Source: an uncultured virus (IMG/VR IMGVR_UViG_3300013936_000024) (Duplodnaviria > Heunggongvirae > Uroviricota > Caudoviricetes). From it: 64,000 nucleotides of DNA. Positions 1-64,000 of the stretch are shown one piece after another; the first letter of the stretch is position 1; the number at the start of each line of letters is the position of its first letter. The stretch is taken from the IMG/VR virus record IMGVR_UViG_3300013936_000024; one strand, given 5' to 3'. The notes beneath the pieces were generated by a model that did no database searches, was not told the origin of the DNA, and saw only the letters and a program-made list of their open reading frames with translations. Made by a program: the position numbers and the translations under genes.

Positions 1-120
1 AACACCCACTTTCGAGCAGCGAGCTGCCCCTGAGTGGCAGGGTGTCGTCAATCACCCGATCGTCCGCAGTCCACTGATTTCGTGACAAGCCCACAAGTCT
101 TCAGCCTGTGGGTAATTGAC
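1..120 (-). mobile_element. End of an IS200/IS605-superfamily element (omegaRNA/HEARO-like structured sequence), partial
   Basis: GC-rich island. The minus strand reads GTCAATTACCCACAGGCTGAAGACTTGTGGGCTTG...GGGTGATTGAC, a subterminal hairpin plus outer stem resembling IscB/TnpB element ends. It changes abruptly to AT-rich DNA at 121. Confidence 0.6.
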
Positions 121-412
121 TACTTCCATTATCTAAAGTTGATATTGAACGTATAATTGCTTTAATATCAGCAGTATCCTTTTCATAAGTCCTTTCATCT
201 TTTTCATGTTCGACTATTGATATACTTGTCTTAATTTCACGAACATGCTTGATAAACCCTGCTTTCTCCATAACTTCAGACGAAAACAAATATCCTTTCT
301 TTATTAAATCAATAATTTCTTTTCTGTCAAATATCAATTTATCATTTATTGTTGTTGCCTTGTATTTACCTTCAGGTACACGAGATTTTAAATTAAGTGT
401 TTTTCCCATCAT
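101..412 (-). CDS. Hypothetical protein, C-terminus probably truncated by the IS end
   Basis: 103 aa ORF whose last codons (QLPTG*) lie inside the IS-like hairpin. Confidence 0.55.
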   Translation of the reverse strand: MMGKTLNLKSRVPEGKYKATTINDKLIFDRKEIIDLIKKGYLFSSEVMEKAGFIKHVREIKTSISIVEHEKDERTYEKDTADIKAIIRSISTLDNGSSQLPTG

Positions 413-590
413 TAATATAATTAAAATATTCGTGACATAAATATTATCACACGTATTTAAAATTAAATTATCTAATGGTGTTACACATATTATGTCTTTT
501 TATTTTTCATCTCTATATTTATATTATGAAAAGAGTAGCCTGCTTATAAGTGTAGCTGTATTTGAACTTAAACGCACCTTGTATTTGCAA

Positions 591-1751
591 TTAGGCTACT
601 TTTTCTGTTTTTGTAAATTCATTTATCATTTCTTCGGTTATTGTTATTTTTTTCTTACCTTGGTTTCCACCATATTCAAACATTATGTCCATCAATATAT
701 TCTCAATAATCTTTTTTAGACCTCTTGCTCCTGTTTTAGTAACGATCGCTTCTTTTGCAATATTAAGAAGTGCTTCGTCAGTAAAGTTAAGCTCGACATC
801 ATCCATATACATTAATTTCTGATATTGCTTAATGATGGAATTCTTAGTCTCGGTCAAAATTCTTACCATATCGTTTTCAGACAAAGGATTCGTGTGAGTA
901 ATTATAGGGAAACGACCCAATAGTTCAGGAATAATACCAAATTTCCTAATATCAGAAGTCTCCACCTTTTCCAACGGATTACTCTTGATTTTTTCCTTCT
1001 GTTCATTCACGCCATTAAAGCCAATACGACTTGTATTAAGTCTTTTCTCGATGACTTTATCAATACCGTCGAACGCTCCCAATGCGATAAACAGAATATT
1101 AGTAGTATCAATGTCAATACATTCTTGATTAGGATGTTTTCTTCCCCCTTGAGGAGGCACACTTACAATACCACCTTCGACAATTTTCAATAAACCTTGT
1201 TGCACACCCTCTCCACTGACATCACGTGTTATCGACATATTTTCGCCCTTAGTGGCGATTTTATCAAATTCATCAATGATTACGATGCCACATTGCGCTT
1301 GTTCTATGTTATAATCGCACGTTTTGAGAAGACCTACCAATATATTCTCGACATCATCACCTACGTAACCAGACTCAGTTAGCTTCGTTGCATCGGCAAC
1401 ATAACAAGGAATATGTAGATATTTGCATAAAGTCTTAATCATATATGTTTTGCCTGTACCAGTATTTCCCAAAATCAACATATTTGATTTGTCAATGGTT
1501 ACATCTTTAAATTTTTCATACCCTTTGATGCCATCCGTTGCGTGATACACATTGGATAAGAAACGTTTAAAATGATTGTAAACTGTGACTGACAACACCT
1601 TTTTTGCCTCTTCTTGACCAATAACGAAATCACTAAGATGATTATATAATTGTTTCGGAGATGGCATAAAGAAATTCTTTTCGTTATTGGCGTTATTTAT
1701 CTCCTTGCTTTCTTTGTTATTAGCCTTAACAATACTGTTCTTTTCTGACAT
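591..1751 (-). CDS. clpX: ATP-dependent Clp protease ATP-binding subunit ClpX (no N-terminal Zn-binding domain)
   Basis: [13 protein letters not shown], Walker [26 protein letters not shown], Walker [32 protein letters not shown] loop, TGARGL. Confidence 0.95.
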
Positions 1752-1792
1752 TTAACCTTTAATTTTTAATTAACATTTTGATTTTCTCGTTG

Positions 1793-1823
1793 CAAAGATA
1801 CAACATTATTTTGAAACAACAAA
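1793..1823 (-). promoter_or_regulatory. Bacteroidota sigmaA-type promoter for clpX
   Basis: Minus strand TTTG-N19-TATCTTTG matches the -33/-7 consensus TTTG-N19-21-TAnnTTTG. Confidence 0.75.
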
Positions 1824-1860
1824 AGTTTTCTATTTATTTTATAGTTAAAGTTTCTAAAAT

Positions 1861-3663
1861 ATGTTGAATGATTTAAAGTTGGCGGATAATAATTTTGATA
1901 AACAACTAAGAGAGAATGATATAATCGTCGTTTTCAGAGGGAACGTTTACATATTCAATTACGATGGACTACGACAAAGAGATTATGATATTGATAGGAC
2001 AGTATCATTATTACAAAAGTTATGTCAACGTTATAAAGGAATGTATGACATCATATTTGATGAGAATGGTAATTTAAGAGACATATTCAGTAACCACTAT
2101 TATCGAAATATGTACGATGCCTTATTCAACTTTGAGAATATGCCGAAAATCTTAGTAGGTCAAATATTTTGGGAACATAATGGTTATGTTTTATCCATTA
2201 ATAACGAGAGCTATGATGTATACAACTCGAAAGAATTATACGAATTATTAAATCTCGTTCAATTTAAAAATAAGATAAATAAATTAGAAATAAATGGTAA
2301 ACTCGTCGATATACCGAATTCAAAGCCTTTAGACATACCATTAACCAAACAATTGTATCACGGCACTACCTCACGCTATTTATCATCTATACTCCATAAA
2401 GGTTTAAGACCCACAAAAGAAAATTCAATATTCGATGTCGATAACGATAGCTTTGTATTCCTAACAAGCGATTATGCTATTGCTGAGGAATATGCTTTAA
2501 GTTATTCAAGGGATATCGGTGGGAAAATGGTGGTATTAGTAATAAATTCAAACCATCTTGATACTGATAAGATAGTCTTGGATTATGATTTCGAAAACTC
2601 GTTTGTTGATGACTGTGAGATTTCTGTGTATACAGGAAAACCAATATCAGACAGAAATATGGGAAAATATCATAAGGGTAATGTAGTGTCATCAAATGGT
2701 CGTTATGGAACTAAGTTCTCAAAAGTAGGTTATAAAGGACTAATTATGCCTAATGCCATTGAAGCTTGCTATATATACGAGGGGAACAATAATACCTCGT
2801 CACCAAAATATTATAATAGGACGGAAGCTTTAGCAATGATAGATAAGATGAAAAATGAAAGTATAAATTATAATATAAACGAGGTAAATTCTTCGGAATT
2901 AAATCTCAATTCATTTAATATTCGAAATACATTGAATGAAAAATTTTGGGTGAAGGATAATAAGAAAGATAAATACCTTCTATCTTCAAAAGTAAGATTA
3001 CGCTTATTGGATATTGCCGATGATTTTATCAAAGAATTATCGGTATCATGGGTCAAACCCGTCGACATACAATTTACAGGCTCATTGGCGAACTACAATT
3101 GGTCAAGATATTCTGATGTTGACTTGCATATTTTATATGATTTCAAGAAAATATATAAGAAACCTGAATTTGTTGATGATTACTTCAAAGCAAAGAAAGA
3201 GGTGTGGTTAAAGAACCATAAGACATTAAAGATATACGGCTACCCTATTGAAATCAGTGTAGAGGATTCCAGCGAAAAAAATCCTTCAAGCGGCAAATAT
3301 TCACTTGAGGACAACAATTGGGTCGTAGAACCTTCCGATTTCCAAGATGCCAGACTTAATGCCAAATATATAAAAGATTACTCAGCAAAGGTAATGACTG
3401 AAATCGACAAGATTGATAATCAGATAGACAATGAGAATGATAGACATAAAATAGAGATTCTTGGTCAAAAAGTCGAGAAGATTTTCAACCGTCTAAAAAA
3501 TCTCAGGGCTGAAGGTCTAAAAAGCCGTCAAAAAGAAATGAGTAGCGGCAATATAATATATAAATTGATACGGCGAATGAAATATATCGATAAAATTTGG
3601 AACATCGCCAATAAAGCCTATGACAAGGTAAATAGCATTACCGAAGGAAAAAGAAATATTTAG
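1861..3663 (+). CDS. Multidomain protein: ADP-ribosyltransferase/Tpt1-like domain plus pol-beta-family nucleotidyltransferase
   Basis: LYHGTTSRYLSSILHKGLRP...VFLTSDYAIAEEYA (ART-like); FTGSLANYNWSRYSDVDLHIL (GS...DxD NTase). Confidence 0.7.
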   Translation: MLNDLKLADNNFDKQLRENDIIVVFRGNVYIFNYDGLRQRDYDIDRTVSLLQKLCQRYKGMYDIIFDENGNLRDIFSNHYYRNMYDALFNFENMPKILVGQIFWEHNGYVLSINNESYDVYNSKELYELLNLVQFKNKINKLEINGKLVDIPNSKPLDIPLTKQLYHGTTSRYLSSILHKGLRPTKENSIFDVDNDSFVFLTSDYAIAEEYALSYSRDIGGKMVVLVINSNHLDTDKIVLDYDFENSFVDDCEISVYTGKPISDRNMGKYHKGNVVSSNGRYGTKFSKVGYKGLIMPNAIEACYIYEGNNNTSSPKYYNRTEALAMIDKMKNESINYNINEVNSSELNLNSFNIRNTLNEKFWVKDNKKDKYLLSSKVRLRLLDIADDFIKELSVSWVKPVDIQFTGSLANYNWSRYSDVDLHILYDFKKIYKKPEFVDDYFKAKKEVWLKNHKTLKIYGYPIEISVEDSSEKNPSSGKYSLEDNNWVVEPSDFQDARLNAKYIKDYSAKVMTEIDKIDNQIDNENDRHKIEILGQKVEKIFNRLKNLRAEGLKSRQKEMSSGNIIYKLIRRMKYIDKIWNIANKAYDKVNSITEGKRNI

Positions 3664-3723
3664 GATAAATTTATCGTCATATCAATATATTTATTATTAA
3701 TAAAACTATTTAGTTAATTAAAT

Positions 3724-5250
3724 ATGAATTATCAAAACGAAAGTGAAGTTCAGAGAATGAAAGAGCTTATGGGCTATGGCATTAATGAACAAGTTGTTAA
3801 CACTGGCGGTTCTAAACCTATCGTAGAATATAAGATGAAAGCCGCTGACGGCAAGACATATGGAATTATCCACGAATGTAATAAGTTCTACATCAAGGTA
3901 GCACCTAAGAAAGATACTGAGGTTCTTGCTGAGGACTTTGATTACATTGGAGGATGGAATAATCGTAAGGAAAACGAATACAAGACATATGCGATGGCTT
4001 CAAAACAATTCGACCTTAAAATGATGTCAATCAACGAGGCAAACACGCATAAAGTAGAAATTCAACAATTCAAGCCTGTTGAATCGTCTGAATGGCAAAT
4101 CAATGAAACCAAAGAAATGAGGTCAGAGTTGGAACGTTTTAAACAAATCACAAACAATGTAGCCGTTATTTTGAAAGAGGACAAGGGTATATTACCTGCT
4201 GAACACACTTTACCTGAAGCACCTGCATCAAACCCATCAAAGGATAAGGTAAATTCTCCTTTCACTGACACTGCTATGGCAAACGGAGATAAAGACACCA
4301 AGCAGACAAGCACTGACCCTAAAAAAGAAGGACAGCCTTATGACAACGACGCAAATGTTACAGACAAAGATATGCAGTCCGATAAGAAGCCTAACGGGAA
4401 CGGAGAAGATACCTACTCAGAGAACGCAAAATACGCTCCTGACAATTCAGTAGCGACCAAGAAACCATCGGGAGGAAAAGTGGCAAAGGTGGATGAGGCA
4501 CAGCATAGGACATTCAAACTGACCGAGGAACAAGTGCTTGCTTGGAGTAAGAGCAAGGATTATCTTGATACTTCAAAGGGTACAGAAATTGGTAATAAAG
4601 CACCTTTCACTGAGAAACCATCCGATGTGAACGAGGAAAAAACAGTGCATGACACTGATAATCAGAACTCACCTACGCCTGGTAACGGAGAAATCGGTGA
4701 CGATGCCCCTTATACCGAAAAGGTGAACGAGGATTCGAACAATGTGGACGATGTCGCTGGTATGCCATCTGAAGAGGAAGACCACGATGACGTACCTTTC
4801 CCAGAAGTTGAAGATGGAGGTTCTTATCTTGATTTCGAAAAAGAATACAACGATTGGGAAGACAACGGTGGCGAAAACCAATATGATGTAGACCTCGACA
4901 GCTTTGACCTTGACGATGATGATGATTTCGAGGGCGTAAAAGGCGATGTCCTTGCGAATGATACCGCAAATTACGGAGACGACGATGACTTCTACGAGAG
5001 TAGAAACCGTAAGGACAAACGTACAATACGTGAAAGTGAACTTAATGTATTCGGCAAACATCCTGCATATAGGAAGAAGCCTATGACCACCCCTCCTAAT
5101 ACTGAGGTTGCCAAGAACGGTGCTAAGGATTGGAATGACGAAAGTGCAAAGGGAGAGAAGCCATTCGGAGAGAAAATAGGGTCATCGGCACCTTTCGACA
5201 AGGTAATCGATACCTTGACGGATGCCATAATGAAGAAGTTAAATTTCTGA
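3724..5250 (+). CDS. Acidic head-associated (scaffold/core-like) protein
   Basis: 508 aa, D/E-rich, repeated AP(F/Y)TEK..VNE motifs, and a ~45 aa motif shared with the scaffold at 18521. Confidence 0.6.
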   Translation: MNYQNESEVQRMKELMGYGINEQVVNTGGSKPIVEYKMKAADGKTYGIIHECNKFYIKVAPKKDTEVLAEDFDYIGGWNNRKENEYKTYAMASKQFDLKMMSINEANTHKVEIQQFKPVESSEWQINETKEMRSELERFKQITNNVAVILKEDKGILPAEHTLPEAPASNPSKDKVNSPFTDTAMANGDKDTKQTSTDPKKEGQPYDNDANVTDKDMQSDKKPNGNGEDTYSENAKYAPDNSVATKKPSGGKVAKVDEAQHRTFKLTEEQVLAWSKSKDYLDTSKGTEIGNKAPFTEKPSDVNEEKTVHDTDNQNSPTPGNGEIGDDAPYTEKVNEDSNNVDDVAGMPSEEEDHDDVPFPEVEDGGSYLDFEKEYNDWEDNGGENQYDVDLDSFDLDDDDDFEGVKGDVLANDTANYGDDDDFYESRNRKDKRTIRESELNVFGKHPAYRKKPMTTPPNTEVAKNGAKDWNDESAKGEKPFGEKIGSSAPFDKVIDTLTDAIMKKLNF

Positions 5251-5273
5251 AAGAAAGCCTAAGTGAACGAAAA

Positions 5274-5834
5274 GTGTTAAAGGTTAGTTCACCTCGTACT
5301 CAGGAAATGCCAATGGATGCGCAGTTAAACCAACCACCACAGGAAATGTCAATAAATGATACAACACCTATGGTTGATGATGCTACTCCTATGGACGGTC
5401 AAACGCCGATGGATAATAATGATGGTGATAATATTAATCCATACGACACGAACTTTGACGCTGGTATCGACACTAATGAAGATGATGACCCAAAGAGATA
5501 TATACAACAACTTACAGGAAAGTTAAGTCAATCGCTCAGAAAATATCAGCAAGAACTTCCAACTCCTGATTCAGATCTTGACAAATATGTCGCAGGAATG
5601 ATTTTAAAACAAACGACTGATGGATTGGACGATAAAGATGTTGATGAAATACTCAACAAAATGAAGGATGATGAAAGCCAAGATACGAATGAGGGTATTG
5701 AACGTGAAAACAGTTTGAATGAGTTGTTTCAAGAGTTAACTGGAAATACAGATGATGAAGAGGGATGTGAAATGAAAATAAATCACGATAGTTCATACCG
5801 TAAATCACCATTCATTGCACCTAAATTTGATTAA
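5274..5834 (+). CDS. Acidic hypothetical protein, probably the -1 frameshift extension of 3724..5250
   Basis: GTG-started ORF whose frame is open back across the upstream stop; contains YIQQLTGKLSQSLR. Confidence 0.6.
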   Translation: MLKVSSPRTQEMPMDAQLNQPPQEMSINDTTPMVDDATPMDGQTPMDNNDGDNINPYDTNFDAGIDTNEDDDPKRYIQQLTGKLSQSLRKYQQELPTPDSDLDKYVAGMILKQTTDGLDDKDVDEILNKMKDDESQDTNEGIERENSLNELFQELTGNTDDEEGCEMKINHDSSYRKSPFIAPKFD

Positions 5835-5852
5835 AAGTTAAATATTAATTAT

Positions 5853-5889
5853 AAAATAATAGGAACCAATGTTCCTATTATTTTTTTTT
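5853..5889 (+). terminator. Intrinsic terminator
   Basis: AAAATAATAGGAAC-caat-GTTCCTATTATTTT followed by a T run. Confidence 0.7.
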
Positions 5890-6032
5890 ATTATTATTAT
5901 TATTATTAAAAAAAAAATTAAAAATACACAAAATATAACAATTTATGATTGAACAATAAAAATAAATTGTATATTTGTATTATATAATAATATTATATAC
6001 AATAACAAGTTTATTATTTTAACTAATATAGT

Positions 6033-7502
6033 ATGAAAATTAAAAAATATAGTAAAGAAGATTTCATTTCAAAATCAATAGCAATTCATGGGGACAAATA
6101 TGATTATTCAAAAGTAAATTATTTAAATTCGAGAACCAAGGTTTGTATTATATGTCCTGAACATGGTGAATTTTGGCAAACCCCTCACAACCATCTAAAA
6201 GGGTATGGCTGTAGAAAATGTGGACAAACTATAACGGCTTCGGCGAGAGAAAAAACAACAGATAAATTTATTGAAGAAGCTATTAAAGTACACGGAAATA
6301 AATATATTTACACTAATACTATATATCACAAATGGAATCAAAAGGTTTGTATTACTTGTCCTAAACATGGTGAATTTTGGCAAACCCCATTCAATCATTT
6401 GAATGGAAGTGGTTGTCCGAAATGTGCAAATGAAAAAAGAAGTAAGGCAAATTTAATGGATATTTCTGAGTTTATTAAACGTTCAACATTACAACATAAG
6501 GGTAAATATACTTATGACAAATCTGTGTATAATGGCACTATGAAAGATATCATTATAACTTGCCCGATACACGGTGATTTTAAACAACTTCCAGATTGTC
6601 ATTTACGAGGGGGCGGCTGTCCTAAATGCGCAAAACAGGTTTCTAAAGCAGAAGATAAAATTTGTGAAATTCTAAAATGTTTAAACCCTCAACAGAGAGA
6701 TCGTAGCATCCTTAATGGGAAAGAAATAGATATCTATATTCCTTCGTTGAGAATAGGTATTGAATATAATGGGTTATGGTGGCATTCGGAAGAATTAGGA
6801 AAGGATAAAAACTATCATATAAACAAACTCGAAGAATGCAATAAACAAGGAATTAAACTAATTCAAATATTTGAGGATGAATGGGTTAATAATAAAGAAA
6901 TTTGTATTTCGAAGCTAAAACATCTTTGTAAAATAGATACTATTCCCAAGATTTACGCCAGAAAATGCAAGATTAAAGAAATTACGAATAAACAAGATGC
7001 TTATGATTTTTTATGTAAAAACCATATACAAGGTAAAACCGGTTTTACCGTCGGTATAGGCGGTTATTTTAATGAACGAATGGTGGCTGTAATGACATTC
7101 AAAAAAGTTAAAGATGGATGTTGGGAATTGAATAGATTTGCAACAGATATTAATTATCGCTGTATCGGTATCGGAGGTAAATTACTTACATATTTTATAA
7201 AGAATTACAATGTTGAAAATATAAAGACGTTTGCTGATAGAAGATGGACGATTGATAAAGATAATAACATATACACAAAGCTTGGCTTCAAGTTTAATTC
7301 GTTTGTAAGACCATCTTATTGGTATTATAAACAATCAGATGGTTGTGTTCGACTTCATAAATTTGGCTTCAGAAAACAATTATTGCATAAACGATACAAT
7401 TTACCATTATCGATGACTGAAAATGAAATGGTAAAAAGACTCGGTTATACGAAAATATGGGATTGCGGGTTAATAAAATATGTTTGGAAACCTTATAGAT
7501 AA
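6033..7502 (+). CDS. Hef-like homing endonuclease (Zn-ribbon repeats + PD-(D/E)xK + GNAT-like C-terminal domain)
   Basis: Three CPxHGxFxQ...HLxGxGCxKC repeats; EIDIYIPSLRIGIEYNGLWWH; ELNRF...FADRRW...IWDCG. Confidence 0.75.
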   Translation: MKIKKYSKEDFISKSIAIHGDKYDYSKVNYLNSRTKVCIICPEHGEFWQTPHNHLKGYGCRKCGQTITASAREKTTDKFIEEAIKVHGNKYIYTNTIYHKWNQKVCITCPKHGEFWQTPFNHLNGSGCPKCANEKRSKANLMDISEFIKRSTLQHKGKYTYDKSVYNGTMKDIIITCPIHGDFKQLPDCHLRGGGCPKCAKQVSKAEDKICEILKCLNPQQRDRSILNGKEIDIYIPSLRIGIEYNGLWWHSEELGKDKNYHINKLEECNKQGIKLIQIFEDEWVNNKEICISKLKHLCKIDTIPKIYARKCKIKEITNKQDAYDFLCKNHIQGKTGFTVGIGGYFNERMVAVMTFKKVKDGCWELNRFATDINYRCIGIGGKLLTYFIKNYNVENIKTFADRRWTIDKDNNIYTKLGFKFNSFVRPSYWYYKQSDGCVRLHKFGFRKQLLHKRYNLPLSMTENEMVKRLGYTKIWDCGLIKYVWKPYR

Positions 7503-7544
7503 TTGTTTAATATTTATTAATAATAAAACTTTATTTTTATTAAA

Positions 7545-7844
7545 ATGGGTAGAAATTTAAAGATTAGTGAAGACCAATATAAAAAAGCTTTAAGTGAAGG
7601 CATTACTTTAAACGCAGACGTGGATGCATGTAATGGAGACGTGAAACAAGCCATTGATAAGACCAAACAAAACGCAAAAAATAACGGAGTTGATTTAAGT
7701 AATGCTAACATTCAAATTCCTGCACAATCACAAAACGAAGGGAAAATTATTACTAAGAAACAGTTGCAGGAAAATCGTTTAAGGGTGTTAAAAGAAAACT
7801 CAGAATTATATTCTTTGAACGATTTTCTAAATAAATTGAAATAG
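7545..7844 (+). CDS. Hypothetical (putative internal head) protein
   Basis: 99 aa ORF starting MGRNLKISEDQYKKALSEG; TATTTAT upstream. Confidence 0.65.
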   Translation: MGRNLKISEDQYKKALSEGITLNADVDACNGDVKQAIDKTKQNAKNNGVDLSNANIQIPAQSQNEGKIITKKQLQENRLRVLKENSELYSLNDFLNKLK

Positions 7845-7856
7845 TATAAAAACATA

Positions 7857-10385
7857 ATGAAATTACCATCATATATATTAAGCTCGTTACAAAATTCAAA
7901 GACTTCGTTGGGGCAACACCCTTCATATCCACCGGACGAAGAAGACAGTTTTATTGTTAGTATCGTTAGTGATTATTTTGAAAATTTATCGAATAGCTTT
8001 GAATATGACAATGTCAATGAACTCAAGGGTAAATTATCATCATTAATTACTCAGGCAAAAAAGATCGAAAGTAATAATGTTGCTGCTTTGGAAAAACTGT
8101 GTGCCGACACTGTTAATGAGATATTTCAAATACCTGACAATACTATTAAAATATCGATGAAGCTTGTCGATAGTATTGATACTAAGGATGAACGATTGGT
8201 ACCTGAAAAAACGATTGATTATACTTTCGATGATATTGACGACATGAATCGATTGACTGACGAAGTATATAAACGAAGAATGCTGGATTCTTTGGTAACA
8301 GGTGCCGCTATTGTTAATTCTGAGGAAATGAGATACTATCTCCAAGGATTGTTTGAAATTAATGATGAATTGCCTTCACTTTATAAAAAAATATTCGAGT
8401 TAAATAATCTGTTATTGTATCTTGAAAAGGATACGATGAATAAGGATGATATTACTGACGCAGGTAAAGTCGATGTAAACATAATGTCACCTGATAATAT
8501 GGTCGAAATCAAAGCTGAAGGGGTATTAATGCCTGTACTGTTAGAAGAAACTATCAAAGGCATCCTTGAGCTTGCAGTATCCCACGGTTTGCCTAAAAAT
8601 TCCGATAAGGCACAATATGTCATCAGTAAATCGGATTTTAAATTAGCTGAGATGTGGGACGCAAGATTAGGCGTACCATTATGGTGTTTAATCATTAATG
8701 CCTTGGAAACACAAGGTATTGATATCGATAATATTGGGGCAAATTATTTACTAATGGAAATATCCAAGTTGCCTTCCGAGAAATTCAATTCGTTACTAAG
8801 AGAGGTATTCAAAGGTACTAAGAAAGGTAAAACTTCATTGGCGAGAATAGTTAATGAAATCAATAATATGAAGGAAGAAGAAGACTTCATAACTCATATG
8901 AACGATATGAATTCGGATTATTCAGAAATTAGTGATGATGAATGTTATACACCAGATGAATTAATAACTGATTCTGAATTGCCTATCGATGAGGCGAGCA
9001 AACCGTTAATTAGTCCTGAGGAAGCCGAAAAACAAGGTTTCGCTGTGCCTAAGGAACATATAACGTGGAAAGAAGGCGAATTTCAGATACCTAAGAAGAA
9101 AGAGATAGGTTATAAGGTATTTGCTTTAAAAAATGGTCAGTTGTATCCTCCTGTTGTTGCTAATCAAGATGGACAACCAACACCTATAGGTAAATGGCTA
9201 CCTTGTGATTGTCCTCCTATTGTAGGATATACGGCAGCAGAACATAGACCACAGGTGAAAACTGGCGGTAAAGGTACAGCAAGAAATTTAGGTAATTTAA
9301 GTTTCCGTCCCGGTTGGCACTTAGGAATGATACCATTTGCCAAACAATTCTGTTATAAGCTAAATAACAGCGAAACATTACTTGTAAATGGACAATATGT
9401 ATTTCCCGATGACTTTGTTTTTGCAGAATGTGAATACCAAGCTGATAATGATTTGAGTGATGAATGCTATAAGAATGGTTTGACTAAAGCTGGTAAATAT
9501 CAACATAGTAGGGCTGGTATTCCAAGGATACCTAAGAACGCATTTTATCGTTATAGGACAAATGTAGACCCGTCCACAGAGGATTGGATTATCACGGGTG
9601 CCGTAAAGATAAATAAAGTATTAACCAGAGATGAGGTAGATGCCATCAACGCTAAGAGTGGAATTAAGCCTCTAATTTATGCAAATAAGAAACAGGCCTT
9701 ACAACTTAAGAAACAAGTAATAGCGCAAAGGAAAAATAACGTTCAACCTCAACAGCAAATACCACAACGACAATCGTTCGAGGAAGGAAAAATATATTCA
9801 CCTTCAGTCATTCTCGAAGAAATAACACAAAATCAGTTAAGGAAAGCTGCCAATAGGAACGTTGTTAAACCTAACTCGGTAAAGATTGGAAATACTTCCA
9901 ATGGCGAAATGTCAACCGTCAAAATAAATAAAAAGTCACATGGAGGTAAAAGTCTATCACGAATTGTAATAAAAGGTTTTAATAACGGACGGTATGAAAG
10001 AGTGCGTATCATTAATGGTATGCAAGACAGACTTGTAAGACAATATAATAGTATAATTAAAAAATACTGTGACGATGGTTTCATCAGTATGAAAACCAAA
10101 GGCGATACAGTAATAGGGCATTCTTGTATGCTGTTATTCGGAACAAAGCAGCCGATAATCAAATGTCTGTTTATTGAGACCGATGACTTGTCGGTATGCG
10201 AACGTGATTTCGATTTGAACAACGTAAGACAAATCCTTGAGAAAAACAATGTTCCACCTTCATTCTATGGTTTACCTGATGAAGAAACTGAAGAAAATAA
10301 TGCGACCCCATCAGATAACTCACGAATGAGGGACAATTGGTCTTGGATTGAAAAAGGAAAACCAAGGACATACAAGACAAGATAA
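7857..10385 (+). CDS. Large multidomain hypothetical protein
   Basis: 842 aa: helical acidic N-terminal half, central GYKVF..GQLYPP..FRPGWH domain, basic C-terminal domain. Confidence 0.7.
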   Translation: MKLPSYILSSLQNSKTSLGQHPSYPPDEEDSFIVSIVSDYFENLSNSFEYDNVNELKGKLSSLITQAKKIESNNVAALEKLCADTVNEIFQIPDNTIKISMKLVDSIDTKDERLVPEKTIDYTFDDIDDMNRLTDEVYKRRMLDSLVTGAAIVNSEEMRYYLQGLFEINDELPSLYKKIFELNNLLLYLEKDTMNKDDITDAGKVDVNIMSPDNMVEIKAEGVLMPVLLEETIKGILELAVSHGLPKNSDKAQYVISKSDFKLAEMWDARLGVPLWCLIINALETQGIDIDNIGANYLLMEISKLPSEKFNSLLREVFKGTKKGKTSLARIVNEINNMKEEEDFITHMNDMNSDYSEISDDECYTPDELITDSELPIDEASKPLISPEEAEKQGFAVPKEHITWKEGEFQIPKKKEIGYKVFALKNGQLYPPVVANQDGQPTPIGKWLPCDCPPIVGYTAAEHRPQVKTGGKGTARNLGNLSFRPGWHLGMIPFAKQFCYKLNNSETLLVNGQYVFPDDFVFAECEYQADNDLSDECYKNGLTKAGKYQHSRAGIPRIPKNAFYRYRTNVDPSTEDWIITGAVKINKVLTRDEVDAINAKSGIKPLIYANKKQALQLKKQVIAQRKNNVQPQQQIPQRQSFEEGKIYSPSVILEEITQNQLRKAANRNVVKPNSVKIGNTSNGEMSTVKINKKSHGGKSLSRIVIKGFNNGRYERVRIINGMQDRLVRQYNSIIKKYCDDGFISMKTKGDTVIGHSCMLLFGTKQPIIKCLFIETDDLSVCERDFDLNNVRQILEKNNVPPSFYGLPDEETEENNATPSDNSRMRDNWSWIEKGKPRTYKTR

Positions 10386-10390
10386 AATAT

Positions 10391-10425
10391 AATAGGAAGT
10401 CAACAACAAGTCGGCTTCCTATTTT
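10391..10425. terminator. Bidirectional terminator between convergent genes
   Basis: AATAGGAAGTC...GGCTTCCTATTTT inverted repeat. Confidence 0.65.
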
Positions 10426-10430
10426 CGTTA

Positions 10431-11348
10431 TTAAAAAAATTCGCTTTCTGTTTCATATATCCCTCTTTGGTAACAGTCCATTTCAAAGTTTAATCTTACT
10501 CCGAATAAAAGTGATAAATTAAGATGAACGTGTTCGTTCATCTTAGAGGAAACAATTTCTTTATCATATAAAGAAATAACTTTCATCATTTTATTTTTAT
10601 ATCTTTTTTCGGCATTTTCCAGTCTACTGAATATTTGTTCGACACTTAAGCCGAAGACATCCTTCATATGTTTATCATCGAGATATTTCTCAATGTCGAC
10701 TACGTAGTCATAATATTTATCAAATGTATTATAAGGATTCCCTTCACCATTAGGAAATGTAGTTATTGCTATTTCAACTCCTATCTTATTTTGTTTAAGA
10801 TACGCATAATATTGATTAGCAAAGGCATCTATTTCAGTATTAAAAGTTAAATACAATGCATATGCAATGTTTCTATCGACATCATTCTTAGAATCGTTTA
10901 TTACATCTTTAATTTTATTATAAAGTTCTTCGTTTTTTGTTTGCCCATTGTAACATTGAAAAAAATGACTTAATTCGTGTTGAATCATTCCATCGAATTC
11001 TTTTGGTATCTTGTCATTTACTATTGCGAATCGATAATAGATAATTTTTTTCTCATAATCTGTTTCACTTGACAATCTCTTTTGATTATATCGGTAAAAG
11101 TCTTTATATTCGGTTTCGTTATCAAAATAATAGGCAATATATGTTACGATAAATGAATCCAATTTCATAATGTCTCTTGGTTTATAAACGAAACTGCCTT
11201 TTTTTATAAGACAATTTCCTTCTTTTGACATATATTTAGGTGAATACTGAAGCTTTCTTAATAGCAAATCCCTAATTTCTTGGGACATAAACCTTACTTT
11301 TGTTGAAATGGAACTTTCTTCATTTAATTTTAGTCTTTCTCTTGCCAT
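10431..11348 (-). CDS. Zincin-like metallopeptidase-domain protein
   Basis: IQHELSHFFQ (HExxH) followed by TEIDAF. Confidence 0.6.
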   Translation of the reverse strand: MARERLKLNEESSISTKVRFMSQEIRDLLLRKLQYSPKYMSKEGNCLIKKGSFVYKPRDIMKLDSFIVTYIAYYFDNETEYKDFYRYNQKRLSSETDYEKKIIYYRFAIVNDKIPKEFDGMIQHELSHFFQCYNGQTKNEELYNKIKDVINDSKNDVDRNIAYALYLTFNTEIDAFANQYYAYLKQNKIGVEIAITTFPNGEGNPYNTFDKYYDYVVDIEKYLDDKHMKDVFGLSVEQIFSRLENAEKRYKNKMMKVISLYDKEIVSSKMNEHVHLNLSLLFGVRLNFEMDCYQRGIYETESEFF

Positions 11349-12084
11349 ATTTTATATTTTTAATTAAATTATTTATATTAGTATATAATTTATAGTAGCT
11401 AAAATCAATAGGTATGTATTTTCCTTCAAATGTGATATAATAAATTGAAATACTATGTGCTTTACATTTTTCCAATTTCGTTAAATCAGACTTGAGAGTC
11501 TCATCGTGATTGAATAATGAATATTCACAAAAGTGTTGTCTGCCTTGATATTCAATTGCAACATTATATTGAGGAAGATAGAAATCCAAACTTTGCCTAC
11601 CTAACCAATCAAATCTCTTTTGATACTCCACTTTGTTAAATTCTTTCTCAAGAATTGATTTTAACCTTAATTCTGAATAATTCTTTTTATTTCCACACAT
11701 AGGACATCCGTGACCATATTTTAATTTATGCCAAGAAGTAATAAATTCCCCGTGGGTTGGACATATTACAGTCGATTTTGCATCATATCCATTGTATTCA
11801 AAATTTCGGTAATCATAATTAAAAGAATATTTTGCATTGTTTTCAGACAACATATCATAATTAAACTTCGTATTCTTTTTATTTCTCTTTATTTTTGCGC
11901 ACTCAGGACATCCTGATTTTTGATGAATATGAGCATCGAATGACTGCAAGAAATCTCCATGTATAGGGCACGTTATGCAACTCGGTGTATGGGTATTCAC
12001 TAATACGTAATTGTCATATTTGTATTTATTACAATGTATTGCGTTAGCCTTCTTTATTAATTCCTCTATGGTTTTCTTTTTCAT
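11320..12084 (-). CDS. Homing-type endonuclease (Zn-ribbon repeats + Vsr/PD-(D/E)xK-like domain)
   Basis: CPIHGDF..GCPEC and CPTHGEF..GCPMC; LDFYLPQYNVAIEYQGRQHF. Start moved to ATG 12084, which avoids the terL overlap and follows a TATATTTG promoter element at 12110-12117. Confidence 0.75.
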   Translation of the reverse strand: MKKKTIEELIKKANAIHCNKYKYDNYVLVNTHTPSCITCPIHGDFLQSFDAHIHQKSGCPECAKIKRNKKNTKFNYDMLSENNAKYSFNYDYRNFEYNGYDAKSTVICPTHGEFITSWHKLKYGHGCPMCGNKKNYSELRLKSILEKEFNKVEYQKRFDWLGRQSLDFYLPQYNVAIEYQGRQHFCEYSLFNHDETLKSDLTKLEKCKAHSISIYYITFEGKYIPIDFSYYKLYTNINNLIKNIKYGKRKTKIK

Positions 12085-12127
12085 TACCTTAATATTTATA
12101 ATATTAATACAAATATACTGAAAGTTT

Positions 12128-14005
12128 ATGAGTTTTAAAGAAGAATATATAAGATGTCTTAAAGACAAGACAAGAAAATATTTTATTGAGCATTATTTAT
12201 CGACTTTCAATGCTGATGAAAGGAAGGAAGTACCATTCAGACTTTTTCCACGGCAGATAGAATTTTTACATTCATTATGCACAAATTCAAACACAATTGC
12301 TATCAAACACAGACAGGCGGGTATTACTACCGTATCTAGTGCATGGATAACGGGTCAATGTGTATTCGCAAGTTCGAAGTCGCCAGAAACCGTCTTGTGT
12401 ATTGGTAATAAACTTGACATTTCACAACAATTGGTCGAAAAAATAGGTAACTTCCTTGACCAAGTTCCAAGATGGATGTGGGGTAATGATTATTATTCAC
12501 CTGATCCTAAGAGTGAGAAAAACACCAAATCTATATATAAGGCAAGGAATAAATCGTATATCGAATTGTTTAATGGCTGTAAGGTTTATGCAAGATCATC
12601 AGGCACTAACGCCGCTCGTGGTATTTCCGCCGTTTCAATTCTTATTTTTGATGAGGCTGCGTTCATCCAAGACGGTACTACTGTTTATGCACAGGCTGTT
12701 GCTGCCACTGCATCAGTAAAAGATGCCAAAATTATTATGGTATCGACCCCAAATGGTAAGGACGCCCTTTACTACAAAACATACGTGAACGCATTGGACA
12801 AAAGGAATAACTTTAATCCTGTAGAGTTCAAATGGTTCCAAGATTTACGTTACAATAGAAATTTGAAATGGCATAGACTTAATAAGGAGAATGGTCATAA
12901 CGATGAGATAGTCGAAACCGTAATTGGTAATAGAGGAGAAATTGAATATAACGAGGAGAGATGGCGTAAATTGGAAAGGGAAGGATGGATACCTACTTCA
13001 CCTTGGTATGTTTCAATGTGTAAATCATTCAATAATGACAGTCAAAAGATAGCACAAGAGTTGAACGTGTCATTCCTTGGTTCTTCTGATAACGTGGTAC
13101 CAGTTGAAGTGATCGAAAGGCAGATGAAAAGTAATGTAGTGCAAATTACTGATGATTGGAAATTGATGGATACCTTGGTAAAGGAAACTTGGATATGGAA
13201 AGATCCAATACCGATGCATCGTTATATATGTGCTTGTGACCCTTCTTCTGGTTCTGGTGAAGATTCAACCGCAATACAAATAATTGATATAGATGGAGTT
13301 GATGAAGACGGAATGCCTTGCTTTGAACAAGTTCTCGAATATAATGGAAAAATAAATGGTAATGAGGTGGGTCAATTGGTCGATAGGTATGCTCGTATAT
13401 ATAATGATGCACTGACAGTTGTCGAATGTATTGGTGGTTACGGGGACTCAGTTGTTCTTACCTTGATGGATTTAGGTTATCCAAATTTATATTACGATAA
13501 TCCCCAGATGAAAAACTATACCAATCAGAATTTAGTAAAAGTACAAAACGTGTTTGACCAGCAGAAACAATTACCTGGTTTTAGAACCAGTGCATTACGA
13601 TTACAAATGATTGCGAATTTCGTCGATATGTTGAAATCTAATGCCTTCAAGGTTCGTTCACAGAGGGTAATAAATGAATTGGACACTTGGATATTCAAAA
13701 ATGGAAGACCGGATCATATGGATGGCGCACATGATGACCTATTGACTTGCCTTGCAATGGGTTTGTTTGTTATGCAATTCTATATGTTGAAATCTGAAAA
13801 ACAAAAAACAAAGGATAAATGTATCGTGAAGTCTTGGTATGTCAATAATGCGAATAATACGACCCCATCGACAAGGCAATTGAAAGAGGAAGAAAATATT
13901 AACAAATACAATAAAAGATTTGATCCTTTTATGTTCGACAGTAAAAAACAAGAGAGAATGAGAATGGCTGCGTGTATAATGTTGGGCGGATTTAAAGTAA
14001 AATAA
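12128..14005 (+). CDS. terL: Terminase large subunit (T4 gp17-like)
   Basis: LFPRQ Q-motif, KHRQAGITT Walker A variant, LIFDEAAF Walker B, STPNG, ACDPSSG nuclease, HDDLL. Confidence 0.93.
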   Translation: MSFKEEYIRCLKDKTRKYFIEHYLSTFNADERKEVPFRLFPRQIEFLHSLCTNSNTIAIKHRQAGITTVSSAWITGQCVFASSKSPETVLCIGNKLDISQQLVEKIGNFLDQVPRWMWGNDYYSPDPKSEKNTKSIYKARNKSYIELFNGCKVYARSSGTNAARGISAVSILIFDEAAFIQDGTTVYAQAVAATASVKDAKIIMVSTPNGKDALYYKTYVNALDKRNNFNPVEFKWFQDLRYNRNLKWHRLNKENGHNDEIVETVIGNRGEIEYNEERWRKLEREGWIPTSPWYVSMCKSFNNDSQKIAQELNVSFLGSSDNVVPVEVIERQMKSNVVQITDDWKLMDTLVKETWIWKDPIPMHRYICACDPSSGSGEDSTAIQIIDIDGVDEDGMPCFEQVLEYNGKINGNEVGQLVDRYARIYNDALTVVECIGGYGDSVVLTLMDLGYPNLYYDNPQMKNYTNQNLVKVQNVFDQQKQLPGFRTSALRLQMIANFVDMLKSNAFKVRSQRVINELDTWIFKNGRPDHMDGAHDDLLTCLAMGLFVMQFYMLKSEKQKTKDKCIVKSWYVNNANNTTPSTRQLKEEENINKYNKRFDPFMFDSKKQERMRMAACIMLGGFKVK

Positions 14006-14066
14006 TACCTTGATTAAACAGAGAAGATACCTTATATTTATTGTATAAGGTATTTTTTATTTTTAT

Positions 14067-16154
14067 ATGTCAAAGGAAAAAACTGTATTTCAAAGGTTAC
14101 AACAAGTGCTAACCGGCGCATCGGTTTCACCATCGTTGTCAACTAGCAATACATATAATATACATAGTGACAATAATGTCATTGATACTGCGACAAGTAA
14201 ATCTGATTACCAGATGAAATTGTTGCAAGCCAAACAACAGAAATTACTTGGAAGACAATGGGTGAAAGCACATTATGATATTACGAATCAATCATTATCA
14301 GGTTTAAATGAGCTAAAATTAAGTTATAGGGATTCAGATCTTATGGATGCTTTTCCTGAGATTGGTGCTGCTCTTGATGCCTATGCGGAAGAGAGCTGTA
14401 CTGCAAATGATAAAGGTTTTATTGTTAATGTATTTTCCAAGTCAGAACGTATTAAGTCAATTCTACAAGATTTATTTACCAATAGGTTAAACATTAATAT
14501 TATATTACCAATGATTTGCCGTTCAATGTGCAAATACGGTAATACCTTCATGTTATTAAATGTCGACCAATCAAAGGGCGTATTGGGATGGAAACAATTA
14601 CCTGTCTATGAAATCGAAAGATATGAGAATGGAATGGATTGCCCTTATGCATCATCGACCGTGGGATATAATCTTAATAATGTAAATGAGAAAAATATTG
14701 ATAAGACTAAATTTGTATGGGTTGGCCAATCCGAATATATTCCGTATAGGGAATTCCAAATTGCACACTTCCGATTATTGTATGATTCGCAATTTTTGCC
14801 TTATGGTGTTTCAATATTAAATAAGGCAAGAAGGCATTTCAGGATGCTTAGCATGATGGAGGATATGATGCTTGTCTATCGCTTGGACCGGTCAGTGGAG
14901 AGACGTGTGTTTAAAATCAATGTCGGTGCAATTGATGAGGCCGATGTTCCCGCTTATGTACAACAGATTGCAGATAATTTCAAGAGAACACCTATTATCG
15001 ACCCTATGACCGGACAGATTGATTTAAGGAAAAACGTAATGAATAATCTAGAAGATTTCTTTATTCCTGTAAGAGATGACAGCGCACCAAATCCTATTGA
15101 GACTCTTTCGGCAGGTCAAAACTTAACTGCAATGGATGATATTAAGTATATTCAAAACAAGGTATTGACAGCTTTAAGAATTCCTAAGTCTTTCCTTAAC
15201 TTTGATGATGCACAAGGTGATGGTAAAAATCTATCGTTATTGGATGTGAGATTCACTAGAACAGTTAATAGAGTACAGCAAGCGTTAATAATGGAATTAA
15301 ATAAAATAGCCATTATTCATCTTTGTCTGTTAGGCTTCTTTGATGAATTGAATAACTTCACTCTGACAATGAATAATCCTTCTTCACAAGCCGAGATGTT
15401 GGAAATAGAGAACGTCGCAAAGCGTATTACCACGGCGAAAGATGCAGTTTCTGACCCTGGTGGAGGTATACCTTTGACCTCTATGACGTGGGCTTGGAAA
15501 AACATAATGAAATGGTCTGATAAGGAAATTCAGAGGAATCTTGAAGAAATACGTCTTGAAACGGCATTGGCGGCGGAGTTACAGAAAACGACACAAATTA
15601 TTAAAAAAACTGGCTTGTTTGATCCTGTCGATAATATCTATGGTGAGCCTGGTGCCGAATATCAGGATACTCTTGACGCTAATGGCGAAGAAGGAGGTGC
15701 TGCCCCTGGTGGTGGAGGTGGTGGTATGCCTATCGGAACAGGCGATATGAGTTTCGGCGATGATATGTCTGATGATGGAATGGAAACTGGTGAAGAGGGT
15801 GAAATGTCAATGGAAGATACTGCCAATGAAGACAATGGTGCGCCTAATGAAGGTGGCGGAGAAGCTAATGATCAATCCGATGCAGGCACAATGCCTAATT
15901 TGGGCGAAATGATATTACATGGGATGAAGTCTAAAATCGAGGAAAAGAAAAGGGCGATTAATCATAATGCCTTGAAACGTTCCGAGAATTACAGTCATTT
16001 CTTAATTAATCGTCTCGTCGAAGTCGCATCAACCCATAAAGAAAAGAAAAATGATGACATTAACGACATTTATCTTAAGAATTTATCATTGAATGAGGAA
16101 CTTGAAGAGATTTCAAAAGATTTGAAAAATTTCGATGACAAAGGCAAGAAATAA
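14067..16154 (+). CDS. Portal protein (T4 gp20-like)
   Basis: Follows terL; MEDMMLVYRLDRSVERRVFKINVG, LEDFFIPVR, IETLSAGQNL, DDIKYIQNK. Confidence 0.93.
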   Translation: MSKEKTVFQRLQQVLTGASVSPSLSTSNTYNIHSDNNVIDTATSKSDYQMKLLQAKQQKLLGRQWVKAHYDITNQSLSGLNELKLSYRDSDLMDAFPEIGAALDAYAEESCTANDKGFIVNVFSKSERIKSILQDLFTNRLNINIILPMICRSMCKYGNTFMLLNVDQSKGVLGWKQLPVYEIERYENGMDCPYASSTVGYNLNNVNEKNIDKTKFVWVGQSEYIPYREFQIAHFRLLYDSQFLPYGVSILNKARRHFRMLSMMEDMMLVYRLDRSVERRVFKINVGAIDEADVPAYVQQIADNFKRTPIIDPMTGQIDLRKNVMNNLEDFFIPVRDDSAPNPIETLSAGQNLTAMDDIKYIQNKVLTALRIPKSFLNFDDAQGDGKNLSLLDVRFTRTVNRVQQALIMELNKIAIIHLCLLGFFDELNNFTLTMNNPSSQAEMLEIENVAKRITTAKDAVSDPGGGIPLTSMTWAWKNIMKWSDKEIQRNLEEIRLETALAAELQKTTQIIKKTGLFDPVDNIYGEPGAEYQDTLDANGEEGGAAPGGGGGGMPIGTGDMSFGDDMSDDGMETGEEGEMSMEDTANEDNGAPNEGGGEANDQSDAGTMPNLGEMILHGMKSKIEEKKRAINHNALKRSENYSHFLINRLVEVASTHKEKKNDDINDIYLKNLSLNEELEEISKDLKNFDDKGKK

Positions 16155-16186
16155 CAGACTATTTATAATAATAAAAAGTTAAACAA

Positions 16187-17122
16187 ATGGATAAGTTAGA
16201 TAAATTATATAATGAAGGCAAATCCTTGATGGAACAAGCCATTGAATGCTACTCCAAGAATAAGATAAACGAGGGCGAAGACTATCGTAAGAGAGCCAAT
16301 GATGTATATAACAAAGCAAACACCTTATATTGCATTGAAAACACTGATAGGGATAAATTATATGGCAAGAACCGCAACTTCGGAATATGTTATCACATCT
16401 TTGAAGATAGTCTTCTAAAGAATATGAAAACCCGTGTCGGCAAAAAATTTATCAACGAGGTAAGTAATTTAATCAAAAATGATAAAGTCTTGAAAGAACA
16501 ATTTGACGTATACAACAGCATATGTAATAAAAAGAATGTAAGTAATCCGGAAAAGTATGTTGATGGTATCATCGAATGTATTTCAGATGTTAATACTAAT
16601 AAAAAAGCAATTAAAAAGGCAAACGACAAGTTGATAGATTTAGTCGAAACAAATTCCAATGTTAATAAACTGTTGGATATCGATGAAGACACTATTAAAT
16701 TGTATGAAGAGATTGAATTTATTTTGACTAATAAGAAGACATTCAATAACGTTGATGAATTCAACAAGGTAAAGGATAATCTGATTGAAAATTTTGAAAG
16801 GAAAGGTAAGAGTAACGTTAATAACATTGAAGAGAATTACGAACAGACATTGTCTGAGATTACAGAAAAATATGATAAACTGACTGATGATGAGGTTAAG
16901 TTGGTCGAAAGTATTGTTTCATCCAAGACTGATAAATCTGCCTTGTTCGAGGATTATAAAACTGAAACCATTAATAGTATCGATGAGGCAATTACCAATG
17001 CTTCGGAGGAAGACAAGGAACAGTGGCAAAACATCAAAACTACTTTAAACGAGAAAAGATATAATGAGAAAACATTAATTGACGATATATTAAATTTCAT
17101 CAAAATCCAAGAAACATTATAA
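16187..17122 (+). CDS. Hypothetical helical protein in the head module (possible prohead core)
   Basis: 311 aa ORF between portal and protease; TATTTAT upstream. Confidence 0.6.
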   Translation: MDKLDKLYNEGKSLMEQAIECYSKNKINEGEDYRKRANDVYNKANTLYCIENTDRDKLYGKNRNFGICYHIFEDSLLKNMKTRVGKKFINEVSNLIKNDKVLKEQFDVYNSICNKKNVSNPEKYVDGIIECISDVNTNKKAIKKANDKLIDLVETNSNVNKLLDIDEDTIKLYEEIEFILTNKKTFNNVDEFNKVKDNLIENFERKGKSNVNNIEENYEQTLSEITEKYDKLTDDEVKLVESIVSSKTDKSALFEDYKTETINSIDEAITNASEEDKEQWQNIKTTLNEKRYNEKTLIDDILNFIKIQETL

Positions 17123-17134
17123 TTATAAATGTAG

Positions 17135-17174
17135 TCTGAAGTGATTATTATAATTGCTTCAGATTTTTTTTTTT
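17135..17174 (+). terminator. Intrinsic terminator
   Basis: TCTGAAGTGATT...AATTGCTTCAGA followed by a T run. Confidence 0.65.
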
Positions 17175-17238
17175 ATTTATACTATTAATTTTGTTAAAAT
17201 AAATAATATATTTGTACCATATTATGTTAACGTAATAA

Positions 17239-17667
17239 ATGAATAATAGAGTCGAGTATCAAAATATTGGTAAACAAAATGGAATAAATGTAACGTTCGG
17301 CACGGTATTGGAAGACGAAAATCCCAAAGTTTTAATTATCAGATGCAAAGGAAGAATAAAACCTTTAATAAAAAAGACAACTTATGAAAATGACATTAAT
17401 TCATTGAAGGATGACATTATCAGCATAATAAGGTCAAGAGTACGCAATTCGACTGAATTTTCAGATGAATGTCTTGCTAATACTGATATAAGTTCAAAGT
17501 CTATTAAATACGGAAAATATAGTTTCATTAAATATGATGTTTACGTGAAGCCTTATAATTCAAGAGGTGTTTCATCTCATAACGAAAGTGTCTCTAATTT
17601 AACGAATGAAATAAATCTTTCAATATCAGAAAGATTAGGCACTGATTTTAGGTTAAAAATGGATTAA
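17239..17667 (+). CDS. Hypothetical protein
   Basis: 142 aa ORF preceded by host-type TATATTTG at 17207-17214. Confidence 0.6.
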   Translation: MNNRVEYQNIGKQNGINVTFGTVLEDENPKVLIIRCKGRIKPLIKKTTYENDINSLKDDIISIIRSRVRNSTEFSDECLANTDISSKSIKYGKYSFIKYDVYVKPYNSRGVSSHNESVSNLTNEINLSISERLGTDFRLKMD

Positions 17668-17711
17668 TATAAATATTTATTTTATAGATTAGTTCAGATG
17701 CTATAAAATAA

Positions 17712-18437
17712 ATGAATAGTGAACAATATACATCTCAATTGACCGAAATTAAGAAAGGGCAAACAGGTACTGGTTTGCTCATTGAGAATGACGGTCATAT
17801 TATAACAGAACAAGATTCAATTAAACAAATACGTGAAGACATTGAGTCTGGACATAAATTCGTTTGTCCAGACCACTTTGTCGTATCCGCAGTTTTCCAA
17901 AAGTTCGGTATTCCTAACGCAAACAATCGTATTTATCCTGAAGCAATATTAAAACGTGAAGTCGACAAATACATAAATGACAGAGTGAATAAACGTTGCG
18001 CAATAGGAAGTCTTGACCATCCAAGCAGCTCAAGTTTATCAGGACATGACGTATCACATAACATATTGGAATTGCATTGGGATAATCATACTTTGGTAGG
18101 CACAATGGAACTCCATTTATCTCCTGGTTATAAACAATATGGTATTTGTTCTACAAGTGGTGATATGGTGGCAAATATGCTTTTATCTGGTTATCTAATA
18201 GGAGTATCGTCACGAGGTGTAGGTTCCGTGAAACAAATACCAGGTGGAAAAGTCGTCGTAGATGATGACTTTGAATTAATATGTTGGGACGTGGTAATGG
18301 AACCAAGTACACCTAATGCGTGGATAAGGCAAAGTGAAGAAGAATTGCAGCCATTCGTTGAGGATGATAAAACCAAGGAAAAGAAGCCTATAATTAATGA
18401 AAAAATAAATAAAATAAATCAAATACTCGGTATTTGA
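17712..18437 (+). CDS. Prohead maturation protease (T4 gp21-like)
   Basis: NANNRIYPEAIL, GSLDHP, VSH, GVSSRGVGS, WDVVMEPSTPNA. Confidence 0.92.
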   Translation: MNSEQYTSQLTEIKKGQTGTGLLIENDGHIITEQDSIKQIREDIESGHKFVCPDHFVVSAVFQKFGIPNANNRIYPEAILKREVDKYINDRVNKRCAIGSLDHPSSSSLSGHDVSHNILELHWDNHTLVGTMELHLSPGYKQYGICSTSGDMVANMLLSGYLIGVSSRGVGSVKQIPGGKVVVDDDFELICWDVVMEPSTPNAWIRQSEEELQPFVEDDKTKEKKPIINEKINKINQILGI

Positions 18438-18520
18438 TAAAAACTTTCAGTACTGATAAGATACTTAAATATTTTTGATTATTGGTACATATTTATAATT
18501 AAATATAAAATTATTTTGTA

Positions 18521-19870
18521 ATGGCAAAGAATATCCGAAGTGAATATGTAAGAAATTTACTCGAAGATAAGGAAACCCTTGAAAAACAGTTGAAGGGTAT
18601 TACTGAGTCTACAATCAAATCATTGCTTGAAGACGAGGTAAAAGGAAATTTAAGACAAATCATATCTGAGGACGCAAATTCTTTCGAAGAGGAAGAAGTC
18701 ACAGACGACGATACTAAACCTGTCGATGATACGAAAGACGACGATGCTTCTACTGACGATGTTACTGTAGCTGATGATGATGTTACAGCAACTGATGACG
18801 CTGAAGAAGGTACGAGTGACGATGGTGATGCCATTGCTGATGATGCAGACGCAAATGCAGCAGATGACACTACTGATGACACTGACGATGATGTATGGAG
18901 TGGTCTTGAGGATTACAAAGGTGAGGACGGAGAATATGACTTGACAGGAATGGATGCCGACGAGGTCATCAAAGTTCTGAAAGTAATGAAGCCTGAAGAT
19001 GGCGTGCGTGTTGTTAAGAATGATGATGGAAACATCGAATTGACTGACGATGAGACCAACAAGGAATATATTATCCAAGTTGATCTAGACGATGATGCTT
19101 GTGCCGACGATGTAGACGATTCATTGGGTGAAGCTGAAAATCATGGCAACGTAGGTTATACCGACAATTATCAGAAAAAGACAGCAATGACAACCCCTGA
19201 TAATCATGAACCTGCTGATACAAGCAAAACCTACTCAATGGATGGTGGTGTACCTACAGGTACTGAGAAACCATTCCCAGGAAAAGGTGACACTGCACCG
19301 TTCGATCAAGATGTCAATGAAGCAATGACAACCCAAGAACAAGGTGCATACAATCGTGGAAATGGTATGGTTCATACCAACACTAATTCAAAGGCTGCTA
19401 AAGGACGTAATGCCCACGCAGGAGGAAAGCAAATTCACGGAACAGCAGATAACTCTTATAGTGAGGCACAGATGGAAGGTATCAAGAGAAAGGCGAATGA
19501 GATTTTCCGTGAGAACAAGGAACTTAAGTCATTATTGCCAGAATTACAGAAACGTTTGCAGGAAGCCGTCGTAATTAACCAAAGCCTTGGTAACATCGTT
19601 AAATTGCTTAAAGAAAATGCGACAACTGCCGAAGAAAAACAATCCATTATTAAACGTTTCAACGACGTAAAGACTTGCAACGAGAGTAATTCTTTGTACA
19701 AGACTATTACCGAGGAGTTACATCGTACGCATCAGTCTCAGAACGTAGACAATGTTCTTAATGCACAATTGTCAGAGGCGACAAAACACACTGTCGAGAC
19801 TCCGATGTATCAGTCAGATGATTTGTCAGAAACCCTTGATTTTATGAGAAGACTTGACAAAGTACAATAA
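18521..19870 (+). CDS. Prohead scaffold protein (T4 gp22-like)
   Basis: Very acidic, with a coiled-coil C-terminus; lies between the protease and the capsid gene. Confidence 0.75.
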   Translation: MAKNIRSEYVRNLLEDKETLEKQLKGITESTIKSLLEDEVKGNLRQIISEDANSFEEEEVTDDDTKPVDDTKDDDASTDDVTVADDDVTATDDAEEGTSDDGDAIADDADANAADDTTDDTDDDVWSGLEDYKGEDGEYDLTGMDADEVIKVLKVMKPEDGVRVVKNDDGNIELTDDETNKEYIIQVDLDDDACADDVDDSLGEAENHGNVGYTDNYQKKTAMTTPDNHEPADTSKTYSMDGGVPTGTEKPFPGKGDTAPFDQDVNEAMTTQEQGAYNRGNGMVHTNTNSKAAKGRNAHAGGKQIHGTADNSYSEAQMEGIKRKANEIFRENKELKSLLPELQKRLQEAVVINQSLGNIVKLLKENATTAEEKQSIIKRFNDVKTCNESNSLYKTITEELHRTHQSQNVDNVLNAQLSEATKHTVETPMYQSDDLSETLDFMRRLDKVQ

Positions 19871-19945
19871 ATTGTTAAAAAATGTTAATTTTCTTATAAC
19901 AAGGTAATATTTATATAATAATAAGTGAAAATTGTATATTAAAAT

Positions 19946-21883
19946 ATGCGTGAATTATTAACTAGTGGTGCGGTTGGCAACATTGAACTCAACGCACAAA
20001 AGAAAATCAGAGAAGATATTCAGAAACGTTGGGAAAACCTTGGTCTTCTCGACGGTTTGCAAGGACATATTAAGGAGAGTATCGCAACTCTTTACGAAAG
20101 TCAGGCTAAACACTTGATTTACGAGGCAACTACCGCTGATAACTCAGGTTCATTCGAGACAGTTGTATTCCCTCTTATTCGTCGTGTGTTCTCAAAATTG
20201 CTTGCAAACGACATCGTATCAGTACAGGCAATGAACCTTCCTATCGGAAAGTTGTTCTTCATCAAGCCTGTTACATCAGAGAGAGATTGGGATTTCAAAG
20301 ACGCTACTAAGATTACAGACGGTGATACTGGACGCCACGTAGGTCTCCAAGGTTATCAGAGACAAAACCGTTTCTATGATGGTTCTAGTTTCGATGCCAA
20401 TGATAAGACAAGACGTTCATTCGAATCATACGGTCGTTATGGTCTCCCTGATGAGGTTGTAGAACCAGTACAGACTGACAAGGATCACACAACACCAAAG
20501 GTTACAACCTATATGAAGAAGACTTTGTACGACTTGTTCTACAATGATTTCTTGTTCGACAACTCTAAAGGTCGTGTAACTATTAAGGTAGGTACTGCAA
20601 GTGTCGTTGAAATCGGTGCAGATGGTGCTTATCATTCAGTAGAGGATGTGGCACATTTGCCTTTGAATAGCATGGATAACTCTTTGAGCAGCCTTTTGCT
20701 TCAAGTAGGAGGTTTCTCTTCTTATAATGCAGGTCGTTTGACCGGTCCTGACGGTAATGAAATGGATAGCGAAGCATTTACAGCTTCAATGAAGGTTATT
20801 GTTACAAAAGATATTGATGGTGGTGATGATTTCACATCGTTCAAAAAAGGTGAATCAATTCCTTTCCGTTTCGTAACTCAGAAGTATGGTGACCAGTTGG
20901 TTAATTATAACGACGATAAGGGTAAGGCAAACATTTGTGATGGCAAGGGTAAGATGTATATCGAACTTGACTTGACAAAGCCTTGCAAGAAACAAGGTAA
21001 GACAATTAATGGTTATATCGGTATCGATCCTACAAAGGTCGCTGACTTGACTGACAAGGATGATGATAACGCATTGTTGGCCGACGAGTTATTCCAGATT
21101 GCTTGGGCACAGTACGATTCGCTCGAATTGGAGACTGAGATGGGTGAGGTTTCATTCCAACTTACTTCAGAAACAGTATCTGTCGAGGAAAGAAAGTTGA
21201 GAGCTACTTGGTCACCTGAACTTGCACAAGACGTGTCCGCTTTCCATAATATCGATGCCGAAGCTGAGTTGACAGCAATCCTTTCTGAGCAAATCGCAGC
21301 CGAGATTGACCGTGAGATTCTTCGTGATTTACGTAAGGCAGCTCCTTGGCAAGCACGTTGGGACTATAACGGATGGCAACGTTTGGCTACCACATCGACT
21401 GTCTATACACAGAAGGATTGGAACCAGACTTTGATGACTAAGATTAACCAAATTTCTGCACAGATCCAGAAGGCTACATTACGTGGTGGTGCAAACTTCA
21501 TCGTAGTTTCTGCTGAGATTTCTGCTGTGTTGAATGACCTTGAGTATTTCCACGTGACAGATGCATCTGCCGAGAGTGACCAATACAATATGGGTATTGA
21601 GAAGATTGGTTCTTTGCAAGGACGTTATCAGGTGATTGTCGACCCATACGCACCTCATTGGTCACTGATTATGGGACACCACGGTACAAGCTTGCTCGAC
21701 ACTGGCTACATATATGCCCCATATATTCCGATGGCATTAACACCTACAATGTATAATCCATTTAACTTCGCACCTGTAAAGGGTATATGTACCCGTTATG
21801 CCAAGAAGTTAGTAAATAATAGATACTATGGAGCAATAAAGGTCGACGGTTTGGTTTATTGGAACCCTAATGAATTGAGATAA
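19946..21883 (+). CDS. Major capsid protein (T4 gp23-like) with a large insertion
   Basis: LLANDIVSVQAMNLPIG, RKLRATWSPELAQD, DAEAELTAILSEQIAAEIDREI, YAPYIP, KGICTRYA. Confidence 0.95.
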   Translation: MRELLTSGAVGNIELNAQKKIREDIQKRWENLGLLDGLQGHIKESIATLYESQAKHLIYEATTADNSGSFETVVFPLIRRVFSKLLANDIVSVQAMNLPIGKLFFIKPVTSERDWDFKDATKITDGDTGRHVGLQGYQRQNRFYDGSSFDANDKTRRSFESYGRYGLPDEVVEPVQTDKDHTTPKVTTYMKKTLYDLFYNDFLFDNSKGRVTIKVGTASVVEIGADGAYHSVEDVAHLPLNSMDNSLSSLLLQVGGFSSYNAGRLTGPDGNEMDSEAFTASMKVIVTKDIDGGDDFTSFKKGESIPFRFVTQKYGDQLVNYNDDKGKANICDGKGKMYIELDLTKPCKKQGKTINGYIGIDPTKVADLTDKDDDNALLADELFQIAWAQYDSLELETEMGEVSFQLTSETVSVEERKLRATWSPELAQDVSAFHNIDAEAELTAILSEQIAAEIDREILRDLRKAAPWQARWDYNGWQRLATTSTVYTQKDWNQTLMTKINQISAQIQKATLRGGANFIVVSAEISAVLNDLEYFHVTDASAESDQYNMGIEKIGSLQGRYQVIVDPYAPHWSLIMGHHGTSLLDTGYIYAPYIPMALTPTMYNPFNFAPVKGICTRYAKKLVNNRYYGAIKVDGLVYWNPNELR

Positions 21884-21910
21884 TCTAACAATATCTTAAT
21901 TATATTGAAG

Positions 21911-21941
21911 GACACTACATAATGTAGTGTCTTTTTTTTTT
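21911..21941 (+). terminator. Intrinsic terminator after the capsid gene
   Basis: GACACTACAT-A-ATGTAGTGTC followed by ten T. Confidence 0.8.
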
Positions 21942-21964
21942 ATAGTTATTTAACTATTTTTTTC

Positions 21965-21995
21965 TTTGCTATTAAAGACAAATTATATAATTTTG
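21965..21995 (+). promoter_or_regulatory. Bacteroidota sigmaA-type promoter for the endonuclease cluster
   Basis: TTTG-N19-TAATTTTG. Confidence 0.6.
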
Positions 21996-22024
21996 TCTTT
22001 TAGTTTATTAGGACTATAAATGTA

Positions 22025-23530
22025 ATGGATAGAAATATATTAAAAAATAACTTTATTTTAAAGGCAAAGCATATTCACAAAGGAGAAAATTTAGATTATT
22101 CTGAAGTTGAATATATTAATAATCGTACACCAGTAAAAATAATAGATCACGACAAGAGCCCAAATGGTGTCGAATACGGTGAGTTTTGGCAAACACCGTC
22201 GAACCATTTAAAGGGACAATGTCATCCTGTTAAAAAAGGGTTACGTATATCAAAAGGCAAGCTATTTTCACGAGACAAAATAATTAAAAGATTTAAGGAG
22301 GTACACAAAGGAGAAAATTTAGATTATTCTGAAGTTGAATATAAAGGTATGCACATCAAAGTCAAGATAATTTCACACGATTTACGTCCAGATGGTACAG
22401 AGTATGGGGTCTTTTGGCAGGAGCCTATCGTGCATTTGAAAGGCGGCACCCATCCTGAAATTGGAAGACAAAGGCAGATAAAATCGCAGACCTATACGAC
22501 TGAGACGTTTATTGATAAGCTTAAGAAAATATCCGATTGTGAGTGGCTTGACTTTAGCAAAGTTAAATATATATCAAGTCAAACAAAGATTACCTTAATA
22601 TGCAATAAGTGTAACAATAAGGGTATAAAGCATGGAGAATTTCAAATTTGTCCAGATGCATTATTACAAGGAAAAGGATGCCCTAAATGTGGTAATCATA
22701 GATCGGATGCCGAAGACGAAATTGTTGACTTCATCAAGGGTAAATCTGACTTATCAATCGAACGAAGAAATCATTCTATTCTCGATGGAAAGGAACTCGA
22801 TATTTATTTGCCTCAGAAGCATATTGCATTTGAATATAATGGACTACGATGGCATTCTGAGCAGTTTAATAAAGATAAATACTACCACCTTTCCAAGAAG
22901 AATAAATGTGAAGAGAAAGGAATTAAATTATTTCATATTTTCGAGGACGAGTATATCTTTCATAAAGAAGCCTTGTTTAGTAAGATAAGTCGTTTACTAG
23001 AACTTGATAAATCATTACCTAAAATTGAGACGAGAGAATGCAGTATCAGAGAGCTTAGAAATGATGAGGCAGAAAAATTTATGAATTATAACAATATTCA
23101 AGGTTATTGCGACGCAGATATCCATTTAGGAGCGTTTTATCAGGAAAAATTAATGAGTGTAATATCACTCAGTAGGCGTCATGATGAAGAATGGATACTT
23201 GATAGGTTTGCTAACGATATCCATTACACAGTTCAAGATACCTTTTCAAAGATAATAAAATTTTTTACCAACGAATATAATTGCAAGAGCATAAAAGCTT
23301 TTATTGACCGAAGATGGGAATACGATAAGGATAATAATTTATATACTAAGAACGGGTTTATTTTCAATAAAGTACTCGATGTTGACTATACATATACTAA
23401 TGGTCATGGAAAAAGGATAAATAAAACTGAAATTATAACGTTAATTAACAGAAAAGATAATGATTATTACCGAATATGGGATTGCGGTTTTATCGAATAT
23501 ACCTATACTAATTCAAAATACATTTCGTAA
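22025..23530 (+). CDS. Hef-like homing endonuclease
   Basis: LDYSEVEY..GxFWQxPxxHLKG repeats; ELDIYLPQKHIAFEYNGLRWH; FIDRRW; RIWDCG. Confidence 0.75.
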   Translation: MDRNILKNNFILKAKHIHKGENLDYSEVEYINNRTPVKIIDHDKSPNGVEYGEFWQTPSNHLKGQCHPVKKGLRISKGKLFSRDKIIKRFKEVHKGENLDYSEVEYKGMHIKVKIISHDLRPDGTEYGVFWQEPIVHLKGGTHPEIGRQRQIKSQTYTTETFIDKLKKISDCEWLDFSKVKYISSQTKITLICNKCNNKGIKHGEFQICPDALLQGKGCPKCGNHRSDAEDEIVDFIKGKSDLSIERRNHSILDGKELDIYLPQKHIAFEYNGLRWHSEQFNKDKYYHLSKKNKCEEKGIKLFHIFEDEYIFHKEALFSKISRLLELDKSLPKIETRECSIRELRNDEAEKFMNYNNIQGYCDADIHLGAFYQEKLMSVISLSRRHDEEWILDRFANDIHYTVQDTFSKIIKFFTNEYNCKSIKAFIDRRWEYDKDNNLYTKNGFIFNKVLDVDYTYTNGHGKRINKTEIITLINRKDNDYYRIWDCGFIEYTYTNSKYIS

Positions 23531-23549
23531 ACTATTAAGGATAAATTGA

Positions 23550-24947
23550 ATGGAAAATAAAAGGAAACCAAATGGATATTGGAATAACTTCGATATATGT
23601 AAAATCGAATGTCAAAAATATAAAAATCTTAAGGAATTAAAATCTAATTCATCAGCTTGTTATAATTCTATAAGTCGTAATGGATGGATTAATATATTTT
23701 ATCCTAATAAAGGTAAAGTCATCACTAAATGGGATAATAAAGAAAATTGTATTGTTAAAGCTAAAAGATATCCGAATTTTGCGACCTTTATCAGACTATC
23801 ACCTGTTTGTTATTTATCGATGAAAGAAAATGGATGGCTTGAAGAAGTGTTTGCCGATTATCCTGATTATAAAATATTTAAATATTGGAATGACTATGTA
23901 AATTGTAAAAAAGAATGTGAAAAATATTCAACAATCACTGAATTAAAGAAAAACAATAAATACTGTTATAATTCCATTGTTCGCAATAAATGGAAAGACG
24001 GATTTTTTAATATTAACCGACATAATGGCAAGGAATTCGGTTATTGGAATAATAAAGCCCATTGCATCGAAGAAGCAAAGAAGTATAAGACGATGACAGA
24101 ATTGAAGGACAAAAGTAATGGATGCTATGCATCGGTATTGAAGCATCATTGGGAGACGGATTGTTTCCCTGATTTCAAGAAGAGGAAACCTAATGGATAT
24201 TGGGATATAAAGGAAAACTGCTTTAATGAAGCCAAGAAATATAGGAATCTGAAAGAGTTTCAGCTCAAATGTTATGGTGCTTATCATTGTGCGATTAAAA
24301 ACGGTTGGAAGAATGAGATAAATAATCTATACGATAAAACAATATTATATCATTCATATGATGAAAAGATTCATCTTGTATATATTTATCTCTTTGTCGA
24401 TTATAACACTTTTTATGTCGGGAGAACGAATAATTTAAAGAGAAGAAATCAACAACACATTAGAGACCATAACGACTCTATTTTTAAGTTCTGTAATGAT
24501 AAAGGGATTGAAATCCCTCCATACGTAATACTCAAAGAAAACCTTACCGCTCCAGAAAGCCAATATTATGAGGACTTTTATCTGAAAGAATACATTGATA
24601 AAGGATGGACGTCTTTGAATATTGCCACCACGGGTATTAACAAGGGTTCCTTAGGTGCAATATGCAAGTGGAATTATGAGGCTTGCAGAGAGGAAGCCTC
24701 AAGATATAGGAACATAACTGAATTTAAGATAAAAAATCAAAGTGCCTATAATGCTAGTAGAAAGAAGGGATGGCTTCAAGATTTCTTTAAATATTCGAAA
24801 TTACCGAATAGATATTGGGATGATTATGAAAATTGTCGTAAGGCGTTTAAGGAATGTAAGAATGCGAGAGAATTGATAAAGATATATGGCGGTTGCTATA
24901 ATTCAATTAAGAAAAACCATTTTGATGATTTAAGGTATTCAAGGTAA
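23550..24947 (+). CDS. GIY-YIG endonuclease flanked by seven ~50 aa repeats
   Basis: LVYIY..FYVGRTNNLKRRNQQH..ESQYYE..LN; repeats YW...NC..EAKKY...CY...NGW. Confidence 0.75.
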   Translation: MENKRKPNGYWNNFDICKIECQKYKNLKELKSNSSACYNSISRNGWINIFYPNKGKVITKWDNKENCIVKAKRYPNFATFIRLSPVCYLSMKENGWLEEVFADYPDYKIFKYWNDYVNCKKECEKYSTITELKKNNKYCYNSIVRNKWKDGFFNINRHNGKEFGYWNNKAHCIEEAKKYKTMTELKDKSNGCYASVLKHHWETDCFPDFKKRKPNGYWDIKENCFNEAKKYRNLKEFQLKCYGAYHCAIKNGWKNEINNLYDKTILYHSYDEKIHLVYIYLFVDYNTFYVGRTNNLKRRNQQHIRDHNDSIFKFCNDKGIEIPPYVILKENLTAPESQYYEDFYLKEYIDKGWTSLNIATTGINKGSLGAICKWNYEACREEASRYRNITEFKIKNQSAYNASRKKGWLQDFFKYSKLPNRYWDDYENCRKAFKECKNARELIKIYGGCYNSIKKNHFDDLRYSR

Positions 24948-24950
24948 CAG

Positions 24951-25910
24951 ATGAGAGAGATTAATTATTGGAATAATAAGAATAACTGTCTTAATGAAGC
25001 CGTAAAATATAAATGTATTTCTGATTTACAAAAGAATTGCTACGGATGTTATATGGGTTTGAAAAGGAACGGGTGGTTGCACGATATATTTCCATTAAAG
25101 TCTAAACCTGTAGGCTATTGGGATAAAATCGATAATATTATCGTGGAGGCAAAAAGATATCGTACAAAGAAAGATTTTAGGAAACACTGTAAAAGTGGTT
25201 ATAATGCTGCCTTGAAGAACGACTGCATCGCTTACTTGGATGAAAACGTATTCATTAAAGATGATAAAAGATTTAATGATATTGAAAAAAGAAATAATCT
25301 GATATATGTATATGAAATTAAATCGTATAATGCTTGTTATATAGGAAGAACAATAAATCTACATGAGAGAGACTTATCACATCGAAGAGGCCGAAGACAT
25401 TCAGATGGAAGGATAACATATGATTCCTTGTATATGTTTTGCAATAATAATAATAACATTGATATTCCTTCTCCGATCATTAAAGAAGAAAATTTGAATG
25501 CAAGGGAAAGTTTAATACAAGAAGATCGTTGGGTTACTATATACAAGGATAAAGGATGGAAAGTATTGAATATTGCAAAGACAGGAGAACATAGTGGCTC
25601 ACTTGGCTTGAATAAACAATGGACTTACGATAAATGTAAGGAATTTTGCAAGGATTATATTTATAAATGTGATTTACGGAAGGCGAATTATCAATGTTAT
25701 TATGTTTGTCTTAAAAATGGGTGGTTTGATGAGTTTGGCATCTATGATAAAAAGAAATATTCGAACGGATTTTGGAACTGTAAGAAAAACTGTTTGAAGG
25801 CTGCGATGAAATGTAAAAATAAGACAGATTTTATAGTAAATCATCAAGGAGCATATAAGGCGGTGATAAAACATAATTGGATAGAAGAAATCAATAAAAT
25901 ATTTCAGTAA
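24951..25910 (+). CDS. GIY-YIG endonuclease flanked by four ~50 aa repeats
   Basis: LIYVY..CYIGRTINLHERDLSH..E..LN; same repeat family as the upstream paralog. Confidence 0.75.
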   Translation: MREINYWNNKNNCLNEAVKYKCISDLQKNCYGCYMGLKRNGWLHDIFPLKSKPVGYWDKIDNIIVEAKRYRTKKDFRKHCKSGYNAALKNDCIAYLDENVFIKDDKRFNDIEKRNNLIYVYEIKSYNACYIGRTINLHERDLSHRRGRRHSDGRITYDSLYMFCNNNNNIDIPSPIIKEENLNARESLIQEDRWVTIYKDKGWKVLNIAKTGEHSGSLGLNKQWTYDKCKEFCKDYIYKCDLRKANYQCYYVCLKNGWFDEFGIYDKKKYSNGFWNCKKNCLKAAMKCKNKTDFIVNHQGAYKAVIKHNWIEEINKIFQ

Positions 25911-25920
25911 GACGATTAAT

Positions 25921-26295
25921 ATGAAAGAGAAAAAAATATTCAAAGTTATAATAGCAGGAGGACGTGATTTTAACGACTATAAATTGTTGGAGGATAAATG
26001 TCTAAAAATATTATCCAATAAGTTAAAAACACATAAAGTGGAGATTGTATCAGGTGGTGCAAGAGGTGCTGATAGATTAGGAGAACAGTTTGCTATTAAT
26101 CACGATTTACAACTCTATTGTTATCCCGCCGATTGGGATAAATATGGTAAGTCTGCTGGGTATGTCAGAAATAATATTATGGCAGAATATTCACACGCTT
26201 TGATAGCTTTTTGGGATGGTAAGAGTAAAGGGACTGAACACATTGTAAAAGTAATGAAAAAACAGAATAAATTAGTTAGAATAATAAAATATTAA
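25921..26295 (+). CDS. SLOG-family (YspA/DUF2493-like) protein
   Basis: VIIAGGRDFNDY, IVSGGARGAD, ADWDKYGKSAGYVRN, AFWDGKSKGT. Confidence 0.85.
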   Translation: MKEKKIFKVIIAGGRDFNDYKLLEDKCLKILSNKLKTHKVEIVSGGARGADRLGEQFAINHDLQLYCYPADWDKYGKSAGYVRNNIMAEYSHALIAFWDGKSKGTEHIVKVMKKQNKLVRIIKY

Positions 26296-26325
26296 TAGCT
26301 CACCGTCATTAGATAGTGGGCTATT
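26295..26325. terminator. Hairpin between convergent genes
   Basis: AATAGCTCAC...GTGGGCTATT inverted repeat. Confidence 0.5.
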
Positions 26326-26333
26326 AATCGATA

Positions 26334-26579
26334 TTAATTCATCTTTGGTCTCGTTTTTACTATTTCTGAAAATTCATCCTTGGTCAGATACCAAAATGGC
26401 TTAGTGCCATCCTTATATTGCATTAAGATAAAATCCTTTGGATGTAATGCCAAGTGACATAAGACTCTAAATATATTAAATATATTACTGTCATCCCATC
26501 CTGATTTTCTTGCCCTAAGGTAAATTAACAATGGTACAAGAATAATACCTATAAAAACACCTAATATAAACGTAATCAT
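26334..26579 (-). CDS. Small membrane protein
   Basis: N-terminal hydrophobic helix FILGVFIGIILVPLLIYL. Confidence 0.6.
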   Translation of the reverse strand: MITFILGVFIGIILVPLLIYLRARKSGWDDSNIFNIFRVLCHLALHPKDFILMQYKDGTKPFWYLTKDEFSEIVKTRPKMN

Positions 26580-26604
26580 TATATATTTTTAATAAATAGA
26601 ATCA

Positions 26605-27033
26605 TTATTCTTCGTAAATTACATAATAATCACCATCCTTGGTGTTATGTAATTTAAACACCGCAATGTGCGAACGATAACCGAATAGATTTTTCTTATT
26701 TTCAATCAGCCAATCCATTTCGTGAGTTTTTTCAATATAGGCACAGTTCCGTATATCGTTCGCAATATCCTCTTGGATTTCACTTGAGTTTGCACAAGAA
26801 ATTCGCCAATTACCGAATGGGTTGTAAATATATAAGAAATCGTTTTCAAGACACCATTCGGCAAGTTCATCCCTATCCATATTATCGACATTGAAGCCAT
26901 CGTTAGGATAATCTTGCGCATAGTCATCAAAAGGTGTTATTTCTTCTTCATCATCGTATATGTCTTCTTTAATGAGTCTTCTGACGCAATTCTCAATGAT
27001 GTTTCTATAATCGTTTTCGTTTAATGCTATCAT
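26605..27033 (-). CDS. Hypothetical (putative internal head) protein
   Basis: N-terminus MIALNENDYRNIIENCVRRLIKE. Confidence 0.65.
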   Translation of the reverse strand: MIALNENDYRNIIENCVRRLIKEDIYDDEEEITPFDDYAQDYPNDGFNVDNMDRDELAEWCLENDFLYIYNPFGNWRISCANSSEIQEDIANDIRNCAYIEKTHEMDWLIENKKNLFGYRSHIAVFKLHNTKDGDYYVIYEE

Positions 27034-27043
27034 TTTTCTTATG

Positions 27044-28480
27044 TTAAACTTTTTTATTATTTGTTATACTGACAATATCAAATTGCAATGATTTTTTATA
27101 AATAAATTCTTCGAGACCTTTTTTTACCTTAATGTCTATGAAATATCTATGAGGTATTAATTCATTCGTATTTATCAAGAAGTAATTTTCATTATACCCT
27201 ATTTCTACTTTTTGCCAATTAATCACTTCATATTCTTCAGTTCCTTCATTAACGTATAACCGATACTCAAGACCGTCGACTGCTCTCATTTGTTTGCTAC
27301 TATAAGGTATCTTACATTCTACATTTACCTTACGTATATCTCCCTGTAGTATTCTTTCATTAACACCGATACCATATAACGAAGGAACAATCTCATTATC
27401 GTTATTACCCTCATTAGGAAGACCGAATTTAAAGTAACTTTCATCGGATTTCGTCACAAATTGTAGTTCGACATCTTTAAAACGATGACCTTTGTATATT
27501 ATGTTTGACCAATTATCATATAACATTGTATCAATATCGTAGTCATTCGATGATAGATTAATGTTGATATAATAGATACCTTTGGTTGCTTGTTTTACCT
27601 CATAGTTAGTATCATTTATTATACAAGTAGGTATTTCATCAAGATTTGTGTAATTGCCTCCGATAATACTATAGAAGTATAGTTTATTGTCTTTATCTAA
27701 ATAGAAATTTGTTCTGTCGTCTTTTATAATATCATTATATGTTGTCTCGACATAAGGCTCAAAAAAGCCACGTGTATGATTTGTAAAAAAGCCTACATAC
27801 TGTGACAATTTTGTATTCATTCCTTCAAACGAAGGTGCATAAGCAATGCCTATACCATAGTTTTTAATCTCACCTGTAATAAATTTATTCATTAGGCAGG
27901 TAATATCCAACTCAATATTTTCATTACCATAGTCGAAATGTTGAAAACCTATTATCTTATCAGATAGATTTCCATTCATCGATGTCGCTAAATCAAGTTC
28001 TCTTGATAGTGTTTCAGTTGAATATATTCCATCTTCCATCCATCTAAAATGATTACGGAACTTATACCAGTTAGAACCGTCGGTACTTACGCCACGATGT
28101 CCACCATTGTATAAGTCCATAATGTAGTCAAAACCTTTTCCATTATCCCATTCATTAGGTATCAAAAAGAATATTAAGTCGAAAGATGCCGCACGTTGCT
28201 TATGACCATCCATTTGTGAATCCATACCACATCGATTTATATTTTTATCAACAATCGATGATGTATTTGTCATATGTAGTATATGCTTTAGCTTATTAAT
28301 GTCAGGATATGTTTTATCGTCGACCAATTTTTTTACTTTCGTATGATCAAAATATATAATACCCCTGGATAACATGTTACCGTAATTTATCTCCATTATT
28401 GGATTCAGAGACAAGTTGGCGTGGTTATCCTTAACAATAGTATTACATTTTTCCAAATATGTCCTTGTTACTATAGCCAT
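27044..28480 (-). CDS. Putative virion structural protein
   Basis: 478 aa, beta-rich; WDNGKGFDY, NYGIGI, FFTNHT..FFEPYVET; next to the baseplate spike gene; TATTTAT upstream. Confidence 0.6.
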   Translation of the reverse strand: MAIVTRTYLEKCNTIVKDNHANLSLNPIMEINYGNMLSRGIIYFDHTKVKKLVDDKTYPDINKLKHILHMTNTSSIVDKNINRCGMDSQMDGHKQRAASFDLIFFLIPNEWDNGKGFDYIMDLYNGGHRGVSTDGSNWYKFRNHFRWMEDGIYSTETLSRELDLATSMNGNLSDKIIGFQHFDYGNENIELDITCLMNKFITGEIKNYGIGIAYAPSFEGMNTKLSQYVGFFTNHTRGFFEPYVETTYNDIIKDDRTNFYLDKDNKLYFYSIIGGNYTNLDEIPTCIINDTNYEVKQATKGIYYININLSSNDYDIDTMLYDNWSNIIYKGHRFKDVELQFVTKSDESYFKFGLPNEGNNDNEIVPSLYGIGVNERILQGDIRKVNVECKIPYSSKQMRAVDGLEYRLYVNEGTEEYEVINWQKVEIGYNENYFLINTNELIPHRYFIDIKVKKGLEEFIYKKSLQFDIVSITNNKKV

Positions 28481-28552
28481 ATTAAAAAGACTTTTAATAT
28501 AAATATTTGTAAAATAAATTAATCGCCCATTCCATAGGCGATTATAACAATA

Positions 28553-29419
28553 TTAATTGAACTTTATTGATTTCGATAACATACTGTCCAAGTCAGTGTT
28601 CAACACCTTTGTCTTAGGTTCATTAAAACAAGGTGGATCCATAGAGAATGGGTGTGTGTGGGTCTTGATAACTTCTATTAGTTTTTTTAAGAATTCCACC
28701 AATTCGTCGCCATAAATCATAGGGTGCGCTTCTTTTTCTATATTTTGTTGTTCTTCATCGGTAATAAGTTGCTTCGGATTATTAAGGTTAAACATCGTCT
28801 TTGAATTATGGGACAATAAATTAATTTTATCAGCAACAAGGTTAATACAAGAGGCATAATCTTTATTCTTTTCATCCTGCATCTGTTTGTACTTCATTTG
28901 TATATATGATAAGTTATCTCGATTGAACAACAACGTATTCTCAGGTTTACCGTTCGGATAACGTTTAAAACCACATCTTATTCTTACCTCATTATCCTTT
29001 AATATTACATCGGCATTTTGTCTGCCTTGTAATGCAACGTCCTCTCTATCAGGATATGAGCCATCATTATCAGCATTCATTATAGGATCTGGTAATGGTT
29101 TGGCATAATTATTTCCATTTAACAATGCCCTTGATTGAAAGCGAAATGGTTCATAATTTAAACCGTATTGCTGAGAGATGACAGGGCCAATAAATAATCT
29201 GTTCCCCTTAGGTGAATCTGGGTCTGTCAGTATCACCATTACGCATTCCCCTACTTTTGGATTAATGTGTATTAATTTTGGCAATAAAGGAAAACAATAC
29301 GGCAAGTCGTCGATATACTTACAGTCGGCATCCTCAGGTTCTAAACGAACTTTGATGCGCAATCCTGCTTTGTCATCGACGACACTCAATACTTCACAAA
29401 AACGTATTATATTAATCAT
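28553..29419 (-). CDS. Baseplate hub/spike protein (gp5/gpV-like OB fold)
   Basis: RIKVRL...PLLPKLIHINPKVGECVMV; C-terminal HTH (His-x-His) spike motif. Confidence 0.7.
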   Translation of the reverse strand: MINIIRFCEVLSVVDDKAGLRIKVRLEPEDADCKYIDDLPYCFPLLPKLIHINPKVGECVMVILTDPDSPKGNRLFIGPVISQQYGLNYEPFRFQSRALLNGNNYAKPLPDPIMNADNDGSYPDREDVALQGRQNADVILKDNEVRIRCGFKRYPNGKPENTLLFNRDNLSYIQMKYKQMQDEKNKDYASCINLVADKINLLSHNSKTMFNLNNPKQLITDEEQQNIEKEAHPMIYGDELVEFLKKLIEVIKTHTHPFSMDPPCFNEPKTKVLNTDLDSMLSKSIKFN

Positions 29420-29597
29420 TTGATTTTCCTTCCCTCTTATTAATTATAGCTTGAATTTCTTCATACTTGTTAGAAGTTTCTTCCATTATCTTATAATTTT
29501 CAGATAATGTTTCTTTTGCCTTGTTGAATTGTTCGGTTAATTTTCTAATTTCATCCTTTAATTCAGATGTACTTAATATATTGTAATTCTTTGCCAT
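29412..29597 (-). CDS. Small coiled-coil protein
   Basis: 61 aa, tightly packed in the operon. Confidence 0.6.
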   Translation of the reverse strand: MAKNYNILSTSELKDEIRKLTEQFNKAKETLSENYKIMEETSNKYEEIQAIINKREGKSND

Positions 29598-29603
29598 TTA
29601 TTT

Positions 29604-29999
29604 CTATCTAATTAAACCTGATAATTGTGAAACCATTGTATTCGTAGATATAACTGTGACAGGTCCACCAGCATTAGCACCTGTGCCCGTAGTAATGACA
29701 CTACCAGGTTCAATAACAGCATTAACGACAGCATTATCCTTTATTTCGTTAATCATTTCCTCACACATTATTCTAACGAATTTGTTAATTTTATTTTGTG
29801 AGCCGTCTTCATTTACACCCGTCGTAATACCAGCCTCATTTAGACGACTAATAATCGCACTTGTCAAAGCAATGGCACTCAGTCCTGGTCTTCTTTTAAG
29901 TTCACAGATTAATAATAACGCAGGAATTGCGGGTAATGCAGGTCTAACCGACTTAAGTGCTTTATTTATACCATTAGCAATATTTTCAATCCAACTCAT
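29604..29999 (-). CDS. Hypothetical protein (baseplate region)
   Basis: 131 aa; RPGLSA and GTGANAGGPV motifs. Confidence 0.6.
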   Translation of the reverse strand: MSWIENIANGINKALKSVRPALPAIPALLLICELKRRPGLSAIALTSAIISRLNEAGITTGVNEDGSQNKINKFVRIMCEEMINEIKDNAVVNAVIEPGSVITTGTGANAGGPVTVISTNTMVSQLSGLIR

Positions 30000-30004
30000 T
30001 TAAA

Positions 30005-32011
30005 TTAACATTTATCTGTATTATTTTCAGTTTCTTGCTGATATATGTCAGCATAGTCGACATTATCAATACTAAAGTCCATGTCCATTCCATTACCGTT
30101 ATTCTTGAAGCAATCTATCAATTTCTTGATTAATCGTGCATAATATTGTGCTTGCTCAATGTTTATCTTTATTGCGATTTCTTTTACCAAATCAGATAAT
30201 ATCGACATCAATTTATCTACAAGGTATTGAATTAAGTAATCTCGAATAGACCTTATCAAATTCACAATAAGTTGTTTAAACTTCTCAATAAATCCTTCAA
30301 GATTGAAATTAACATCCTGCCCTAACAGTTTCAGATTGATTAATATTAACAAATAAACTTTTGGTGACAATATCGATTGAACAATGACATTAGCAAGGTT
30401 GTTCATTAGTTTTTCGATAAAATTTATTTGCAAACCGAAATTTAACTGGTCTGTTTCAAGATAATCGACTTTTGATAACTGTTTGCTTATCTCAGTAATA
30501 CTTCCTTTGATAATTGTGTTGACTTCTTCTTTTGTTGCAGATGAATCAATACCGTTTAATTGCTGCAATAGACTTTCCGCATCAATTTTCACACCTGATG
30601 TATTAGTACCATCTGATGAATACAAGCCCATTTTATTATATTCACTCTTTTGAACCATTGAATTATATTCATCATTCGAGAAAGAGAAGAAACAATCATT
30701 CACCACAACATCATCGCTTTCAACTACAGCTGAAACCATTTTATTAATCTCGTTACGTATCAATAGTTGCTTGTATGATAAATCTAAGTCTATTGATAAT
30801 AACCCAGTTAAACTATCTATCAATCTTGCAGCGACAACTTTACTATCGAATAGACGTAGTGAATTAACATAATCGGTATTAAATTCAATTAAGGTCTTGT
30901 GATGATAATAATTGGTGTCTATTTTACGATATGCTCTGTCTTGCGAAGCGTTTTTTAATTTCTGTAATGCCTTTGCTTTTTCTTCAAATATCTTACATCT
31001 TTCACTCTCAAGCTCGGACATTTTCTCTTCGTATTTGGCTAATTTATCCAATAAAGAGGTGTGCTGCCTATTATAGTTATCCTCATCGATTTCATTATCT
31101 CGAAATTGTTCTTCGATTTTCGTAATATTGTTATTGGTTTTATCTATCCGTTTCTGTCCTTTGTCGATTTCAGCATTGCAATCTTTCAATTGTATCTCGA
31201 TATCAGACAGTTCATTCTCATATGTTCTATAATTACTTCCGACGATTTCTTGGGCGTTACCTATAAAGACGTGTAACACATTGAGATATGGTGTTTGCAT
31301 ATACGAAGGTTGCCCTTCAGCATTTCTTATCGAGCGTGAAGATTCATTAAATTCAAGAGTTAATATACCATCTTTTTTAGTTTCTTTCTCCGTCGCAGAT
31401 TTAGCAGTCTCCTTAGGGTCTCTTGACCATACTTCTCGTCTAACGGCACGATTTTTCATATACCATAAGAGACAATCGAAATCAGAATCCTCACGTTCAT
31501 CACTTGTATATGATGGAACGAAACCTCCGAGAGTATTCTTGAACAGATTACTTTTCTTAGTACAGGTATCCCTTACATCAAGGGCGGTTTCGCATTTTCC
31601 ACAGCCGAAGTAATAATATTTACCTTTTGAACTTAATGGGGAATATTTTAATTTGTCCGTAATATCTATTTGTGACAAATCAAAAACGATGCCTTCTCTT
31701 AATATTTCATCAGTAATAAAGGGGTTTAATGAACAAGTCAATAAGTTTTTTATATTAGTCAATAATATACCTTTTACCGCAACTTCTAATGCAGGTAATC
31801 CTGTTGAAATAAAAGTTGATATTATATTTATCAATGCATCATAACCAATAGTCCCTTTGAAGCAGTCCATCAGGTACTCAAAGGGATTAGTGGAGGTATT
31901 TACTGAAAGATATGTGTTACCGTTGCTTAAATTCGGGTATTTATCCAATATTGACATAACAGCGTCAATTAATGCCAACGATTCACTTTTAACTTGTTTT
32001 ATATTCGCCAT
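30005..32011 (-). CDS. Hypothetical protein with a central coiled coil
   Basis: 668 aa ORF in the operon. Confidence 0.7.
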   Translation of the reverse strand: MANIKQVKSESLALIDAVMSILDKYPNLSNGNTYLSVNTSTNPFEYLMDCFKGTIGYDALINIISTFISTGLPALEVAVKGILLTNIKNLLTCSLNPFITDEILREGIVFDLSQIDITDKLKYSPLSSKGKYYYFGCGKCETALDVRDTCTKKSNLFKNTLGGFVPSYTSDEREDSDFDCLLWYMKNRAVRREVWSRDPKETAKSATEKETKKDGILTLEFNESSRSIRNAEGQPSYMQTPYLNVLHVFIGNAQEIVGSNYRTYENELSDIEIQLKDCNAEIDKGQKRIDKTNNNITKIEEQFRDNEIDEDNYNRQHTSLLDKLAKYEEKMSELESERCKIFEEKAKALQKLKNASQDRAYRKIDTNYYHHKTLIEFNTDYVNSLRLFDSKVVAARLIDSLTGLLSIDLDLSYKQLLIRNEINKMVSAVVESDDVVVNDCFFSFSNDEYNSMVQKSEYNKMGLYSSDGTNTSGVKIDAESLLQQLNGIDSSATKEEVNTIIKGSITEISKQLSKVDYLETDQLNFGLQINFIEKLMNNLANVIVQSILSPKVYLLILINLKLLGQDVNFNLEGFIEKFKQLIVNLIRSIRDYLIQYLVDKLMSILSDLVKEIAIKINIEQAQYYARLIKKLIDCFKNNGNGMDMDFSIDNVDYADIYQQETENNTDKC

Positions 32012-32016
32012 TTCGT

Positions 32017-32436
32017 TTATGAATGTTTGTTAATAGAATAACTGTCAGTCTCAGTCTGCTCATTGTTTTCATCACTGTCCGAAGTTGTCAGAACAGTGTC
32101 TTTCAAGTCTTCCCAATTACCTACCGATTCCTCATTATCTACCATTTTTCTGACATCGCCATTGAATTTATGAATCTCAGTCATCAATTTGGCAATGTCC
32201 AATTTTCTTCCTATCGCTTTGTCTTTATTAGTAATGAAATCGTTCATCGCCTTTGCGTACTTAGTCTTAGAATCCATGATTTCATCATTCAACGCAACAG
32301 AATTTGACAGTTTATTCATTTGATTTTGAATTTCGACAATGTTCTTATCTGCTTCGTTATATAATTCTTGTAACAATTCTTCAATTTTATCAAGTGAATT
32401 TAATCTTAACTTGTATCTCTTTTTTATTGCTGCCAT
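32017..32436 (-). CDS. Hypothetical helical protein
   Basis: 139 aa ORF. Confidence 0.65.
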   Translation of the reverse strand: MAAIKKRYKLRLNSLDKIEELLQELYNEADKNIVEIQNQMNKLSNSVALNDEIMDSKTKYAKAMNDFITNKDKAIGRKLDIAKLMTEIHKFNGDVRKMVDNEESVGNWEDLKDTVLTTSDSDENNEQTETDSYSINKHS

Positions 32437-32465
32437 ATTAGTTATTTATACTTTATAGATAAGTA

Positions 32466-33221
32466 TTACTTTAATAGTTTTTGCTTAGTAAAGAAATAAA
32501 GTTCCTTGTAACGTTTCATTGCTTCCCTAATATCCTTGGTTTCCAATCTAGTATATTCTTTAACGAAATACAAGAAAGATGTCTTGTTAAATTTTTTACT
32601 CGAAATTTGTTTAAATATTTCTTCCCAATTGGTTAACATCTCTATAAGGCAATAGCCGACGATAATTTCATTTTCAGAAGGCTTTAATACAGGATTTTCT
32701 ATGTCGATTATTCTTTTAATCTCTTTAATGGTTGCTTCGATTAAATCATTATTGAAAATCATTGTTTCTATCTTGCTGTTATCGTTGGAGCGATTGTCCT
32801 TGTCACCATTTGTGAATACTACATCATATGATGATTGTCTCTGTAATTGCTTCATCATCTGTGTACGTTTGTAAATCAAATAGTTTTTACAAACCGTGCC
32901 ACAGTATGAATATACTTTATATCCCTTCGCAGGATCAAAGTTATTTACTTTTGTTATCAAGAAAGACATCGTATCACAGAAAGTATCTTCAAAGTCTTCA
33001 TTAGGAGTAAATAAATCATATCTCCTAATGATTGACTCTATCATCTTAGTAAAGGCGGGATAAAGTTTGTCACGAAAAATCCTATCTCTCTCCGATTGAC
33101 TTTCACTTGTCACATATTTTATGAATGCCTCTTCCTGTTCTTCGTAAAAATAACCTTTTCTTTTTCTTTTCGATGGCTTTCGGCCTCTTTTCTTCGGTAC
33201 TGTTACTGTTGTCTCTTCCAT
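32466..33221 (-). CDS. Phage sigma-factor-like protein (sigma70 region 2; gp55-like)
   Basis: ERDRIFRDKLYPAFTKMIESIIRRY...FDPAKGYKVYSYCGTVCKNYLI resembles sigma region 2 (FDxxKG.KF.TY). Confidence 0.6.
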   Translation of the reverse strand: MEETTVTVPKKRGRKPSKRKRKGYFYEEQEEAFIKYVTSESQSERDRIFRDKLYPAFTKMIESIIRRYDLFTPNEDFEDTFCDTMSFLITKVNNFDPAKGYKVYSYCGTVCKNYLIYKRTQMMKQLQRQSSYDVVFTNGDKDNRSNDNSKIETMIFNNDLIEATIKEIKRIIDIENPVLKPSENEIIVGYCLIEMLTNWEEIFKQISSKKFNKTSFLYFVKEYTRLETKDIREAMKRYKELYFFTKQKLLK

Positions 33222-33240
33222 CCATAGGGAATTATCATCT

Positions 33241-34059
33241 TTATTTTAAAATTTCCTTTTTGTTATCACTGACTATTTTCTTTTTTCTATCCTTCACATA
33301 AGGGTACTCACATTTGGCTAAATCAAACCATTTTTTCACGTCTTTGTCATCTATTGTTGCTTCGTATTCAGATGTAAGACTGCCTTTTCGACCGATTAAA
33401 TGTCTATATCCCTCTTTAGGTACAACAATAACTTTAAGCTTTTTGTCTGTCACTCTCAATAAGAACTCATAATTAAAGGCTATTTTAATAGATGGTTTCA
33501 AGCCTCCTATTTTGATAAAGTCATTAGTGTTAAAAATACCTCCTGTCAAATTAAATGTCGAACAATTGTCAAGGCAGTCAAAATCAATCACGCCTAATTC
33601 ATTTGAAAAAGAGTTTGCCCACACCAATTCATTACCGAATTGCCATTTTGTATGTTCCTCGTTATACTGTACGTTAATAGGCAAGAAAACACTGGCACTT
33701 GTCTCGGCTTTATACCATTCGTATGCCATATTAAACCACTTGGATTGGTATTCATCGTCCATTTCGAGAATTGAGAAAAATTCAGTGTCTATTAGCTTAA
33801 CAGCGGCGTTAATCTGTGAACAGAAATCAGTGTCGCCATCATTAATGACAATAGAATAATTATTCGTTAAGCCATTCATCGTTGAATTCACGATTGTAGA
33901 AACGGTTTGCAAGGCTTCTTTTGAAGAAATAACTAACAATTTTAGCTCGCCTTGAGAATAGGTCTTCGTATTGGCAATATAACTTGCCAACGATTTCTTC
34001 AAATATTCGTTATCCTCGTTTTCTAACTTATGTATAGGTAAAATTACTGTAATGTCCAT
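33241..34059 (-). CDS. Glycosyltransferase family 2 (GT-A)
   Basis: ITVILPIH start, INAAVKLIDTEFFSILEMDDEY, GGIF...KIGGL, YEFLLR. Confidence 0.75.
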   Translation of the reverse strand: MDITVILPIHKLENEDNEYLKKSLASYIANTKTYSQGELKLLVISSKEALQTVSTIVNSTMNGLTNNYSIVINDGDTDFCSQINAAVKLIDTEFFSILEMDDEYQSKWFNMAYEWYKAETSASVFLPINVQYNEEHTKWQFGNELVWANSFSNELGVIDFDCLDNCSTFNLTGGIFNTNDFIKIGGLKPSIKIAFNYEFLLRVTDKKLKVIVVPKEGYRHLIGRKGSLTSEYEATIDDKDVKKWFDLAKCEYPYVKDRKKKIVSDNKKEILK

Positions 34060-35231
34060 TAGTTATTGTCATTTACATTATTATTGATTTCTCCATCTTT
34101 AATCATTTTGAATTCATTAATTCTTTCCTCGACGGATGCCTTGATGAAACTTGTCACATTCTCGTTCCATTCTTTATGAGAATATTTTTGATTTGTACTT
34201 TCTACACTATTTGTTAACTCCGATGGTATTTCATCTTGCATCCAAGATGCGATTACTTTTGCTAATACATCAGGCAACGTTTCTCTATTATATGTCCAGA
34301 AACCATTATTAATTACTCCTTCTTCATCTTGCATCCACTCAGGAATCGTTTCCGGTATTTTTCCGATTACAATATCACCACATCGCATTGCTTGTAGAGG
34401 TGTATGCCCAAACTCAGTGTCATCGTCAATCCATACAGTAATCGCACCGTTTTTAAGTGCTTTGCAGTATTCTTCACGACTGAAATTTCTAACATCCATA
34501 AAGGAAATGAACTTGTACACAGGATATTTCCAATAGAAAGTTTTTATTAGATTATTAACATCACTTTGTTTCTTGGAAATAACGTTTACGCAAAGTTTAT
34601 GGGGCGTTAAAGGCTTTCGATAGCATTCATTAATAAATGGAGGTATAACCTTAGTCCTAACATAAGGGAATACAGATTGTATCGTATTTGCCAATTTATC
34701 AGTCGACGCTAATACATCACAAATACCATAATTTTTCCATTCGACACCCAAAGGTATAAAATCAGTCACATAATTATAATTTTGTAAAATGACATAACGT
34801 TTACAAGGGGCGTTAAGTTTATATGTCTGATACATCAAAGAGGAGAAAGCTTCAGGAATAAATAAATAATCAGAAGGTGATACTGACCAATTTCCTTTTG
34901 ATATATTCATATGCGGAATGTCGGCGTATTCATCACCTAACCATTCCCTTACACCGATAAATGTCTTGTTTGTGTCAATATATTTTTCTTTGCGATTTAA
35001 TTCATCAAGTTCTTCATCACTATACTCATTGTCTAACTGATAAAGCATTGTAACATTATATTTGTTATCCTTGAGAGTTTTCGCCATTTCATATATATAT
35101 TCCATACTACTGTTTGGAACATTTTTACAGTCGGCAATGAAGAAATATATAGTGAAATTATTATTTTTAAGGTCAGCTATTGCCTTGTCAATTCTATCGA
35201 TAACCGTATTATTCATTTTCGTCGATTTCAT
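34059..35231 (-). CDS. Glycosyltransferase (GT-B/GT4-like)
   Basis: DYLFIPE; EFGHTPLQAMRCG.IVIG resembles the GT4 EGFGLPxLEAMACG motif. Confidence 0.65.
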   Translation of the reverse strand: MKSTKMNNTVIDRIDKAIADLKNNNFTIYFFIADCKNVPNSSMEYIYEMAKTLKDNKYNVTMLYQLDNEYSDEELDELNRKEKYIDTNKTFIGVREWLGDEYADIPHMNISKGNWSVSPSDYLFIPEAFSSLMYQTYKLNAPCKRYVILQNYNYVTDFIPLGVEWKNYGICDVLASTDKLANTIQSVFPYVRTKVIPPFINECYRKPLTPHKLCVNVISKKQSDVNNLIKTFYWKYPVYKFISFMDVRNFSREEYCKALKNGAITVWIDDDTEFGHTPLQAMRCGDIVIGKIPETIPEWMQDEEGVINNGFWTYNRETLPDVLAKVIASWMQDEIPSELTNSVESTNQKYSHKEWNENVTSFIKASVEERINEFKMIKDGEINNNVNDNN

Positions 35232-35613
35232 AAATTATTCCATTATTAACTAAAGTATTTAAACATAATACTTCACTTAGTGTAAAACTATCCTCTAATT
35301 TCAATGAGCCATCAGGATTATAATTGATATCTAGCACGACACCTAATATATCTTTCATTATCTCAAATTTAGCCGTTATCGCCGTGTTGTCTGACTTAAC
35401 GTCCGTCATTTCTTTTGATACCAAATCAAGGTCATCGTTTATCTCGCCGTCTTCATTGATAATTTCAGTATCTGGTTTTGCCCACACTTCAGTTACCGTT
35501 GTCTGCAACTGGTTATCATTACCATTTACAGACGAACTAATCCATTCCATTAATTTGTCAAGATTAATGGTATACGATTTATCATTAAACCTCAGTATTT
35601 CCATAGTTCTCAA
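35209..35613 (-). CDS. Hypothetical protein
   Basis: 134 aa acidic ORF in the operon. Confidence 0.6.
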   Translation of the reverse strand: MRTMEILRFNDKSYTINLDKLMEWISSSVNGNDNQLQTTVTEVWAKPDTEIINEDGEINDDLDLVSKEMTDVKSDNTAITAKFEIMKDILGVVLDINYNPDGSLKLEDSFTLSEVLCLNTLVNNGIIYEIDENE

Positions 35614-36220
35614 TTATATCCGATAAAACATTATTTTCGTCGTGTATTACATCAATAAAACCTTCATAGGTATATTCTGTCTTTATTTCTTTGTTATAAG
35701 GTGTCTCTATCTTGAATACCTTTTTGCCTTCTGGTACATTTTCGATTAATTTTGGGTTCGCAGTTATCAGTAAGTCACATTTATCCCATACAGTCATACT
35801 GTCCGTCGGAAAATAAATTTCACGAACTCTCGTTCCGATTCTGGCTAAAAAAGACAATGTCGACTGAATGCTTAAATTCATTTCAAAAGGACTTACGAAC
35901 AATACTTCAGGTATTTTATCATATTCAAAGTTCCTAAGAGTATTTTGAAGCCATAGCGACATTTCAGAAGGTATTTTCTTATCCATCACTTCAGCACGAC
36001 CGAATAAGTCATATGCGGCATCTTCGTACTTAAAACGATAATACAAGTCTTTATCAGTATTTCCATCCTGATCTGGGAATGGGAAAATATTAAAGAAATC
36101 AAAATCTGTAACTTCTTCTTCCGTAATTTCAAAAGAAGGATCTATTATCTTTTGATAACATTTAATAAACTGATTCGTGTAGTCTCTTACTACATCATTT
36201 AAATCTATTGCAATTCTCAT
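35585..36220 (-). CDS. HAD-superfamily 5'(3')-nucleotidase-like protein
   Basis: MRIAIDLNDVVRD (degenerate DxD motif I); C-terminal ETPYN. Confidence 0.6.
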   Translation of the reverse strand: MRIAIDLNDVVRDYTNQFIKCYQKIIDPSFEITEEEVTDFDFFNIFPFPDQDGNTDKDLYYRFKYEDAAYDLFGRAEVMDKKIPSEMSLWLQNTLRNFEYDKIPEVLFVSPFEMNLSIQSTLSFLARIGTRVREIYFPTDSMTVWDKCDLLITANPKLIENVPEGKKVFKIETPYNKEIKTEYTYEGFIDVIHDENNVLSDIIENYGNTEV

Positions 36221-36225
36221 AATCT

Positions 36226-36684
36226 TTAAACGCCAAATGCCTTTATTTCTTTACCGTCCTTATTAATCAAGGCAAACCTTGGATAAGCATAGTCGAGATT
36301 ATAACGTTTGCCACATTTACATTCATGTAAACAGATACGTTCATACGTAAATGGATTAAACATAGGAGGTGCTTTGCTTATTAATTCCTCACCGCATTCA
36401 GGGCAATAGAAATGTTTAACTATTACATGTTCGACTTCTTCATCCTTAATTAAGTCGGCGTTCTGTTCATCCTCGTGTAGACGAGTCAAGGTCTTATTTA
36501 TTCGGTCATTGTATTGTTTCTCGTTATCAAGAATAGCATTTCTCTGTTTGTTCAGCTCTTCTTTATATTGTTCCTTGTAATTATCGTCGACATTAATGTC
36601 GAAATCTTCACTGAAATCATTGTTTTCTTTTTTTCTGTCTTCAGTAAGCTGTTTCATGTAACGGTTTAAAATACTATCACTCAT
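36226..36684 (-). CDS. Zn-ribbon protein
   Basis: CPECG...HECKCG. Confidence 0.6.
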   Translation of the reverse strand: MSDSILNRYMKQLTEDRKKENNDFSEDFDINVDDNYKEQYKEELNKQRNAILDNEKQYNDRINKTLTRLHEDEQNADLIKDEEVEHVIVKHFYCPECGEELISKAPPMFNPFTYERICLHECKCGKRYNLDYAYPRFALINKDGKEIKAFGV

Positions 36685-36739
36685 TGTAAATACTTTAATC
36701 TTATTTATATTTTTATTATAGTCATAATCAAGTTAAAAA

Positions 36740-37258
36740 TCAATCGGTGAACGATAACTGCTCGTAATCTCCCTTTTTATTGTAAAAGCTGTATAGAAAG
36801 CATTTCGGCTCTAATATTACTAAAGGCATAAGGCAATCCTTTACGTACTTATCACCCATACCACTTTTTAAATAAGCAATGGTTAAATGGGGGTGGTAAT
36901 CTTTAAACTCTGAATGTGAAGGAAATTCATCTGTAATACTTTTGTTTGTATCTTTTAATAACACTGATTGGGCATCGCATTTAAGGACATCATATTTGTC
37001 ATTTTTAAATAAAGATATGTTTGTCAATATTGTCTTATAATGTGAGATGTCTTTAAGGTGTTTTTTAATTTTTACAATGTCAGTATTATTATCAAGACAA
37101 GGGACTAATGTCACGTGTGTTTCTTTTTCGATACCGTAATCATTTGTACTTTCATCGTCGAAATAAAGTTCATCATTAGGTATCTTAGACTGTAAGTCTT
37201 TAACAAATTCGGGGGTGTCGAATTTTATCATTAAGAAGGCATATTTCTTATCGTCCAT
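36740..37258 (-). CDS. 2H phosphoesterase (Acb1/T4 57B-like)
   Basis: Two HxT motifs, ETHVTL and YHPHLTIAY, in a 172 aa stand-alone protein. Confidence 0.75.
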   Translation of the reverse strand: MDDKKYAFLMIKFDTPEFVKDLQSKIPNDELYFDDESTNDYGIEKETHVTLVPCLDNNTDIVKIKKHLKDISHYKTILTNISLFKNDKYDVLKCDAQSVLLKDTNKSITDEFPSHSEFKDYHPHLTIAYLKSGMGDKYVKDCLMPLVILEPKCFLYSFYNKKGDYEQLSFTD

Positions 37259-37263
37259 TTATA

Positions 37264-38385
37264 CTATTTCGTATTTTTATTATTCTCAAGATATTTTTTA
37301 AGACAATCGTGGCATAAAACAATACCGAAAGTCTGTTCACAAATTTGGGCATCCAAATATTCGGTAGGTGAAATTTCATTAGCCTTTGTTTCATCATCAA
37401 ATATATCCTTTGGTTTAAATATAGGCAGATAATCGACTTCTTCCGTATTATATTCTATTGTTTTACCGCAGTGCTCACATTTATATGTCTTTATATAATC
37501 AGTCTCACCAAATGGATTCAATATAATCTCTTTCTTCGTCTTTGACTTGTATTTATCATCCATTGATTTACTATAATATTTTTTCATTAAATCAATTCCG
37601 TTTTTGACATTTCGTGATTTAAGACTGACTACATAGAAACCATCATATTCATTTATATATGACAAATGTAGATTATCAAATTCGAACTTAAACATATTGT
37701 CGTATTTGTATGCATGATTCGTGACAAAAGATAATGTATTTATGTCAATGATGTCAGAACGTAATTTCTCGTTTTTAATTTTCTCAATTTCTTTAATGAG
37801 ACCTTTTGATTTGAAATCCTTGCTATCTGGGTATTTTGATATGTACAAGTCAAGCATTGAATGGGTATCGTCAATTTTACGAACTACGACACGTTTTATG
37901 TATTCTTCGATATAATACCTTGGAGTAAAATCGCCTCTTGTCAACTTGATGCTATAATTTTGATTATGTTTGAATAATTCATAACCTTTATACACCCCTT
38001 CATGATCGACACTTACTTGATTAATACCGTCGTCATTTATTTCGTTAGGCTGTATGGTAACAATGTCAAGATTATCGTCATTCCAACATTTTACAAATTT
38101 TGTATCCATTTTTTCACGACGCATTGCCAACATCGGTGTATAGTATTCGTAATTCTTGGCTTCACGGTCGACACGGTATGTGCGGTCTCTAAGCTCCTCG
38201 ACAGCTTGCGTCAATTCACCTCGAAGCAATGCCTTGGATACTCGGTTATCTTGTACTTTCTGTTGAATTGTCATACCGTCTAATTGATGTGATGCCCCAC
38301 TTTGCTTAAAAAGAATGTCTTCGGTCGTTTTCATTCCATAAAATAGACCATAGAACAAGGAACGTAATTTAGATAATATTTTCAT
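37264..38385 (-). CDS. Hypothetical protein with C-terminal CxxC pairs
   Basis: 373 aa; CEHC and CHDC. Confidence 0.65.
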   Translation of the reverse strand: MKILSKLRSLFYGLFYGMKTTEDILFKQSGASHQLDGMTIQQKVQDNRVSKALLRGELTQAVEELRDRTYRVDREAKNYEYYTPMLAMRREKMDTKFVKCWNDDNLDIVTIQPNEINDDGINQVSVDHEGVYKGYELFKHNQNYSIKLTRGDFTPRYYIEEYIKRVVVRKIDDTHSMLDLYISKYPDSKDFKSKGLIKEIEKIKNEKLRSDIIDINTLSFVTNHAYKYDNMFKFEFDNLHLSYINEYDGFYVVSLKSRNVKNGIDLMKKYYSKSMDDKYKSKTKKEIILNPFGETDYIKTYKCEHCGKTIEYNTEEVDYLPIFKPKDIFDDETKANEISPTEYLDAQICEQTFGIVLCHDCLKKYLENNKNTK

Positions 38386-38609
38386 TTTATAACGATGTTA
38401 AGAATACGTTTATTTAATTCTTCTTGGATTGCTTCATATATTTGATTATATTTTAAACGTCTTTCGTTTATTCTCGTAAGTTCACCATTGCTTAATGACA
38501 TTCTCAAACGTATGAGGCAATTATCTATCTGTTGCTTGATGACATCATAATAGCAAGACAAATCCTGTATGGTCATTCCCTCTAAGGTTTCTTTTTTAGT
38601 TATTGACAT
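38382..38609 (-). CDS. Hypothetical protein
   Basis: 75 aa; ATGA overlap with the next gene. Confidence 0.6.
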   Translation of the reverse strand: MSITKKETLEGMTIQDLSCYYDVIKQQIDNCLIRLRMSLSNGELTRINERRLKYNQIYEAIQEELNKRILNIVIK

Positions 38610-38662
38610 ATTATTTTATATTACATCTTTATATAATATAAAGTTAATACTGTCATAAAATC

Positions 38663-38698
38663 AAAAAAGTGGTATACCATCGTTATAGTATACCACTT
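38663..38698 (-). terminator. Intrinsic terminator after dut
   Basis: AAGTGGTATAC...GTATACCACTT, followed by a T run on the minus strand. Confidence 0.65.
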
Positions 38699-38703
38699 CG
38701 AAA

Positions 38704-39177
38704 TCAAAAGCCACTTGAGGCATAACCTTGTGAGCCTCGTTCTTTATTTTCTTTTATTTTAGCTACGTTCACCAAATTGACTTGATAGCCATTGTATACA
38801 GGACATAATACGGCTTGAGCTATTTTAGCACCATTAGTGATAGTAAAATCTTCGTTTGATAGATTGTGGACTATTACACCTATTTCACCAGTATAATTAC
38901 TATCAATTGTACCAGGGGAGTTGGCGACTACAATACCGTATTTAAGAGAATACCCACTTCGACTGCGCACTTGAATTTCGCAATCCTTAGGGACTTCAAC
39001 ATATATTCCTGTATGTACCAATACTCTTTCAAGTGGCTTAACGACTATAGATTCATCTTCCACCCACGCATACAAATCAAAACCACTGTTTCCACTATCA
39101 CCGTTTTCGTCACATTTTCCGTAAGTTAAATCAGCGTTAGGAGATTTATTTACATATTTAAGAATTCTTTTTTCCAT
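38704..39177 (-). CDS. dut: Trimeric dUTPase
   Basis: SGFDL, RSRSG, GTIDSNYTGEI, KIAQAV, RGSQGYASSG. Confidence 0.95.
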   Translation of the reverse strand: MEKRILKYVNKSPNADLTYGKCDENGDSGNSGFDLYAWVEDESIVVKPLERVLVHTGIYVEVPKDCEIQVRSRSGYSLKYGIVVANSPGTIDSNYTGEIGVIVHNLSNEDFTITNGAKIAQAVLCPVYNGYQVNLVNVAKIKENKERGSQGYASSGF

Positions 39178-39809
39178 TAAATTTCAGTATTATTAATATT
39201 ATTAGTTTTGTTCTCATTCTGACGATGGCATTCTATTGCCGTCAATTGGTTTGCAATTTTGACTAATTGGCACAAAGGATTAACGTACATATCAGCTTTT
39301 TTATTATCGTCATCTTTGTCAATAATTCTGATTGCCTCATATTCTTCCTCTGTGAGTTTTATACCATACTTTTGACAGAGATATATTGAACGTTCACCAC
39401 ATTTTAATGTTGTTGCCATATTAGGATTAAAATCGAAGACATAACCGTTTTTAATTTTCCATTGTTGATCCTGAGGTACGAACATTTCAGCTTTTGAAAT
39501 ATGCTGTAGTAACAGAACTTTCATCAAAGTGTTAGAATCAACTTTCAAAAATGGGTGCTTCATTCGTTGTTTCACATTTAAACCGAAAGCATCCTCATTA
39601 ATATGGTAAGCAATCACACATAGATGATTCAAGACGGTATCTATCATACTGCCGTCATATGCACAGCCGCTGACAGTCGATAGAGTGAAGCTTGCCCTTT
39701 TAAGTTTATCACCGATTTCACTTATCATTTCCTCGGAATAACAACCATACTTCTTGAGTCTTTCAACCCACTGCACAAAATTTGAATTAAGTTTTTCTTC
39801 AGTAATCAT
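39177..39809 (-). CDS. Degenerate HD-domain-like protein
   Basis: Layout AYDGSM...LLQHISK...GERSIYLCQKYGIKLTEEEYEAI resembles phage HD proteins, but HD reads QH. Confidence 0.55.
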   Translation of the reverse strand: MITEEKLNSNFVQWVERLKKYGCYSEEMISEIGDKLKRASFTLSTVSGCAYDGSMIDTVLNHLCVIAYHINEDAFGLNVKQRMKHPFLKVDSNTLMKVLLLQHISKAEMFVPQDQQWKIKNGYVFDFNPNMATTLKCGERSIYLCQKYGIKLTEEEYEAIRIIDKDDDNKKADMYVNPLCQLVKIANQLTAIECHRQNENKTNNINNTEI

Positions 39810-39830
39810 TTTAATTTCTTTTTAACATTG

Positions 39831-39838
39831 CAAATGTA
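39831..39838 (-). promoter_or_regulatory. Bacteroidota -7 element
   Basis: TACATTTG 21 nt upstream of ATG 39809. Confidence 0.5.
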
Positions 39839-39896
39839 CTACTTTATTGTCTACGGGTTATATTTATGATTGTTAATATTTACTAATTATTTGTTT

Positions 39897-40685
39897 ATGG
39901 CAAGAAAAAAGACCTCGATTAAATCTACTGATAGTATACAGAACGAAAAAGCGATTAATAAAGAAAGGGAGTCTGTTATTGACTATAAAATAAAATTAAG
40001 CTGTAAAAACAATAAACAAAAGGATTTCGTAAATTCACTAAAAGATAATAGTAAAGAAATTTGTTTTGGTGTAGGTGCTGCTGGTACAGGAAAAACGTAT
40101 TTATCATTGGCTACATCATTAAAGTTATTAATAACTGAGAGTGAACGTTTCAAGAAAATTTTTATTTTTGTCAATCCTTGTGAATCGACCCATAGTCTAT
40201 CTATCGGTTTTTTGAAAGGAACTTATGAAGAAAAAATAGAACCTTATATTCAAAACGCATTAAACAATATCCGTAAGATTCTAGAAGCTTCTGGTAATAC
40301 CGATTGCGATTGTTTATTGGGCAATCTGATAACGAAAGGAATAATTAATTTTGAGATAATTAATTATGTGAAAGGTAAGACTTTTGAGAATTGCATATGT
40401 CTTGTTGAAGAAGCTGAGGACCTGTCAAAAGACGATATATTGTTATTATTAACGAGAAAGGGTGGTCACGACTGTAAATTCGTAATTAGTGGGGATGATA
40501 AACAGATTTCACGTACTGATATTCGTAAGAATAAATCAATCGAAGGATTAAGCTATGCTGCGAGGGTATTGTCTCCATTGGATGAAGTGGCTGTTACCAA
40601 ATTCAATAATGATGATATTGTAAGAGATAAATTGATAACAAAGATAATAGAACTGTTTAATAAAAATGATGGTGATACTAATTGA
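39897..40685 (+). CDS. phoH: PhoH-family ATPase
   Basis: GAAGTGKT, IGFLKG, KGKTF, LVEEAED, GDDKQ, DDIVR; ATG 39897 preferred over TTG 39870. Confidence 0.9.
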   Translation: MARKKTSIKSTDSIQNEKAINKERESVIDYKIKLSCKNNKQKDFVNSLKDNSKEICFGVGAAGTGKTYLSLATSLKLLITESERFKKIFIFVNPCESTHSLSIGFLKGTYEEKIEPYIQNALNNIRKILEASGNTDCDCLLGNLITKGIINFEIINYVKGKTFENCICLVEEAEDLSKDDILLLLTRKGGHDCKFVISGDDKQISRTDIRKNKSIEGLSYAARVLSPLDEVAVTKFNNDDIVRDKLITKIIELFNKNDGDTN

Positions 40686-40702
40686 TAGTATCACCATTTG
40701 TA

Positions 40703-41404
40703 TTATTTCTTTTTATTCTTACCAATATATTTCATTTGGCATTCATAAACATTGTTGTTATCATCCAAAAATAAAAATTTATTACCCATTTTCATCGCCT
40801 TTAAATTACCAAGTTCATCATTATGCGAAATCCCTTCATTCAACAACGTTTCTTTTAGATTACCTAATTTTTCATTTATAACACTTTCTACAATAGTCTT
40901 AATTAGCGAGTAATCTATTACCGTAGAATTATCATTAGTATTGACGATTTGTTTTTGTTCTGCTATTTTTGTTGATTGACTCTGTTTATCGCTCTCCTCT
41001 AATTTTTTTTGTATATCTTGTACGTTTTTGATACCTGGTATTCGTTGACTTAATTTCTTGGTGAACTCCGTCATATTATTGTCTTCATACATATTGGCAT
41101 CAAGTTCACAAGGATTATTCAATATTGATTCAAGTATTCTGTTAGGGACTTTCGTATTATGATTATATCCATTATTTGAACGGGAAGCTCTTTCCTTTAT
41201 TAACTTCATCTCGGCTTCGGCTGAATATTGTTTCTTCTCTTTCTCACTCGGTACGTATTTACCAAATACTTGGTCATCATAAGTCTTGAGCTGCTCCTCC
41301 AAATTCATTTTTCTTTGTTGTGGTTGTTGAGCATTACCCGATGCGACTTGTTGGTCAACTTTCTTGCTGATTTCCAACATTCGTTTTAGTGTGTCATTTG
41401 CCAT
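40703..41404 (-). CDS. Hypothetical protein
   Basis: 233 aa ORF. Confidence 0.65.
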   Translation of the reverse strand: MANDTLKRMLEISKKVDQQVASGNAQQPQQRKMNLEEQLKTYDDQVFGKYVPSEKEKKQYSAEAEMKLIKERASRSNNGYNHNTKVPNRILESILNNPCELDANMYEDNNMTEFTKKLSQRIPGIKNVQDIQKKLEESDKQSQSTKIAEQKQIVNTNDNSTVIDYSLIKTIVESVINEKLGNLKETLLNEGISHNDELGNLKAMKMGNKFLFLDDNNNVYECQMKYIGKNKKK

Positions 41405-41459
41405 TTGTCTAATTATACTATTATTATTTAATATAATGTAGTAACCTTCATAATTTCAA

Positions 41460-42449
41460 TTATTTCTTTTTTAGTTTATCCAAATCGATTTTCCTTGGAT
41501 TTTGCAATTGTTGCCTTAGTCTTTCCATTCCACGTTCGGTATCGGTCTTGTAAGGCTCAACAGCCGGGTGGTCATTTGTTACTTTATTCATTTCATCATT
41601 ATCGTCGTTGTCGATGCCTTTGACACGTTTAACCAAATCGGAATACTTTATTGGTTTTGATGTATCACCTAATCGACTTCTTAGTTTATCCAAGTCGATT
41701 TTCCTTGGATTTTGCAATTGTTGCCTTAGTCTTTCCATTCCACGCTCGGTATCGGTCTTGTAAGGCTGTTCGGAAGGAGACTTTATATTATTATTATTAT
41801 TATTATTATCTTTCACCTTTTCAGTAGGTTCTTTCAATTTAGGACCAGTATCGTTCGATGAAGGTGTGTCGAGATTTTTAAAGCCATTCTTAGTCTTAAT
41901 ATCAGACAACTTGATTGGATTTTGCAATTGTTGCCTTAGTCTTTCCATTCCACGCTCGGTATCGGTCTTGTAAGTGCCATTATCTTTATCGGTGGAGGCT
42001 TTCATACGTGGTCCTTTTGATGGAGTATGTAATTCGGTATTTACGATATTTTCATTTCCAAACTTGGCGATTTTGTATACGACGCTCATCGTGTCGTCCC
42101 CATTTGGGTTAAAGTCGCCTAAACCCTTATAAAAGAAATCCGCAGGTCTATCGAATGTCTGATTCGTTTCTTTCCATGCTGATATTCTATCCAATCGGAA
42201 GAATTTCCAACTAGGGACACGTGATGTTGTATCGCCATAGGGTTGGAAACATCTTATAACAGGATTGCCTGCCTTAGTTAAACCATAGGCATACACTTCA
42301 ATAACTCTTGCACCCGTATTTTTATCTTCACCTTTTGTATGATAATTGATAATAACCCGTTTATGACGATCTATCACATCGTTGACCTCGCTGATGGATA
42401 CATCTTCATTTAATAACAATTTATCTATAATATCTCCGAATATTGCCAT
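41460..42449 (-). CDS. WYL-domain protein with a repetitive C-terminus
   Basis: INY...GARVIEVYAYG...WKFFRLDRI (WYL); three YKTDTERGMERLRQQLQNP repeats. Confidence 0.75.
   Translation of the reverse strand: MAIFGDIIDKLLLNEDVSISEVNDVIDRHKRVIINYHTKGEDKNTGARVIEVYAYGLTKAGNPVIRCFQPYGDTTSRVPSWKFFRLDRISAWKETNQTFDRPADFFYKGLGDFNPNGDDTMSVVYKIAKFGNENIVNTELHTPSKGPRMKASTDKDNGTYKTDTERGMERLRQQLQNPIKLSDIKTKNGFKNLDTPSSNDTGPKLKEPTEKVKDNNNNNNNIKSPSEQPYKTDTERGMERLRQQLQNPRKIDLDKLRSRLGDTSKPIKYSDLVKRVKGIDNDDNDEMNKVTNDHPAVEPYKTDTERGMERLRQQLQNPRKIDLDKLKKK
41471..41974. repeat. Three near-identical intragenic direct repeats
   Basis: 87 bp at 41471-41557 and 41681-41767 (2 mismatches); 60 bp core at 41915-41974. Confidence 0.9.
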
Positions 42450-42538
42450 TTTAAAATTAATCTAAATTATAAAGGTAGACAAAAAAGTCACCCCATTATA
42501 GAATAAATAGGATGACTAATATCATTTAACCAATTATA

Positions 42539-42904
42539 TTACCGTGTCTGATACTGACCTTCTCTTACATTTTCTGACGTATCCACTAATTTTGCCGAAT
42601 AAATATTCTCTTGATTGTAAAGGCTTCGAGCCAAAGCGGTATTTCTTGCCTCATTATCGTCTTTATTACCAGGCCCACTGCTGATGGCAGTATCGAAATT
42701 AGTATAACTGATGACGTTTAGTGTACCATTACAGTTCGGTAATGAGAATGTGTGTCCACCATAACCAGTACCTTTACCTTGTGCATCGCCTGTTGCCAAG
42801 GCATCAGTATGTGTTACTGAATATTGATCCTCTCTATTATAATCGGAACGCACCTCTTCCACGTGACGTTCTTCCATACTTCTTTTCTCAAGACATGATT
42901 TCAT
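42539..42904 (-). CDS. Hypothetical protein
   Basis: 121 aa; HTDALATGDAQGKGTG; TATTTAT upstream. Confidence 0.65.
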   Translation of the reverse strand: MKSCLEKRSMEERHVEEVRSDYNREDQYSVTHTDALATGDAQGKGTGYGGHTFSLPNCNGTLNVISYTNFDTAISSGPGNKDDNEARNTALARSLYNQENIYSAKLVDTSENVREGQYQTR

Positions 42905-42948
42905 CTGTAAACTTCATTTAATTTATTATTCTATAAATATCAGTAACG

Positions 42949-43185
42949 TTACTTTTTAGCGTTACGTTTTCGCATTCTTTCCTCGGCATCCCTCTTCGCC
43001 TTAGCATACGATGGGTTACGTTCTTCGGGAGTTCTGTTGTCGCCTCCTAAGAATGGACTGAAATTCCTTTTTCTATCAGCTTCCGAATATGGAGTGAATT
43101 TGTCAACCATGGCTTCCACCACATTATTCAAGGCATCCCTTGCAATATGCCTAAGGTTATTCTCATTAATTGTAATCTATTTCAT
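42949..43185 (-). pseudogene. Small protein with an in-frame TAG at codon 3 (nonsense allele or read-through)
   Basis: A TAATG-coupled ATG at 43185 gives M-K-*-ITINENNLRHIARDALNNVVEA..., in frame with the ORF 42949..43131. Confidence 0.55.
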
Positions 43186-44339
43186 TATCGTCTCCTGTAA
43201 TAATCATTATATATTTCATCTGTCAGACCATTGTCGAGTAGCACAATGGTCGGATAACCATTCCTCAAAGTCATTCCATAATTTCGTCTCACCAACATAT
43301 CACCTATCGGTGGTTTATAACCTCCTATGTATTCGTCCCAATTCATCAAGTCTTCATTTTCCGACATTTCTTCATATGTCGAGGTATCCATCATATTATT
43401 ACCACATAGATAACCTAGGTTTCTTTTACCATACCGTAAGGCATATGAGGTTATAAGGAAACGATAAAAAGTATTTTCATCAATTCCGAGACATTCCTTA
43501 AAATCCTTTGCCGTTGCTGGTAATACATATTCAGTGACTATCCATTTACCTTCATCGTCTGAATCATATATTTCTGGTACAATACCCATCTGTTCCAAAT
43601 AATAGTCTTTTTGTCCTTCTTGACCATTTTGGGCTATTCCCTTTTGATTGATTGCCAATTTAAGCACCTTTTGATCACTCAATTGGAAGACGACCCTCGA
43701 AGAACCTTTACCTATCGAATTACCAATATGTAATTTGCAATAATTATAACGTCCACGAAATGAATTTATTCCCGATAAGACATCAAGACTAAATTCGTCG
43801 TCTTGCGCCTCTTTTATTAATCTTATTTGATTTTCAGATAGATAGATTGTTTTAGGGCTTACCGATTCATATTTAACGCCATTACCATTCGATATACTAT
43901 TTGTTATATCGTTAGTCTGAAATTTTGTGACGGTAGGTTTCATTTTACTATGCGTTTGACGGTCTTTTGTATGCGGTTTTATAAAAGCGTTTGCAATGCC
44001 CGCATCTTTCTTCGCTTGTTTGAATCCCTTTATTGCTGTAGTCGCCGTATTCAAGGTATTATTTACCCACGTCTTAATTACGTCGCCTCCATTTAATTTG
44101 TATTCATCCGAATTAACATCACCTTGGAAACTATCGAAATAATTTTTCAGTCGTTTCATTTCTTGATATTTTATTCCATTCATTGACAAGACGTTGTTTA
44201 AACGTTTGTATCCGTCAACATCTTTATCCCCTGTGTAATTCTTCAATGTGGCAACCAAGTATTTCCTTACACCTTTTGGTAACGGGAATTGCCTATTTTT
44301 AAGGTCTTTATTTCCACCTTCTAAAAGTAAGTGTATCAT
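43185..44339 (-). CDS. Two-domain protein with a C-terminal protein-kinase-like domain
   Basis: IGKGSSRVVF...VLKLA, IVTEY, GD....NYG, LLDNG. Confidence 0.65.
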   Translation of the reverse strand: MIHLLLEGGNKDLKNRQFPLPKGVRKYLVATLKNYTGDKDVDGYKRLNNVLSMNGIKYQEMKRLKNYFDSFQGDVNSDEYKLNGGDVIKTWVNNTLNTATTAIKGFKQAKKDAGIANAFIKPHTKDRQTHSKMKPTVTKFQTNDITNSISNGNGVKYESVSPKTIYLSENQIRLIKEAQDDEFSLDVLSGINSFRGRYNYCKLHIGNSIGKGSSRVVFQLSDQKVLKLAINQKGIAQNGQEGQKDYYLEQMGIVPEIYDSDDEGKWIVTEYVLPATAKDFKECLGIDENTFYRFLITSYALRYGKRNLGYLCGNNMMDTSTYEEMSENEDLMNWDEYIGGYKPPIGDMLVRRNYGMTLRNGYPTIVLLDNGLTDEIYNDYYRRR

Positions 44340-44347
44340 ATTGCCTA

Positions 44348-44872
44348 TTATTTAACCTTATTATTCGAGAGTAATTTCATAATGAGTTCTTTTTTCCATT
44401 TGTAAGGTATATTATTCATATCGACGTTTTCAAGTATTTTATTCAGCACTATTGCTTGTTGCCTTGAATTAAGATTACTCATTGCATTTACCAACATATC
44501 CGTTTTATAATCAACCCCTTGCGGTATTTTAACCAAGTTGTCATTATTGTCGCCATTGCTTAGAATATCGAGTTCATCGTTATTATAGAAATCATCGACA
44601 TTATCATTGTTCACATCAACCCCTTCTCTCATACAATGATGATATCCATTGGAGTAATTGTTAAATCTACTGTATGTTTGAGGTGTCATGGATGCTGCAA
44701 CCCTATCGCCTATCAAAGTGTCTCCGCCTTCGGTGTCATCAATTTTACCATCTACTCCTATTTGGGTCTGACCGTTGCTCGAAGGCATATCGTTTTCGTT
44801 ATCTATGTAATCGAAGTCACATTCATCGGCTTCTCTTAATTGCTTTCTCGTAAGTTTTATAATCTTTGGCAT
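44348..44872 (-). CDS. Hypothetical (putative internal head) protein
   Basis: N-terminus MPKIIKLTRKQLREA; TATTTAT upstream. Confidence 0.65.
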   Translation of the reverse strand: MPKIIKLTRKQLREADECDFDYIDNENDMPSSNGQTQIGVDGKIDDTEGGDTLIGDRVAASMTPQTYSRFNNYSNGYHHCMREGVDVNNDNVDDFYNNDELDILSNGDNNDNLVKIPQGVDYKTDMLVNAMSNLNSRQQAIVLNKILENVDMNNIPYKWKKELIMKLLSNNKVK

Positions 44873-44920
44873 AATATTGTCAACTATTTATTACATATAA
44901 TATAAATATGTAAAACTCCT

Positions 44921-46651
44921 ATGAGTAACATACTTGAGCATAATAGAAATATATTCGACTTTATACTTAACCGAGAAAATTATTGGGACTTTCATCTAAG
45001 CACGAATTATAGGACAGGGGGTAATTTAAATGAAGGATTAACCACCCATTGTCTTTCTTCGTTTATTGACTTCAATAACCCTGAATGCGTATTTATGGAC
45101 AAGGCATATTCACTATCGGATTATAGATGGGAAAATGCAGTCAATAAAGGGGTCACATTAAATAGTATCGGATACACAGGTGTTGATAATGGGTACGTAA
45201 GTTTCGATAAGGATTCAATCACAAATCACGAGTTTTTAAGATTGTTCACGAATTCATCATTATCTATTGAAAAAGATGATTTAAGATTTACGTTGAATAA
45301 AGTAAACGGTAATAATATGTTATATGACTACAGTAATAACATTGCCGTTAATGACGGAATTGGTGTTGCAAGACTAAGAGGAGGTTTTTATCAAGGATTT
45401 TTCAAGACTAAATGTAGCGACTATCAGGTACTTCCGTCAAATATAGATAATGGCATAACTATTGAAATTACTTTAAATAAATGTGGAGATTACATAACTG
45501 ACAAGAGATTATTAAATACCGTTCACCCATCTAATGAAGGTATGTTTTTCTTCATAGGTACTCGTGCCGAGAATAAATGGATTAAAAATTACACGACTGA
45601 ATATTCTAATGAAATCGATAATTCGAAATATTTCAAAGACGGCTATACGAAGGATGATTTTTATATAAAAGAACATATGAATGACCAATATATTAAAGAG
45701 ATTGATGATACAATTATCAATACTGAGTATATGAAGCAACCAGAAGAATGTAAAATTGGCAACTATTTGTCTGACGATTATTCAGAGGATGGTTATTTTG
45801 ATAATGAAAATAAATGTGATATTTACCATAACTATTTTATGGATGGCTATCTGAACGACAATGATGAAAGCATTAATGATGACGATTTTACGACAGAAGA
45901 AGGATACGATATTTATCAGCCTAACATTGAAGAGATAAGAACTGATAATAAGTTCATAACATATAATCACACGAAAGATGGTCTTGACATCAACAAAGAT
46001 GACGGAAAAAATGAAACAATATTATATAATGTAAAATGTCCTGAAATGGAAAATTATTTTACATTATTTAATAGGGCGGACAAAGGATGCACGACCGAAA
46101 ATATAGATTCTTTGTTGAAAATAGAAAGCAAAAAGTATTCTGTTAACAATGATATAGCTAATAATGCATTGGGGTTTAGAATTACTGATGATGGTAGAAT
46201 AGGATATCGTTACTTGATTAAAGATTGTGACAACGAAAAAGGATTAGGAATTATTGAGGAATATACAAATAGTCATATAATTGATAACGACAAATGGTAT
46301 ACTGTTTCTGTCACATTGCATAAATGCTCTGTAGATAAAATGAAATTGTTTTTCTATTGTAATGGAAAATTAAAGATGATATCAAAGGAAATTCCTATAT
46401 TGCGGTTACATGAACTCAACGACCTATATAGTAAGCAGGAAGGTGTACCATATAATATATCAATAGGCGGAGGTACACAAGGATTGTGTGATGTTATTTA
46501 TCCATTGTATCGAGATAATCCTTCTATTGTATATCCATTAGAAAAGTACTTTGCTGGTAGTTTTATTGGGGATATTCGATTATTTAGATTCTATTCTTGC
46601 GAATTAAATGGAAGTGAGATTGAAAATAACTACAAAAATGATATTATTTAG
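44921..46651 (+). CDS. Putative virion protein with LamG/concanavalin-like C-terminus
   Basis: DKWYTVSVT...FFYCNGKL...ISIGG...FIGDIRLFRFYSCELNGSEI. Confidence 0.6.
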   Translation: MSNILEHNRNIFDFILNRENYWDFHLSTNYRTGGNLNEGLTTHCLSSFIDFNNPECVFMDKAYSLSDYRWENAVNKGVTLNSIGYTGVDNGYVSFDKDSITNHEFLRLFTNSSLSIEKDDLRFTLNKVNGNNMLYDYSNNIAVNDGIGVARLRGGFYQGFFKTKCSDYQVLPSNIDNGITIEITLNKCGDYITDKRLLNTVHPSNEGMFFFIGTRAENKWIKNYTTEYSNEIDNSKYFKDGYTKDDFYIKEHMNDQYIKEIDDTIINTEYMKQPEECKIGNYLSDDYSEDGYFDNENKCDIYHNYFMDGYLNDNDESINDDDFTTEEGYDIYQPNIEEIRTDNKFITYNHTKDGLDINKDDGKNETILYNVKCPEMENYFTLFNRADKGCTTENIDSLLKIESKKYSVNNDIANNALGFRITDDGRIGYRYLIKDCDNEKGLGIIEEYTNSHIIDNDKWYTVSVTLHKCSVDKMKLFFYCNGKLKMISKEIPILRLHELNDLYSKQEGVPYNISIGGGTQGLCDVIYPLYRDNPSIVYPLEKYFAGSFIGDIRLFRFYSCELNGSEIENNYKNDII

Positions 46652-46693
46652 ACTTGCAGTAAGATATTTATAATTAAATAATTTTATTTGATA

Positions 46694-49015
46694 ATGATTA
46701 ACGGAATAACATATTTCAGAAAAAATTCTCCTTATAGTGGAGACGTTACGAAAAATTGTGCCCTTGACGGTATCGAGGTGGACAATAATTTCTTTGTCCT
46801 TGAAGGTCGTGACATAAAATCACTAAGAATCGAAGATAGTGACATTGTCATTGAATTGCTAAACGGTGATATTATGCGTTCTGCTGATGCACTAAAGGGT
46901 ATTACAGATTTGCAACAAACCTCAATATCAGACATTGTGTTTGACAAAGAAAATGGAATATTGAAATTCACGAGGAACGGAGAACAAATAGCGATTACAG
47001 GTTTTGCTACTGAAATGAATACAGGTGTTACAGTATCAGTTGACGATAGTCTTAAAGGTAATGGGCTTGCAGCCAATCCTGTATCAATTTCGCCCATGTT
47101 TAAAACAGGACAGTATAGACCAGTCAAAAGACTTATATCCGTGGCTGATGGTGAGAAAATGCCAAATTGCAGCGTTTCTGTTGTCGGTGATAGATACCTT
47201 ACTAAAGAAAATGTAAGTACCTACGGAATGTTATACAATTACAAGGCAGTCAAAAAGATTGCATGTAATTTGCGTGACGCAAATTCTCCTTGGAGAATAC
47301 CGACAAAAGAAGATTGGGATGATATGCTTAACGCTGTCGAACCTTGTCCAAGTGATAGAGAACACAGTTCTGCATCTGCCAACAGATATCTTGGAGAATA
47401 CGCAGGAAAACTATTAAAATCAAAGGATTTATGGTTACATTCAGATGTGACTGACGGTTGTGGTGGAAATGGTACTTGTATTATTTATGATACTAACTGC
47501 GATGCAGTTGCCAATTCATGCGGAGATAATAATTGTGAAAATTCAGACAATGATAATTGCTGTTGTAGTTGTGATTGTGATGGTATACCTACAGATGGTC
47601 TTGATGCATTCGGATTCCGTGTAGTTCCATCAGGTTATGCTGACGATGGGCAAAATTTTGTATTCTTCGGAGAAAGAGCTTATTTCTGGACGGCAACGAA
47701 TTCAAATTGCGAGAGTGTATATGTTAAACGTTTTGAGAACAACAAGAATTCTGTTTATCAAAATGTAATTGCAGGCCAAAATTATCTTTCACTTAGATTA
47801 GTTAAGAATTATAATGGCAATAATTTCCATGAGAGTGAAAATATATTGTCGGATCAATATCCAACAGTACTAATGCCATCTGTAAAGAATGGTCATTCAA
47901 TATGGACTTCCGTCAATATCTCATTAGATTGTGGAAATTGTGGTAGACGAATTGAACCAAATAACGGTTTGGAATTAACTAGTACGACTAAATTTTATTT
48001 GAACGAATGGGATGGTAAAAATTGGCTACGAAACGAATTAAAGGATGGTGAAAGTGTTGTTATTATGAATTCACCTAATGGTCAGACAAATGATGAATAT
48101 CGTTTAAGCAACGGTAAATTAATAAATGTCGGAGAATTTGTAAAAGAGACTGTAAATGGTAATATTAACCCTAAGCTTGATGAATTAAACGCTAAATTAG
48201 AAAATGAGATAAATCGTTCCATTGCTAAGGATACATTAATTGAAGATACAATTAACAATGAATTGAAACCAAAATTGACACAGAATTCGGAAACTATCGA
48301 AACTGTCAATAATAATTTGGTTGCTTCAATAAATACGATAAACGATTCAATCAAGACCGTTAATGATAACTTGGTCGATGCCGTCAACACTATTAATGGC
48401 GGAATTGCAACTGAAATTCAGGAACGAAAGGATGCTGATGAGGAGATTAAGGCTACCGTTACAACAAACAAAGAAGTCTTAGATCAAGAGATTGAAAGAG
48501 CTAAGTCAAAAGAGGAAGAATTGGACAAGGCAATTACAAAAGAAAAACAAGATCGTGAAACTAAAGACACTGAATTAGAAGATAAAATTGAACAGTATAT
48601 AAATACTGGCAATGATGGTTATGCTCAATTGAAAGAACGTGTCGATGCAAACGAAGCCTCAATTGATAATTTGGATAACAGAATTGACACTACAGATTCA
48701 AACCTAAATCATACCAATCAGGTATTAACTGATTTCGGAAAAGAGACAGAAAAGGCATTTGAACAGATTAATAAGGTTATTTCTGATGGTTTCAACACTA
48801 TTAATGGCGGAATTGCAACTGAAATTCAGGAACGAAAGGATGCTGACAACACAGAAAAAGATGAGAGAATCGCTTCTGATAATAAAATTAAGGATGCAAT
48901 ATTAACAGATGAGGGTACTTCATTTGATACTGATAAAGGTATTTTAACTTTAAAGAGCAAGGGTGGTATAAATGACATAAAAGTTCAGTTCTCTATGAAT
49001 TTTGGAGAATTCTAA
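46694..49015 (+). CDS. Tail-fibre-like protein with a FISUMP (Fibrobacter succinogenes major) domain and coiled coil
   Basis: YGMLYNY, WRIPTKEDWDDM, AGKLLKS, FGFRVVPSG, GERAYFWTAT, LSLRLVK. Confidence 0.75.
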   Translation: MINGITYFRKNSPYSGDVTKNCALDGIEVDNNFFVLEGRDIKSLRIEDSDIVIELLNGDIMRSADALKGITDLQQTSISDIVFDKENGILKFTRNGEQIAITGFATEMNTGVTVSVDDSLKGNGLAANPVSISPMFKTGQYRPVKRLISVADGEKMPNCSVSVVGDRYLTKENVSTYGMLYNYKAVKKIACNLRDANSPWRIPTKEDWDDMLNAVEPCPSDREHSSASANRYLGEYAGKLLKSKDLWLHSDVTDGCGGNGTCIIYDTNCDAVANSCGDNNCENSDNDNCCCSCDCDGIPTDGLDAFGFRVVPSGYADDGQNFVFFGERAYFWTATNSNCESVYVKRFENNKNSVYQNVIAGQNYLSLRLVKNYNGNNFHESENILSDQYPTVLMPSVKNGHSIWTSVNISLDCGNCGRRIEPNNGLELTSTTKFYLNEWDGKNWLRNELKDGESVVIMNSPNGQTNDEYRLSNGKLINVGEFVKETVNGNINPKLDELNAKLENEINRSIAKDTLIEDTINNELKPKLTQNSETIETVNNNLVASINTINDSIKTVNDNLVDAVNTINGGIATEIQERKDADEEIKATVTTNKEVLDQEIERAKSKEEELDKAITKEKQDRETKDTELEDKIEQYINTGNDGYAQLKERVDANEASIDNLDNRIDTTDSNLNHTNQVLTDFGKETEKAFEQINKVISDGFNTINGGIATEIQERKDADNTEKDERIASDNKIKDAILTDEGTSFDTDKGILTLKSKGGINDIKVQFSMNFGEF

Positions 49016-49027
49016 TAATATTTATTA

Positions 49028-52000
49028 ATGCGTAATATAAAAGATATGAAAAATAAAGAATATAGTCTTCAACTTTTAACACATAAAAGCGAGATTTTTG
49101 CAACCCGTGAGGATGCAATTGAATATTTCAATGAAAATTTTAGACCGAATTCACTGATTGGAGAACCAGCATTGGCCTTTTACGGAGACCAAAAATCTCC
49201 GAATGCCATTATCGCCATTGGCACGTCTGACAGGAAGATATTCTGCATTGACGCTAATGACTTAGATGAAAGAATTTCGGCAATCTCTAATAGTTCGACG
49301 ACGGAAAAGGAGAATATTTCAAATGCACTTGCGTCAATAAACGAGATAGTCAAGGCTTGCGGATTCGTCGTCGATGAAAACAAGATAAAGGACAAAATTA
49401 CTTATACACCCGATCCAAAAGATAAAGTTATCGGAAACGCTGTATCATTATCTGATGCTGTTACAAGTCTTTCAGACTTCATTCAGCAAGGCTTCAGTGA
49501 CAACGGTATTAAAGTAGAGGACACGAAATCAATCACATTGACTTATTCAGATAGTGCAGATGGGAAAAAAGTACTGAAAGCCAACGTTAAATTGTCCGCA
49601 AGCGGCGATTCTGACAACGTTGATTTTAACAACAACATCATCTGTCAGAAAGAAGACGGACTATACGCAGCTTCTAACCTTGAATATGACGCAGACAAAA
49701 ATGAACTCACATTCACCGCAAGCGGAATTAAAGATGGTAAGTTTCGTGACGACGCATATCGCAAGGTTATCAGCCTTGGCAAACATACTGAATATGTAGC
49801 AGATAATATCGCACATAGCATCGATGTTAAGATTGACTCTGAGAAGCAATCCATCTCAGCCGATGCGAAGTTATCTGAAGATGCCAATAACATATTGGGA
49901 CTGCAAGACGGTAAACTATTCGTTGATGGTCGTGCATCCAACATAAAATATGAAGGCAAGACAGTATATAAAAGTATTAAGGAACTTGAAGCCAAGTCAG
50001 ATACTGTGGAAAAATCCGTAAATGACATAAAAGCGGATATTGATGACTTTAAGAAGAACAGCAAGATACATGGTGACACAACTGATACCGTTGTCGTTAC
50101 GGCGACTGAGGAAGATACGGGGGGATATCACGTGTCGGCAGGTTTGCGTCTTGGAAGTGATAGAACCATCATCGTGAAAAACGGAGGCATTGAGGCCGAT
50201 GTTGAGCTTTCGGCTAACGCCAAGGAAGGTACTCTTTTATTACGTTGCGGTAATCTGACCAAGGTAATTACATTGCCGAATGTTGATATTGTAGAGGATG
50301 CTCACTATGATTCTACGACCAAGAAGCTTGTCATAATATTTAAGAATGATTCACGTGTTGAGATAGACATGCAAGCACTCGTTAAAGAATTTACATTTGT
50401 CGAGACAGGTCCGGTAAGTCTCATTGAGTCTCCTAATGACAGCAACGGTAATAAGGTCAAGGCTGAACTTAAACTCTCTTCTAACGACAACATGCTGTCT
50501 GTCGTCAATAACGAGTTAGTTGCGCCAAAGTCAATAGTAACAGATGCAGTAAAGGCTGAGTCCGACCGTGCTCTTGCTGTAGAGAAAACATTGACTGACG
50601 GCCTTTCTGCTGCTAACAAAGCAATACATGACGAGACAGACAGGGCAACGGCAGCAGAAAGCACTCTTTCAGTTAAGTTGGATAACAACATAGCGACTAC
50701 GACCGCCATTAATTCTGACGTTACAACGTTAAAGACTGAAGTTGTGAACATGAAGGCACAAGACGTTGCTTTAGCTACTGCATTGACTACAGAACAGACA
50801 CGTGCCACTAATGAGGAACAACGTATCGAAAGCTTAGTCAACTCCCACTATAATGAGGCAAATGCACTTCATGACGAAATAAAGACCAATGTCAAAGATT
50901 TGACCAATAAGGTCAATGAAACAAAGCTTGATGTCACCAACGCAAATAATGCGATAGGAAACGAAGCAAGCGAAAGAACAAGGCAGGATGACATAATAAA
51001 GGCGGATGTTGCCGATTTATCCGCCGATATTGCTACGCTTAACGCAAGCGAGGACACACCCTATTCTGTAAGACATATAGTTAAGACAGAATACACTGAC
51101 AATCTAACCCAACTGATAGGTAACGAGACTGACCGTGCAACGCAGAAAGAAAACGAACTTGCCGATAAGATAGAAAAGTTCAGTGCTGAGACTAATGGCA
51201 GTCTTGCTGACGCTCTTTCCGAAGCCAAGACGTACACCAATAATGAAGTCGGAAAACTCAGCACGTCTGTGAATACGAATTTGGAAAAAGCAAAGGTTGA
51301 GGTATCTAAGGCTTTATCAGATGACGCTACAGCAAAGACAACTGCGGCTCTTTCCGAAGCCAAGTCATATACCGATGCAGCAACCGCAACACTGACTGCC
51401 AAGGACACTGAGATTGACAGCAAGATTGCTGAGCTTGTCCAAAAGGACAAAGATACGGATATCGTGTTGTCAACCAAGATAGGCGAAGTTACTGTTGTCA
51501 AAAATAGTCAAAGTGACTTGCAATATACATTGATGGTAGACGGCAAGCCTTCAGGTGAGATAAACATACCTCAAGACCAATTCGTTGACAGTGTTAACTA
51601 TGATGAAACAAATAAACACATCACTTTCGTATTCATCACCAAGACAGGCAATAAGACTGTTGAAATCGACATTTCAGACTTGGTTGACAACTATGTCAAC
51701 GGAGATGGCATATCATTAGATGGAAATAAATTCTCATTGAAGATTGATCCTTCTTCTGAAAGCTATCTTACCGTAAGTGAAAACGGTGTTAAGCTTTCGG
51801 GAATCAATGATGCTTTAAACGTGAAAGCAAATGTTGGTGATTCATATACAAAGACTGAATCTGACAGCCGATACCTGACTGAGCATCAAGATATCTCAAG
51901 TCTTGCGACTAAGATGGAGCTGAATGTAGTTACGGACAATGTGAATCGGTTAGACGAAAAAGTTAATGAGAACATTTCAGCAATTGATATAATCAACGGA

Positions 52001-53524
52001 AATTATGCACAGGAAGGGTCAATCGCCAAGGCTTTGGTAGATGCCAACAGATACACCGACAAAAAGATGGAAGATGAAGCTGTCATTGCACGTGCCGCAG
52101 AGAAGGCGAACGCAGACGCAATAGCTATCATCAACGGTAACGAAGCACAAGAAGGCTCAGTGGCAAATGCGATAAAGACATCAAAAGACTACATCGATTC
52201 TGAGATAAAAACAGTGGAGACTTCCATAGAAACTACCAAGAACGAACTGAAAGGTCAGATAGACAAGAAGGCCAACGCCGACAATGTTTACACCAAGGTG
52301 GAAATCGACACCAAAGGCTTCCTTACGCAGTCGAATATTGACAGTCTTGCCGCCAAAACGGAAGTTGAACAAGAAGCCATACGGGCGAAAGCCTCAGAGA
52401 AGGCGAACGCAGACGCAATAGCATCACTTAATGGGCAAGTGGCATCCAACGCAACTGACATACAGTTGCTTAAGAATGAATCCACAAGGCTTAGCCTGAC
52501 TGCCACGGAAAGCAATTCAGTAAAGACAACTGTAAGCAAGTCCGATACAGGCACTACCATAAATGCAGATGTCAAGCTTAATCTCTCAGGTCAAAACATA
52601 CTGAAATTGGACGGTAATGGCTTGTATGCCAACGTTGAACTCACATACAACAAGGCAACAAATATATTAAGCCTTAATAATGGTATATCAACTACGGACA
52701 TTCAATTATCCAAGCAGTCACTCGTGACCGCAGGGTACTATGATTCCAATACAAAAAGTATTGTATTGGTAATAGCCAAGGACGACGGTACAAGCGAGAA
52801 AATCTCGATACCCGTAGGCGACCTCATGAACGCATGGAACGTAGAGAACAACGATAAGAACCCTATCAAGCTTGCTAAGTCACCTGACGCTAACGGCGTA
52901 GACACCCTTACAGCAAGATTGGATATCTCTACTGAAAGTCATAATGCAATACTGAACGACAACGGTACGCTCTACGCATCTAACGAGGCATCGAAGCTCA
53001 CGGCTTTATGGGGCGGCACGGAAGTGACCATTCAAAAGGCTATCGAAGACCTTAAAACACAGACTGACAAGGTCGGAGGCATGTCTGTCGATATCGACAC
53101 GTTGAAATCAGACGTACAGCAGTCGAAAACAGACATATCCAACTTACGGTCTTCTGTTGACAGTATCAACAGCAAGGTTGAACAAAACGTTAAGGATATC
53201 GGGTCTAATAAGGGAGCAATCGACACGTTAAAAGGTCAGATCATCAACTTAAGCTCAGATGTTACCAACCTATCGAGCAGCTTTAATGAACTGTCAAACA
53301 GCTTCAAGCAGCTTTCTGATAAAGTTGATGCTCAAGAGGAAAGAGTTAGCACTCTCGAAGCTGACATGAAGAATGTTAAGAACGACTTGCTTGCTATAGG
53401 AACTAAAGTCAATAACATTCAGAATCAACTCGGTACACCTGAGGAAGAACAGTCAAGTGTGTATGACAGACTTAAAAATATCGAAAAAGCCTTGAGCGAT
53501 TTGATTGATTTTGGAAAATACTAA
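49028..53524 (+). CDS. Long tail fibre / coiled-coil fibre protein
   Basis: 1498 aa; repeats E.DRA..AE..L and N.L....DGLY; extended heptad regions. Confidence 0.7.
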   Translation: MRNIKDMKNKEYSLQLLTHKSEIFATREDAIEYFNENFRPNSLIGEPALAFYGDQKSPNAIIAIGTSDRKIFCIDANDLDERISAISNSSTTEKENISNALASINEIVKACGFVVDENKIKDKITYTPDPKDKVIGNAVSLSDAVTSLSDFIQQGFSDNGIKVEDTKSITLTYSDSADGKKVLKANVKLSASGDSDNVDFNNNIICQKEDGLYAASNLEYDADKNELTFTASGIKDGKFRDDAYRKVISLGKHTEYVADNIAHSIDVKIDSEKQSISADAKLSEDANNILGLQDGKLFVDGRASNIKYEGKTVYKSIKELEAKSDTVEKSVNDIKADIDDFKKNSKIHGDTTDTVVVTATEEDTGGYHVSAGLRLGSDRTIIVKNGGIEADVELSANAKEGTLLLRCGNLTKVITLPNVDIVEDAHYDSTTKKLVIIFKNDSRVEIDMQALVKEFTFVETGPVSLIESPNDSNGNKVKAELKLSSNDNMLSVVNNELVAPKSIVTDAVKAESDRALAVEKTLTDGLSAANKAIHDETDRATAAESTLSVKLDNNIATTTAINSDVTTLKTEVVNMKAQDVALATALTTEQTRATNEEQRIESLVNSHYNEANALHDEIKTNVKDLTNKVNETKLDVTNANNAIGNEASERTRQDDIIKADVADLSADIATLNASEDTPYSVRHIVKTEYTDNLTQLIGNETDRATQKENELADKIEKFSAETNGSLADALSEAKTYTNNEVGKLSTSVNTNLEKAKVEVSKALSDDATAKTTAALSEAKSYTDAATATLTAKDTEIDSKIAELVQKDKDTDIVLSTKIGEVTVVKNSQSDLQYTLMVDGKPSGEINIPQDQFVDSVNYDETNKHITFVFITKTGNKTVEIDISDLVDNYVNGDGISLDGNKFSLKIDPSSESYLTVSENGVKLSGINDALNVKANVGDSYTKTESDSRYLTEHQDISSLATKMELNVVTDNVNRLDEKVNENISAIDIINGNYAQEGSIAKALVDANRYTDKKMEDEAVIARAAEKANADAIAIINGNEAQEGSVANAIKTSKDYIDSEIKTVETSIETTKNELKGQIDKKANADNVYTKVEIDTKGFLTQSNIDSLAAKTEVEQEAIRAKASEKANADAIASLNGQVASNATDIQLLKNESTRLSLTATESNSVKTTVSKSDTGTTINADVKLNLSGQNILKLDGNGLYANVELTYNKATNILSLNNGISTTDIQLSKQSLVTAGYYDSNTKSIVLVIAKDDGTSEKISIPVGDLMNAWNVENNDKNPIKLAKSPDANGVDTLTARLDISTESHNAILNDNGTLYASNEASKLTALWGGTEVTIQKAIEDLKTQTDKVGGMSVDIDTLKSDVQQSKTDISNLRSSVDSINSKVEQNVKDIGSNKGAIDTLKGQIINLSSDVTNLSSSFNELSNSFKQLSDKVDAQEERVSTLEADMKNVKNDLLAIGTKVNNIQNQLGTPEEEQSSVYDRLKNIEKALSDLIDFGKY

Positions 53525-53592
53525 AGATATTTATAATTGACGGCAATACAAACCGTCAATTATAAAGGATAATAAATTAATTAATTAATATT

Positions 53593-55083
53593 ATGGGTAT
53601 ATCAGATTTTAACAAAAAAATTCTACAAATTTTAAGAAATACCGAAATGGTTGCCGACCGTGCAGCTGCTATCGCAAAGATAGAAGGTATGAAGGAAGCC
53701 AAACGTGACGGTGAACTCATAGCTTGCCGTTATACTAAAGGAGATACCGTTAAGGCAATTATCGGTGTTGTAACTAAAGTAGGTGGCAAGGATGCTATCG
53801 TTACATATTTCGAAGGCATTAATAACGGCGAAACAATTCCTGATGTCATCAAAGCCTCTCTTGACAATCTGACGACTGAAGTCAATTCCATAGAGCAAGG
53901 TGCAGGTCTTGAAGACAACGGAAGCTATAAAGCTGATGCCGCTGACAATATACTAAAGACCTCGACATCACTAAAAGATGCCGACAGTAAGTTGTCTGAT
54001 GCAATTGAGAAACTTCAGTCTAACGTTGAGATAAAGAAATATGCTAATAAGGTTAGTCAAGAATTGCAGGACGCTAACTACACAAGTGCTCAAGCTGACG
54101 TATATAACGTACTCCACACCAATGAAGATGGTACTGACGAGAAAGTCGATGACTTCCAACTCACATATACGCCCCTCTCGCCTATGGACTTGAAAGTTCC
54201 TGCGACAATGGGTGACATCACACAGGGTACAAAGGCAAGTGAACTGAAAGGTAAACCATTGTCTGAAATCCTTGACAGCATCATTTTCAAGACTATCTAC
54301 CCGACTGTTACCGACCCATCAGCAAGCATATCGTTCAAAGGATTCAATAACAACGGTTTGGTTGAAGTTGGTGCAACTGCACCAAAAGTGGCAGACAATT
54401 TCACAACGTCACTTTATAAGGGTAAGGTAGAGGTGAAAGACGGAGTAACCGCAACTACCGACTACGTGGGAAATGCGTCAGCAACGACAGTCAAAATGAC
54501 ATATGTGCCTTATGCGGCTAACGCCAATGCCGGTACAACCTCTGACGGTAGCGCAAAAAATGACGTAACGGAATTCGATGAAAAGTTCGGTCTCGGTAAA
54601 TATACATATAGGGTTACTATTGACTACGTGCAAGGTTCTGTAATGAGGACATCAAAGGGCGCAACACCTAATCCAATGCCAACAACCAATAAGGGTAATG
54701 TTGCCAATCCTCATGCGGCCGGAAACGTTACAAGTGGCATAGTCACTTTGAACGCCACGCTGCCTATATTCGCTACGACTAACACTACTACCAATACCTC
54801 AAAGCAGGGTCTTATCGCTTGGGGGGCAATGACATTCGCACCTTCTGCAAAATGGCCTGCGACTACAGCCTCTGCGCCGCTCGTAATTGAGACTCCAAGA
54901 AAGATAAACACTTTCTACGCATACAATGAAGTTTCAGGCAAGTTTGACGTTAACGTTAAAAGTAGTCTGTCCTCACCGGTCGAGATAAACAAGACTTTCG
55001 GTGACAAACAGTATAAATATTTCCAATATAAATGGGTCGGCGGAGCTGCTGATTCAAAGAGATATCAGGTAGTTACATTCTAA
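53593..55083 (+). CDS. Tail-fibre-associated protein
   Basis: 496 aa; TSLKDADSKL motif; T/G-rich beta C-terminus. Confidence 0.55.
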   Translation: MGISDFNKKILQILRNTEMVADRAAAIAKIEGMKEAKRDGELIACRYTKGDTVKAIIGVVTKVGGKDAIVTYFEGINNGETIPDVIKASLDNLTTEVNSIEQGAGLEDNGSYKADAADNILKTSTSLKDADSKLSDAIEKLQSNVEIKKYANKVSQELQDANYTSAQADVYNVLHTNEDGTDEKVDDFQLTYTPLSPMDLKVPATMGDITQGTKASELKGKPLSEILDSIIFKTIYPTVTDPSASISFKGFNNNGLVEVGATAPKVADNFTTSLYKGKVEVKDGVTATTDYVGNASATTVKMTYVPYAANANAGTTSDGSAKNDVTEFDEKFGLGKYTYRVTIDYVQGSVMRTSKGATPNPMPTTNKGNVANPHAAGNVTSGIVTLNATLPIFATTNTTTNTSKQGLIAWGAMTFAPSAKWPATTASAPLVIETPRKINTFYAYNEVSGKFDVNVKSSLSSPVEINKTFGDKQYKYFQYKWVGGAADSKRYQVVTF

Positions 55084-55114
55084 ATAAACAATTTAAACGA
55101 AAGAAATTTATAGC

Positions 55115-56623
55115 ATGGCTAGTATAAAATTTACAAATCCGATTGCTCTCCCGGCTCCTTTTAAAGCCGGTTCTTGTGACCCTGTCGATCCAAGACAAGT
55201 AGTTGAGACCAAAGATGACATGGTTAAGAACTGTGCTGATACATTCGGTACTGTCGGAGATTATTGCCTTATTGCACTTGGACTGCATGTGTATGTTGAG
55301 ACAGAAAAAGCCGAATACATGTATGTAGGCCCTTATTCAAAAGGAAATGGTATTCTCACCACTGAAGCACAAAAAGAATCTAATTGGCGTAAAGTTTCTG
55401 ACGCTAATTCATCAGCCGACCACGTAACAGACAAACTGCAAGACTTACAAAGCCAAATCGGTACAGGCTTCGACGAGACTAATACAGTCAAAAAAGCCAT
55501 CGAGGACGAGAAAGCCGCAAGAAAAACTGCGATAGAAGCATTAGACAAGGAGGATGTTGCCGTAAAGGGTCAGTTCGTTGATTCAGTCAGCGAGACCGAC
55601 GGAGTTATTACCGTCAGCCGTAAGTCCATTACTTCAAATGACAAGTCAGTAACTCTGAATACCAATAACGGAGTTGACGTAAGTGTGAACATCGACGGCA
55701 CTACCATCGTACGCAACGAAAACTCGGGTAAGCTAAGCGTAGCAAGCGAAGCGATAGTACAATATGTCGGCGCAGAGTCAGTTAAGGTCTCGGACGTTAA
55801 CAAGGAAACCAATACAAAGACAATCTCACTCGCGATCGATAATGACGATGTACTGTCACAGTCTGATAAAGGCATAAAATCGTCTATAAAACTCGTTGAG
55901 CTTACTGCCGACGAACTTAAAGCCCTAGGTGAGACAAACGTCAAGACTGCATATAAATTGGTTGGTAAAGATGGTACTACAGCAAAGGGCGCACTTGTCA
56001 AGATAAACAAAGACCAGACTCTGAAGAGTGTTAAATATGAAAATCAGATACTTACTTTCACATACACACTTGCAGATGGCACTGACAGTGTAGTGGAAGT
56101 TAGCATGTCTGACCTTATCCAAGAAAAAGAAATGGGTGATGGTATAGAATTGGTCGATCACAAGGTTACTGCCAAGATTGATGCCAAAAGCGAGAATTAC
56201 TTGACTGTAAGTGCAGACGGTCTTAAAGTAAGTGGTGTCGATGATGCAATAGATGCTGAGACAGAACGTGCCAAGGGTGTCGAGGGAGAACTTACCGCAT
56301 CAGTTAACACAGTCGAGGCAAGCGTAGGCTTGGCTGAAAATGGCGACCACGTTACAACAAAGGGCAATTACACAAATCAGGCTACGACTGTCGTTGGTGA
56401 GATTGCCGCACTTGACGCACAGGTTAAGAAGAACTCTGACGCTATTGCCAAGAACCACGTCGAGGCTGCTGACGAAAGTGTCGTAGTCGATAACTCTGCC
56501 ACAAACAAGACTACCATAAAGGTACAGTTCGCCGCTGCCAAAGAAGGAAACGCAAATGACTTGTTCACCATTGAAAGCGGAGGCATCACAATGTCTAATG
56601 TTTGGGACTGCGGAACATATTAA
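55115..56623 (+). CDS. Tail-fibre-associated protein
   Basis: 502 aa; shares GDGI.L....KID..SE.YLTVS..G.K.SG with 49028..53524; ends DCGTY. Confidence 0.6.
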   Translation: MASIKFTNPIALPAPFKAGSCDPVDPRQVVETKDDMVKNCADTFGTVGDYCLIALGLHVYVETEKAEYMYVGPYSKGNGILTTEAQKESNWRKVSDANSSADHVTDKLQDLQSQIGTGFDETNTVKKAIEDEKAARKTAIEALDKEDVAVKGQFVDSVSETDGVITVSRKSITSNDKSVTLNTNNGVDVSVNIDGTTIVRNENSGKLSVASEAIVQYVGAESVKVSDVNKETNTKTISLAIDNDDVLSQSDKGIKSSIKLVELTADELKALGETNVKTAYKLVGKDGTTAKGALVKINKDQTLKSVKYENQILTFTYTLADGTDSVVEVSMSDLIQEKEMGDGIELVDHKVTAKIDAKSENYLTVSADGLKVSGVDDAIDAETERAKGVEGELTASVNTVEASVGLAENGDHVTTKGNYTNQATTVVGEIAALDAQVKKNSDAIAKNHVEAADESVVVDNSATNKTTIKVQFAAAKEGNANDLFTIESGGITMSNVWDCGTY

Positions 56624-56661
56624 TTGAAAACAACAACAAAAACAAAACGGACATAGTTGCT

Positions 56662-56706
56662 AAGAACCTCGTACAGGATGTTTTCCCGTACGGGGTTCTG
56701 TTTTTC
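56662..56706. terminator. Bidirectional terminator between the fibre operon and the polymerase C-half
   Basis: AGAACCTCGTAC...GTACGGGGTTCT followed by a T run. Confidence 0.75.
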
Positions 56707-56710
56707 TTGT

Positions 56711-58366
56711 CTATTCTGCCATTTCGTCTTCTTCTACCTCGTTGTTCTTTGTGAAATCCTTGTCAACAATATCGAAGATGCTTCCAATTTTCACTTTGTA
56801 TTTCTTTGAGACGAAATCGCCATTGTTTATATTCTCATCTATCAGTCTCAGCAACTTTTCGGGAAGCACCCCCTCTTCAAGTACCTTATCGACATCTTCT
56901 CTTTTAAGAGACGCTATACAATTATCATAAGATTCTTTTTCTTCACGAATCCCTTCTTTCTCCAACTCTTTCTGACGGTCAAGATAATTTTGCTTTATCT
57001 TTCCCCAATCCATTCCACATTCCTTTGTATACGGAGGCACTTTATTGTTTTCTATCCAGAATTTTATCTCCTTATCCTCGATGGTCATCAATTGCTCATA
57101 TGTATCTTGGTCGATTGTCTCATATGGCTGTCCTGCAACGAGTTGACTTTCGTTCTCCGTAAATTCCTTTCTATCCTTTGGGGAAGTTATTAGTATGTTA
57201 TTTATTGTCTTGCCTTTTTCATTGACAGTGTAACGAATTTTTTCGTTAAAGCACACAAGCAGAGGTTTAATACGTTTATTAAACATATCGATATATTTCT
57301 CTTTGTTATACTCAATGTCGTCTGAACAGAAGTGATCGTCCTCATCCTCGACAATATCATTAGGTAATCTAACACAATTAAAAATGATAACATCCTTATC
57401 CTTTATTGATGGATATGCCTTGTGTATATAATCATCTTTTGATATGTATTTTTTCTTAGAATTTGGTGGAGTTAACACAATAGGGTCATTGGCTTTTTTA
57501 AGACGGTTGTATTCACTTTCCAATCCTTTTGACAGAGACACAATATTTCCTTTACGGTCAGTCTTAGGAGTGCCATCTTCATTGGTCATGTAATCGATTT
57601 CTTTCCCATCTCTTCCGTCAAAATAGTACTTAGTAACTCTTTGTACATCAGACACCGATTTCTTGTCACCTGTGTTAATATAATAGATAGTGTCACCCAT
57701 ATTGACTGACAAGTTATCACGTATGGCTAATTCATACCAAGCTTGTCTTGCTTTCTTTGTACCACCAGCAGTTAACTGCTTGCAACTTTCCTTATATGTC
57801 TCGATGGAGGTTTTTATTTTGCCAACAGTCGCAATATCTTTCAAAGGAATTTGCATATTATAAATTTTCTCAATATAATCATAATAATAGTTAAGAAAAT
57901 CAGAACCCTTGCCGTGCAATAGCATATCAATGGCATTATTAAGAAACTTCTCAATATATATCGGCATCTTTTTTGATTTGATAGTGTTGCCTACCAGTTT
58001 CTTAGAACCATCAGGCATTAAATCAGCGTAATTTTTACGAGCGAATTGGATACAAGCGTCACAATACTCATCGATTCCTAAACCGTTCTTTAATACTCCT
58101 CCATTGTATGCTTCATTAATAAATGTATCCTCGAATTCAGCAACATCGGCGTCGACCTCGGTGTATTCTTTTCCTTTCTTGACATTACGGCCGAGTCCCT
58201 TACCTATATAAGGATGCTCTTTTGTATAACGATATTTTAACGGTTTTTGGAAGTTGAACCCATCAGTATTACTTAATACGTTCATTCCCAATGCATTAAC
58301 AACAGTTCCATCTAATGAAATGTCGTATACATAATCATCTGTTTTGCCTAATTTTGTTATTTTCAT
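56711..58366 (-). CDS. DNA polymerase B, C-terminal half preceded by the split intein C-fragment
   Basis: 33 aa IntC (VYDISLDG..VNALGMNVLSN) then TDGF, RKNYA and a thumb region. Confidence 0.9.
   Translation of the reverse strand: MKITKLGKTDDYVYDISLDGTVVNALGMNVLSNTDGFNFQKPLKYRYTKEHPYIGKGLGRNVKKGKEYTEVDADVAEFEDTFINEAYNGGVLKNGLGIDEYCDACIQFARKNYADLMPDGSKKLVGNTIKSKKMPIYIEKFLNNAIDMLLHGKGSDFLNYYYDYIEKIYNMQIPLKDIATVGKIKTSIETYKESCKQLTAGGTKKARQAWYELAIRDNLSVNMGDTIYYINTGDKKSVSDVQRVTKYYFDGRDGKEIDYMTNEDGTPKTDRKGNIVSLSKGLESEYNRLKKANDPIVLTPPNSKKKYISKDDYIHKAYPSIKDKDVIIFNCVRLPNDIVEDEDDHFCSDDIEYNKEKYIDMFNKRIKPLLVCFNEKIRYTVNEKGKTINNILITSPKDRKEFTENESQLVAGQPYETIDQDTYEQLMTIEDKEIKFWIENNKVPPYTKECGMDWGKIKQNYLDRQKELEKEGIREEKESYDNCIASLKREDVDKVLEEGVLPEKLLRLIDENINNGDFVSKKYKVKIGSIFDIVDKDFTKNNEVEEDEMAE
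58268..58366 (-). other. Split intein C-fragment (IntC, 33 aa)
   Basis: Block F YVYDISL; terminal S-N followed by Thr+1. Confidence 0.88.
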
Positions 58367-58376
58367 ATTTAAATTA

Positions 58377-59174
58377 TTACCTTAAACTAAAATCGTTTTT
58401 ATTAATACCATTTAATATGTAATTCTCGTCATAATTAACATTATTAATATACATTATAGGTAAATTATGTTCTTTACAAAGTTTTTGCTTCGTCTTATCT
58501 CTTTCTTTTATTATTTTAAACTCTTGTAACGCCCATTCTTTTCCTCGTCCTGCGAAATCGACTGGTTCATAATGTTGTCGTCCTTGGCATTCAATCGCAA
58601 TATGATAATCGGTCAAATAAAAATCTAAATATAAATTTATTTTATATTTAAGCCAAGTGAATGTTTTTTCTCTAACATAAGCTATGTTGTTATTATCTAA
58701 TAGGCTACAAAGATTTTTTTCCATCTTACTTTGTATTCTTCTGCCATTGCGACATTGTATACAGCCTCCATCCTTTGACGTAATGTGGTCACAGGCAATT
58801 TTATGAAATAAATTTCCGCATCTTTTACATTTAATAGTTATAATAGAATGGCTATTTTCGTATTCATTTCTAATATTAGGATAGCAAAATAGGTCGTCAA
58901 ACCTTTCATTAGTTATACTCAAAAAATGAATATAATTATTTTTTCTGAACGTCTTTGCATATTCTTTACCGCATATAGGACAACCTTGTCCTTTTAAATG
59001 ATTTTTAGGTGTTTGTGAAAAAATGCCATGAATAGGACATAGAATGTCCACTTTTGTTGTTTTATTTATAAAGTAAACATTATTATATCCGTATTTCCCT
59101 TTATGGACGATTGTTGCATTATTTTTAAATTCTTCTTCTCTTTCTTTTCTTTTTAATTCATTCATTCTATACAA
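58377..59174 (-). CDS. Homing-type endonuclease (Zn-ribbon + Vsr/PD-(D/E)xK-like)
   Basis: CPIHGIFSQTPKNHLKGQGCPIC; LDFYLTDYHIAIECQGRQHY; RDKTKQKLC. Confidence 0.75.
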   Translation of the reverse strand: MYRMNELKRKEREEEFKNNATIVHKGKYGYNNVYFINKTTKVDILCPIHGIFSQTPKNHLKGQGCPICGKEYAKTFRKNNYIHFLSITNERFDDLFCYPNIRNEYENSHSIITIKCKRCGNLFHKIACDHITSKDGGCIQCRNGRRIQSKMEKNLCSLLDNNNIAYVREKTFTWLKYKINLYLDFYLTDYHIAIECQGRQHYEPVDFAGRGKEWALQEFKIIKERDKTKQKLCKEHNLPIMYINNVNYDENYILNGINKNDFSLR

Positions 59175-59259
59175 TTTGTGTAATTGTTTAATACACTGAA
59201 GTTATCGACAAAGTTACCGTTTATTTTCGTATTTACCAAGAATATTATACTAAAATCGG

Positions 59260-60669
59260 TTAAAACTCTATTTTTTTCTTCCATTCGTATACAGAATTTC
59301 CGCTATCGAATATCCTATATGTCTCTTTTTCTATATCGATTATCTTCAAATATCGATGTCTATTAGCGACATAATAATAATTTGGTTCGGTATTTTTTAA
59401 GAACTTAAAACCGATATTTTTAAACTCATTTCCATTATCCCATCGTCTATCAATCTTGACTATAACAACGATAGGATTATTTTCATTCACGAAAAAATTA
59501 AAAAGTCCTTTTACACCATTTATTACCTTTGTATTTAGTCTATTGCAATATGTGACTAATTCATATTCGTCATCAGTTATTTTATTAAATCCTAACAACG
59601 AGACCAATTCATTTTTATAAAAATTACCATATACTATTTGAGGATTAACGATATTATAAATTGAATTTGTTTTTAAAAAATCAATACATTGTTTCGGAGA
59701 TAACTTTTTAATAACACATAGTTCAGAGGAAATCTTATTTGGTACATTGTCTGTTATTTCTCTTATTTTAGATTTAACAATATCTTTCTTAAATACCCAT
59801 TCGTCTTCAAAAATATGCAGTAGTCGTATTCCTTGCTTAATACAATCTTCTGTCTTTTTCAAATGGTAGTGATTATTTTTACAATATTCTTCACTATGCC
59901 ATATTAAGCCATCGTGTTCTATTGCGATGTTTTTAGACGGAATATATATGTCAATTTCCTTGCCATCTGTCAATATTTTACGATTATTCTTAATAACTTC
60001 GAGACCAAGTTCATTTTCGATGAAATCTGATATTTCATTTTCTTGAGTTGAGACAACATTGGAACAATAAGGACAACCGTGACCGCATAGATGCTTGTTT
60101 GGCATTTGCCAATAATGATGACCATTGGCACATATTATTTCAATTGGAATCTTTGCCCCTTTGTATTCCGCAAGGCTATAATCCTCGGTATTTTTATGAA
60201 TAATATTGGCTTTTTTGACGAACACCTCTTTTGTCATCAACATATTATTAGCGTTCTGTTCGGTAGCGCATTTAGGGCAGCCGTGACCTTGTAGATGTGA
60301 ATATGCCTTCTGAGTGAAAATCCCGTGCTTTGGACAAATAATGTCAACGTCTTTAGTTGCTCCTTGATATACTGTTATTGTATAACGATATTTAAAGTTG
60401 TGGACAATATTTGCCTTAGTAATAAATTGTTCGTTTGTAAACGATTGAGTTTTTGCCATATTTCGTTTTCCACATTTCGGACACCCGCAACCTTTTAAGT
60501 GACTATACATATTTTGCAGAAAATCTCCATGTATGGGGCATGTTATTGTTACTCGTCTTTTAGTATCTTTTTTCGAGATATCTGTTTTTGTATAGTCGTA
60601 ATAATCTCCGAATATATCTCTTGCTTTACTTTTAAATTCATCAGTCGATTTAATGACAGTTTTATACAT
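59260..60669 (-). CDS. Hef-like homing endonuclease
   Basis: Three Zn-ribbon repeats; EIDIYIPSKNIAIEHDGLIWH; IDRRW; RIFDSG. Confidence 0.75.
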   Translation of the reverse strand: MYKTVIKSTDEFKSKARDIFGDYYDYTKTDISKKDTKRRVTITCPIHGDFLQNMYSHLKGCGCPKCGKRNMAKTQSFTNEQFITKANIVHNFKYRYTITVYQGATKDVDIICPKHGIFTQKAYSHLQGHGCPKCATEQNANNMLMTKEVFVKKANIIHKNTEDYSLAEYKGAKIPIEIICANGHHYWQMPNKHLCGHGCPYCSNVVSTQENEISDFIENELGLEVIKNNRKILTDGKEIDIYIPSKNIAIEHDGLIWHSEEYCKNNHYHLKKTEDCIKQGIRLLHIFEDEWVFKKDIVKSKIREITDNVPNKISSELCVIKKLSPKQCIDFLKTNSIYNIVNPQIVYGNFYKNELVSLLGFNKITDDEYELVTYCNRLNTKVINGVKGLFNFFVNENNPIVVIVKIDRRWDNGNEFKNIGFKFLKNTEPNYYYVANRHRYLKIIDIEKETYRIFDSGNSVYEWKKKIEF

Positions 60670-60744
60670 TGTTATTTCTTATTAAGATAGAACAAATGAT
60701 TCTACCGAGACAAATTATCTGATAGAATCATTTATATGACTACA

Positions 60745-61311
60745 TTATAAAAAGTTAAATCCCGCTACAAATACCTTTGAATAGTTTTCAATTGTTATTT
60801 GTTTATCTAATCTCTTGCACAGTTCACTTGCAAATCGCTTTCTTATATTTACTTCACAATTTAAAACTTCGATAGGTATCTTCATTGGGAATTTTACTGT
60901 GAAGTCTAATAATTTATTAAATTTCTCTTTTGTTATTTTTTTATCTCTTTTACAGAAAGGCTCTGATTTGTATTCTAATACCGTGTTTTTATTAATCTCG
61001 GATGGCTTTACCTTTTCTTTATTTTCATCAAACAACGAATGGTCTTCGGTTATGTCACTGACACAGGTCTTACTATTTCGTTTATCCATGACACGGTACA
61101 TATCTTTGCCCGTCTTGTGACGATATATGTAGCTTGGTTTATACCATCCACTTCGACATAAGACAGTATAATTTTTCTCAGTCGTATCGTATTCTCTACC
61201 TAACGCATCCTTGCGTATGTTATCAATATCTATTAATTCAGATATAGGTTTGATGTCAATCAAATTTGTATTATCATATTTGATAAACATAGGTGTATCA
61301 CCAGTAAAACT
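60745..61311 (-). other. Split intein N-fragment (IntN, 188 aa)
   Basis: Block A SFTGDTPMFI directly after VGD; block B ITEDHSLF. Confidence 0.88.
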
Positions 61312-63288
61312 GTCACCTACAATAGGATGATAATTGTATTCGTCATTAGGCGTATTAGTATTAAAACTTCCCAATGTGGAAAAATGGCTAATCATAAGAC
61401 GAAGCATTTGTCGACCACGGCAAGTTGTTTCCTCCGCACATTCCAAATCAGACCAAGGGAACACACTTCCAGAACCGTATGATCCGAAGAAGCCATTGCC
61501 TGTTATCTTTAGAGGAAGTTGCATTTTGTCTGCCATCGCCTTTTGGCTTGATAACTGCGCTATCTTGACCTTTGTCTCCTTAATTTCATTCTCATCTGTA
61601 ATACCCTTTAATTTTTCTTTAAGTTCATCTGCCTCTTTACCATATTTGGCTTTCAGACCCTTATAATGTTCACGTTGTGTAAGAATATACTCCAAAAGGG
61701 CATTCATTACACCCATAATATCGATTGGACTCTTGATACCGAAAGTAAGAATAATCGAAGGATATAGTGAATTATAATCCAATTTAACGATTCTATCCAC
61801 ATATCCGACTTTCAATAATCGTGACAATCCTCCTGTAAATTTCTTGGTTTCAATCAATTCAGGAATAGCCAGATCATGTTGATAACTCCACGCCATCATA
61901 ATGTATTTCCATATTGCAGCAGTACCCATTGTACACATTTTCTCATATGATACTGGGAGCATTTTACCTACCAAGAAATTAGGTTGATTATAACGGTTTT
62001 CTACCTTATCTGTCTCCCAAAGGTCATCCAACAGATAACGCTGAATTATATAGCGTCCTGTCGTTATTTCATACTCCTTACCTGTTTTATTATTAATTAA
62101 TTTTTTATCTTCACGGGTGTACAGAGGAAACGTTCCATTATCATCAGTATAAGTCTTTTCAAGACGTTTATCATCTATCTTAAACCATTCGCCATCGGTA
62201 TCATTAAATGCATATGTAGGTGTCAAGTCCAACCACGTTGTATTAATTTCTTTGCCTGGTACATATACACGATTAGGCTTATTCATCTTTGAGTAGGCGC
62301 AGATATATTTAAGGGTTGCCTTTTTCATATTAGAATCGATTGCTTGCGCTCTACGAACGGCGAACAATGCATCAACGATATTATGACCCCACATTATAGT
62401 AGGATAATAATACTCCATTTCGCCACCAAGTTTCAATACTTGTTGTTTCTTTTTCTTATATATCCCACGATTATAGAAAATTTTCTTGGTGAAATCCAAC
62501 AACGAGCTTCCGTGGAGCTTTAATCGTTCATCAATAAAATACCAGTCGAAGTTCTCAGTATTATATCCTGCAATAATATCAGGTTGTTCATTATATATGA
62601 TTTCAAAAAATTCCTTGAGACCGATTATCTCATTTTTGAACTTTTCTTCACCTTCGCCATCGATGGTAATGATTTTTTCAAATCCCTTGTTTGTTCGTAT
62701 ACCAATCTGTGAAATCGCATGTATCTGTGGATTAAGACCCTCGGTCTCCAAGTCGAATGACATACGAATAAGGTCATCGTAATCATCATATCCCTTAAAC
62801 ATTCGTCGACCTGTATAAATCATATATTGCTCTGTAGGTGCTACCGCAATAAATTCACGAAGTCCGTAATTAGCATCGGTCTGTTGCGGATATATTGGTC
62901 TACCAGCTTCCTTGAAAAAGTCCATGAATTTCTTATAGGACATCGCAAATTTCGCATAGAACAATACCCTATATCCATTCTCCATTCTTGGGTGGATGTT
63001 TCCCTCATCGTCGGCGACACGTAATCCTTTACAAGTAATACCGTACATCGCCATTTTCTCCCTCAGAATCTTTCTGTCGCCATCGAAAAGCTTTCGGGCT
63101 GCACTTTGTTTGCACCATACAAAAGGATAAAAATTATCCTTTAACATTTTCAACTTATTATTTTTTCCCCGAAAGATGACAGTCATTTTATCATCGTCAT
63201 AAGACCCTTCTATCTTTATAATATGTTCCATCGGGTCTGTACCTGAGAGGAATTTATCGATATCCTCTTTTGTAATGTTATTTGCCAT
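60745..63288 (-). CDS. DNA polymerase B, N-terminal half followed by the split intein N-fragment
   Basis: Exo I FDLET, Exo II GYNTENFD, Exo III YLLDD, motif A DYNSLYPS, motif B KITGNGFFG, then VGD|SFTGDTP. Confidence 0.92.
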   Translation of the reverse strand: MANNITKEDIDKFLSGTDPMEHIIKIEGSYDDDKMTVIFRGKNNKLKMLKDNFYPFVWCKQSAARKLFDGDRKILREKMAMYGITCKGLRVADDEGNIHPRMENGYRVLFYAKFAMSYKKFMDFFKEAGRPIYPQQTDANYGLREFIAVAPTEQYMIYTGRRMFKGYDDYDDLIRMSFDLETEGLNPQIHAISQIGIRTNKGFEKIITIDGEGEEKFKNEIIGLKEFFEIIYNEQPDIIAGYNTENFDWYFIDERLKLHGSSLLDFTKKIFYNRGIYKKKKQQVLKLGGEMEYYYPTIMWGHNIVDALFAVRRAQAIDSNMKKATLKYICAYSKMNKPNRVYVPGKEINTTWLDLTPTYAFNDTDGEWFKIDDKRLEKTYTDDNGTFPLYTREDKKLINNKTGKEYEITTGRYIIQRYLLDDLWETDKVENRYNQPNFLVGKMLPVSYEKMCTMGTAAIWKYIMMAWSYQHDLAIPELIETKKFTGGLSRLLKVGYVDRIVKLDYNSLYPSIILTFGIKSPIDIMGVMNALLEYILTQREHYKGLKAKYGKEADELKEKLKGITDENEIKETKVKIAQLSSQKAMADKMQLPLKITGNGFFGSYGSGSVFPWSDLECAEETTCRGRQMLRLMISHFSTLGSFNTNTPNDEYNYHPIVGDSFTGDTPMFIKYDNTNLIDIKPISELIDIDNIRKDALGREYDTTEKNYTVLCRSGWYKPSYIYRHKTGKDMYRVMDKRNSKTCVSDITEDHSLFDENKEKVKPSEINKNTVLEYKSEPFCKRDKKITKEKFNKLLDFTVKFPMKIPIEVLNCEVNIRKRFASELCKRLDKQITIENYSKVFVAGFNFL

Positions 63289-63329
63289 TTCTAATCCTTT
63301 AAATTAAACATACTCTGTAGTTAAGCCAC

Positions 63330-63367
63330 AAAAATAGCGGCATCATACAAGATGTGCCGCAAATATA
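63330..63367 (-). promoter_or_regulatory. Terminator-like hairpin abutting a Bacteroidota -7 element upstream of the polymerase
   Basis: Minus strand TATATTTG, then GCGGCACATC..GATGCCGC-TATTTTT. Confidence 0.5.
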
Positions 63368-63401
63368 CAACTTTTAAATCAAACTTTATAAGAATATCGT
63401 A

Positions 63402-63800
63402 TTAATTTGTGTTAATCATTGAATTATTAATATTTATTATCAATTCCTCGGCAATTGGGACTATCAATTCGCCTTTTGGGAAACTATATTCTTCACTGTG
63501 TATGTCATCATTGAAAACTATTTTGAAAGTACCGACAAAACGTCCTTCCATTTTTGTATCTCTTGGTTTCCAAGAATACCTTAGTTTAACACGTTCTTCA
63601 CAACCAATAGTATAAGTAATGATTTTGCATTTGGCATTCGATATTACTTTTATACCATTGTTTAGATTGGCCATCGTGAAGTATACATCGGCATTTTGTA
63701 AGGCATAATATGCCTTTCTGTAATCATTTCGACCGTCTTGTATTAGTTCCATTTCCAAGTAAGGAAGCGTGGAGTTTTTATTTATATTAAATTCTTGCAT
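63402..63800 (-). CDS. BppU-like (baseplate upper) Ig-like protein
   Basis: INKNSTLPYL..ADVYFTM...YSWKPRDT..EGRFVGTFKIVF. Confidence 0.55.
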   Translation of the reverse strand: MQEFNINKNSTLPYLEMELIQDGRNDYRKAYYALQNADVYFTMANLNNGIKVISNAKCKIITYTIGCEERVKLRYSWKPRDTKMEGRFVGTFKIVFNDDIHSEEYSFPKGELIVPIAEELIININNSMINTN

Positions 63801-63812
63801 CGTTTATATCAT

Positions 63813-64000
63813 CTAATTTCGTAATTCTTTTCTCTTGAAATCAATTATCGCCTTGTTATCATATAGGAAATCACAACCTAATATTCCATCGATTTGCTTT
63901 CCCGTCTTTATGAAGACTTCTCTTTTGACATTGTCAATATCAGTTATATAAAAAGTAACCGGTATACTGTCATTCAATAACGTGTTTGTTACAATAACCC
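63813..64000 (-). CDS. Retropepsin-like aspartyl protease, C-terminal part (partial)
   Basis: Manual translation ...GKQIDGILGCDFLYDNKAIIDFKRKELRN*; DGILGxDFL..IDF motif; absent from the ORF track because it is cut by the window edge. Confidence 0.7.
   Translation of the reverse strand, partial: VIVTNTLLNDSIPVTFYITDIDNVKREVFIKTGKQIDGILGCDFLYDNKAIIDFKRKELRN

Follow-up and report, generated by a model that had tools for sequence, protein, structure and literature searches.

Fractured genes, i.e., genes broken into same-strand ORFs that carry intein halves, with a free-standing and often Vsr-like homing endonuclease gene between them, were described by Dassa, London, Stoddard, Schueler-Furman & Pietrokovski (2009; PMC2677866) mainly in phage-like DNA. 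In the available text of that account the hosts are gp41, NrdA, NrdJ, IMPDH, DnaE, terminase and ligase, the IntN halves measure 88-105 aa and the active-site residues include Cys1. In family-B DNA polymerase (PolB), naturally split Ser1 inteins have been characterised as well: Aes123 PolB1, CP21, LCGC14, GOM-OPS-1 and PolB16 OarG (PMC12707363, PMC10189870, PMC11923092), and the available text of PMC11923092 reports experimental trans-splicing of Aes123 PolB1. We analysed a stretch of 64,000 nucleotides, here called the window, which very probably belongs to a large uncultured, jumbo-size tailed phage whose PolB gene is fractured, with an intein half on each piece. The locus is one more example of the published class, a new member and not a new kind: split, cysteine-free PolB inteins with an endonuclease gene between the halves were already annotated and tested (Aes123, PTm1, MIJ3). 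The engineering use suggested in a preliminary description of the window is less new than implied, since naturally split Ser1 PolB inteins had already been characterised. Unlike the loci in the available text of PMC2677866, the window has PolB as host, Ser1, a 188-aa IntN and two endonuclease genes in tandem.

Aes123 PolB1, found in T4-like phages of Aeromonas salmonicida (JN377899.1 in GenBank) and studied biochemically in PMC11923092 and PMC12707363, resembles the window in being a phage PolB in pieces, with an N-intein before the gap, a 'putative VSR endonuclease' within it and a C-intein after it, and in its Ser1 nucleophile and site within motif C. Its site lies two residues further (..IDTD/S, Ser+1; slashes mark junctions) than that of the window (GD/TDG, Thr+1), its IntN of 120 aa lacks an endonuclease stump and its penultimate residue is His. 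The window IntN had no similarity to Aes123 by tblastn (E <= 1), nor did the Aes123 endonuclease to those of the window by BLAST. The cultured Tenacibaculum jumbo phage PTm1 (AP019524.1; 224 kb, Bacteroidota) has the same gene order as the window, annotated 'intein-containing split DNA polymerase precursor', 'VSR endonuclease' and 'DNA polymerase'; it differs in an IntN of about 120 aa (from coordinates) and a PolB split again upstream, and BLAST found no similarity between its endonuclease and those of the window. In the available text of PMC6892783, the Pseudomonas jumbo phages MIJ3 and PA5oct have a split PolB intein with block G ending ..VHNS, and MIJ3 an HNH endonuclease gene between the halves.

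Contiguous inteins offer a second comparison. Within the phage collection the window IntN matched Salicola phage SCTP-2 (MF360958.1) alone, whose PolB carries a contiguous intein at exactly the same site (..YGD/S...KN/TDS), with Ser1, Thr+1, the shared motifs ..YIYRHKT.. and ..VTEDHS.., and no penultimate His; it differs in being a contiguous mini-intein of weak similarity (42% over 49 aa, E 0.2). PI-PkoII / PI-TkoII (PDB 2cw7), a LAGLIDADG intein in the PolB of Thermococcus kodakarensis, was the best structural match to the whole IntN model, although it is contiguous, 537 aa long and has an active endonuclease. Its site within motif C is probably the same as that of the window. Its nucleophile is Ser1, and PMC10189870 gives it as Ser1/Ser+1(Thr+1).

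Layout of the fractured PolB gene

All the elements named in the preliminary description were found where it had placed them, on the minus strand (Table 1). The N-half reads ...YNYHPIVGD, then SFTGDTPMFIKY...ITEDHSLF..., and stops 188 aa past the D; its tail ends ...YSKVFVAGFNFL, with the stop codon at 60745..60747. The C-half, claimed to lie about 2.4 kb downstream, has its ATG 2378 nt after that stop and begins with MKITKLGKTDDYVYDISLDGTVVNALGMNVLSN (33 aa), after which it reads TDGFNFQKPL. The two PolB halves share a strand, the spacers along the same-strand genes being 75, 85 and 10 nt (the last between the HEG2 stop and the IntC ATG), so the halves are probably co-transcribed.

Table 1 Features of the PolB locus in the window
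Feature	Coordinates	Strand	Length or remark
PolB N-half ORF	60745..63288	-	847 aa
PolB N-extein: exonuclease domain and polymerase domain to first motif C Asp (...HPIVGD)	61312..63288	-	aa 1-659
IntN HINT part: Ser1, block A, NX motif, block B	60952..61311	-	intein residues 1-~120
IntN tail: degenerate LAGLIDADG helical stump	60748..60951	-	intein residues ~121-188
Homing endonuclease gene 1 (HEG1), free-standing	59260..60669	-	469 aa
Homing endonuclease gene 2 (HEG2), free-standing, Vsr-like nuclease fold	58377..59174	-	265 aa
Variable cassette: HEG2 and first IntC codons	58365..59208		blastn against near-identical genomes
PolB C-half ORF	56711..58366	-	551 aa
IntC: blocks F and G (...YVYDISLDG...NVLSN)	58268..58366	-	33 aa, own ATG
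PolB C-extein: T+1-D-G-F with second motif C Asp, then palm/thumb	56711..58267	-	518 aa

In Pfam the N-extein matched DNA_pol_B_exo1 (4.5e-12) and, up to residue 659, DNA_pol_B (4.1e-11). It also matched PHROG 262 DNA polymerase (2.9e-71) and, by profile search, archaeal PolB structures; the C-extein matched by tblastn the 'DNA polymerase elongation subunit' of a Salinibacter phage (4e-8). The exteins (659 + 518 aa) join to the 1177-aa protein with VGD-TDG that had been proposed, and an uninterrupted PolB (P0007, 1179 aa, 84% identical) is joined identically, reading ...NDEYNYHPIVGD/TDGFNFQKPLKY across the site (HPIVGD/TDGFNF). Both exteins are colinear with P0007, the C-extein from TDGFNF onward, with 82.8% identity over 1176 aligned columns for the joined exteins; around the junction 24 residues agree without exception, and the nearest gap is hundreds of columns away. 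This exact match at the junction argues that the arrangement is not due to chance. At the sequence level we regard it as confirmed that PolB motif C is split by an intein across two ORFs and that this layout is real.

Identity of the intein and alternative explanations

The intein HMM search proposed earlier for both fragments gave no Hint or intein match in Pfam, even at E 10, so that the intein is identified through its homologs, its motifs and the predicted fold. Among the best relatives listed, 119 of 120 N-halves have S-F/V-x-x-D-T-P (here F or V) straight after VGD, the remaining one (P0007) being uninterrupted there, and all 120 C-halves have ...N/TDGF. The PolB of L009 (1300 aa, 41% identical) carries at the same site a contiguous 359-aa intein, S...AHN/TDGF, that matched Pfam Intein_splicing (6.8e-11; 42.6 bits, cut-off 35.8) and LAGLIDADG_3 (1.4e-10), with PI-PkoII as its best PDB sequence match (5.7e-7). 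IntN is 39% identical to the N-part of this intein (117 aa, E 1e-18) and IntC 59% identical to its C-end (32 aa, E 3e-8). In IntN, block A is SFTGDTP, the NX motif R64-H65 and block B T88-E-D-H91; residues S1, F2, D5, T6, P7, E40, R64, H65, T88, D90 and H91 were invariant in the window and 49 relatives (n=50). In the C-half alignment (n=22), V13, Y14, D15, I16, S17, L18, G20, V22 and N33 were invariant, as were T34, D35, G36, F37, N38 and F39 at the start of the C-extein. The IntN core had a dN of 0.12 against L001 and L003, with synonymous sites saturated (pS 0.79-0.86).

Predicted structures were consistent with these results. The top nine Foldseek rows for the AF2 model of IntN (pLDDT 90.1) were all inteins, at weak values (best E 4.2e-3, none <= 0.001); structural alignment gave Z 7-10.1 to 20+ inteins, and mini-inteins aligned to model residues 1..120 (Z 7-9.4). 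The model thus supports a HINT fold for IntN. A complex model supports association of IntN with IntC: its ipSAE was 0.87 (best control 0.48), at least 91% of contacts agreed between runs and partner pLDDT was at least 74. Of 157 solved complexes, 116 attain the ipSAE mark, as do 2 of 215 mismatched pairs; the prediction used our own alignments, and the pass may reflect likeness to solved split inteins. The P0007 junction, the L009 intein, the invariant splicing residues and the HINT fold together uphold the proposed split intein in motif C; it is probably functional, and splicing itself we infer. The junction is cysteine-free, as described, in its nucleophiles (Ser1, Ser-Asn, Thr+1) but only there: IntN holds five cysteines, of which C52 is nearly invariant. 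The penultimate IntC residue was Ser in 116, Cys in 3 and His in 1 of the 120 relatives listed, one Ser being on a truncated protein. Inteins without a penultimate His are able to splice; Ser in place of the usual His may affect the rate.

The intein halves might instead not splice and merely hold the PolB chains together non-covalently, as thought for the fragmented NrdA of phage Aeh1, which we consider unlikely. The absence of a penultimate His from 119 of the 120 C-halves listed would agree with such a clasp, and so would L005, where a stop right behind IntC-TDG and a separate start of the C-extein ORF (one contig only) suggest that the C-extein is translated separately from IntC and that this lineage may tolerate an unjoined C-part. 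A dead clasp, however, would not conserve the splicing residues, and S1, the R-H NX motif, T..H, the block F D, the terminal N and T+1 are all present and invariant; moreover, an unexcised intein of ~220 aa would separate the two catalytic aspartates of motif C. Less probable still is a decaying PolB gene inactivated by endonuclease insertion, with the phage using another polymerase. The genome is partial (the nearest record, G001, has 148,777 bases and is an estimated 41% complete), and a second polymerase is possible, but the ORFs of both halves are intact and strong purifying selection acts on them (N-extein dN 0.04 and dS about 1.5 against L001 and L003, with synonymous sites near saturation; C-extein 88% identical in amino acids). 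Of the 120 best-listed relatives, 119 share the split form, on contigs of up to 384 kb, and the halves of close relatives showed no frameshifts, stops or dN/dS near 1. Repair at the RNA level, with the 2.4-kb gap removed as a group I/II intron or bypassed in translation, is hardly credible: endonucleases of this fold also occur in group I introns (available text of PMC2677866), but Rfam had no match in 56000..64000 on both strands (E <= 1), the intein-free allele also lacks the 188 + 33 codons bearing the intein motifs, and an RNA from which just the gap had been cut out would still contain a stop codon and an ATG out of context. An intron or an intein-free homolog retaining these segments, both named in the preliminary description as contrary findings, was not seen in silico. 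The reading of a splicing split intein in PolB, its mechanism and origin taken jointly, is strongly favoured.

The IntN tail and the gap endonucleases

The 188 aa of IntN had been read as intein blocks A and B. Both are present, but the last ~70-80 aa, overlooked then, form a conserved helical stump of a LAGLIDADG domain that has degenerated, separate from a HINT N-part of about 110-120 aa. Its AF2 helices (128-140, 147-150, 154-167 and 179-187) had pLDDT 92-98, and only endonuclease-bearing inteins aligned over model residues 1..188: PI-PkoII (Z 10.1, rmsd 4.1, 180 aligned, chain 1..408), PI-PfuI (Z 9.5) and TliVMA (Z 9.5). Two contiguous inteins, P0277 and P0289, have a degenerate middle region with which the tail aligned, and in L009 hhalign placed the tail on the segment leading into the second LAGLIDADG motif (P 3e-4, probability 40%). 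N151 and K179 were invariant and A183 nearly so; dN against L001 and L003 was 0.12-0.16, synonymous sites being saturated (pS 0.79-0.86). In the complex model, residues 174 and 179-187 contact IntC. IntN was 175-192 aa long across 17 split loci, alike whether the gap held 0, 1, 2 or more genes.

The free-standing endonucleases claimed for the gap were borne out by PHROG matches (9e-88 to 5e-19) and the HEG2 model, which support both ORFs as homing-endonuclease-like. HEG1 has repeated zinc ribbons, a nuclease core and a C-terminal domain; it matched PHROG 559 (9.2e-88) and 3339 'homing endonuclease' (1e-56), Pfam DUF723 (1e-9) and DUF4379 (1.8e-8) and, weakly, REase MTES_1575 (0.003). The first gap ORF of L001 shares 76% identity with it, and other parts of the window hold paralogs of 32-40% identity. 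HEG2 matched PHROG 559 (5.6e-41), 9084 'homing endonuclease' (4.8e-19) and 7140 'intron encoded nuclease'; the best Foldseek matches of its AF2 model (pLDDT 90.0) were E. coli Vsr 1cw0 (E 7.1e-4, prob 1.00) and the I-Bth0305I catalytic domain 3r3p (prob 0.99), and D184, E195, G198, Q200 and H201 were invariant in 30 homologs. By blastn, L013 (G001) and L004 matched the window at 99.9% identity over 64000..59209 and at 99.0-99.7% over 58364..56000, whereas 58365..59208 was unmatched. About 1 kb takes its place there, encoding a different, 326-aa endonuclease of the HEG2 family, with IntC starting METNNIGKTN (MKITKLGKTD in the window). This cassette swap between 99.9%-identical genomes points to recent endonuclease mobility.

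Proposed origin and splicing

The ancestral state at the motif C site would have been an intein in one piece, with Ser1, Thr+1 and a LAGLIDADG endonuclease; a contiguous form of this PolB intein persists in related phages. The endonuclease domain would have decayed and the gene then broken within the remnant, presumably once, given that the break point is identical across the clade. The gap would have been occupied, with continuing turnover, by free-standing, Vsr-like homing endonuclease genes, and the ~70-80-aa helical remnant would have been retained on IntN under purifying selection. The loci seen here form a series that agrees with the gene-breaking model in the available text of PMC2677866, where an intein is invaded by an endonuclease.

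The N-half would be translated as the N-extein with its 188-aa IntN and the C-half as the 33-aa IntC with its C-extein, and IntN and IntC would associate into a class-1 HINT fold. Ser1, aided by the block B Thr/His and the Arg-His 'NX' motif, would undergo an N-O acyl shift, Thr+1 would attack the ester and the terminal Asn would cyclise, yielding a 1177-aa PolB with motif C (..VGD-TDG..) restored. The Arg-His 'NX' motif is typical of Ser1 inteins. Because the two catalytic aspartates of motif C are encoded on separate polypeptides, PolB activity probably requires splicing, and the replicase of this phage would arise only through trans-splicing.

Organization of the polymerase gene and its intein

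The region 56711..63288 of the window presented four successive ORFs in the minus strand, separated by spacers of 75, 85 and 10 nt. The two outer ORFs correspond to the halves of a family-B DNA polymerase (PolB), with the exonuclease and polymerase domains at residues 170-659 of the N-half (Pfam), and the two ORFs lying in the gap, HEG1 and HEG2, are homing-endonuclease-like. Past ...HPIVGD the N-half continues as SFTGDTPMFIKY...ITEDHSLF..., 188 aa up to the stop codon (IntN), whereas the C-half starts with 33 aa ending in ...NVLSN (IntC), then TDGFNFQKPL. Re-reading of the ORFs on the minus strand reproduced all the coordinates, lengths and motifs of a preliminary description, including the extein total (659 + 518 = 1177 aa); the split-intein finding is real, and the interpretation offered there, a PolB fractured in motif C by a naturally split intein, is supported.

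Coordinates of the PolB halves, the gap endonuclease genes and their paralogs in the window
Feature	Coordinates	Strand	Description
PolB N-half	60745..63288	minus	847-aa ORF
HEG1	59260..60669	minus	469-aa ORF
HEG2	58377..59174	minus	265-aa ORF
PolB C-half	56711..58366	minus	551-aa ORF
Zinc-ribbon/Vsr-like endonuclease paralog	6033..7502	plus	phrog_559
Zinc-ribbon/Vsr-like endonuclease paralog	11320..12168	minus	phrog_559
Zinc-ribbon/Vsr-like endonuclease paralog	22025..23530	plus	phrog_559

An uninterrupted PolB in the protein database, P0007 (1179 aa, ~82.8-84% identical to that of the window), reads ...NDEYNYHPIVGDTDGFNFQKPLKY... The joined exteins were colinear with it across the junction (82.8% identity over 1176 columns), as would be expected from the preliminary description, with the 24 junction residues identical and no gap nearby; i.e., orthologs lack the insert, and without it the host protein is whole again. 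Most PolBs of the wider family are intein-free at this site in both samples of viral contigs. In the first sample of relatives this applied to 74 of 80 loci, 23 flagged by script and 51 recognised by eye as ..V[ML]D/TDG (the slash marks the junction), and in the second to 45 of the 72 loci with both exteins, where the gap was exactly 0 in 37 and the HSP ends left -36 to +91 nt in 8.

A contiguous intein occupies the same site in L009, a related viral contig of IMG/VR whose PolB (1300 aa, 41% identical) contains a 359-aa insert, S...AHN/TDGF. This insert matched the Pfam families Intein_splicing (6.8e-11, 42.6 bits; cut-off 35.8) and LAGLIDADG_3 (1.4e-10) and, in the PDB, the PolB intein PI-PkoII (5.7e-7). 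IntN aligned with the L009 intein first residue on first residue (39% over 117 aa, E 1e-18) and IntC with its last residues (59% over 32 aa, E 3e-8). The intein profile matches proposed as a check in the preliminary description were obtained with the contiguous homologs, L009 and the PolB intein P0284 both passing Intein_splicing, but not with the two fragments of the window: Pfam searches at E 10 with IntN, IntC and the C-extein alone returned no intein family, only a chance RWD match (0.11). A PDB search with the N-half alignment profile was uninformative on the intein part, because the alignment comprised whole N-halves; the 60 best of 97 rows were all PolB structures.

All the residue classes required in class-1 splicing were invariant (IntN, n = 50; C-halves, n = 22). 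In block A, VGD/SFTGDTP, residues S1, F2, D5, T6 and P7 did not vary among IntN and 49 diverse relatives, and S1 was present in 119 of the 120 relatives listed. The same held for T88, D90 and H91 of block B (ITEDHSLF, Thr-x-x-His) and for R64-H65 and E40, which correspond to the NX motif, described in PMC10189870 as the signature of Ser1 inteins, i.e., a His after Arg/Lys plus a conserved Glu in a preceding strand; the role of E40 as the partner Glu is our own assignment. Blocks F/G read ..YVYDISLDG..NVLSN/T, with V13-L18 (including D15), N33 and T34 invariant in 22 C-halves, and the terminal Asn and Thr+1 were found in 120/120 listed C-half relatives. The penultimate His is absent from the IntC of the window; this position was Ser in 116 of 120 listed relatives (one of them a truncated protein).

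The AlphaFold2 model of IntN (pLDDT 90.1, pTM 0.80) predicted a HINT fold. VIA-align superposed it on more than 20 inteins with Z of 7-10.1, and also on the hedgehog Hint domain; the nine top Foldseek rows for the IntN model alone were all inteins, with weak values (best E 4.2e-3; none <= 0.001). The predicted complex of IntN with IntC(1-45) scored 0.87 against 0.48 for the best control. The mark used was one that 116 of 157 solved complexes attained, as did 2 of 215 mismatched pairs; the runs had 91% or more of their contacts in common, with a partner pLDDT of 74 or above. This prediction was fed with our own alignments and, since solved split inteins exist, the score may be a pass by likeness. 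At the level of a predicted complex, it supports association of IntN with IntC, the putative partners in trans-splicing. The location of the intein between the two motif C aspartates suggests that the PolB requires splicing.

Three other readings of the locus were considered. Intein halves persisting as a dead, non-splicing clasp are unlikely, because the catalytic residues of both are all conserved. Decay of the PolB gene is at odds with purifying selection on all parts: non-synonymous divergence from the relatives L001 and L003 amounted to 0.04 for the N-extein and 0.12 for the IntN core, with 0.12-0.16 for its tail (the last ~70-80 aa), although exact selection ratios were not calculable because synonymous sites were saturated (pS 0.65-0.86). 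Removal of the gap by RNA splicing is very unlikely, since an Rfam scan of 56000..64000 at permissive thresholds gave no match in either strand and the intein-free allele lacks the 221 intein codons, not just the gap. Of the observations that the preliminary description regarded as contrary to a split intein, an RNA intron was thus not found in 56000..64000, and the intein-free P0007 does not retain these segments.

Endonuclease genes and cassette exchange

The locus has the layout of a fractured gene, i.e., two same-strand ORFs with one intein half each and free-standing homing endonuclease ORFs between them. HEG1 and HEG2 were 28.6% identical over 189 aa and both matched phrog_559 (9.2e-88 and 5.6e-41, respectively); further PHROG matches of the gap ORFs were phrog_3339 and phrog_9084, 'homing endonuclease', and phrog_7140, 'intron encoded nuclease'. 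Pfam revealed zinc-ribbon repeats (DUF723, DUF4379) in both ORFs, and weak matches to Vsr-type nucleases (MTES_1575, 0.003; DUF559, 0.011). The HEG2 model (pLDDT 90.0) had as best Foldseek matches E. coli Vsr (1cw0, E 7.1e-4; 1vsr, 8e-4; both prob 1.00), next to which came the catalytic domain of I-Bth0305I (3r3p, prob 0.99). A Vsr/PD-(D/E)xK-derived catalytic fold is therefore predicted for HEG2, the one protein of the two that was modelled; its residues D184, E195 and H201, candidate catalytic positions, were invariant in 30 homologs. The Vsr-type fold is that of the endonuclease family described in fractured genes by Dassa et al. 2009 (PMC2677866). Searches with the HEG1 and HEG2 sequences gave nothing meaningful in the PDB and nothing in NCBIfam, and BLAST detected no similarity to the annotated 'VSR endonucleases' in the gaps of the phages Aes123 and PTm1. 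For control elements such as promoters or hairpins, which in fractured genes arrive with the endonuclease, a consensus scan of the gap yielded 47 promoter-like sites, little excess over shuffles (36.5 +/- 6.5), and no minus-strand terminator, and a repeat scan found nothing notable.

Three paralogs lie elsewhere in the window, matching phrog_559 at 1.4e-119 to 6e-37; they are 30-40% identical to HEG1, less to HEG2, and are sited next to the large terminase gene and behind that of the major head protein. This zinc-ribbon/Vsr-like family has colonised the phage heavily. The structural module, in 12128..25910 and 46688..56623, includes large terminase, portal, head maturation protease and major head protein genes (PHROG matches of 1e-36 to 3e-66) together with several large ORFs (775, 1498, 496 and 502 aa) for which PHROG matches were scant or absent. 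The nearest genome record, G001 (also viral contig L013), has 148,777 bases at an estimated 41% completeness, which makes a jumbo-size phage probable. Megablast of the window against 50,697 phage records gave no match; among the sequencing runs listed, four DNA runs of one study and no RNA run contained the stretch, in small shares (0.12-0.15).

Comparison with G001 and contig L004 revealed an exchange within the gap. Both were 99.9% identical to the window from 64000 to 59209 and 99.0-99.7% from 58364 down, but have no counterpart of 59208..58365; a replacement of ~1 kb encodes there another member of this endonuclease family, of 326 aa, in an ORF overlapping the start of the C-half. IntC also differs from that of the window in its first ten residues. 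The swap is evidence of recent mobility, and together with the altered IntC start it would be the pattern expected of co-conversion during homing.

Alleles of the insertion site in related phages

An insertion was present at 27 loci, with a gap compatible with a contiguous intein in 9 and with a split one in 18. Contiguous inteins were verified in L109 (355 aa), L137 (347 aa), L143 and L146 (358 aa each); the other five candidates, having a 1074-nt gap as in L143/L146, were assigned by gap length. Seventeen of the 18 split loci were characterised, leaving out L099, whose gap length is that of L098. At least one endonuclease-family ORF was found in the gap of 14, and no ORF of at least 80 aa in three: L113 (164-nt spacer), L117 (25 nt) and L112 (1814 nt). 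L113 and L117, where the spacer is the distance from the IntN stop to the IntC start, represent an endonuclease-free split stage. The intein break point was identical in all 17, which favours one ancestral split, after which endonuclease genes were probably gained, exchanged and lost.

Some individual loci showed further features. IntC of L134 (9001-9103) ends in ..NVLKQ/TDGF, Gln replacing the terminal Asn. The 5.6-kb gap of L103 (3391-8998) contains two endonuclease-family ORFs and other ORFs, among them an opposite-strand one of 436 aa with no match to the endonuclease queries. In L005 (12119-12260; PolB 53% identical) the IntC ORF ends in ...NILHN-TDG followed by a stop: 11 nt replace the single Phe codon of its relatives and supply both the stop and a new ATG, so the C-extein (MNFKQPP...) is a separate ORF in a different frame. 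Among relatives of this C-extein in viral contigs, the stop/restart junction occurred on the L005 contig alone, and it may be an assembly error; if real, the intein would ligate three residues only and the polymerase would remain as two chains. P0320 (1582 aa) was rejected as a PolB with a full intein, its Pfam domains being those of a type II topoisomerase (GyrB/TOPRIM/GyrA-like). It contains a related 399-aa Ser1 LAGLIDADG intein, likewise before TDGF, and seems to carry the same intein lineage in a second host gene.

The long IntN and its relation to known split inteins

IntN is long, 188 aa in the window and 175-192 aa across the 17 split loci examined, as compared with 88-105 aa (PMC2677866) and 115-120 aa (PMC12707363, PMC11923092) given for natural characterised IntN in these papers. 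Residues ~121-188 form four confident helices in the AlphaFold2 model. Mini-inteins aligned to residues 1..120 of the model only, and endonuclease-bearing inteins to 1..188: PI-PkoII (Z 10.1, rmsd 4.1, 180 aligned, chain 1..408), PI-PfuI (Z 9.5) and TliVMA (Z 9.5). A search with IntN among 1.84 billion representatives retrieved 482 clusters at E <= 1e-3, 65 at <= 1e-10 and 18 at <= 1e-30. Among these are the contiguous PolB inteins P0284, P0289 and P0277 (241-264 aa), in which a decayed middle region aligns to the IntN tail, and in P0277 the site opposite the first tail helix is still LAGLIDADG-motif-like; P0270, also retrieved, is a contiguous mini-intein of 188-189 aa ending in ..LSN/TDG. 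With hhalign, the tail profile fell on the lead-in of the second LAGLIDADG motif of L009 (P 3e-4, probability 40%). The tail gave no Pfam LAGLIDADG match, its model has helices only and no beta saddles, and reading of the alignments revealed no Asp/Glu-Gly pattern at the sites opposite the motif ends. Membership in the LAGLIDADG domain was rejected, as neither two motif helices with catalytic acids nor beta saddles were found and the tail resembles a stump. We read it as a pair of decayed LAGLIDADG helices and one trailing helix, the beta saddles having been lost.

Within this stump N151 and K179 were invariant, and A183 nearly so, in IntN and 49 relatives. Its residues 174 and 179-187 contact IntC residues 25-26, part of a nearly invariant N-A-L-G, in the predicted complex. 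The stump was present at the identical break point in every split member examined, with or without a gap endonuclease gene. It is conceivable, if rather doubtful, that it is no neutral leftover and has been domesticated into a third part of the split intein, packing on the IntC N-A-L-G turn, either as an extra IntC clamp or as a solubility/anti-aggregation module of an IntN that would otherwise be disordered. If so, the clade would offer a naturally optimised Ser1/Thr+1, His-less split-intein architecture, unlike the 88-123-aa IntN characterised so far. A '..VCSSM..' IntC variant seen among the listed C-half relatives had no locus in IMG/VR.

Comparable systems are known. The Aes123 record annotates gp43B1, which 'includes putative N-intein', a 'putative VSR endonuclease' and gp43B2, which 'includes putative C-intein', and trans-splicing has been published for this phage (PMC11923092); Tenacibaculum phage PTm1 is annotated likewise, with a split PolB intein and a VSR endonuclease. 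The Aes123 junctions, ..YIDTD/S and ..VHN/S, lie two residues downstream of those of the window, ..VGD/S and ..SN/TDG. The window was rejected as an allele of the Aes123 PolB1 type, since the insertion point and the +1 residue differ and there is no detectable sequence similarity. For phage MIJ3 an intein and an HNH endonuclease gene are described in a PolB that is split (PMC6892783), and the PolB16 OarG sheep-gut intein is placed after ..GDTD (PMC10189870). In Salicola phage SCTP-2 the exact site of the window is occupied by a contiguous mini-intein with Thr+1 and no penultimate His. It was the sole match of IntN in tblastn against 50,697 phage records (E <= 1), Aes123 not being found, and its own intein matched 45 phage records, including MIJ3/PA5oct, Aes phages, CP21, PTm1 and Lak phages. 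By sequence similarity, IntN thus appears linked to Aes123-type inteins solely via the SCTP-2 intermediate.

The understanding of how such systems work is unchanged by this locus, whose own points of interest are the retained stump, the Ser-Asn/Thr+1 junction, the tandem endonuclease genes with their cassette swap, and the complete series at one site. Naturally split inteins without a cysteine nucleophile are few, and PMC12707363 counts one highly efficient example reported before its own; the clade comprises hundreds of natural Ser1/Thr+1 split-intein variants with a different insertion point and an unusually long IntN. The series is a clean and well populated natural illustration, at a single site, of the 2009 gene-breaking model: intein-free; contiguous LAGLIDADG intein; contiguous with a decayed endonuclease domain; split with an empty gap; split with one to several endonuclease genes; and cassette swap.
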